DNA of 35,214 bases from Macrostomum lignano. Lineage: Eukaryota. The stretch spans positions 1 through 35,214 of the forward strand of contig NIVC01004777.1 in NCBI GenBank assembly GCA_002269645.1, given 5' to 3'. The notes beneath the pieces are model-generated. The model did no database searches. It was not told where the DNA came from and worked only from the letters and a program-made list of their open reading frames with translations. Positions 1 to 35,214 of the stretch are shown here, one piece after another. The first letter of the stretch is position 1. Each line of letters opens with the position of its first letter. A program made the position numbers and the translations under genes.

Positions 1-420
1 AATCTCACCTGGTCTACTCTGACTGTCAGGCTGGAATCTCACCTGGTCTACTCTGATATTCAAGCTGGAATCTCACCCGGTCTACTCTGATATTCAAGCT
101 GGAATCTCACCCGGTCTACTCTGATATTCAAGCTGGAATCATCCACCCGGTCTACTCTGATATTCAAGCTGGAATCTCACCTGGTCTACTCTGATATTCA
201 AGCAGGAATCTCACCTGGTCTACTCTGATATTCAGGCATGAATCTCACCTAGTCTACTCTGATATTCAAGCTGGAATCTCACCCGGTCTACTCTGACTGT
301 CAGGGTGGAATCTCACCCGGTCTACTCATATATTCAAGCAGGAATCTCACCCGGTCTACTCTGATATTCAAGCTGGAATCTCACCCGGTCTACTCTGATA
401 TTCAAGCAGGAATCTCACCC
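1..420. repeat. 34-bp minisatellite (GGAATCTCACCCGGTCTACTCTGATATTCAAGCT), about 12 copies, truncated by window start
   Basis: Unit read directly, with minor variants. Confidence 0.95.
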
Positions 421-996
421 AGCAGCAGTCAGCTGGGCCGCAGTTGTCCCTGTCCCGCAGATAATAAGACCAATAGGCAGCCTGGAACACAGGTAAGCCA
501 GTGGGAACAGGAACCTGCTGCAATAGTCCAACTTATTCACCTTGGATTTCTGTAGCACCAGCTGCGCATCTTCCTGGTCCGCTCCTCGACATCAGCATGT
601 CCTCCAGGCCGTTCGGACTGCCAGCCGCAGGCGCAGCCGGCCGTGCGCGCAGGAGCGCCTTCGACGTCGCGACGGCTGCTCGCCGAGCTCTTTCTCGTGC
701 TGCCGAGTGAGGAAGCTGGCAGCGGCGAATTCCATGAGCGCGCGATGACGAACATGAGGCTGGCCATCATGAACAGGTCGATAGCCTTCACGTAGCTCAC
801 CCTGGCATCCCCGTCATCTGGGCCGGCGTTCTGCGTCACCACAGCCAGCACTGTCAGGAAAGCGATGGTGACCCGGGCAGGAGTAGCCCGGACGTCGATC
901 CAGAAGCTGATCCAGCTGATGCACACCATCAGGGTGAATGGGGCATAGGTGTTCATCAGGTAGAAACCGTAGGCGCCATCTGAGTCTGACATTAGC
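419..996 (-). CDS. Cys-loop ligand-gated chloride channel, exon 4 (M1-M4); contains frameshifts
   Basis: M1 YGFYLMNTYAPFTLMVCISWISFWID, M2 ATPARVTIAFLTVLAVVTQN, M3 SYVKAIDLFMMASLMFV and M4 KLDYCSRFLFPLAYL-FQAAYWSYYL are recovered across frame changes. Acceptor AG at 998-997. The 3' end is ambiguous: either a donor GT at 418-417 or read-through into the repeat. Confidence 0.85.
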
Positions 997-1133
997 CTGT
1001 CGGCGGTGAGTGGGGTTCTGGTAGCTTTAGTAAGAGATTCTTATTAGACCTCCTTAGGATCAAGGAATAACTTTTTGAAAAAGAACTAATTAACATGTTT
1101 AAAGCCTTGTGTATTGATAGTAACTCAGAAATT

Positions 1134-2660
1134 CCCTATTGGCATCTCAGCAACTCCCATTGGCATCTCAGCACTCTTCATTGGCATCTCAGCAACTCCC
1201 AATTGGCATCTCAGCAACTCCCCATTGGCATCTCAGCAACTCCCCATTGGCATCTCAGCAACTCTTCATTGGCATCTCAGCAACTCTTCATTGGCATCTC
1301 AGCAACTCCCCATTGGCATCTCAGCAACTCGCCCATTGGCATCTCAGCAACTCTTCATTGGCATCTCAGCACTCGCAATTGGCATGTCAGCAACTCCGCA
1401 TTGGCATCTCAGGCAACTCTTCATTGGCATCTCAGCAACTCTTCATTGGCATCTCAGCAACTCTTCATTGGCATCTCAGCAACTCTTCATTGGCATCTCA
1501 GCAACTCCCTATTGGCATCTCAGCAACTCCCCATTGGCATCTCAGCAACTCCCCCTTGGCATCTCAGCAACTCCCCATTGGCATCTCAGCAACTCCCATT
1601 GGCATCTCAGCAACTCCCCCTTGGCATCTTCAGCAACTCCCCATTGGCATCTCAGCAACTCCCCATTGGCATCTCAGCAACTCCCCATTGGCATCTCAGC
1701 AACTCCCCTTGGCATCTCAGCAACTCCCCCTTGGCATCTCAGCAACCCCAATTGGCATCTCAGCAACTCCCTTGGCATCTCAGCAACTCCCTATTGGCAT
1801 CTCAGCAACTCCCCATTGGCATCTCAGCAACTCCCCCTTGGCATCTCAGCAACTCCCATTGGCATCTCAGCAACTCCGCATTGCATCTCAGCAACTCCCC
1901 CTTGGCATCTCAGCAACTCCCTATTGGCATCTCAGCAACTCCCCATTGGCATCTCAGCAACTCCCCATTGGCATCTCAGCAACTCCCAATTGGCATCTCA
2001 GCAACTCCCTATTGGCATCTCAGCAACTCCCCATTGGCATCTCAGCAACTCTTTATTGGCATCTCAGCAACTCCCAATTGGCATCTCAGCAACTCTTTAT
2101 TGGCATCTCAGCAACTCCCCATTGGCATCTCAGCAACTCCCCCTTGGCATCTCAGCAACTCCCCATTGGCATCTCAGCAACTCCCCATTGGCATCTCAGC
2201 AACTCCCATTGGCATCTCAGCAACTCCCCCTTGGCATCTCAGCAACTCCCCATTGGCATCTCAGCAACTCCCCTTGGCATCTCAGCAACTCCCATTGGCA
2301 TCTCAGCAACTCCCATTGGCATCTCAGCAACTCCCCATTGGCATCTCAGCAACTCCCCATTGGCATCTCAGCAACTCCCCTTGGCATCTCAGCAACTCCC
2401 AATTGGCATCTCAGCGACTCCCCCTTGGCATCTCAGCAACTCCCTATTGGCATCTCAGCAACTCCCCATTGGCATCTCAGCAACTCCAATTGGCATCTCA
2501 GCAACTCCCCTTGGCATCTCAGCAACTCCTATTGGCATCTCAGCAACTCCCATTGGCATCTCAGCAACTCTTCATTGCATCTCAGCAACTCCCCATTGGC
2601 ATCTCAGCAACTCCCCTTGGCATCTCAGCAACTCCCCTTGGCATCTCAGCAACTCCCCCT
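1134..2660. repeat. About 22-bp minisatellite (TTGGCATCTCAGCAACTCCCCA) in intron 3 of the channel gene
   Basis: Direct tandem unit; it explains the three 500-590 aa ORFs, which cycle through the same three peptides. Confidence 0.95.
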
Positions 2661-2905
2661 GGTACTAATACGGGTGGAGCTGGCAGTGGACTCAATCAAG
2701 GACTCAAGTCGAGGCCGCGGCTGGCCGTGCGTTCAAGATCTGTTGATCCGGGACGATGAGCAAGTCACCAAAGCGGCCTTGCATTACCCTGTGCCTTACT
2801 GGCGAGGACAAGTGCGAGTTCGGCGTTTCGCCAACTGCCTTTGCCATTTAGGCATTGAGGCTGCAACCTGTGACGCTGCTCAGTGAACTTGACGGCATGT
2901 GGCAG
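2661..2905 (+). mobile_element. Possible degenerate 3' end of an RTE/RTEX-like non-LTR retrotransposon
   Basis: GC-rich unique segment translating as ...CVQDLL...YPVPYWRGQVRVRRFANCL..., which resembles RTE-type ORF2 C-termini from memory. It runs directly into a (GTT)n tail. Not database-verified. Confidence 0.35.
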
Positions 2906-2999
2906 TGGTTGTTGTTGTTGTTGTCTTTGTTTTTGTTTTTGTTGTTGTTGATGATGTTGATGTTGTTGTTGTCTTTGTTTTTGTTTTTGTTGTTGTTGA

Positions 3000-3054
<55 letters not shown>

Positions 3055-3061
3055 TTTGTGT

Positions 3062-3093
<32 letters not shown>

Positions 3094-3186
3094 GATGATG
3101 TTGTTTTTGTTGTTGTTGTTGATGATGATGTTGTTGTTGTTGTTGTTTGATGATGATGATGTTGTTGTTGTTGTTGTTGATGATGT

Positions 3187-3226
<40 letters not shown>

Positions 3227-3352
3227 AATGTTGTTTATTTTGTTGCTGTTGTTGTTGATTTTGTTGTCGTTGGTAATTTTTATGTTATTATTACTGTTGT
3301 TGTTGTTGTTGTTGTTGTTGTTGTCATTTTTGTTTTTGCTGTTGTTGCTGCT
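2906..3352. repeat. (GTT)n/(GAT)n microsatellite
   Basis: Direct; source of the poly-Leu/Val/Met ORFs. Confidence 0.95.
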
Positions 3353-3452
3353 GCGTCGAAAAGGCTCGCAAAGACTCTGAATTTCATACTCTTACAAATT
3401 CTCTATAATATCAGGCTTAGCCTCAATCTTCAGGCTAAAGCTGGTCTCTCAC

Positions 3453-3695
3453 CCTGAGACAGGCAAATTCTCCAGTAACTGAGAAGCTCTTTGTACAGCT
3501 CTGCACAAAGACGTGAGGCTGCGAGAATTCTGGGATCTGCAGAGCGTCATCCTCGAACGTGACATTGGCCCGGTGCCAGTGGAAACGGACTTCGCTGACT
3601 GAGCTGCCGTAGGCTCCGAGTTCGATTCGGCAGATCTGACAGTCCATGGGGAAGTCGCGCAGGTCCATCAGGCACCACAGGCGGACTTTCAGCTT
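3453..3695 (-). CDS. Cys-loop channel exon 3 (Cys-loop and loop C)
   Basis: KLKVRLWCLMDLRDFPMDCQIC gives the C-x13-C loop, and loop C is SCTKSFSVTGEFACL. Acceptor AG 3697-3696, donor GT 3452-3451; 243 nt, phase 0/0. Confidence 0.92.
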
Positions 3696-3736
3696 CTGGA
3701 TTGTTGGGGATAGGACTGCGGTGAATGGTGAATTCT

Positions 3737-4265
3737 ATTACTATTCGAATCCCAAATATAGTTACTATTCGAATCCCAATATAGTTACTATTCGAATCCC
3801 AAATATAGCTTCTATTCGAATCCCAATATAGTTACAATTCGAATCCCAAATATAGCTTCTACTCAAATCCCAATATAGTTACTATTCAAATCCCAATATA
3901 GTTTCTATTCGAATCCCAAATATAGCTTCTATTCAAATCCCAATATAGTTACTATTCGAATCCCAATATAGTTACTATTCGAATCCCAATATAGTTACTA
4001 TTCGAATTCCAAATATAGTTTCTATTCGAATCCCAATATAGTTACTATTCGAATCCCAAATATAGTTTCTATTCGAATCCCAATACAGTTACTATTCGAA
4101 TCCCAAATATAGCTTCTATTCGAATCCCAATATAGTTGCTATTCGAATCCCAATATAGTTACTCTCCGAATCCCAATACAGTTACTATTCGAATCCCAAA
4201 CATAGTTATCATTCGAATCCCAATACAGTTACTATTTGAATCCCAATATAGTTATTATTCAAACC
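3737..4265. repeat. 23/24-bp minisatellite (GTTACTATTCGAATCCCAATATA)
   Basis: Direct tandem unit. Confidence 0.93.
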
Positions 4266-4699
4266 CAATGCAACAAGCGTTTGAATCTCAACTGACTACC
4301 AATTTAGTTACTATAGTTACTATAGCTGATATAGTTCCTTTAGTTAATTGGGAAGCAGACACTGACCTGGGAAATTAAAAGATTTGCAGAGACGTTTTAA
4401 CCCGCAGCTTTTTAAAATCCTAGGCGCCGTTTAATACAGAGCAATTAAAAATGGCTAATCGTCGTGCTACACGATAATTATCGAATTGTGCACGATGTTT
4501 CTGGGTAGGGGGGGGGCTTCGGAAATCTTCTCACGAGCTCAAACATCGCTGTTCAGGATAGCCACAAAAACTGTTTGCTTGCACATTCTGGGCTTTACTA
4601 AAGTACATGTACAGTCTGGCTGCTCAGACTGAATCTCTTTGAGAAATACGAGTATTTGCCTGAGACAGGAAATTTCAGAGTTAGATTGAGAAATTAGAG

Positions 4700-5605
4700 A
4701 CGGAAAAGAGAAGAGAGAGAGGAGATAGAAGAGGAAGGGATAGGAAAGAGAGACAGGAGAGAGGGGAGAGAGAGGATATAGGGAGGAGAGAGAGGGGGGA
4801 GAGGAGAGAGAGGAAAGAAAGGAGAGAGAGGAGAGAGAGAAAGGAGAGAGAGGAGAGAGAGGAGAGAGAGAGAAAGGAGGGAGAGGAGAGAGAGAAAGGA
4901 GAGAGAGGAGAGAGAGGAGAGAGAGAAAGGAGAGAGAGGAGAGAGAGAAAGGAAAGAGAGGAGAGAGAGGAGAGAGAGAGAAAGGAGAGAGGAGAGAGAG
5001 AGAAAGGAGAGAGAGGAGAGAGAGAGAAAGGAGAGAGAGGAGAGAGAGGAGAGAGAGAGAAAGGAGAGAGAGGAGAGAGAGGAGAGAGAGAGAAAGGAGA
5101 GAGAGGAGAGAGAGAAAGGAGAGAGAGGAGAGAGAGGAGAGAGAGAGAAAGGAGAGAGAGGAGAGAGAGAGAAAGGAGAGAGAGGAGAGAGAGAGAAAGG
5201 AGAGAGAGGAGAGAAAGGAGAGAGAGAAAGGAGAGAGAGGAGAGAGAGAAAGGAGAGAGAGAGGAGAGAGAGAAAGGAGAGAGAGAGGAGAGAGAGAAAG
5301 GAGAGAGAGAAGAGAGAGGAGAGAGAGAGAAAGGAGAGAGAGGAGAGAGAGAAAGGAGAGAGAGGAGAGAGAGGAGAGAGAGAGAAAGGAGAGAGAGGAG
5401 AGAGAGAAAGGAGAGAGAGGAGAGAGAGGAGAGAGAGAAAGGAGAGAGAGGACAGAGAGGACAGAGAAAGGAGAGAGAGGAGAGAGAGGAGAGAGAGAAA
5501 GGAGAGAGAGGAGAGAGAGGAGAGAGAAAGGGGAGAGAGGAGAGAGAGGAGAGAGAGAAAGGAGAGAGAGGAGAGAGAGAAAGGAGAGAGAGGAAAGGGA
5601 GAGAG
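4700..5605. repeat. GA-rich polypurine simple repeat
   Basis: Almost exclusively G/A on the + strand; source of the Ser/Leu-rich ORF 4539-5609. Confidence 0.95.
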
Positions 5606-6202
5606 GCATTGTCAGTAAGCCGGCAGTGTTTGCTGAGCGGTCAGCCGACAGTGAACTGCAGACTGGGGCAGCACAGGCGGTTTCTGGCCATCCGGTTCTG
5701 GCAAAAATCTTATTCCGGTGTTTGCATTATTGAAAGCGAGCAAAATAATTTTTCTCTGATTTGGGAAATTTTAGGAAACGAGTGAAGCGCAAATAAAAGG
5801 CTGAAGTGTAGGGGTTTTGCGACGTGTTGGTTCAGGGAAGCGGCGGGCCGTAGGAACAACTACAGAACGCAAATCCTCTTATCCAAGTCAACTTGGAAGT
5901 TGTGGTAAACTGTCTCTGCCTTCTGTATATACAGGGTTCCTCTGTCATTGGCTTTAGGCAGTCCGGCCTTCGCGGGGGTGGTGTTAACGCTCCGGTGCCG
6001 GATTTCCTGCATTTTTTCTGCTCTCTGCTTGGAGAAGAGGGGAAGCCGATGAAAAAGTAATAAATTTTCCTGTCCATTTTACCGCCGATATTTGATCAGA
6101 CTTTTTTCTGCAACGCCTGAATGCTAAGAATGGAGAGGCAGGGTGACAAGGAAAATAATGAAAACGGGAGTGACAGACATTGTAGGGACTGTATAGGGTG
6201 AC

Positions 6203-6675
6203 AGATAGAGTAGAGTGACAGATACAGAAGAGTGACAGATACAGAAGAGTGACAGATACAGTAGTGACAGATACAGAAGAGTGACAGATACAGAAGAGTG
6301 ACAGAGATACAGTAGAGTGACAGATACAGAAGAGTGACAGATACAGAAGAGTGACAGATACAGTAGAGTGACAGATACAGAAGAGTGACAGAGATACAGT
6401 AGAGTGACAGATACAGAAGAGTGACAGATACAGTAGAGTGACAGATACAGAAGAGTGACAGAGATACAGTAGAGTGACAGATACAGAAGAGTGACAGATA
6501 CAGTAGAGTGACAGATACAGTAGAGTGACAGATACAGTAGAGTGACAGATACAGTAGAGTGACAGATACAGTAGAGTGACAGATACAGTAGAGTGTCAGA
6601 TACAGAAGAGTGACAGATACAGAAGAATGACAGATATATTAGAGTGACAGAGTGACAGATACAGAAGAGTGACAG
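6203..6675. repeat. 17/19-bp minisatellite (GTGACAGATACAGTAGA)
   Basis: Direct tandem unit. Confidence 0.92.
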
Positions 6676-7286
6676 GTGCAGTCCAGTGGCAGACATAGTA
6701 GAGTGACTGATGGTGTGAAGTGGTAGATGCAACAGGGTGACATACAATGTGGAAAGTCTCGCTATAAAGTAAAATTCTAATACACACGGAAACCAGGACC
6801 ACACAGACAGCAATAACCCAAGGCACTGAAGGCACTCACCATCAGCAGCTTTATCTGCACAGGTAATACAGTGGGAATGCCTTCAACAGTTTAGTACATT
6901 TAATACTGACTATATTCGAAATGCAGTGCCGATCCATTTGTAAATGATATCTAAGGCAGATTGTAAATTTTGGCACACAGGCTTACCACTAAGACAGATC
7001 CATCATTATTGCCCCCCGCCGCTAGTTAACTTCCACGCGGACCCCTACTGTGTTGTCAGTAGTCGAAAAATAATAAAGTTAGCTGTCTTGTACATATTGC
7101 AATTTTTTAAGATTGAACGCTGTTTTGCACGCAGCGGCGCCCTAGCTTTGTAGGGTAGACTTCTTCACCTGTTTCCTCAGAACAGAAAAGCCCATTTGCT
7201 GAAAAGCCAAAGCAACTGCGTGATGGTTAAGGGAACCTTTTTGGACCCATTCTGTAGCGAGACCAATATTGCGCTGGCGGTCAACT

Positions 7287-8037
7287 AAAGTACAAAGACT
7301 GTAGCTTCTGCTCTTTCACTAAAGTACAAAGACTGTAGCTTCTGCTCTTTCACTAAAGTACAATGACTGTAGCTTCTGCTCTTTCACTAAAGTACAATGA
7401 CTGTAGCTTCTGCTCTTTCACTAAAGTACAAAGACTGTAGCTTCTGCTCTTTCACTAAAGTACAAAGACTGTAGCTTCTGCTCTTTCACTAAAGTACAAA
7501 GACTGTAGCTTCTGCTCTTTCACTAAAGTACAATGACTGTAGCTTCTGCTCTTTCACTAAAGTACAATGACTGTAGCTTCTGCTCTTTCACTAAAGTACA
7601 ATGACTGTAGCTTCTGCTCTTTCACTAAAGTACAAAGACTGTAGCTTCTGCTCTTTCACTAAAGTACAAAGACTGTAGCTTCTGCTCTTTCACTAAAGTA
7701 CAATGACTGTAGCTTCTGCTCTTTCACTAAAGTACAATGACTGTAGCATCTGGTCTTTCACTAAAGTACAATGACTGTAGCTTCTCTCTTTCACTAAAGT
7801 ACAATGACTGTAGCATCTGGTCTTTCACTAAAGTACAATGACTGTAGCTTCTGCTCTTTCACTAAATTACAAAGACTGTAGCATCTAGTCTTTCACTAAA
7901 TTACAAAGACTGTAGCATCTGGTCTTTCACTAAATTACAAAGACTGTAGCATCTGGTCTTTCACTAAATTACAAAGACTGTAGCATCTGGTCTTTCACTA
8001 AATTACAAAGACTGTAGCATCTGGTCTTTCACTAAAG
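7287..8037. repeat. 34-bp minisatellite (AAAGTACAAAGACTGTAGCTTCTGCTCTTTCACT), about 22 copies
   Basis: Direct tandem unit; no spacers. Confidence 0.95.
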
Positions 8038-8408
8038 TCAACAGAAAAATTGCTATTTAGGCAATTGTCTGGTCTGGGAAATGCACAATCAGAATCCTAA
8101 ATAGAGTATTATGGCTCGTAGCTGCACAGCTAGGGTGGCAAAGGAATGCAAATTTTCAGTTGGCATTTTCCCGCATATCCATCTGCAACATCGGCAGCGC
8201 AGTGACTGCTGCAGAACCTGCCTTGCGAATCAAAAATCGATCGTTGCGCCAGTGACAAAAGACTGACTGCAAGGCTTGCTAATATTTGCAACAGGCCAAC
8301 ATTCTGTATAGAGATGCCCCCCCCCCCCCCCCGATACCATGGGGTCCAACCGTGCGGGGTGTCAAATATGAGTAGCTTTTGTGGGAGCTTCCGGATGAAA
8401 CGATAGAG

Positions 8409-9200
8409 GGGTTGGGATTGGATGCGATGGGATGGGAAGGGATTAAGATCGGGTGGAATGAGATCGGATGGGATGGGATGGGATGGGATCACATTGGATA
8501 GGATGGGAGGGGACGGGATGGGATGGGATTGGGATGGAATGGAATCGGGTGAGATTTTGATGGGATGGGATGGGATGGGATGTGATGGGATGGAATGGGA
8601 TGGGATGAGATGGGATGGAATGGGATGGGATGAGATGGGATGGAATGGGATGGGATGAGATGGGATGGAATGGGATGGGATGAGATGGGATGGAATGGGA
8701 TGGGATGAGATGGGATGGAATGGGATGGGATGGGATGAGATGGGATGGAATGGGATGGGATGAGATGGGATGGAATGGGATGGGATGAGATGGGATGGAA
8801 TGGAATCGGGTGAGATTTTGATGGGATGGGATGTGATGGGATGTGATGGGATGGAATGGGATGGGATGAGATGGGATGGGATGAGATGGGATGGAATGGG
8901 ATGGGATGAGATGGGATGGAATGGGATGGGATGAGATGGGATGGAATGGGATGGGATGAGATGGGATGGAATGGAATCGGGTGAGATTTTGATGGGATGG
9001 GATGGGATGTGATGGGATGGGATGGGATGTGATGGGATGGAATGGAATGGGATGGGATGAGATGGGATGGAATGGGATGGGATGAGATGGGATGGAATGG
9101 GATGGGATGTGACGGGATGGAATGGGATGGGATGAGATGGGATAGAATGGGATGGGATGAGATGGAATGGAATGGGATCGGGTGGGATGGGATGGGATGT
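8409..9200. repeat. (GGGAT/GGAAT/GAGAT)n pentanucleotide satellite
   Basis: Direct; source of the SHPIP-repeat ORFs. Confidence 0.95.
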
Positions 9201-9562
9201 GAGGATTTCAACTTGTAAACTGTCAAGTTTGGGCACAGCAAAATTGAATTCGCTGCTGTGTGAGAGCCCCGTAAGACACAAAGCTTTGGCTGCAGTTTTT
9301 CCGTGACGCGTTGTGAAAAAAATTGCTTGTGAAAGATCTTGCTTGGGGATGCAGTGTCTGCTTTGTAATGTTTGCAAAGCTAGTATATTATATCTAAAAG
9401 CCAATATCTAGCAAAGATGGCTCTGGCATCCGTGCCAGTTAATTTAATTATAATTATAAACCTTACAAAACCTTCACTGAATTGTAGAAGTGCGGCAGTA
9501 TGAAAAGAATGGAAAAAGTCAATTGTGATTTTCGGCATTGGCGGTGGAGTATTGGCGGTGGA

Positions 9563-10677
<1,115 letters not shown>

Positions 10678-10692
10678 TCAGGCTGAGTTCAC

Positions 10693-10989
10693 CTGTGAGA
10701 AGTAGATGCGCCCCGTCGGCCGCAGCTTGACCAGGATGTTGGGCACCGGATCAGCATGATTTTCCACCTGCTTTGCGTTGCGAAAGAAGATATCCGGCAT
10801 CCAGATTTTGTCTTTCATCGAGTGCAGACTGACGGAAGCGTTAGGATTGGAGGCTGAATAGGCCAAACGGGCATCCTCCCAGATCATGCGCAAGTAGATG
10901 TTCACGGTGAAGTCCATGTTCTGCACGCTCAGGGTGCTGAATGACACAATGTGCAGATTCACCAGCACGTCTGTGGCCGCCGAGCAATC
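10693..10989 (-). CDS. Cys-loop channel exon 2 (ligand-binding domain)
   Basis: DCSAATDVLVNLHIVSFSTLSVQNMDFTVNIYLRMIWEDARL...KIWMPDIFFRNAK...GRIYFSQ contains the WxPD motif. Acceptor AG 10991-10990, donor GT 10692-10691; 297 nt, phase 0/0. Confidence 0.9.
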
Positions 10990-11119
10990 CTTGAAGCATA
11001 TCAGTACCGAATTTTTAGTGCTGTGGTTCCGAAATAAATGTTTAAATTGTTGAAAGGAGTAACTTAGCCCCCAAACAAAGCATCAAATAAAATGTTGAAT
11101 CTGTGAAATGGGTGTTACT

Positions 11120-11980
11120 AAAATGAGCGTTTAAACTCTAAAAAGAGTGTTTAAACTCTGAAATGAGTATTTAAACTCTAAAATGAGTGTTTAAGCTCTG
11201 AAATGAGTGTTTAAACTCTGAAATGAGTGTTTAAACTCTGAAATGACTGTTTAAACTCTGAAATGAGTGTTTAAACTCTGAGATGAGTGTTTAAGCTCTG
11301 AAATGAGTATTTTAGCTCTAAAATGAGGTTTAAACTCTAAAATGAGGTTTAAACTCTGAAATGAGTGTTTAAACTCAAAAATGAGTGTTTAAGCTCTAAA
11401 ATGAGTGTTTAAGTTCTAAAATGAGTGTTTAAACTCTAAAAAGAGCGTTTAAACTCTAAAATGAGTGTTTAAGCTCTAAAATGAGTATTTAAGCTCTAAA
11501 ATGAGTGTTTAAACTCTGAAATGAGCGTTTTAAACTCTGAGATGAGTTTTTCAACTCTAAAATGAGTGTTTAAACTCTGAAATGAGTGTTTAAACTCTGA
11601 AATGAGTGTTTAAACTCTGAAATGACTGTTTAAACTCTGAAATGAGTGTTTAAGCTCTGAAATGAGTATTTTAGCTCTAAAATGAGGTTTAAACTCTGAA
11701 ATGAGTGTTTAAACTCAAAAATGAGTTTTTAAGCTCTAAAATGAGTATTTAAGCTCTAAAATGAGTGTTTAAACTCTGAAATGAGTGTTTAAACTCTGAA
11801 ATGAGCGTTTAAACTCTGAGATGAGTTTTTCAACTCTAAAATGAGTGTTTAAACTCTGAAATGAGTGTTTAAACTCTGAAATGGGGTTTAAACTCCAAAA
11901 TGAGTATTTAAACTCTAAAATGAGTGTTTAAGCTCTGAAATGAGTGTTTAATTTCAAGAGGGAGTGTTTAAGCTCCAAAA
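11120..11980. repeat. 20-bp minisatellite (AAATGAGTGTTTAAACTCTG)
   Basis: Direct tandem unit. Confidence 0.95.
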
Positions 11981-12083
11981 ATGGGGGCCAACCCTCCATG
12001 CCTCCTTGGCCAGCGCTTGCCTTATAAAGAGGTGACAAAAACTAACAATAGCTACAAGTGGCCAAAGTCAAGAGAGCAATTAC

Positions 12084-12296
12084 CTGGTGGTTCCGACTGT
12101 TGTTTGAAGCTGCCTGCCCAGTCCATCTGTTCAGTGGCCGGTGATTTTTGTTGTACTGTTTCGGGTCCAGCAGCGCTCCAACGATCTCTTCCTCATCAAT
12201 TGAATTGTTAACCGCGCAGGTCGCCTCGACAACAAGCAGCAATGATAAGCGGCCTTGCAAAATGAGCAACACCAGCAGCGGACGCATAGTTGACAT
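12084..12296 (-). CDS. Cys-loop channel exon 1 (signal peptide and N-terminal helix)
   Basis: Hydrophobic N-terminus MSTMRPLLVLLILQGRLSLLLVVEATC, then EEIVGALLDPKQYNKNHRP (Y-x-K-x-x-R-P). Donor CAG|GTAATT with GT at 12083-12082; 213 nt, joins exon 2 in frame. Confidence 0.85.
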
Positions 12297-12883
12297 GCGA
12301 ATAATTTTCGCTCCGCTGCTGACTCGTTGGAGAAGACAATATCGATTGAAGGGAATCCTACTGTGCGTGCTCTGGGAATATAAGTATAAAGAGGCTCCGG
12401 TCAGCCTTGTACAAGAGACAATGAAGTGCAGTGCCGCTTATGGCTTCAACCATTCAGATTTCTAATGAACTTGTTTAAGCAGACTGTCTTGGTGGCCTCG
12501 TGTGGTCCAATCGGTTCACAGAGGTTGCTTAATAAACACATGCCGAATGCCCCCCGGACTTAGCCAATAGGAGGAATGCTGACTGTTCATTGAGAGCGCA
12601 ACCCGGGCTTCCCCCAGTTTTCCCCTCCTATAGACTGATATACAGTGGCTCCTTTCAAGGCGACCCAGAACTAGAACTTGGACTAGCAGGTCTTCAGACA
12701 ATTTTAGGCTGAAAGTTTTCGACAAGTATTGACACTTTTAGTGATCAGGACTAGATATCTACGCCCCCGTAGGCCAGGGAACAAACAAAGAATATAATAA
12801 TTTTTTTAAAATAAACCACGTAGCTTTTGACCCCCCTTAAGACTTGATATTTCAGCAATTCCCCAAGTAAGTCTTGACATCTT

Positions 12884-13340
12884 GATGGAGTTTCGAGCTT
12901 GTGATGGAGTTTCGAGCTTGTGATGGAGTTTCGAGCTTGTGGTGGAGTTTCGAGCTTGTGATGAAGTTTCGAGCTTGTGATGAGTTTCGAGCTTGTGATG
13001 AAGTTTCGAGCTTGTGATGAAGTTTCGAGCTTGTGATGGAGTTTCGAGCTTGTGATGAAGTTTCGAGCTTGTGATGAAGTTTCGAGCTTGTGATGAAGTT
13101 TCGAGCTTGTGATGAAGTTTCGAGCTTGTGATGAAGTTTCGAGCTTGTGATGAAGTTTCAAGCTTGTGATGAGTTTCAGCTTGTGATGAAGTTTCGAGCT
13201 TGTGATGAAGTTTCGAGCTTGTGATGAAGTTTCAAGCTTGTGATGAAGTTTCGAGCTTGTAAATCGTGATGAAGTTTCGAGCTTGTAAATCGTGATGAAG
13301 TTTCGAGCTTGTGAATCGTGATGAAGTTTCGAGCTTGTGA
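12884..13340. repeat. 19-bp minisatellite (TTGTGATGAAGTTTCGAGC)
   Basis: Direct tandem unit. Confidence 0.95.
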
Positions 13341-14024
13341 AGTCCCTCCCTCGGCTAAAGCGAAAAACCGCAATCAGTCTACAGTTGTCTACAAATCGAT
13401 GTGATAGGTAAGAGCTGGTAACTCCAAGTCTAGTTCTAGATCTCCATGGTCCTATATGGATGGGACAAAGAACCCGGTCTGACAGCTGTAACTAGCTATA
13501 TGCGGATTGCTTTGGAGGACTGTTACGCCATGGAATGCTAAAATCTGCCATCTGGATTGTAACACAGCGTAAGATAAACTAGTAGGACAAATGATCATTT
13601 ATTAAAAAATGCTAATACTAATTATTAATGATTAATTGATAATTAATCATCTCTATATTAAAAAAATTCTAACGTATATTCATGAGTGTTTGATGTTTTA
13701 GCTTCTGTGTCTGGTAATTCTTCTCTAAACAAAACCGAGTTACGAGCTAAAAGAACTCCTCGGTTTGGGGAGAGCTGGCCTTGAAAACGGGACAGTCCAC
13801 AGTCGGGGCGGGATAGGGTTGCGGAGAAGCACGTGACGCATCCATTGAATCGGGTTTGTGTGCTCTGTGCCATCTGGCCCAGCAATTGTGTTTGCCCAGC
13901 ATTGTCTGGCTCTGCAGTTGCCGAGACCGCAACTTTATTGTCACTGTTCTTGTCTTGAGTGATCTGCTGTTCCCGGCCCTCTCACTCTCAGAACCATAAC
14001 TTACTGTGGTACCCTATGACCCCC

Positions 14025-14195
14025 TGACAGTCTCCTGACACTACTGACACTGCAGTAGCTCCCCTGACACTACTGACACTGCAGCTATCGATACTAACTC
14101 TCCTGACACTACTAACACTGCAGTAACTCCCCTGACATTACTGACACTTATGTAGCCTCCCTGACACTAACTGACACTTTAGAAACTTTCCTGAC
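14025..14195. repeat. Degenerate short tandem repeat built on CCTGACACTACTGACAC
   Basis: About 5 diverged units visible. Confidence 0.7.
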
Positions 14196-14838
14196 ACCGG
14201 GCACTTCATTAGCTTTGTGTCAAAGTACAATTGTGCCAATGGATTTCCAAACGAAGCAGTCGCATATAATGGAAAATTTGCCTGACTGTGGCTCATTATG
14301 TTTTAATTAATTGTTTTAATTTTAGCTAAGATAGATCATAACAAATTTAATTAAACAGCAAACTAAAAACACTTATAGAAACAGTTCTTTTTAGAAAAAA
14401 TACGCGAAACAAGCCTACTTATTAAGTAGTGTGTCGCTAGGTTTGCAATTAGTTTAATGGAATAAACAGTCAGATTAATTGCACCTCCTAGAGTATTCAG
14501 ATTTGTATAAATCTGAGCACACAGACTATTCAAATAGGATAAGTAGGAGGTGCAAACATGACTACTTAACTTGGTCAGAGTATCCTACTCAAATAACCGG
14601 GTTGTTGACAAAGGATCAAAATGTTGCGATCAGCTAAGGATATAATGCATTTTAAAAATGGGTAAGAAAAACCAAGACTGAAAATTCTAAAATCAACCTA
14701 TCCATCGTTTAGACTGGCTGCAATTTCTGCGAAATAAACATACAAAAATATCAATTTGCTACTGGTTGCCGCACTTCACGCTTAGAGACAGTATCTGATA
14801 TAGAGAACTTTGTGTTTCAAGTATCTAGATATATAAAC

Positions 14839-15318
14839 CTGGGGTCGGCAAAGTCTCTCTATACGGCCCTCGGGTTATTTGAAACTTCACAATAAGCAAT
14901 CCGGCTCGCTTTGGGTTTAAGTCTCTTCTCTCCCCTCCTCTCTTCTCTCTTCTAAGCCCTCTTATCTTCTCTCTTCTCTCTCTTCCTCTCTTCTCTCTTC
15001 TCAGCCCTCTTCTCTTCTCTCTTCTCTCCCTTCCTCTCTTCTCTCTTCTCTCTTCTAACCCCTCTTCTCTTCTCTCTTCTCTCCCCTCCTCTCTTCTCCC
15101 TTTTCTCCTCTCTTCTCTCCCATCTTCTGTCACCTGCATGTTCTCTCATTCATCTCTCATCTCATCTCCTTTCTCTCCTCTCTCAAATCTCATCTTTCCT
15201 TCCTCTTTTCTCTCTCTCTCTCTCTCCCTTTCCTCTCCTCTCCGCTATCATCTGGCTGGCAGCCATGAGCCAGATTCTCCATCTGGCCGTTAAGGTTAGA
15301 AAAAATTCCCGACCCCTG
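14839..15318. mobile_element. Non-autonomous hAT (Charlie-like) DNA transposon, 480 bp
   Basis: Imperfect TIRs CTGGGGTCGGCAA and TTCCCGACCCCTG. Flanks ATATAAAC (14831-14838) and ACATAAAC (15319-15326) form an 8-bp target duplication with one mismatch. Confidence 0.75.
14930..15240. repeat. CT-rich simple repeat inside the hAT element
   Basis: Direct. Confidence 0.9.
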
Positions 15319-16134
15319 ACATAAACTATGCTTTGAGAGGCCTCAAGCGCACGCTACAAATTTAATCTATCAAAACGGCATGGCTTGAATTCTCCGGTTC
15401 CTCAGTTTGCACTGGGTGGGGTTGGCGATGAAGGCTCATACGGCTGCTGTACCAACATAAATATTTCTCACCTGGTCTGTCTTACCTTAAAGCTTAAAAT
15501 CCCATGGGAATTATTGAGCATAGAGATTGCGCGCCAATGAGTAGCTTGTAAGCGCACTTACAGTATACCCTTCCTCTCCTCCTTTACCATGCAGCCACCT
15601 TCCCGGGCCTCTCCCTTCCCGCTTCTCCAACTTTCCCATACACCTGACTAGAATGGCGGAGGGTGGGAAGGCGATGGGGGGGGAGAGACCGGCAGCAGAC
15701 AATGCTGAGAGCCGTTCTACCATCCCATTGCCTGCTCATTGGTTAACTGCTCACTGCTCAAAACTTCATTGAGTTCAGCGAGGCCCGCTCAGCCGTCACT
15801 CCCGTACCGCCGCCACCCCACAACCTCCCCCTATTCTCCGCGAGTGTCTAACAAAAGCATCTGCCCTAATATCTCAGGACTTTGTCGCTCAGAACTGTAA
15901 CCGTAGTGTGTAGGCCAATCCAACATTGTGCAGCTGCTGTTTCTGAAAACAGAATTAGAGTAATAGCTATGCTGGAGTGATCAGCAAAGAGAAGAAGCAA
16001 TAATCTGCCACCGCAACAAGCAGGAAGAATAGGTGTGGGCCTCCATTCAGCACTTGAAGAACAGAAGCGGCAATCTCACCCTGGCTGGTAAGACTGGGAA
16101 ATTTTGATTTTATTACTTATATTAGTCAGTTAGT

Positions 16135-17185
<1,051 letters not shown>

Positions 17186-17457
17186 ATACTTTCGGTACTC
17201 ATTCTGTATCCTAACGGTTAGCCCTCACGGGCGATAAGTTAAGCACAGAAGCAAAAGAAGATTCGCCACAGACCATCTGGACGGGTGTGAAAAATGTACA
17301 TTTGCACTAAATCGATAAAATCAAACAGTTTGACCATAGACATTATTCACAGGCTGCTACTGCAACAAATATATATGAGGCATTTGGAGTTCTAAAAATG
17401 ACTAATACGAGTACATAATAAGTATATATTAATCACCTAATTGCTACACAGCCTCTC

Positions 17458-18513
17458 ATGTCCACCATCAATCTGAGCTTTCGATCGCCAATTTATTCAG
17501 CTGCAGCTGGGCACGCTCGACACGACTCGTTGGTGTGGCGGCAGCTGATGAAGCGCTGCCCCGGCCCCGCCCGGCGCCACCTAAACCGGATGCGAATTCG
17601 CAGCCCGAAGCTCCGGCTGGCACTCGGCCTCCCAGCTCTGCTCCTGACGCTGATGATCGCCTCGCATCTGGCGCACCGGCTGGCCAAGGAGCTGGAGTTC
17701 TTCCCGGCCATACCGATGTTGCCCCTGCACTCGACCGGCGCCAGCGCCAGCGGCCGAGGCATCCCTCCGAGCTTCGTGCACCAGTCGTGGAAGTCGGCCA
17801 GCCTTCCAAACCGGTTCTCTGTCTGGTCGGCCAGCTGGCGCCGCTGCTTCCCGGACTGGCAGCACCGGCTGTGGACGGACGCCGACAATGCCGACTTTGT
17901 GCGTCGGAAATTTCCCGACTTCTATCCGACTTGGCGCTCGCTGCCGACAAAGATTGAGCGAGTGGACTCTGTCCGGTACCTGTACCTGTACAGCATGGGC
18001 GGCCTGTACGCCGACCTGGACTCGGAGTGCCTGCACCCGTTCCACCACCTGCTGGCCAACTGCAGCGTGGTCCTGGGCTCGATGTCCGTCGGGTCCGGCT
18101 GGACAGCTTGGCGAATGCCGTCCGGCCTTGTGCAGAACTCGCTGATGTACAGCCGGCCGGGCCAGCAGATCTGGCTGGACGCAATCCAGGAGGTTCAGCG
18201 TATCGCCAGCCAGCGCCGGTGGAGTCTGCTGACGGGCAGCTACCCGCTAGAGGAGGACCGCACCGGGCCGCTGATGCTGATGCGGCTGCTGAAGAGGAAC
18301 TGGGCAAGCTACAGTGGCTCCGTCTGTCTCTACAGGCCGGAGTTCTTCAACCCGTTTAGCTGGTTCGGCAGTGACCCAGCCTGCCGGACCCTTAACGGCA
18401 TGACGGCCGATGAGCTGGAGACCTGCCGCAGGCGCTACAACTCCAGCTACGCCATCCAGTACCACACCCAGGTGTGGCGCCACGGCAAGTCTAACATGGC
18501 CAGGGCGAGCTGA
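17458..18513 (+). CDS. DXD-motif glycosyltransferase, GT32/OCH1-SUR1-like, type II membrane protein; single coding exon
   Basis: N-terminal TM (LRLALGLPALLLTLMIASHLA), IPPSFVHQSWKS, LWTDADN, IERVDSVRYLYLYSMGGLYADLDSEC (DxD) and TGPLML. Intact 351 aa. The true start may be the later Met in MKRCPG. Confidence 0.85.
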   Translation: MSTINLSFRSPIYSAAAGHARHDSLVWRQLMKRCPGPARRHLNRMRIRSPKLRLALGLPALLLTLMIASHLAHRLAKELEFFPAIPMLPLHSTGASASGRGIPPSFVHQSWKSASLPNRFSVWSASWRRCFPDWQHRLWTDADNADFVRRKFPDFYPTWRSLPTKIERVDSVRYLYLYSMGGLYADLDSECLHPFHHLLANCSVVLGSMSVGSGWTAWRMPSGLVQNSLMYSRPGQQIWLDAIQEVQRIASQRRWSLLTGSYPLEEDRTGPLMLMRLLKRNWASYSGSVCLYRPEFFNPFSWFGSDPACRTLNGMTADELETCRRRYNSSYAIQYHTQVWRHGKSNMARAS

Positions 18514-18651
18514 AAACTGAGACATTGCCGATGAAGCCAAAGTGAAATGTGGTGCTTCTCGAATGATTTAAGGGTGCAAGTTTGATGGCTTCATTCCAAA
18601 ATATCTTTTAATAGCAGGGCATTATTGGTCCCTAGACTACAAGTACAGAAC

Positions 18652-19392
18652 AGGGTCCTCAATGGGCTCACAGCTACAGTTAATAGAGGGTCCTCAATGG
18701 GCTCACAGCTACAGTTAATAGAGGGTCCCCAATGGACTCAAAGCTACAGATAATAGAGGGTCCTCAATGGGCTCACAGCTACAGTTAATAGAGGGTCCCC
18801 AATAGACTCAAAGCTACAGTTAATAGAGGGTCCCCAATGGACTCAAAGCTACAGATAATAGAGGGCCCTGAATGGACTCAAAGCTACAGTTAATAGAGGG
18901 TCCCCAATGGACTCAAAGCTGCAGTTAATAGAGGGTCCCCAATGGACTCAAAGCTACAGATAATAGAGGGTCCTCAATGGGCTCACAGCTACAGTTAATA
19001 GAGGGTCCCCAATAGACTCAAAGCTACAGTTAATAGAGGGTCCCCAATGGACTCAAAGCTACAGATAATAGAGGGCCCTGAATGGACTCAAAGCTACAGT
19101 TAATAGAGGGTCCCCAATGGACTCAAAGCTGCAGTTAATAGAGGGTCCCCAATGGACTCAAAGCTACAGATAATAGAGGGCCCTGAATGGACTCAAAGCT
19201 ACAGTTAATAGAGGGTCCCCAATGGACTCAAAGCTGCAGTTAATAGAGGGTCCCCAATGGACTCAAAGCTACAGATAATAGAGGGCCCTGAATGGACTCA
19301 AAGCTACAGTTAACAGATTGTCCTCAATGAACTCAAAGCTTCAGTTAATAGAAGGTCCCCAATGGACTCAAAACGACAGTTAATAGAGGGTC
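18652..19392. repeat. 35-bp minisatellite (AGAGGGTCCCCAATGGACTCAAAGCTACAGTTAAT)
   Basis: Direct tandem unit. Confidence 0.95.
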
Positions 19393-19820
19393 CTACGAGC
19401 GTAAAAGGGTAAAAATTCAGCTCCTCAAATGGTCACAAGGCCAGTCCTTGAAAATGTGTACAAATTAAGCACAAGCAGTATATCATGTAAGAGTCTAAGA
19501 TCACACATGATTCTGATGCATCCAGTAAAATTCTACATACTTACACAGCTTAACATTTAAAATGAACTCCAGTTTTAAGCATAGCTCGTACCTGCCCAGA
19601 TTTTATCCTAAATTCAAATTTGTTCCTTTATAAATTGTTAGTTTCTGTAAAATTTTCTATAAATTCATACACTTCTTATGACTAGTAATCATAGAGGTGC
19701 GGTGCCTTGTCAGGTTATTGATGACGAATAAACAGCATTAATATGTTGAATTGAAATTGTGCTACTTCAAGTTGTGCAAATTCTGACTTTTAAAAATACT
19801 TGTTCATTTCTTGCTCAATT

Positions 19821-22800
19821 GTGTCTGTTTGAGCTGACTAGACCACTTTAAGTGTCTGTTTGAGCTGACTAGACCACTTCAAGTGTCTGTTTGAGCTGAC
19901 TAGACCACTTTAAGTGTCTGTTTGAGCTGACTAGACCACTTCAAGTGTCTGTTTGAGCTAGGCCACTTCAAGTGTCTGTTTGAGCTGACTAGACCACTTT
20001 AAGTGTCTGTTTGAGCTAGGCCACTTCAAGTGTCTGTTTGAGCTGACTAGACCACTTCAAGTGTCTGTTTCAGCTGACTAGACCACTTCAAGTGTCTGTT
20101 TGAGCTAGGCCACTTCAAGTGTCTGTTTCAGCTGACTAGGCCACTTCAAGTGTCTGTTTCAGCTGACTAGACCACTTCAAGTGTCTGTTTGAGCTGACTA
20201 GACCACTTCAAGTGTCTGTTTGAGCTGACTAGACCACTTCAAGTGTCTGTTTGAGCTGACTAGACCACTTCAAGTGTCTGTTTGAGCTGACTAGACCACT
20301 TCAAGTGTCTGTTTGAGCTGACTAGACCACTTCAAGTGTCTGTTTGAGCTGACTAGACCACTTTAAGTGTCTGTTTGAGCTGACTAGACCACTTCAAGTG
20401 TCTGTTTGAGCTAGGCCACTTCAAGTGTCTGTTTGAGCTGACTAGACCACTTTAAGTGTCTGTTTGAGCTAGGCCACTTCAAGTGTCTGTTTGAGCTGAC
20501 TAGACCACTTCAAGTGTCTGTTTCAGCTGACTAGACCACTTCAAGTGTCTGTTTGAGCTAGGCCACTTCAAGTGTCTGTTTGAGCTGACTAGACCACTTC
20601 AAGTGTCTGTTTGAGCTGACTAGACCACTTCAAGTGTCTGTTTGAGCTGACTAGACCACTTCAAGTGTCTGTTTGAGCTGACTAGACCACTTCAAGTGTC
20701 TGTTTGAGCTGACTAGACCACTTCAAGTGTCTGTTTGAGCTGACTAGACCACTTCAAGTGTCTGTTTGAGCTGACTAGACCACTTCAAGTGTCTGTTTGA
20801 GCTGACTAGACCACTTTAAGTGTCTGTTTGAGCTGACTAGACCACTTCAAGTGTCTGTTTGAGCTAGGCCACTTCAAGTGTCTGTTTGAGCTGACTAGAC
20901 CACTTCAAGTGTCTGTTTGAGCTAGGCCACTTCAAGTGTCTGTTTGAGCTGACTAGACCACTTCAAGTGTCTGTTTGAGCTAGGCCACTTCAAGTGTCTG
21001 TTTGAGCTAGGCCACTTCAAGTGTCTGTTTGAGCTGACTAGACCACTTCAAGTGTCTGTTTGAGCTGACTAGACCACTTCAAGTGTCTGTTTGAGCTAGG
21101 CCACTTCAAGTGTCTGTTTGAGCTGACTAGACCACTTTAAGTGTCTGTTTGAGCTAGGCCACTTCAAGTGTCTGTTTGAGCTGACTAGACCACTTCAAGT
21201 GTCTGTTTGAGCTGACTAGACCACTTCAAGTGTCTGTTTGAGCTGACTAGACCACTTCAAGTGTCTGTTTGAGCTGACTAGACCACTTCAAGTGTCTGTT
21301 TGAGCTGACTAGACCACTTCAAGTGTCTGTTTGAGCTGACTAGACCACTTCAAGTGTCTGTTTGAGCTGACTAGACCACTTCAAGTGTCTGTTTGAGCTG
21401 ACTAGACCACTTCAAGTGTCTGTTTGAGCTGACTAGACCACTTCAAGTGTCTGTTTGAGCTGACTAGACCACTTCAAGTGTCTGTTTGAGCTAGGCCACT
21501 TCAAGTGTCTGTTTGAGCTGACTAGACCACTTCAAGTGTCTGTTTGAGCTGAGACCACTTCAAGTGTCTGTTTGAGCTAGGCCACTTCAAGTGTCTGTTT
21601 GAGCTGACTAGACCACTTCAAGTGTCTGTTTGAGCTGACTAGACCACTTCAAGTGTCTGTTTGAGCTGACTAGACCACTTCAAGTGTCTGTTTGAGCTGA
21701 CTAGACCACTTCAAGTGTCTGTTTGAGCTGACTAGACCACTTCAAGTGTCTGTTTGAGCTAGGCCACTTCAAGTGTCTGTTTGAGCTGACTAGACCACTT
21801 CAAGTGTCTGTTTGAGCTAGGCCACTTCAAGTGTCTGTTTGAGCTGACTAGACCACTTCAAGTGTCTGTTTCAGCTGACTAGACCACTTCAAGTGTCTGT
21901 TTGAGCTAGACCACTTCAAGTGTCTGTTTGAGCTGACTAGACCACTTCAAGTGTCTGTTTGAGCTGACTAGACCACTTCAAGTGTCTGTTTGAGCTGACT
22001 AGACCACTTCAAGTGTCTGTTTGAGCTGACTAGACCACTTCAAGTGTCTGTTTGAGCTGACTAGACCACTTCAAGTGTCTGTTTGAGCTGACTAGACCAC
22101 TTCAAGTGTCTGTTTGAGCTGACTAGACCACTTCAAGTGTCTGTTTGAGCTGACTAGACCACTTCAAGTGTCTGTTTGAGCTGACTAGACCACTTCAAGT
22201 GTCTGTTTGAGCTAGGCCACTTCAAGTGTCTGTTTGAGCTGACTAGACCACTTTAAGTGTCTGTTTGAGCTAGGCCACTTCAAGTGTCTGTTTGAGCTAG
22301 GCCACTTCAAGTGTCTGTTTGAGCTGACTAGACCACTTCAAGTGTCTGTTTGAGCTGACTAGACCACTTCAAGTGTCTGTTTGAGCTGACTAGACCACTT
22401 CAAGTGTCTGTTTGAGCTGATAGGCCACTTCAAGTGTCTGTTTGAGCTAGGCCACTTCAAGTGTCTGTTTGAGCTGACTAGACCACTTCAAGTGTCTGTT
22501 TGAGCTGACTAGAGCCACTTCAAGTGTCTGTTTGAGCTGACTAGACCACTTCAAGTGTCTGTTTGAGCTGACTAGACCACTTCAAGTGTCTGTTTGAGCT
22601 GACTAGACCACTTCAAGTGTCTGTTTGAGCTGACTAGACCACTTCAAGTGTCTGTTTGAGCTGACTAGACCACTTCAAGTGTCTGTTTGAGCTGACTAGA
22701 CCACTTCAAGTGTCTGTTTGAGCTGACTAGACCACTTCAAGTGTCTGTTTGAGCTAGACCACTTCAAGTGTCTGTTTGAGCTGACTAGACCACTTCAAGT

Positions 22801-23452
22801 GTCTGTTTGAGCTAGGCCACTTCAAGTGTCTGTTTGAGCTAGGCCACTTCAAGTGTCTGTTTGAGCTGACTAGACCACTTCAAGTGTCTGTTTGAGCTGA
22901 CTAGACCACTTCAAGTGTCTGTTTGAGCTGACTAGACCACTTCAAGTGTCTGTTTGAGCTGACTAGACCACTTCAAGTGTCTGTTTGAGCTGACTAGACC
23001 ACTTCAAGTGTCTGTTTCAGCTGACTAGACCACTTCAAGTGTCTGTTTGAGCTAGGCCACTTCAAGTGTCTGTTTGAGCTGACTAGACCACTTCAAGTGT
23101 CCACTTCAAGTGTCTGTTTGAGCTGACTAGACCACTTCAAGTGTCTGTTTGAGCTAGGCCACTTCAAGTGTCTGTTTGAGCTGACTAGACCACTTCAAGT
23201 GTCTGTTTGAGCTGACTTCAAGTGTCTGTTTGAGCTGACTAGACTTCAAGTGTCTGTTTGAGCTGACTAGACCACTTCAAGTGTCTGTTTGAGCTGACTA
23301 GACCACTTCAAGTGTCTGTTTGAGCTGACTAGACCACTTCAAGTGTCTGTTTGAGCTAGGCCACTTCAAGTGTCTGTTTGAGCTGACTAGACCACTTTAA
23401 GTGGCTTTTTGAGCTGACTAGACCACTTTAAGTGGCTTTTTGAGCTGACTAG
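19821..23452. repeat. 31/27-bp minisatellite (GTGTCTGTTTGAGCTGACTAGACCACTTCAA), about 3.6 kb
   Basis: Direct tandem unit with a recurrent 27-bp variant. Confidence 0.97.
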
Positions 23453-24547
23453 GCTCAAGATTTCTGCTTGATTCCAGAACCTTAATTCACGCAAGTAACT
23501 CATTTAACTTACGTTGTAGTAGACTTAATTTTAGCTATTTTTGTTCTGATAACCTGTAACTACTGTACTGCTCAGTTATACTGCCAGCTTCATTAAACTT
23601 GAGATATACACATGAAACGCAGTTAAATAAATATTTAACTTTAAGCTGCCGGATGGTCAGCTGCTGACCATGGGCCAACAGCCTTTACTGCTAGTAATTT
23701 TTTGGAGTCTATGGTAAAAGAAAAGTTATGAGCTGCACATTAGGCGTTCCTGCCAAGCATGGTCAGCAGCGCTGATCATACGAAGAATGGGTGAAAAATG
23801 TCCTACTTATCTGCAATGGAATGCAGCGAGTCGGTTTCAGCATTCTCTGTGATGACATCATCAGTCTCAGAATCCGATGTATGCAAAAATATCCATGGTT
23901 GTAGCTGATTTACTTTTCAATAAAATGATGCACTACTCGTATTAAGGAGGTGCAGTGCTTTCTCTTTCAAAAAGGCCTGTTTGCAGATTTTAAAGCGAAC
24001 TGTAGTGTCTATTGTTAGATATCGAGTGTACACACTGCATAATCTATTCAGAGAGAATTAAGTGAAATGCACTTTGAACTGCTTTTTTCGACCCTAGATT
24101 TGTCCAAGCCACAGATTCGGTTTATAGAATCTGTGGTCTAAGCCAAGTATAGCTCGTGAAATGCTCCATTCTCGGCTAGAAAGGCTTTGCACAGGGGCGC
24201 ATTAAGATTCTAGCTATGGTCTATGGCCAGCCCTGCTGACCATGTCGGCAGGAACGGAGCTTTTGTATTTCTAAGCTCCGGCGCGAAAAGGTAGGATTCA
24301 GTACAACCGAAACAATGCGATTCCAATTGCATGATATGAATTTACATACAAAGGAAATCTAAAACATTCAAAACTATCCTCTTGGCTGCAATATATAATC
24401 TTTCGCGTGGGTCCATTAGAATTGCCCACGAATGAATCGGCCTCGCGGGTCTGTGCAGTGCAGTCTCAGATACAGATACTCGGTCAGTCAGTCCAAGGAC
24501 TAGGAAATAAAATTTATAAAAATGGGACGCCTTATGTTGAAGCCGCC

Positions 24548-24830
24548 AGTCTCCCAGATCCTCAGTTACTGAGCCTGTCTCTCCAATCTTCAGTTGCTGG
24601 GGGAGCCTCTCCAATCCTCAGTTGCTGGGCCAGCCTCTCCAATCCTCAGTTGCTGGGCCAGCCTCTCCAATCCTCAGTTGCTGGGCCAGCCTCTCCAATC
24701 CTCAGTTGCTGGGCCAGCCTCTCCAATCCTCAGTTTCTGGGCTGGCCTCCCAGATCCTCAGTTACTAGGTCACAGCCTCCCAGATCCTCAGTTACTAGGT
24801 CACAGCCTCCCAGATCCTCATTAGCTGGGC
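24548..24830. repeat. 28-bp minisatellite (CTCTCCAATCCTCAGTTGCTGGGCCAGC)
   Basis: Direct tandem unit with degenerate edges. Confidence 0.9.
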
Positions 24831-25183
24831 AAGTTAGCAGATAAAGCAGTAAAAAACCACACGCACAGACACAAGCGGCTTATAACAAAGCAAGTCAGTC
24901 AATAGACAGACTGCCGCCAATACCGCAAACGATTAATTAGTTAACCTGTTTTCCAACTGTACAGCATAACCAAGGCTAAGGCACGCGCGAATCGAATCGA
25001 ACAGGACAGACATAACATGGATGCGAAAGACAGAGGGAGTAGATTTTGAAACGTGCAGTTCGTTCGAATCCAATTACAGACGAGAGAATTGACCCGTATT
25101 GCTTTTAGTAATTAATAACAAAAGAAACGTTTTTTTATTTCAACTTTATCATTTGATAAATAGTCAATATCACCTTCTGTCAG

Positions 25184-25668
25184 ATTCTGTATGACCCAGA
25201 CTGTGGATTCTGTATGACTCAGACTGAGGATTCTGTATGACCCAGACTGTAGATTCTGTATGACCCAGACTGGGGATTCTGTATGACACGAACAGGGGAA
25301 TCTGTATGACCCAGACTGGGGATTCTGTATGACCCAGACTGGGGATTCTGTATGACACAGACTGGGGATTCTGTATGACCCAGACTGTAGATTCTGTATG
25401 ACCCAGACTGGGGATTCTGTATGACACGAACAGGGGAATCTGTATGACCCAGACTGGGGATTCTGTATGACCCAGACTGGGGATTCTGTATGACACAGAC
25501 TGGGGATTCTGTATAACCCAGACAGGGGATTCTGCATGACCCAGACTGGGGATTCTGTATGACCCAGATCCTGTAGATTCTGTATGACCCAGACTGGGGA
25601 TTCTGTATGACCCAGACTAGGGATTCTGGATGACCCAGACTGGGGATTCTATATGACCCAGACTGGGG
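25184..25668. repeat. 23-bp minisatellite (GACCCAGACTGGGGATTCTGTAT), cut mid-unit by the element at 25669
   Basis: The last unit ends ...GACTGGGG|AGTAGT where ATTC would be expected. Confidence 0.92.
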
Positions 25669-25908
25669 AGTAGTAGGTAAAAGTACGAGTCTATCCCTGA
25701 GAGCACCTATTAAACATACGATTTGAAGGTCTAGTGGGGGGTACTAGGGGAAACTTAAAAAAACACAAATAAACACATCTAATCTCCCCAACAATCGAAA
25801 AAAACCAAAAACAAAATCTGAATCTAACCCCCTAGTACCCCCCACAAGACCTTCAAATCGTATGTTTAATAGGTGCACAGTCCTATACGCGTACTTTTAC
25901 CTACTACT
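25669..25908. repeat. Terminal fold-back inverted repeat, copy 1
   Basis: Arms 25669-25750 and 25829-25908 pair as a 19-bp stem, bubble (15/13 nt), 30-bp stem, one mismatch and 17-bp stem, around a loop of about 78 nt. Confidence 0.95.
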
Positions 25909-26010
25909 ACACAACCAACACTTACTAACTCTTCCAACACTTCCAACACCCACAACTCTTTCTAACCCCCGACCGCGCCGCAGGCGCTTGGGGCACAAAG
26001 GCTTTTATCT

Positions 26011-26280
26011 GATGACTAACACAGGAATTCGGGGTTCTATTCACGCTACACACAAACAAGTTTGCATTGCAACAATATAGACGGCTATAGCAAACTTTAT
26101 TCTATCGCCCGAAGGGTCGCAGACACAGTCTGATGACTAACACAGGAATTTCGGGGTCTACTCGCGCTACTCACAAACAAGCTCACATCACAACAATAGG
26201 GTCGACTATAGTAAACTTCATTTTATCACCCGAAGGGACGCAGACACAGTTTATGACTAACACAGGAATTCGGGGTCTTC
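26011..26280. repeat. Subterminal direct repeat, about 121-bp unit, 2.2 copies
   Basis: ATGACTAACACAGGAATT starts at 26012, 26133 and 26253; the units are diverged but colinear. Confidence 0.9.
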
Positions 26281-26599
26281 AAGTGCCCATTCACCCACAG
26301 CACGATATTCTGAGCCTTGCATTTTATTCAAACCAAAACGTGAGGCTAAATTTTTTTTTTGATTTTCGAAAATTTTTTCTCACGTTTTGCTCTCGCCACG
26401 TGACTAGAATGGAATGCATGAATTCTTTCTATTATCATGAAAATATATATATATATGAGCACCCCAGAGCATGAATTAGCTCACATATTTTATCTTCGCA
26501 AATTTTTCTGAGCAAGGTTGTGAGGTTCTTTGAATGCGCTTATATTGTTTTTCAGCTCTATTAGTTCTCTCAATATCTTATCATTAAGCAGCTAGTAAA

Positions 26600-27331
26600 A
26601 TGAACGACAAGGAAATTGAAAGCATTTATGAGCAATTTGAAGAGTCTAACAAAGAAAAGCAATACATCAATTGCTTTATTTTTGAATCGCCTTCCAAAAG
26701 AAAAACGCGGTTCCTTCAATGATACTTTGGTAAGCCTCGTTCATCAAGCCACCGATAAGACGATTGAGGATGACGAATCTAGTAGCAACAAGAAGAAATC
26801 AAACAAAGCCGAACAAAGTGCGAGATTCATTGTCAACTTGAAAGCGTGGCTATCTAAGCATCACACTGAGGCGATTCATATCAAGACAGACTATCGAGAG
26901 CTGGAGAAGCTGATCAAGGCTGAAATCACATCTGACGACACTGCTACTAGCTTATACGCGGAGCTATGCATCATTGAAGAAAAGGTCGATGAGATTAAGG
27001 GAGTAATTGGCGCCAAAAAGCCGACACCATCGCGTTTCTATCCGAGACTATGAGCAATCAGGAAATTCAAAGTCGTCTTAAGTGCGGCGACAACTATGTT
27101 TCACGAATGAAAACTTTCCACAAACTTTGTGAAGACTATCCGGCTCTTCGTTTCGCGCCATACGCATATAACACAATTTTGCAGTATAAAACCACCAGTG
27201 AGTCTGCTGCAAACTCAGACGAAGACTTTTGCTCGATGTTGAAGACACCTCTGACGCCACAATTCGAAGGACGCGATGACAAAATAGCAGTGGGGATCAG
27301 CCGGAAAGTTTCTATTAGCCATCGGAAATGA
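26600..27331 (+). pseudogene. Polinton hypothetical protein, probably one gene broken by indels; possible C-terminal helix-turn-helix
   Basis: ATG 26600 (MNDKEIESIYEQFEE...) shifts into ORF 26616-27053, which overlaps ORF 27050-27331 (MSNQEIQSRLKCGDNYVSRMKTFHKLCEDYPAL). Confidence 0.45.
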
Positions 27332-27685
27332 TTGATTTTATTTGTTTTAAATAACTGATAATAACTGAATCGCTTGTTTTAGCCATTATTCAATAACAGT
27401 TTATAATTCCACACCATTTTAGCCACTATCAACAGTTTTATAATGTATAACATTTATAAAGAAAAGCGCCAACTGAGTCAAACTAAACTAACACTTAACA
27501 AAATTATTTACTCTCTTACTCCTCATTGTTCCTTTTACATAGATAAATGCGGCAACTCAACTAGCGCCAATCTTTATAATTATAAAGAAAAGCGCCAATT
27601 CTAGCCACACTAAGCTCCTATGGAATCTAGCCTATTCTTTTGAGTGTTCACGCATTCATTTTTCTGTTACTAAAAATAGACAAAA

Positions 27686-29019
27686 ATGGCACACCATACG
27701 CAAGTATACAATCTGAATGAATTGCAAATAGGAGACCCAGTAGAATACCGAGGTGAGTGTCTTTTTGACATAATAGGCGCCGCAGCAAATACAATAAAAG
27801 ATAATATGCCACTAATAGCACAAGCAGGCTCAGCAGCAGGCTCTGTAACCAACGCAGTCAAGGGTGGAATAGAAGCAGCTAAGGCAGCAGAAGAGCTCAA
27901 GAAATTGAGAGAATTTAACGACACCCTCTCGCAAATAAAAGCAATAAAATATTTAAAGCTAGCACAAGAAGCTGCTCAAGCCGCACAAGCTACTGAAACA
28001 CCTACTAAAAGTAACCCATTGAGCAATAAAGATATCCAAGATTTTAATAAAATGTTGTAGTGATCCGCTAGTTGATGTTAGGCGTCCCACTTTGTCAGCA
28101 GTCTCCCTCGCCCTCGCCCTGGGTTGCTGTCTGCCGCTGGTCAGCTTCCCGCCCCCCTTGGCCCGTCTGTTGCTGCCCTTGGCCTGTTCTGCCCTTCTGC
28201 GTCTCTGTTCTCAGCCCTCAGCTTCTCTGCTGTGGGCTGTCTCTGTTTCGTTCCCGTCCCGTTTTCCTCTGTCATGTGAGCAAGTCACATGACAGACTCT
28301 GCGTTCTTCGAGTCCTAAAGTGCAGTAAACATGTTTACTGCACTCGTTGGCCCTGTTTACCGGGAGAATCACGTGCTTTCGGACCCCTCCCTTCTCTAAG
28401 GAGAGGAGTGACTCATGTTGCTAAAAATAGCAACTGAGTCACAGCCGCGTGTACTCTGGCCGGAGACCTCAAGTGACGTCAGTTCTAAAAATAGAACGAG
28501 TCACGAGGTCTTGTGCGTGGGTGTTTCCCGTCTATAAATAGGACCCCTCTCCCCTTGTTTCCGTCAAGGAGGCTTCTTATCTGCGGAGAATTCACTAAGA
28601 TCCCGTGTGCGTCAGTGTCTAACTAAGTGCCCTTTGCGTACTGAATCCGTTTGTACTGGTCTGACTGAGACCCCACTAAAGCCCAAGCCTAAGGGAGGCT
28701 AACACTGCCTTCCCAGCCACCCCTGAGCCCGGCGGGGATCTGCTGATCAGGACGCCTTGTTCATTAATCTGCAAATCTGCACGCTGTGCTGAGTTCGTTG
28801 ACTTGTTTATTTCGTTCCGACGGGAAGCTCACCTCATCGAAGGCCGAGACCTGAAGGAACTGGTGGCAGCACTACCTACGCTACTGAGAGTTGAGAGAAC
28901 TTCCCAATGAAGAGGCTCGAGTCTTAAGGTAATCCGCAAGGGCCTAATCCGGGAAGCAAACAGCCAGTATTTCAATGTTAACCACAATTAAAGGTGGAAA
29001 AGGATTAAAGAAGTTTTAG
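27686..29019 (+). CDS. Polinton small Ala/Lys-rich protein (about 136 aa) split by the solo LTR
   Basis: Removing 28056-28978 restores ...DIQDFNKML-TTIKGGKGLKKF* in frame. Confidence 0.65.
28056..28974 (+). mobile_element. Solo LTR, 919 bp, probably Ty3/Gypsy type
   Basis: TG...CA ends; 4-bp target duplication ATGT (28052-28055 and 28975-28978); GC-rich relative to flanks; TATAAATA at 28533; excision restores the interrupted ORF. Confidence 0.8.
28319..28541 (+). promoter_or_regulatory. Dense enhancer/TATA module in the solo LTR
   Basis: GTAAACA/TGTTTAC x3, CACGTG, TGACTCA/TGAGTCA, TGACGTCA, CTAAAAATAG x2 and a TATA box. Motif matches only; function inferred. Confidence 0.55.
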
Positions 29020-29029
29020 TAATATAAAA

Positions 29030-29239
29030 ATGGACTCAGATAATGATGAAAATCGCACACTTTTCATATCTGAAATAGTAGACAGTTTAAATTTAGATGA
29101 TAACAAACATAGCCACACAATTTTTAAACGAATCGATAGATTGGGTAAAAAATTGGATTATGATATTGACACGTTTAAACTTGCTAGAAAATATGCACAA
29201 AAAGGAAGACCAATCTCATTTAAGCTTAGTAATTTCTAA
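29030..29239 (+). CDS. Polinton hypothetical protein, 69 aa
   Basis: ATG in TATAAAAATG context; its 3' end overlaps the 3' end of the convergent ORF. Confidence 0.5.
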   Translation: MDSDNDENRTLFISEIVDSLNLDDNKHSHTIFKRIDRLGKKLDYDIDTFKLARKYAQKGRPISFKLSNF

Positions 29240-29690
29240 TAAAAATTTTGTTGGGATGGAAAAATCAATTCCAATATAAAATAGGGTGAAATATCGCTCG
29301 ATCATTAAATCCTGCTCGGCAGATGTTTTATATTTTTTCTGAAACTCTAATATTCTTTCACACGCTCCTTTGTAATCTTCATACCAAAAGGCATATCTTG
29401 ATCTTCTTTTTGCGCTATTTTCACATGCAACATAACTCCTAAAAGGCTCCAATTGAGAAATTGAACTATGACTCATAACTATAATTTTTTATAATTTTTT
29501 TACATCATCAATTGGTTCAGAAAACCCAAAATATAAGCCCTCTTTACCTGGCGGCTTGGAATTTTTTATATCATTTAAAACTCTTAAATAATCTTCTAAT
29601 TTAGTTTTAAACATATGTATATGTAACATTTGTATTCTCTTCCTCAAAGTATACCAAAATAACTTCAATAATATCTATAGTTTCCTTCAT
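29216..29690 (-). pseudogene. Polinton hypothetical protein (about 155 aa) with frameshifts
   Basis: ATG 29690 in TATAAAAAATG context. Segments MKETIDIIEV..., LEDYLRVLNDIKNSKPPGKEGLYFGF... and ORF 29216-29476 lie in successive frames. Confidence 0.4.
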
Positions 29691-29693
29691 TTT

Positions 29694-30265
29694 TTATACT
29701 TCAAAATATGGATAAATCTGCAAATATGAAACTCCTGGATTGCCCGAACCACCAGTAGCGGTTGTGCAAAACAATCTATAAAAAGTATAAGCAATTGTTG
29801 TATACGGTAAATTAAAATATTTAATTGCTGTTCCAACCAAACCAGCAGTAGTTGATAGTAAATCAGTCCATGTGGAGCCGTCATTACTTCCTTGAAAGAT
29901 AATATCGTTTGGGTTTTCACCACTCAATCTACCAACTAAAGAAAATCTCCAAATTTTTACTGCGCCCGGAAGTTAAATTTTCTTCATTTCCTGTTTGCTG
30001 TTTCACCATTTGTTGCCCACTCATTATCCGAAGCAAAATTCTGATTAAAAGCGCGAAATCCTTCATATCCTGTAAAATTCGTTGATGTTGTTACAAAAAA
30101 TGTGGGGTCGTTATTATCAAATAAAGTTGGAATGTGCCCATTAACATTTTTCAATCTGTCAAATTGAAACTTAGTAACGGCTTCGCTATCGTTGGTTGGA
30201 TTCGGTAGATTGGTAATAGCATTTCCACCCATATCAATTACTTGATCAATTATTCCTAAATTCAT
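29694..30265 (-). CDS. Fibre-like module 2: stalk repeat plus F5/8 type C (discoidin)-like domain; one frameshift near 29930-29985
   Basis: DMGGNAITNLPNPTNDSEAVTK stalk motif; FRAF...EWAT, FQGSNDGSTWTDL and FYRLFC parallel module 1. Confidence 0.65.
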
Positions 30266-30280
30266 TTTAAGAACCGCTGA

Positions 30281-30896
30281 TCATGAAGTCTGACGATAAA
30301 TCTGCATTGCGGATAGACCCGGATTTGTTGAACCGGATGTTGAAGTAAGACAAAATAATCTGAAATATAAATATTCTTTATCAAAATTTTGTGTGACATT
30401 AAATGTTCGGGTTGTCGATGATAATGCAGTATTTTCTGTTAGAATTAATATGTCCCAACTTGTATTGTCATTACTCCCTTCAAATCTCCATGACGCGGGG
30501 TGCTCGGTAGATGGCGATGCTCTCCCAGTCAAATCAATTTTATTACAAAGTATTGCAGATGGGCATTGAACTTTTATCCAATAATCGGTTTGAACTCCAG
30601 CAGTAGCCCAATCAGTTGTTGAATCTGCATCAAACGCTTTCCAGCTTGCAAAATCAGTTGTGTTAAATTCTGAGCTGGCTGTAATTGCAAAACCATTTCC
30701 ACTCCAATCAGCCATGGTTGGAATTTGACCAGTTTCTGTCAAATTAAATCTGTCTTGTTTCATATCTAATAAATTGTCGGTCTCTGTTTTTGTATAACCA
30801 CTAGATGTGTTTACCAAATTATCAACTTCGGTTTTGGTATATGAATCATATATTTCGTTTTAAATTTTATGAATTATCAACTTCGGTTTTGGTATA
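30281..30896 (-). CDS. Fibre-like module 1: YTKTE(V/T)DN repeats plus F5/8 type C (discoidin)-like domain; 5' part removed by the Gypsy insertion
   Basis: Three YTKTExDN repeats (the most upstream is out of frame), then ITASSEF...WKAFD...DWAT...WIKVQC...WRFEGSNDNTSWDIL...YFRLFC. Confidence 0.72.
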
Positions 30897-31104
30897 TGTT
30901 ATGTTAGAAGTCAAGGCGAGTGTGTGCGAGATACGAAACGCTTAAAGCCAGCGATGGGCAGAGAGCCGATATATATATTATTGTTTAGTCAAGTGCAGTG
31001 AGCAATGTACATTGTACGCGTCAATGGGGGACTAGGGGCAGGTGCACTGAGAGAGAAAGAGAAAGACTGCACGTCGGCTAGCCAGCATCGATCATTACAC
31101 AACA
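30897..31104 (-). mobile_element. 3' LTR of a minus-strand Ty3/Gypsy element, 208 bp
   Basis: TGTTATGT...ACACAACA inverted ends; polypurine tract AAGGAGG (minus strand, 31111-31105) directly abuts it. Confidence 0.75.
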
Positions 31105-31400
31105 CCTCCTTACATTGAAAAGTACGAATATAATGGCACGAAAATAGTAGCACGAATAGAGTCGCACGAAAACAGTTGAATGGGGAAAAATAAAAACATT
31201 GAAATATTTTACGATCATATGGAACAATACAATATTAATGTTGAAAAATATCATTTTAGACCGCTTTTTAAATCGCACGCTTGAGCAGCAAAGGCAACAC
31301 ATCAACTTATGCTATACCTCCTTTCACCAAAATTATAGAAACTTAAAAAGAGCTTTCAGTTCCTTTAAATTCAGTCAACAGTCAGTTTTCACTCAAAAGT

Positions 31401-32888
31401 TCACCACGAGGCCTGGTACCTCTGCGGCTGATGGACAAGCCGACCTCGCTTGGTCCGGAACCCAGAGTCGTCCGAGCTTGAGCACGGTTGCACAGATGCC
31501 GGCTGCTCAGCTGGCTGCACTGGCTCTGCAGGCTGCTCTGTCGCGGGTTGCACGGCCGGTTGCACGGGTGCCTGCTGGTCGTCCGCCTCCGACAGATTGA
31601 CATCCTCATCAGCCACTGCCACTGGGTAGCTTTCATGGAATGGCACGCCGATCTCACGTGGCCTGATAAACCGCCGGTTGCGCCTGAGCAGCTGGCCCGA
31701 CTCCGTGCGAAGCCAGTACGACCGCGGGCTGCCGTCCACCTCGCTGTCGACCTCGGCAGCCACCCAGTTCCGACGATCGCACTGAAGCCAGACCGGCTCG
31801 CCGACCTCCAAGCGTCGAAGTGCGCGCGCACCGCGGTTGCAGAGCTGAGCTGCCCGGGTCCGCTCCTTCTGGAATGCTTCGATGCTGGCATGCACGTAGG
31901 TCTCCCGAGGCCGCAGATCTTGCACCGTTGTCGGCAGGTCGCACCGCAGTTTCCGGCCAAACGCCATTTCCGCCGGGCTGGGGAAGCCGCTGCCGACCGG
32001 CGTGTTGCGATAGTGCAAAAGGGCCAGTGCCAGGCTCTGTCCAGTCTCCTGGCACTTCTTCATCATATTCTTGGCAGTCTGCACATATCGCTCTGCTTTG
32101 CCGTTGGACTGCGGGTAGGCCGGACTCGATGTCCGGTGCTCCACTTGAAATCTGGTCATGAACTGGCGGAACTCTCCTGCGGTGAACTGCGGCCCGTTGT
32201 CACTGATGAGCTTCTCTGGCACTCCAAAGTTCTGGAAATGGTCTTGGAGCACCTGAACTACTGCCAGGCTTGTTGTCGACCGCAGGCGGGTGATGCTCAT
32301 CCAGTGGCTGTAGGCGTCTACGTACACCAGGTGCGCAGCGCCCCGGAACTCGAACAAGTCGGTCGAGCAGACTTGGAACGGAAACTCGGGCATTTCAACG
32401 GTCATCAAAGTCTCCTTTGACTGGGCCTTCATGTTACGCTGGCAGGCCTCGCACTGGCTGACAGTTCGCTCGATGCAGGTGCGCATTCCTGGCCAGTAAA
32501 AATAATCTTTGGCTTTCAGGTCCATCTTGACGATTCCAGGGTGTCCAGCGTGCAAAATTCTTAGGATCGAGCTTCTGGCGCTGCCGGCTGGCACGTAGAT
32601 GCGGTCCTTCAGGCACAGGAGTCCTGAGACGAAAGTCAGATCATGGCGAAGATCCCAAAATACTCTCAAATCGTCAGGTAATCGGTTTCGATGCTCGGGC
32701 CATCCGGCTTGAATGACCTCCTGCAGACGCTGGCTCGTCTGGTCTGCAGCCGTGGCCTTCTTGATCATTGTCAGAATCTCGCGGTCTCCACTGAAGCATC
32801 GCTCCACAGCTAGCACTTGTCCGTCCAAAGCTTCCTCCAGCAGAAGCGTCAGGCTGTCCGTCTTTCCGTGAGCTCGGCTTAGCGTGTC
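31401..32888 (-). mobile_element. Ty3/Gypsy pol 3' part (end of RNase H, HHCC zinc finger, DDE integrase); cut at 32888
   Basis: DTLSRA, LHAGH...WPGM...CEAC, STDLF / SDNGPQF / NGKAER, and C-terminal RTKRGRLVHQPQRY. The frame is intact for about 495 codons. Confidence 0.93.
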
Positions 32889-33164
32889 AGTAGTATGTAA
32901 AAGTACGCTTCTAGCCCCAGAGCCCTTTTCAAACAGACGATTTGAAGGGCTAGAGGGGGGACACGAGGGGGAACCAAAAAACACTCTTAAACACCCTTTA
33001 TCCCCATCCAACACCCCCAACACCCCCAACACTACACAATACTACTAACACCACCCAATACTACTAACACTTCCAAACAATTCCCTCGCGTCCCCCCATT
33101 ATTAGCCCTTCAAATCATCTGTTTGAATAGTGACTGATCTAGAAGCGTACTTTTACATACTACT
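32889..33164. repeat. Terminal fold-back inverted repeat, copy 2
   Basis: 26-bp perfect stem, bubble, 25-bp stem with one mismatch and an imperfect G/C stem; loop about 32974-33080. Confidence 0.95.
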
Positions 33165-33219
33165 ACTTATAACCCCAGGCCGCGCCGCAGGCGCGAAGGG
33201 TCTTTTTCTGTTACTAAAA

Positions 33220-33522
33220 ATGAACCGAGTTTACACCTTTTCAGTTAGCGATACTTTTGAGACTGTTGCTAAAAATTCAGAGATTATAAAACAACATATT
33301 TTGAATGGAATAATTGATGAAGTTTATTTAAAATATGACGATAAGCACGAACTAAAACTTTATCCGTTAGAGTTGGATGGTTTGTATGATCTAGAACAAG
33401 AGGGTGAGTTAATATTTCAACTTGGAGATTATTTAAATTCGGATGATTGGGAGGTTCGTTCAGATGATTCCAATTCAACAAATAGTTCATATGAAACCAG
33501 CGATTCAGAAAATTATTGTTAA
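33220..33522 (+). CDS. Polinton acidic hypothetical protein, about 100 aa
   Basis: ATG 33220 in AAAAATG context. The listed upstream extension from 33130 is hairpin sequence. Confidence 0.55.
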   Translation: MNRVYTFSVSDTFETVAKNSEIIKQHILNGIIDEVYLKYDDKHELKLYPLELDGLYDLEQEGELIFQLGDYLNSDDWEVRSDDSNSTNSSYETSDSENYC

Positions 33523-33537
33523 AAAAATATATAAAAA

Positions 33538-33771
33538 ATGAAGGTAAATCGTATCAACGATACGCATGCAAAGCATGATTATTCCTACATTGGATATGTG
33601 CCAATTAATGAACTTAATGAAAATTTAAGTTTGATAACAGTTGAACAAATGTCAATAATAATATTAGTAACAATAATAGTGATAATTTTGTTTTTATTTG
33701 TTATAAAAATTTATTACCATGTTGTCTTAAGTAATTATTATTTAAAAAATAAACTAGAAAATGAGGTCTGA
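33538..33771 (+). CDS. Small single-TM protein, 77 aa
   Basis: TATAAAAAATG start; hydrophobic IIILVTIIVIILFLFVIKIYY. Confidence 0.6.
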   Translation: MKVNRINDTHAKHDYSYIGYVPINELNENLSLITVEQMSIIILVTIIVIILFLFVIKIYYHVVLSNYYLKNKLENEV

Positions 33772-34150
33772 TTTTGCAAACAATTATGCCAGCACTTATG
33801 ACAGCGCCCATCCTATAGCAGAACCGCCCCTTTTATTTGATAAACACAAAGATTGTAAAGAAAAGGATGCTAACGACCTAACTGAAGCGAAATTCAATCT
33901 AAAGATTATAATTGCTATTATTTTACTAGTCTTACTTGAGATGATTATTTTTCCCGCCTTATTTTTATCTAAAAAATTAAATATAGAAGGAATACCATAT
34001 AATGAAAGAAATATAAACTTCGCAATAGCATTAATAGCAATATCAAGTACATTACTAATAATTGCATTACTTATATTAATTATTACAATTTCAATACTGC
34101 TTAATGATAAACGAAAACAACATAACTCCCTAGCTTCATTTAAAGTCTAA
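33761..34150 (+). CDS. Two-TM membrane protein, 129 aa
   Basis: Two long hydrophobic segments; overlaps the upstream stop and ends 1 nt from the integrase stop. Confidence 0.65.
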   Translation: MRSDFANNYASTYDSAHPIAEPPLLFDKHKDCKEKDANDLTEAKFNLKIIIAIILLVLLEMIIFPALFLSKKLNIEGIPYNERNINFAIALIAISSTLLIIALLILIITISILLNDKRKQHNSLASFKV

Positions 34151-34151
34151 A

Positions 34152-35214
34152 TTAAACTAACATTAGCTGGTTCTCATAAAACGAACCTAATATTTCTTCA
34201 CCATCCTTATCAGCAATGATATAGGTTGTGGGATTTGTATTTAAAACTTTACTGATAGTAAATTTCTCACTTATTTTCCAATATCCTTTTCTTCCCTTTT
34301 CAAACTTATCTTTCCATTTATAGATATACACAGAATCACCAACCTTAAAAGGTTTCTTTTTATTTTTTTCAAAGTCCCCGAAGGTAACATTAACATTTTC
34401 AGGCTTGTTATAAGCTTGTTGAGGAGTCATCTTTATAGCTGAATGATATGAATTGTTATAATCTTTCACTACGTCTGGTAATATTTTTACCCATTTTTGG
34501 TTTCCATTCAAACTAAACTGAAACCATAATTTTTTACCTAAAGTTCGATTAAATCTTTCTATTAATGCGTTTTTGCTTTCTCCATAAATAGAATAAATTT
34601 TATTAATATACTCCCCATTCGCGTCCTTTTTCCTTTCTTGTCCTTTTTCAAAATGATACAATTTATACATGTGAGGATTGTAAAATTCTTTTCCTTCGTC
34701 AACACACAACCTTTCACTTCTTTCTCCAAGGCTTCTAAAAGCAGCAGCAACCTCCTCTCCCTTTTTGGATTTTAAAGGAACAGCCCACGCGTATCGAGTA
34801 AAACCATCTAATATGGTTAAGATATATTTATATCCTCTATCGTTCGGCATTGACATTAAATCAGCATACCAAATTTCATTCTTTTTGAAGTTCATGATTT
34901 TTCTATAAAATTTAGGTTTTCGGTATTCTTTATGAAGAACTTTTGCCTCATCAGAACTTAACCCACTACCACTTAACAACAAACAGTCAACACAATTATT
35001 TCCATGTTGGTTGTAATTAATTCCTAAACCAAATTTAACTTTAGATTGCAAGATCTTTTTAACCATCCACCGAGTTAATCTTTGGCTTACCGATAAGCCC
35101 TGTAGATTATCTAATCCTTGAATCATCTTTTTATCGGCTTCATGTTTTAATCTTAATGCTTCCTCGGGAGTATCTTGTCAGCATCTCTGTATGCTAAGTC
35201 ATGATAATATGCTA
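34152..35214 (-). CDS. Maverick/Polinton retroviral-like integrase with an upstream parvovirus-type PLA2-like segment (one indel near 35177; 5' end outside window)
   Basis: LHKEYRK, WYADLM, YILTILDGFTRYAWAVPLKSK, VDEGKEFYN, IERFNRTL, YNNSYHSAIKMTP and FKVGDSV (DDE). Upstream: AYYHDLAYRDADK/DTPEEALRLKHEADKKMIQGL. Confidence 0.92.

Follow-up and report, generated by a model that had tools for sequence, protein, structure and literature searches.

A self-pairing fold-back end inherited by two probable Polinton-type elements of Macrostomum lignano

The stretch of Macrostomum lignano DNA analysed here (contig NIVC01004777.1, 35,214 nt in full; hereafter the window) contains two elements, A and B, which probably belong to one Polinton-type lineage and each of which begins with a terminus that pairs with an inverted copy of itself placed just inside the same end. 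This fold-back end is real and constitutes an inherited structure: two independent insertions start with it, and in both of them the arms have been kept complementary. It has a partial precedent among protist elements, and we infer a function for it as follows: with a probability of roughly 0.4, each such end, once its strand has been displaced and is single, would make a duplex origin anew on the spot, at which protein-primed synthesis could restart and the end be repaired. A self-pairing end, preserved through matched changes in two elements and with a counterpart in a third, distant one, presents a concrete cis-element with sharp predictions.

End A occupies positions 25669-25908 and bears out what the initial annotation had described there, namely a 240-nt fold-back with stems of 19, 30 and 17 bp, a defined bubble and a 78-nt spacing. 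Its outer arm (25669-25750, plus strand) opens with the Polinton motif AGTAGT, the first base being ambiguous by 1 nt against a host minisatellite of 23-bp units (25183-25668, plus strand), which is the insertion site of element A and flanks it from outside. The inner arm (25829-25908, minus strand) repeats the first ~82 nt in inverted form and terminates in ACTACT. The two arms are complementary at 73 of 82 positions (89% by blastn, E 4e-25), with the pairing divided into stems of 19 bp (25669-25687 with 25890-25908), 30 bp (25703-25732 with 25847-25876) and 17 bp (25734-25750 with 25829-25845); the first of these is followed by a bubble of 15 x 13 nt, whose outer side (25688-25702, plus strand) faces 25877-25889, and a single A.A mismatch separates the other two. 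As DNA, the unit folds at -70.9 kcal/mol, compared to -16.1 +/- 3.2 kcal/mol for 200 dinucleotide shuffles, none of which was as stable (z -17.2). The pairing reaches base 1, with 19 of the outermost 19 nt paired. Between the arms lies an A/C-rich loop of 78 nt (25751-25828, plus strand) with two G, for which structure is predicted on neither strand. Further inward are a G-free spacer (25909-25960, plus strand) and a mini-hairpin with a GNA triloop, GCGCC-GCA-GGCGC (25975-25987, plus strand), which is conserved in end B.

The second fold-back, end B (32889-33164), is absent from the initial annotation. It is homologous to end A, at 79% identity over 109 nt in a comparison of the window with itself, folds at -62.5 kcal/mol (z -15.8, with 0 of 200 shuffles as stable), and is paired all the way to base 1 (26 of the outermost 26 nt). 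The outer arm (32889-32971, plus strand) starts with AGTAGT, and the inner arm (33083-33164, minus strand) terminates in ACTACT followed by one extra ACT; they enclose an A/C-rich loop of ~110 nt (32972-33082, plus strand) with zero G between 32974 and 33080, and are followed by a mini-hairpin, CGCGCC-GCA-GGCGCG (33181-33195, plus strand). Position 32889, where this AGTAGT starts, marks the boundary of an insertion, since the alignment of a Gypsy pol homologue breaks there: the pol gene is interrupted exactly at this motif, with the homologue aligning from residues encoded just below 32889 and the residues upstream remaining unmatched, while two residues encoded within end B that also match the homologue are taken as chance. 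Two further copies of the terminal 8-mer AGTAGTAT occur within the loop on the minus strand (33039-33065). A G-quadruplex in the loop was considered and set aside as unconserved, because the four G-runs, as judged by eye, are present on the minus strand of end B only and none is seen in A.

A comparison of the two ends reveals greater conservation in the arms than in the loops. The terminal 19 nt are identical at 18 positions, and a search with this 19-mer allowing up to four mismatches recovers exactly four sites in the window, which are the four arms. When these are aligned, 12 columns are element-specific, i.e., shared by both arms of one element, versus a single side-specific column, with the same outcome under three alignment modes, and 9 of 66 pairs are changed on both sides between A and B (RNAalifold), some of these element-specific or doubly changed columns adjoining gaps. 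Within the 41 gap-free columns of the unambiguous blocks, the outer arms differ three times, and every one of these differences has its match in the inner arms (expected overlap 0.37, P 0.0009). The bubble lies at the same position in both ends; the core of its outer side in A is closest to the same side in B, with 9 of 12 positions alike as against 5-7 of 10-12 for other pairs in this segment picked post hoc, which is suggestive of conservation of that side. The loops differ in both length and sequence and are unstructured on both strands, with a G content of 2 in 78 nt and 0 in 107 nt, respectively, a skew that 24 windows reach when element DNA is divided into 5713 windows of 78 nt. Part of the spacer of A (25933-25959) matches the loop repeats of B (33007-33033) in the same orientation (E 0.007 in the self-comparison), and the GCA-loop mini-hairpins just inside the two ends are the two longest-stemmed among the 10 sites listed on the plus strand. 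Beyond the inner arm, the homology extends through a GC box into a common gene-start motif, identical over 19 nt (27659-27677 in A and 33203-33221 in B). As a separate observation, AAAATG-type starts recur at several genes of the elements, and the 19-nt motif might be an element promoter or initiator. It may also be recorded that the bases next to the inner arm are AC in A as well as in B (25909-25910 and 33165-33166), which continues the ACT repeat and would be the first bases added on extension of a folded 3' end.

Since the arms co-evolve and the same design recurs in end B, the fold-back is an inherited structure rather than an artefact or, very probably, a MITE. The window is rich in repeats, and sequencing reads are known to form fold-back chimeras; nevertheless, the chance that we are dealing with an assembly or read chimera is practically negligible, as the arms agree at no more than 89% and enclose a defined bubble, and an independently inserted end of 79% identity repeats the design with matched changes of its own. 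Thus, a fold-back read chimera, against which the initial annotation had cautioned, is excluded by end B. The unit also has its own inverted ends (AGTAGT...ACTACT), as would a MITE-like mini-element sitting separately ahead of each Polinton; however, the prospects of this reading are slim indeed, because neither unit is surrounded by a target-site duplication (offsets 0-3), no outer Polinton end is found upstream of either, and A and B remain homologous beyond the inner arm, through the GC box and gene-start motif. In the window, each unit is joined to the body of an element. For want of a target-site duplication around the unit, a mini-element is not demonstrated, which weakens the mini-replicon entertained in the initial annotation.

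On the identity of the elements, the AGTAGT starts, the exact boundary, the PLA2X-type integrase and the common gene-start motif point to A and B as Polinton-type ends, in keeping with the Polinton-like terminus of the initial annotation. The end motif 5'-(AGT)2, the commonest end motif of vertebrate Mavericks (PMC8097293, in the part of the text available), is present at both 25669 and 32889. About 1 kb inward of end B lies an integrase gene of the rve type (34152-35177, minus strand), its frame broken near the 5' end, with an rve match slightly below the cut-off (E 1.7e-7, 31.9 versus 32.6 bits). It has 433 homologues, and in 41 of the 120 that are listed the integrase is fused to a PLA2-like domain (PF08398), a fusion which the available portion of Starrett et al. 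(PMC8502044) treats as the hallmark of one adintovirus class, PLA2X; the integrase of B further matches those from loci with capsid and pPolB genes. The two ends are 79% identical and share the GC box and the identical 19-nt motif, which places them in one lineage. Hence, A and B are best seen as the ends of related Polinton-type elements that inserted independently, a membership which the sequence establishes in part.

The remaining gene content is that of incomplete elements. Element A displays a 121-bp tandem repeat of 2.2 copies (26008-26278, plus strand) that is absent from B, each unit of which opens with a TGATGACTAA motif and two copies of which have a CCC-GAA-GGG mini-hairpin. This is followed by a first coding stretch, split into frames, with no family match (26600-27331, plus strand), a small gene for an amphipathic protein (27686-28060, plus strand) with five short unnamed homologues that terminate in a KxGKGL-type tail, and fragmented F5/8-domain and fibre-repeat-like genes (29694-30859, minus strand). 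The small amphipathic protein may resemble the membrane-active proteins of adintoviruses; the best hit of its profile among 344 ORFs of Polinton loci is not significant (E 0.33), atlas searches with two element A genes gave no usable match, and cluster look-ups supplied no names. The gene types seen in the portions of the elements within the window are accessory ones only (fibre-like F5/8 and small amphipathic). No integrase was seen in the portion of element A in the window, and there is no polymerase ORF in 25669-35214, A being broken by nested insertions and B by the window edge. None of the window ORFs significantly matches the capsid, packaging ATPase or protease genes of 12 Polinton loci, and a Pfam scan of 16 ORFs of the window revealed no HUH replication-initiator nuclease, both results pertaining to incomplete elements. 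A search of the window for far ends returned no ACTACT with either of the left-flank hexamers behind it and no point at which the minisatellite is taken up again.

The region 25669-35214 exhibits a four-layered nesting: the minisatellite received the Polinton-type element A, within which are a GC-rich insertion and a Gypsy-like retrotransposon, with the Polinton-type element B in turn inside the Gypsy pol. The GC-rich insertion (approximately 28055-28988, ~0.93 kb) interrupts the small amphipathic gene near its end, appears by eye to be LTR-like with a short internal stretch, and contains a perfect 26-bp palindrome (28319-28344). The pol remnant (31404-32888, minus strand), which was inserted in A and cut by B, encodes the end of the RNase H region and an integrase. 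The order of nesting suggests that A is older than the Gypsy copy, which is older than B. The surrounding DNA is that of an animal, with ligand-gated ion-channel exons among many minisatellites: the exons lie at 540-12437 on the minus strand, with their introns filled by various minisatellites, and a GC-rich, intronless glycosyltransferase ORF (17422-18513, PF04488) is situated on the strand opposite to the nearby ion-channel exons. A scan for sigma-70 promoters and terminators yielded nothing, the model being irrelevant for animal DNA.

The initial annotation had called for AGTAGT ends elsewhere to be examined for the fold-back, and other Polintons provide a mixed answer. We used 16 loci from host DNA binned into bacterial genomes, of which 11 were recovered as integrase matches by tblastn and a twelfth by phmmer, the other 4 being unrelated chance matches. 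The 12 contigs (L002-L005, L007-L010 and L013-L016), from bacterial and archaeal species-representative bins, encode eukaryotic Polinton integrases and in all likelihood represent contaminating host DNA. In these loci and the window, each AGTAGT backed by 150 nt or more was tested for an inverted match of the first 60 nt within the next 400 nt (47 sites, those nearer to a contig end being dropped). Of the 47, 6 beat all 1000 shuffles: five belong to A and B, and the sixth to L016. In L016, which has integrase, capsid-like and protease-like genes (the last a weak match, E 0.03), the AGTAGT is followed by a perfect 20-bp arm whose partner lies ~120 nt further in (z -6.3), while the outermost 6 nt stay single-stranded. 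Beyond the end motif, L016 shows no homology to ends A and B in the sequences tested, and its fold-back may therefore be independent of theirs. Counting the putative ends of L005, L008, L013 and L016, which were assigned by position alone without a confirming second end, the fold-back occurs at one of four ends of distant Polintons, in the shorter form of L016, and was not seen in L005, L008 or L013. It is thus not universal among Polintons, although it is found beyond this window, and the three ends without it indicate that it is dispensable for Polinton replication generally. At L008, a 364-nt fold-back (10498-10861) flanks the putative Polinton end on the outside, its last bases being the AGTAGT of that end; this is probably a host MITE and we do not count it as support. 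L005, a relative of B, contains a long ORF (3-2066) with Rho_N and endonuclease VII domains (PF02945, 24.0 bits against a 23.6 cut-off), which we take to be probably the front of a polymerase gene and which is a candidate resolver of branched DNA. A scan of bacterial and archaeal contigs for a close relative with DNA context, based on an alignment of close integrases, gave 95 pattern matches, with 0 confirmed, and searches against phages and plasmids with the end sequence, the integrase and a Polinton capsid protein produced no match.

Concerted change of the arms is by itself no proof of selection. Quasi-palindrome correction is a known process that gives concerted change unaided. Accordingly, the fold-back might be a functionless by-product, in which the end was once duplicated in an ancestor by copy-back (a template switch), the arms having since been homogenised by recurrent intra-strand switching or mismatch repair. 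Such correction would produce matched arms, three of the four distant ends do without the structure, and accidental annealing is offered as an alternative for the palindromes of Halocafeteria elements in the part of that preprint available (10.64898/2026.07.28.741278). We nonetheless regard this origin as rather unlikely: the bubble, which correction should erase, is kept at the same place with its outer side 9/12 alike, and the loops diverge yet stay G-poor and unstructured, with the arms conserved above them.

In the standing model of Polinton replication, an excised single strand pairs its two TIRs, which lie 15-20 kb apart on that strand, and is copied by protein priming (PMC4196379; 10.64898/2026.07.28.741278, both as far as the portions consulted go); direct observation of Polintons leaving the chromosome or copying themselves was not encountered in the parts of the literature covered. 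A displaced or excised strand would thus normally bring together two distant ends, as a racket or panhandle, to rebuild a duplex origin. Briefly, we envisage the following for fold-back ends. The terminal ~82 nt would pair with the inner copy across the unstructured loop, generating a duplex stem based at the first nucleotide of the element. The terminal protein and polymerase would start on the AGT repeats at this stem, displacing the inner arm, which would also be the template for restoring nibbled 3' ends and correcting mismatches. This templating would account for both the co-evolving arms and the perfect outermost 19-26 bp. More speculatively, the bubble and the GCA mini-hairpin could be melting or protein-binding features. 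We infer that the fold-back acts on single-stranded DNA, and the GNA-triloop hairpin, being a single-strand motif, counts in favor of this. The (AGT)2 end motif has been tied to jumping-back protein priming (PMC8097293, in the portion seen), and the unpaired terminal 6 nt of L016 suit protein priming and not self-priming. A precedent is Streptomyces, in which protein-primed telomeres form fold-backs that act as templates when the ends are repaired, although it is a short hairpin rather than long-range (Rabbit Ears) pairing that is used for repair, which counts against our proposal (PMC5449611, in the part available). In a model assuming a perfect mirror end, pairing of the two ends in full yields -421 kcal/mol, a much greater stability than the -155 kcal/mol of a pair of local folds, such that the latter could be just kinetic intermediates. 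Four roles had been put forward in the initial annotation, of which none is demonstrated; local re-formation of a duplex origin, a fifth, fits best.

Because the 3' end of A and of B is paired throughout, it lends itself to self-priming, and this is a point against local re-formation of a protein-primed origin. On such an account, the paired 3' end (...ACTACT-OH) would prime synthesis into the element body in the manner of parvoviruses, with nicking to follow, and protein priming would be secondary or lost. The geometry is exact in A and B, with the 3' end paired to its last base, and accommodates this as well as it does a local origin. The conserved bubble is reminiscent of the mismatches in poxvirus and parvovirus hairpins, to which it can be likened, and the endonuclease VII domain of the B-related locus L005 could resolve branched DNA. 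The same mode of priming has been proposed for the 52-nt terminal palindromes of Halocafeteria virophages and PLVs (10.64898/2026.07.28.741278, in the part available), but those were sought with gaps of at most 10 nt, unlike the loops of 78-110 nt found here. Further, the (AGT)2 protein-priming motif is retained, the 3' end of L016 is unpaired, and L005, with its nuclease domain, lacks a terminal fold-back. The flip-flop end suggested in the initial annotation was also not seen: the loop and bubble have the same orientation in both ends (n=2), and the loop repeats of B match the spacer of A in the same orientation. We therefore judge self-priming to be unlikely.

Re-formation of the origin on a single strand has also to be weighed against roles for the fold-back in double-stranded DNA or RNA. 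In the former, the inner arm would offer integrase or origin proteins an additional site, in inverted orientation, for binding or cutting, enabling synapsis, cruciform excision or release of a 240-276-bp mini-replicon. The conservation of the arm sequence (18/19 terminal nt between A and B), the two additional AGTAGTAT copies in the loop of B, and the coincidence of the stem base with the element boundary, as expected of an excision signal, are all consistent with this. However, binding sites need neither 66 bp of matched pairing nor double changes at the variable positions, and the window has no free-standing unit or unit with a target-site duplication; hence, we consider such a role quite improbable. 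In the case of RNA, transcription through the end would yield a dsRNA decoy or small-RNA precursor, and the RNA fold is indeed very stable on either strand (-109 to -133 kcal/mol). Against this, the pairing stops exactly at the DNA boundary, a transcript would require a host promoter, and none of five weak Rfam matches in 25000-35214 reaches its gathering score, the best being a generic hairpin at 32.8 versus 65.3 bits. Mismatches of the G.U type are without strand bias, the counts being uninformative (1 plus, 2 minus, 3 other). Thus, the decoy of the initial annotation is unsupported, and a function as RNA is very unlikely.

A wider reading, which we offer tentatively and with considerable doubt, is that in a subset of animal Polintons spanning distant lineages a selected fold-back at each end replaces the racket, with the ends being their own origin and repair template, or even primer, and the elements thus hybrids of protein- and hairpin-primed replicons. 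The complementary A/C-rich and G/T-rich loops could then pair first, converting two hairpins into a panhandle and providing a switch between replication and integration. If true, this would imply a selected origin or primer common to distant animal Polintons. TIR screens that require a long loop, or a gap of at most 10 nt, cannot detect the fold-back, which may consequently be widespread and overlooked. The initial annotation held that it falls outside the standard description of Polintons. This stands for animal Polintons, with no terminal fold-back described in the literature surveyed, whose scope did not extend to the founding papers, Repbase and preprint supplements; it has to be qualified by the terminal palindromes already known from protist virophages and PLVs. 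Specifically, hairpins or palindromes are not mentioned in the available main texts on animal Polintons (PMC8502044, PMC8097293, PMC11131425, PMC10748475, 10.1101/2022.07.12.499685, 10.1101/2024.01.15.575659), nor in those on protist elements (PMC8547959, PMC12220804); portions of the literature on related elements were also consulted for terminal structures (PMC11296320, PMC8363768), and word searches of supplements supplied no end sequences for comparison.

Among known systems, parvovirus hairpins and poxvirus telomeres have a 3' end paired to the last base and conserved stem mismatches, need an HUH nickase or a resolvase, and have flip/flop ends. Ends A and B share the 3'-end pairing and the stem mismatches with these, but have a far longer loop, and neither such a gene nor flip/flop was seen here. 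The bidnaviruses combine single-stranded linear DNA and TIRs with a Polinton-derived protein-primed polymerase, and their TIRs are stated, in the portion of the source available, not to form parvovirus-like hairpins (PMC4061559). The PLA2X animal Polintons or Mavericks, on the available descriptions (PMC8097293, PMC8502044), resemble A and B in the AGTAGT motif, an rve integrase with PLA2-fused homologues, fibre-like genes and the sharp boundary; in contrast, the TIRs described for them pair one end of a 13-25 kb element with the other, whereas here each end has its own inverted copy of ~82 nt. A close report concerns the endogenous virophages of Halocafeteria seosinensis and PLV subtype 4, with terminal palindromes inside the TIRs for which hairpin priming was proposed (10.64898/2026.07.28.741278, in the part available): like A and B, these are self-complementary, adjoin the insertion boundary and occur in elements that have an rve integrase and come from the same wide group of viruses. 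They differ in the protist host, the 52-nt palindromes defined with a gap limit of 10, and the mostly non-pPolB replication genes, as against an animal Polinton type with ~82-nt arms, an open loop of 78-110 nt, a conserved bubble and matched changes. By the definition applied to Halocafeteria (a palindrome of at least 20 bp with a gap of at most 10 nt within a TIR), A and B lie at the boundary but have gaps of 78 and ~110 nt. Finally, the telomeres of Streptomyces, as far as the portion of PMC5449611 seen describes them, are likewise ends of protein-primed linear DNA with a single-stranded 3' end that folds back and GNA-loop mini-hairpins; they are bacterial, possess several short palindromes, employ Tap/Tpg and patch the end after internal initiation. 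The resemblance is one of working principle and not of homology, and in this sense they are the nearest working analogue of the fold-back ends reported here.

Follow-up and report, generated by a model that had tools for sequence, protein, structure and literature searches.

Related large-loop fold-backs form a probable end structure of Polinton-type elements in a contig of Macrostomum lignano

Two related fold-backs, at positions 25669-25908 (copy 1) and 32889-33164 (copy 2), lie in contig NIVC01004777.1 of Macrostomum lignano, whose 35,214 nt were analyzed here as a single stretch, hereafter referred to as the window. Each consists of two arms that can pair around a large loop, with a bubble interrupting the stem, and together they raise the question of what such a structure is and whether its pairing serves a function. 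A sequence-only reading of this DNA had proposed that the pairing is maintained by selection or by arm copying, and had regarded differences mirrored in both arms as the strongest evidence of function. Our analysis indicates that the fold-back is a real and probably functional end structure of Polinton-type elements, a conclusion supported by two copies whose elements are seen without their right ends or a polymerase. The case for it, however, is better made from the position of the fold-back and from what the two elements share than from the mirrored changes.

The existence and the kinship of the two structures are supported both by motif counts and by folding, in agreement with the earlier claim that a second fold-back related to the first lies at this place. 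At up to 3 mismatches, the window contains exactly four matches to a 19-nt end motif, one in each arm (25669+, 25908-, 32889+ and 33164-), and none of 100 shuffled sequences contained a match; beyond these four, no further copies of the arms were detected in the window or in the phage collection. When folded as DNA, copy 1 reached -70.9 kcal/mol (z -17.2) and copy 2 -62.5 kcal/mol (z -15.75), with no equally stable sequence among 200 shuffles in either case. The minus strand of copy 2 is more stable than the plus strand (-69.4 vs -62.5) by virtue of two G.T pairs that correspond to CpG/CpA positions and may represent decay; copy 1 showed no strand bias in folding. The motifs and the layout described by the sequence-only reading as common to both copies were recovered in part. 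The second shared motif is exact in three of the four arms, but the right arm of copy 2 carries a C.A mismatch (32938/33117), and a bubble is indeed present in both copies, but its outer edge shifts, leaving an outer stem of 19 bp in copy 1 and of 26 bp in copy 2.

That reading was sound on the fold-back itself but silent on the fact that the first arm is the terminus of the element, which is the key to the mechanism proposed below. The pol frame of a Gypsy-like retrotransposon remains open up to 32888 and is cut precisely at the first base of copy 2, so that copy 2 starts at an insertion junction, and the start of element 1 at 25669 cuts the last unit of a 23-bp satellite. Both elements open with (AGT)2 at a junction. 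A terminal (AGT)2 or (AG)3 motif at the element boundary is expected of Maverick ends, and an (AGT)2 start with its (ACT)2 mirror are the commonest end motifs of vertebrate Mavericks (PMC8097293). In addition, copy 2 adjoins, at a distance of about 1 kb, a PLA2-linked Polinton integrase. This integrase (34152-35177) has 433 homologues, and among the 120 matches listed many carry PF08398 (PLA2-like) and/or PF00385 (chromo); in the Atlas it groups with PLA2/integrase clusters of Preplasmiviricota and eukaryotes. Its identity with the integrase of L001, a Polinton recovered in our search for relatives, is 38%. Further genes of L001 specify a double-jelly-roll capsid, an A32 ATPase, a PLA2-like protein and a PolB, the last recognized from motifs by eye, Pfam giving no polymerase match. 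PLA2X genes mark one class of adintoviruses, according to the available text of PMC8502044. The (AGT)2 end at a junction, taken together with the PLA2-linked integrase, thus identifies the first arm as a Polinton-type terminus and the second as an internal inverted copy of it. On the strength of its end motif and of its integrase, we class element 2 as a Polinton.

The right ends of both elements lie beyond the window, together with the inverted repeat and the 5-8-bp target-site duplication expected there, and no ORFs for pPolB, packaging ATPase, protease or capsid were found in the visible parts of the elements (2.3 and about 5 kb). Since no pPolB lies in the window, protein priming is assumed from the family. 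Integrase and pPolB, singled out by the sequence-only reading, are indeed the relevant proteins, the former encoded beside copy 2 and the latter expected from the family. The features of both elements are compiled in Table 1.

Table 1. Features of the two fold-backs and of the elements that carry them, with positions in the window
Position	Strand	Feature	Evidence or remarks
25669-25750	+	Copy 1, terminal arm and left boundary of element 1: outer stem (19 bp), bubble, inner stem (30+17 bp)	
25751-25828	+	Copy 1, loop, 78 nt, 2 G	
25829-25908	-	Copy 1, internal arm; triplet repeat runs 2 nt past the pairing	
25975-25987	+	Mini-hairpin of element 1 with GCA triloop, likewise inside a short stem	Same 13-mer as 33182-33194
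29694-30859	-	Fibre/lectin-like ORFs of element 1, in several frames	Pfam F5_F8_type_C (F5/8 type C domains); fibre-stalk-like stretch
30897-32888	-	Gypsy-like LTR retrotransposon, one LTR (30897-31104), integrase region of pol	Pfam rve, Integrase_H2C2; LTR edges
32889-32914	+	Copy 2, terminal arm and left boundary of element 2: outer stem (26 bp), opening with the Maverick motif (AGT)2	26/26 pairs with 33139-33164
32915-32927	+	Copy 2, bubble, terminal-arm strand; opposite 33128-33138, 2 nt longer	Anchor-to-anchor 23 vs 21 nt
32928-32969	+	Copy 2, terminal-arm side of the inner stem and of the G-rich stem	10+14 bp around one mismatch, bulge, 8+6 bp
32972-33082	+	Copy 2, A/C-rich unstructured loop, 111 nt, 0 G	Five G-runs on minus strand
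33083-33164	-	Copy 2, internal arm, repeating the terminus in inverted orientation	Triplet repeat 2-3 nt past the pairing (33165-33167)
33182-33194	+	G/C mini-hairpin of element 2 with GCA triloop, inside a short outer stem	13-mer identical in both elements
33203-33221	+	19-nt box, ends at ORF start; element 1 counterpart 27659-27677	Sequence comparison of the elements
33216-34150	+	Three small ORFs of element 2; membrane stretches predicted in two; no family match	ORFs, Pfam
34152-35177	-	Polinton-type rve integrase; tail of a PLA2-like domain ahead of it	Pfam rve; frame shifts near 35170-35180 (by eye)

Element 1 is probably of Polinton type as well: its proteins tie it weakly to the group, and it shares the end module and carries fibre/lectin-like ORFs. 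Its stalk ORF gave weak matches to ORFs of L001 and of a second recovered Polinton, L002 (E 0.009 and 0.003, respectively, in a 265-ORF library), whereas homologue and Atlas searches with two element 1 proteins came back blank and yielded no firm family beyond the lectin domains. No rve integrase was found in the visible part of this element. The Gypsy-like retrotransposon was inserted in element 1 and then cut by element 2 at 32889, and the stretch from 25669 to 35214 accordingly displays nesting at three levels, a Polinton-like element containing a Gypsy element that contains, inside its pol, a second Polinton. Element 1 also harbors a probable solo LTR (28056-28974) that shows a 4-bp target duplication, bears no relation to the Gypsy LTR and holds two short palindromes (28268-28296 and 28319-28344). 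Directly inward of its end, a 121-bp repeat is present about 2.2 times (26008-26278), as is typical of sub-terminal repeats. The same short C/A-rich repeats occur outside the fold-back in element 1 (25909-25960) and inside the loop in element 2 (33007-33084). The window as a whole consists mostly of satellite arrays, amid which lies an intron-less, GC-rich glycosyltransferase ORF (17458-18513; Pfam Gly_transf_sug).

Comparison of the two copies bears on whether their pairing has been maintained. Among the 64 pairs common to both, nine have changed on both sides, eight pair in one copy only and 47 are invariant, counts drawn from two sequences that also served to derive the structure. Nine two-sided changes were reached by none of 500 shuffles, and slid controls gave between 0 and 2. 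Viewed from the left arm, nine of the 12 differences between copies are mirrored in the other arm, which has a probability of about 5e-9 if the arms change independently and of 6e-5 at a generous rate. Three of the nine mirrored changes (columns 39, 41 and 43) are alignment-dependent, in that they can alternatively be read as one mirrored 1-nt indel, leaving six mirrored substitutions plus that indel. The mirrored changes thus rule out independent decay of the arms, one of the outcomes that the earlier proposal had named as refuting it; both of the mirrored examples it quoted are correct, and selection or arm copying must act on the pairing, as it held. They do not, on the other hand, constitute its strongest evidence of function, or any proof of it, because arm-to-arm copying gives the same pattern without selection: through template switching, one arm of an inverted repeat becomes the template for the other and the arms are homogenized (PMC8604942, available text). 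Six of the nine two-sided changes are transversions and none of the 64 pairs varies on one side only as a wobble, a pattern that, as far as two sequences can tell, fits one-step DNA copying better than two-step RNA compensation. For a DNA inverted repeat, covariation analysis of the R-scape type cannot separate copying from selection.

Better evidence of function is provided by the shared module, the old bubble, the G-poor loops and the mini-hairpin. The DNA common to both elements comprises essentially only the fold-back, the mini-hairpin and the 19-nt box, the last of which is a probable promoter or translation-start signal. Identity between the copies amounts to 18/19 in the outer arms and to 37/71 in the loop, and the outer stem is the perfect stem in both. 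In the bubble segment, like arms score 20 and 16 against 9 and 12 for the cross pairs, and in each copy the terminal strand exceeds its partner by 2 nt (anchor-to-anchor, 24 vs 22 nt in copy 1). The excess of like-arm over cross scores and the shared 2-nt asymmetry suggest that the bubble escaped the homogenization of the flanking stems, and by this comparison of sequences the asymmetric bubble looks older than the split of the two elements. Against this, the right-arm bubble strands have only three of six bases in common between copies. When tested against scattered mismatches, the co-location of the bubbles is significant (26 of 20000), but with one block per copy as the null it is not (P 0.21, with the block width set at 14 nt), and it is therefore no proof; if copying tracts end wherever they meet a mismatch, the bubble might be retained neutrally. 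The loops are poor in G (2 in 78 nt and 0 in 111 nt), whereas the interiors of the elements contain 18% and 13%. A G-quadruplex was considered and rejected, since the five G-runs of loop 2 are matched by one in loop 1 and are thus not conserved. As regards the mini-hairpin, GNA loops are described as compact in single-stranded DNA (PMC5449611, available text).

Relatives of element 2 were sought by means of the integrase in contigs of bacterial and archaeal genomes, where 10 of 106 candidate stretches proved to be related. These Polinton-type contigs (L001-L010), binned in ten prokaryotic assemblies, are probably contamination, apparently stray eukaryotic or viral contigs. The present fold-back was absent from all ten related loci when these were compared with its arms and with themselves, seven of the ten having also been window-scanned for local inverted repeats, which indicates that the module is lineage-restricted. 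Two other (AGT)2 ends lack a tip fold-back, one at L004:1800 (z -3.1, first 13 nt unpaired) and one at L007:12067 (z +0.8), so that the fold-back is no general requirement. L001 and L002, which are 93% alike over 9.4 kb, have a 63-nt hairpin of their own inside the terminal repeats, and in one of its four copies a single pair differs on both sides; structured Polinton ends may hence be more widespread than this module. The terminal repeats of these two near-complete Polintons from bacterial bins (L001:149-274 and 15351-15490; L002:339-464 and 14725-14853) contain two internal hairpins. A further related contig begins with a 414-nt, 90% palindrome that runs into coding sequence (L006:1-414) and is probably an amplification or assembly artefact.

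We propose, with a probability of roughly 45%, that the fold-back is an end module of Polinton/Maverick elements, a local panhandle that would re-form and repair the element end on single-stranded intermediates. The prevailing racket model, as set out in the available text of PMC4196379, has the distant ends of a single-stranded Polinton anneal for protein-primed copying, with short terminal repeats supporting initiation. In the end module proposed here, the first arm is the element's own terminus and the second an internal inverted copy located about 240-280 nt in. A strand made single by excision or by strand-displacement copying could then fold locally at each end into a duplex of ~80 bp, which would re-create the end for terminal-protein/pPolB initiation or for integrase binding. 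Because each end would fold by itself, ends 15-20 kb apart need not meet as they do in the racket. With the 3' tip paired on the internal arm, the internal copy might template the fill-in of a shortened end, for which Streptomyces telomeres offer a precedent (PMC5449611), and copying across the folded stem would change both arms together; an outer stem that is perfect in both copies is as expected of such re-templating. Selection would keep the two conserved motifs, leave the loop open and retain the bubble, which lies 20-27 bp from the tip and would either let the short outer stem open or bind a protein. We know of no direct demonstration of the racket model, which itself comes from sequence analysis.

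Both internal arms extend the triplet repeat 2-3 nt beyond the integrated end, a single homologous observation. Retroviral-type integrases trim two bases, and the extra internal triplet may therefore represent the untrimmed end. A bolder version of the proposal, which we regard as speculative and on balance doubtful, would have an animal Polinton lineage carry a built-in spare of each end, on which the single strand would fold both to form a local origin and to regain the 2-3 terminal bases lost on integration; such a mechanism would replace the racket and join protein priming to a hairpin-type telomere.

The same geometry would permit a folded 3' end to prime synthesis across the element, leaving a closed, mismatched hairpin end to be resolved later, in the manner of parvovirus and poxvirus telomeres and as proposed for the Halocafeteria virophages and PLVs. 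The strand with its 3' end at the terminus would have its tip on the internal arm and the interior as template, terminal palindromes have been proposed as primers (10.64898/2026.07.28.741278, available text), and mismatches of the vaccinia hairpin are functional (PMC8956199, available text). We nevertheless consider self-priming unlikely, given that triplet repeats at the end are characteristic of protein-primed jump-back initiation (PMC4196379; for adenovirus, PMC5449611; available text of both), that no HUH or resolvase gene was seen in the element parts within the window and, as a weak argument, that the loop has the same orientation in both copies. Another account would make the second arm the neutral product of one template switch that duplicated the end in inverted orientation, later kept perfect by arm copying, with only the first arm being of consequence. 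The homogenization of arms by template switching (PMC8604942, available text), the six transversions among nine mirrored changes with no wobble intermediates, and the Polinton ends that do without a fold-back are all compatible with such a duplication. It does not readily explain why the structure was kept in two elements whose interiors can no longer be aligned, nor their common bubble asymmetry, their near G-free loops of differing length and sequence and their second shared hairpin, and it too appears improbable.

If folding were incidental, the unit could act as a double-stranded dyad of integrase or origin-binding sites, or as a MITE-like unit that the integrase could move on its own. It does resemble a miniature element with both Maverick end motifs, and its two motif blocks are conserved in sequence, but the 6-mers flanking each of the two fold-backs differ, so that there is no 6-bp target duplication, both copies run on into the shared mini-hairpin and 19-nt box, and no solo copy was found in the 35 kb of the window. 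The MITE reading was rejected on these grounds, and sites alone predict neither a G-free loop nor mirrored changes between the motifs; we consequently give this family of explanations little credence. Strong predicted folding might also betray a structured RNA, and artefact-like palindromes do occur in databases, as at L006:1-414. Yet Rfam gave no match at the gathering score in 25000-35214, one-sided variation of the G-U type is lacking, the fold-back starts at the first base of the element, and chimeric reads would not give two diverged copies with the same layout, bubble and downstream motifs, all of which makes an RNA or an assembly artefact very improbable.

Polinton exit and end regeneration rest at present on the racket model, and the end module makes this part of the cycle assayable. 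Being self-contained within 240-280 nt and available in two natural variants, it offers a defined substrate for folding, binding and end-repair assays, and self-folding ends may show how such elements rebuild their ends on copying. Through it, a feature described from protist virophages in a 2026 preprint, whose authors ask for a global survey, becomes known from animal-type Polintons as well. Of the published screens, at least two are, from their available text, blind to a fold-back of this kind, one through a gap limit of 10 nt (10.64898/2026.07.28.741278) and the other through a kilobase minimum loop (PMC11131425).

Among known systems, the terminal inverted repeats of Polinton/Maverick elements, or adintoviruses, are alike in their (AGT)2 end, in a PLA2-linked rve integrase near the end and in their integration in a eukaryotic genome (PMC8097293, PMC8502044). 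They differ in that the standard model pairs two distant ends (PMC4196379), whereas here the end is duplicated in inverted orientation within the same terminus. In the available text of these and related sources, the term "hairpin" is absent from PMC8097293, 10.1101/2023.08.22.554363, PMC11131425 and PMC8502044, and "palindrome" from the last three; across this literature together with PMC11296320 and PMC6431247, and in library searches, no account of a terminal fold-back with a large loop and a bubble came to light for animal Polintons, though Repbase, the founding papers of 2006-2007 or supplements could hold one. The terminal-protein telomeres of Streptomyces likewise have a terminus that pairs with an internal partner and GNA-loop hairpins nearby, and fold-back templated repair of truncated 3' ends has been shown for them (PMC5449611, available text). 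They are, however, bacterial, rely on Tap/Tpg and involve 13-bp pairing among several short palindromes (PMC5449611), and we claim no homology. The GCA loop described here lies on the 5'-terminal strand, unlike that of Streptomyces.

Parvovirus hairpin telomeres resemble the fold-back in having a long stem with maintained unpaired bases at the genome end. The same likeness extends to poxvirus hairpin telomeres (PMC8956199, available text). The viral telomeres, either covalently closed or serving as primers, have small loops and occur as flip/flop isomers; in the present fold-backs, the loop has the same orientation in two of two copies. A further parallel is provided by the virophages and PLVs of Halocafeteria seosinensis, in which palindromes beside the junctions have been described and hairpin priming proposed (10.64898/2026.07.28.741278, available text). 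In both cases the structure accompanies an rve integrase and sits at the edge of the element, beside the junction inside the terminal inverted repeat in those elements and with its first arm at the junction here, where placement in a terminal repeat is inferred. The Halocafeteria palindromes measure about 52 nt, were collected with a gap limit of 10 nt, go mostly with non-pPolB replication genes and belong to a protist host. The present fold-backs have a Maverick triplet end, arms of 80 bp with a conserved bubble, and loops of 78-111 nt, which lie beyond the reach of a 10-nt gap limit. Short terminal palindromes have thus already been reported in protist virophages.
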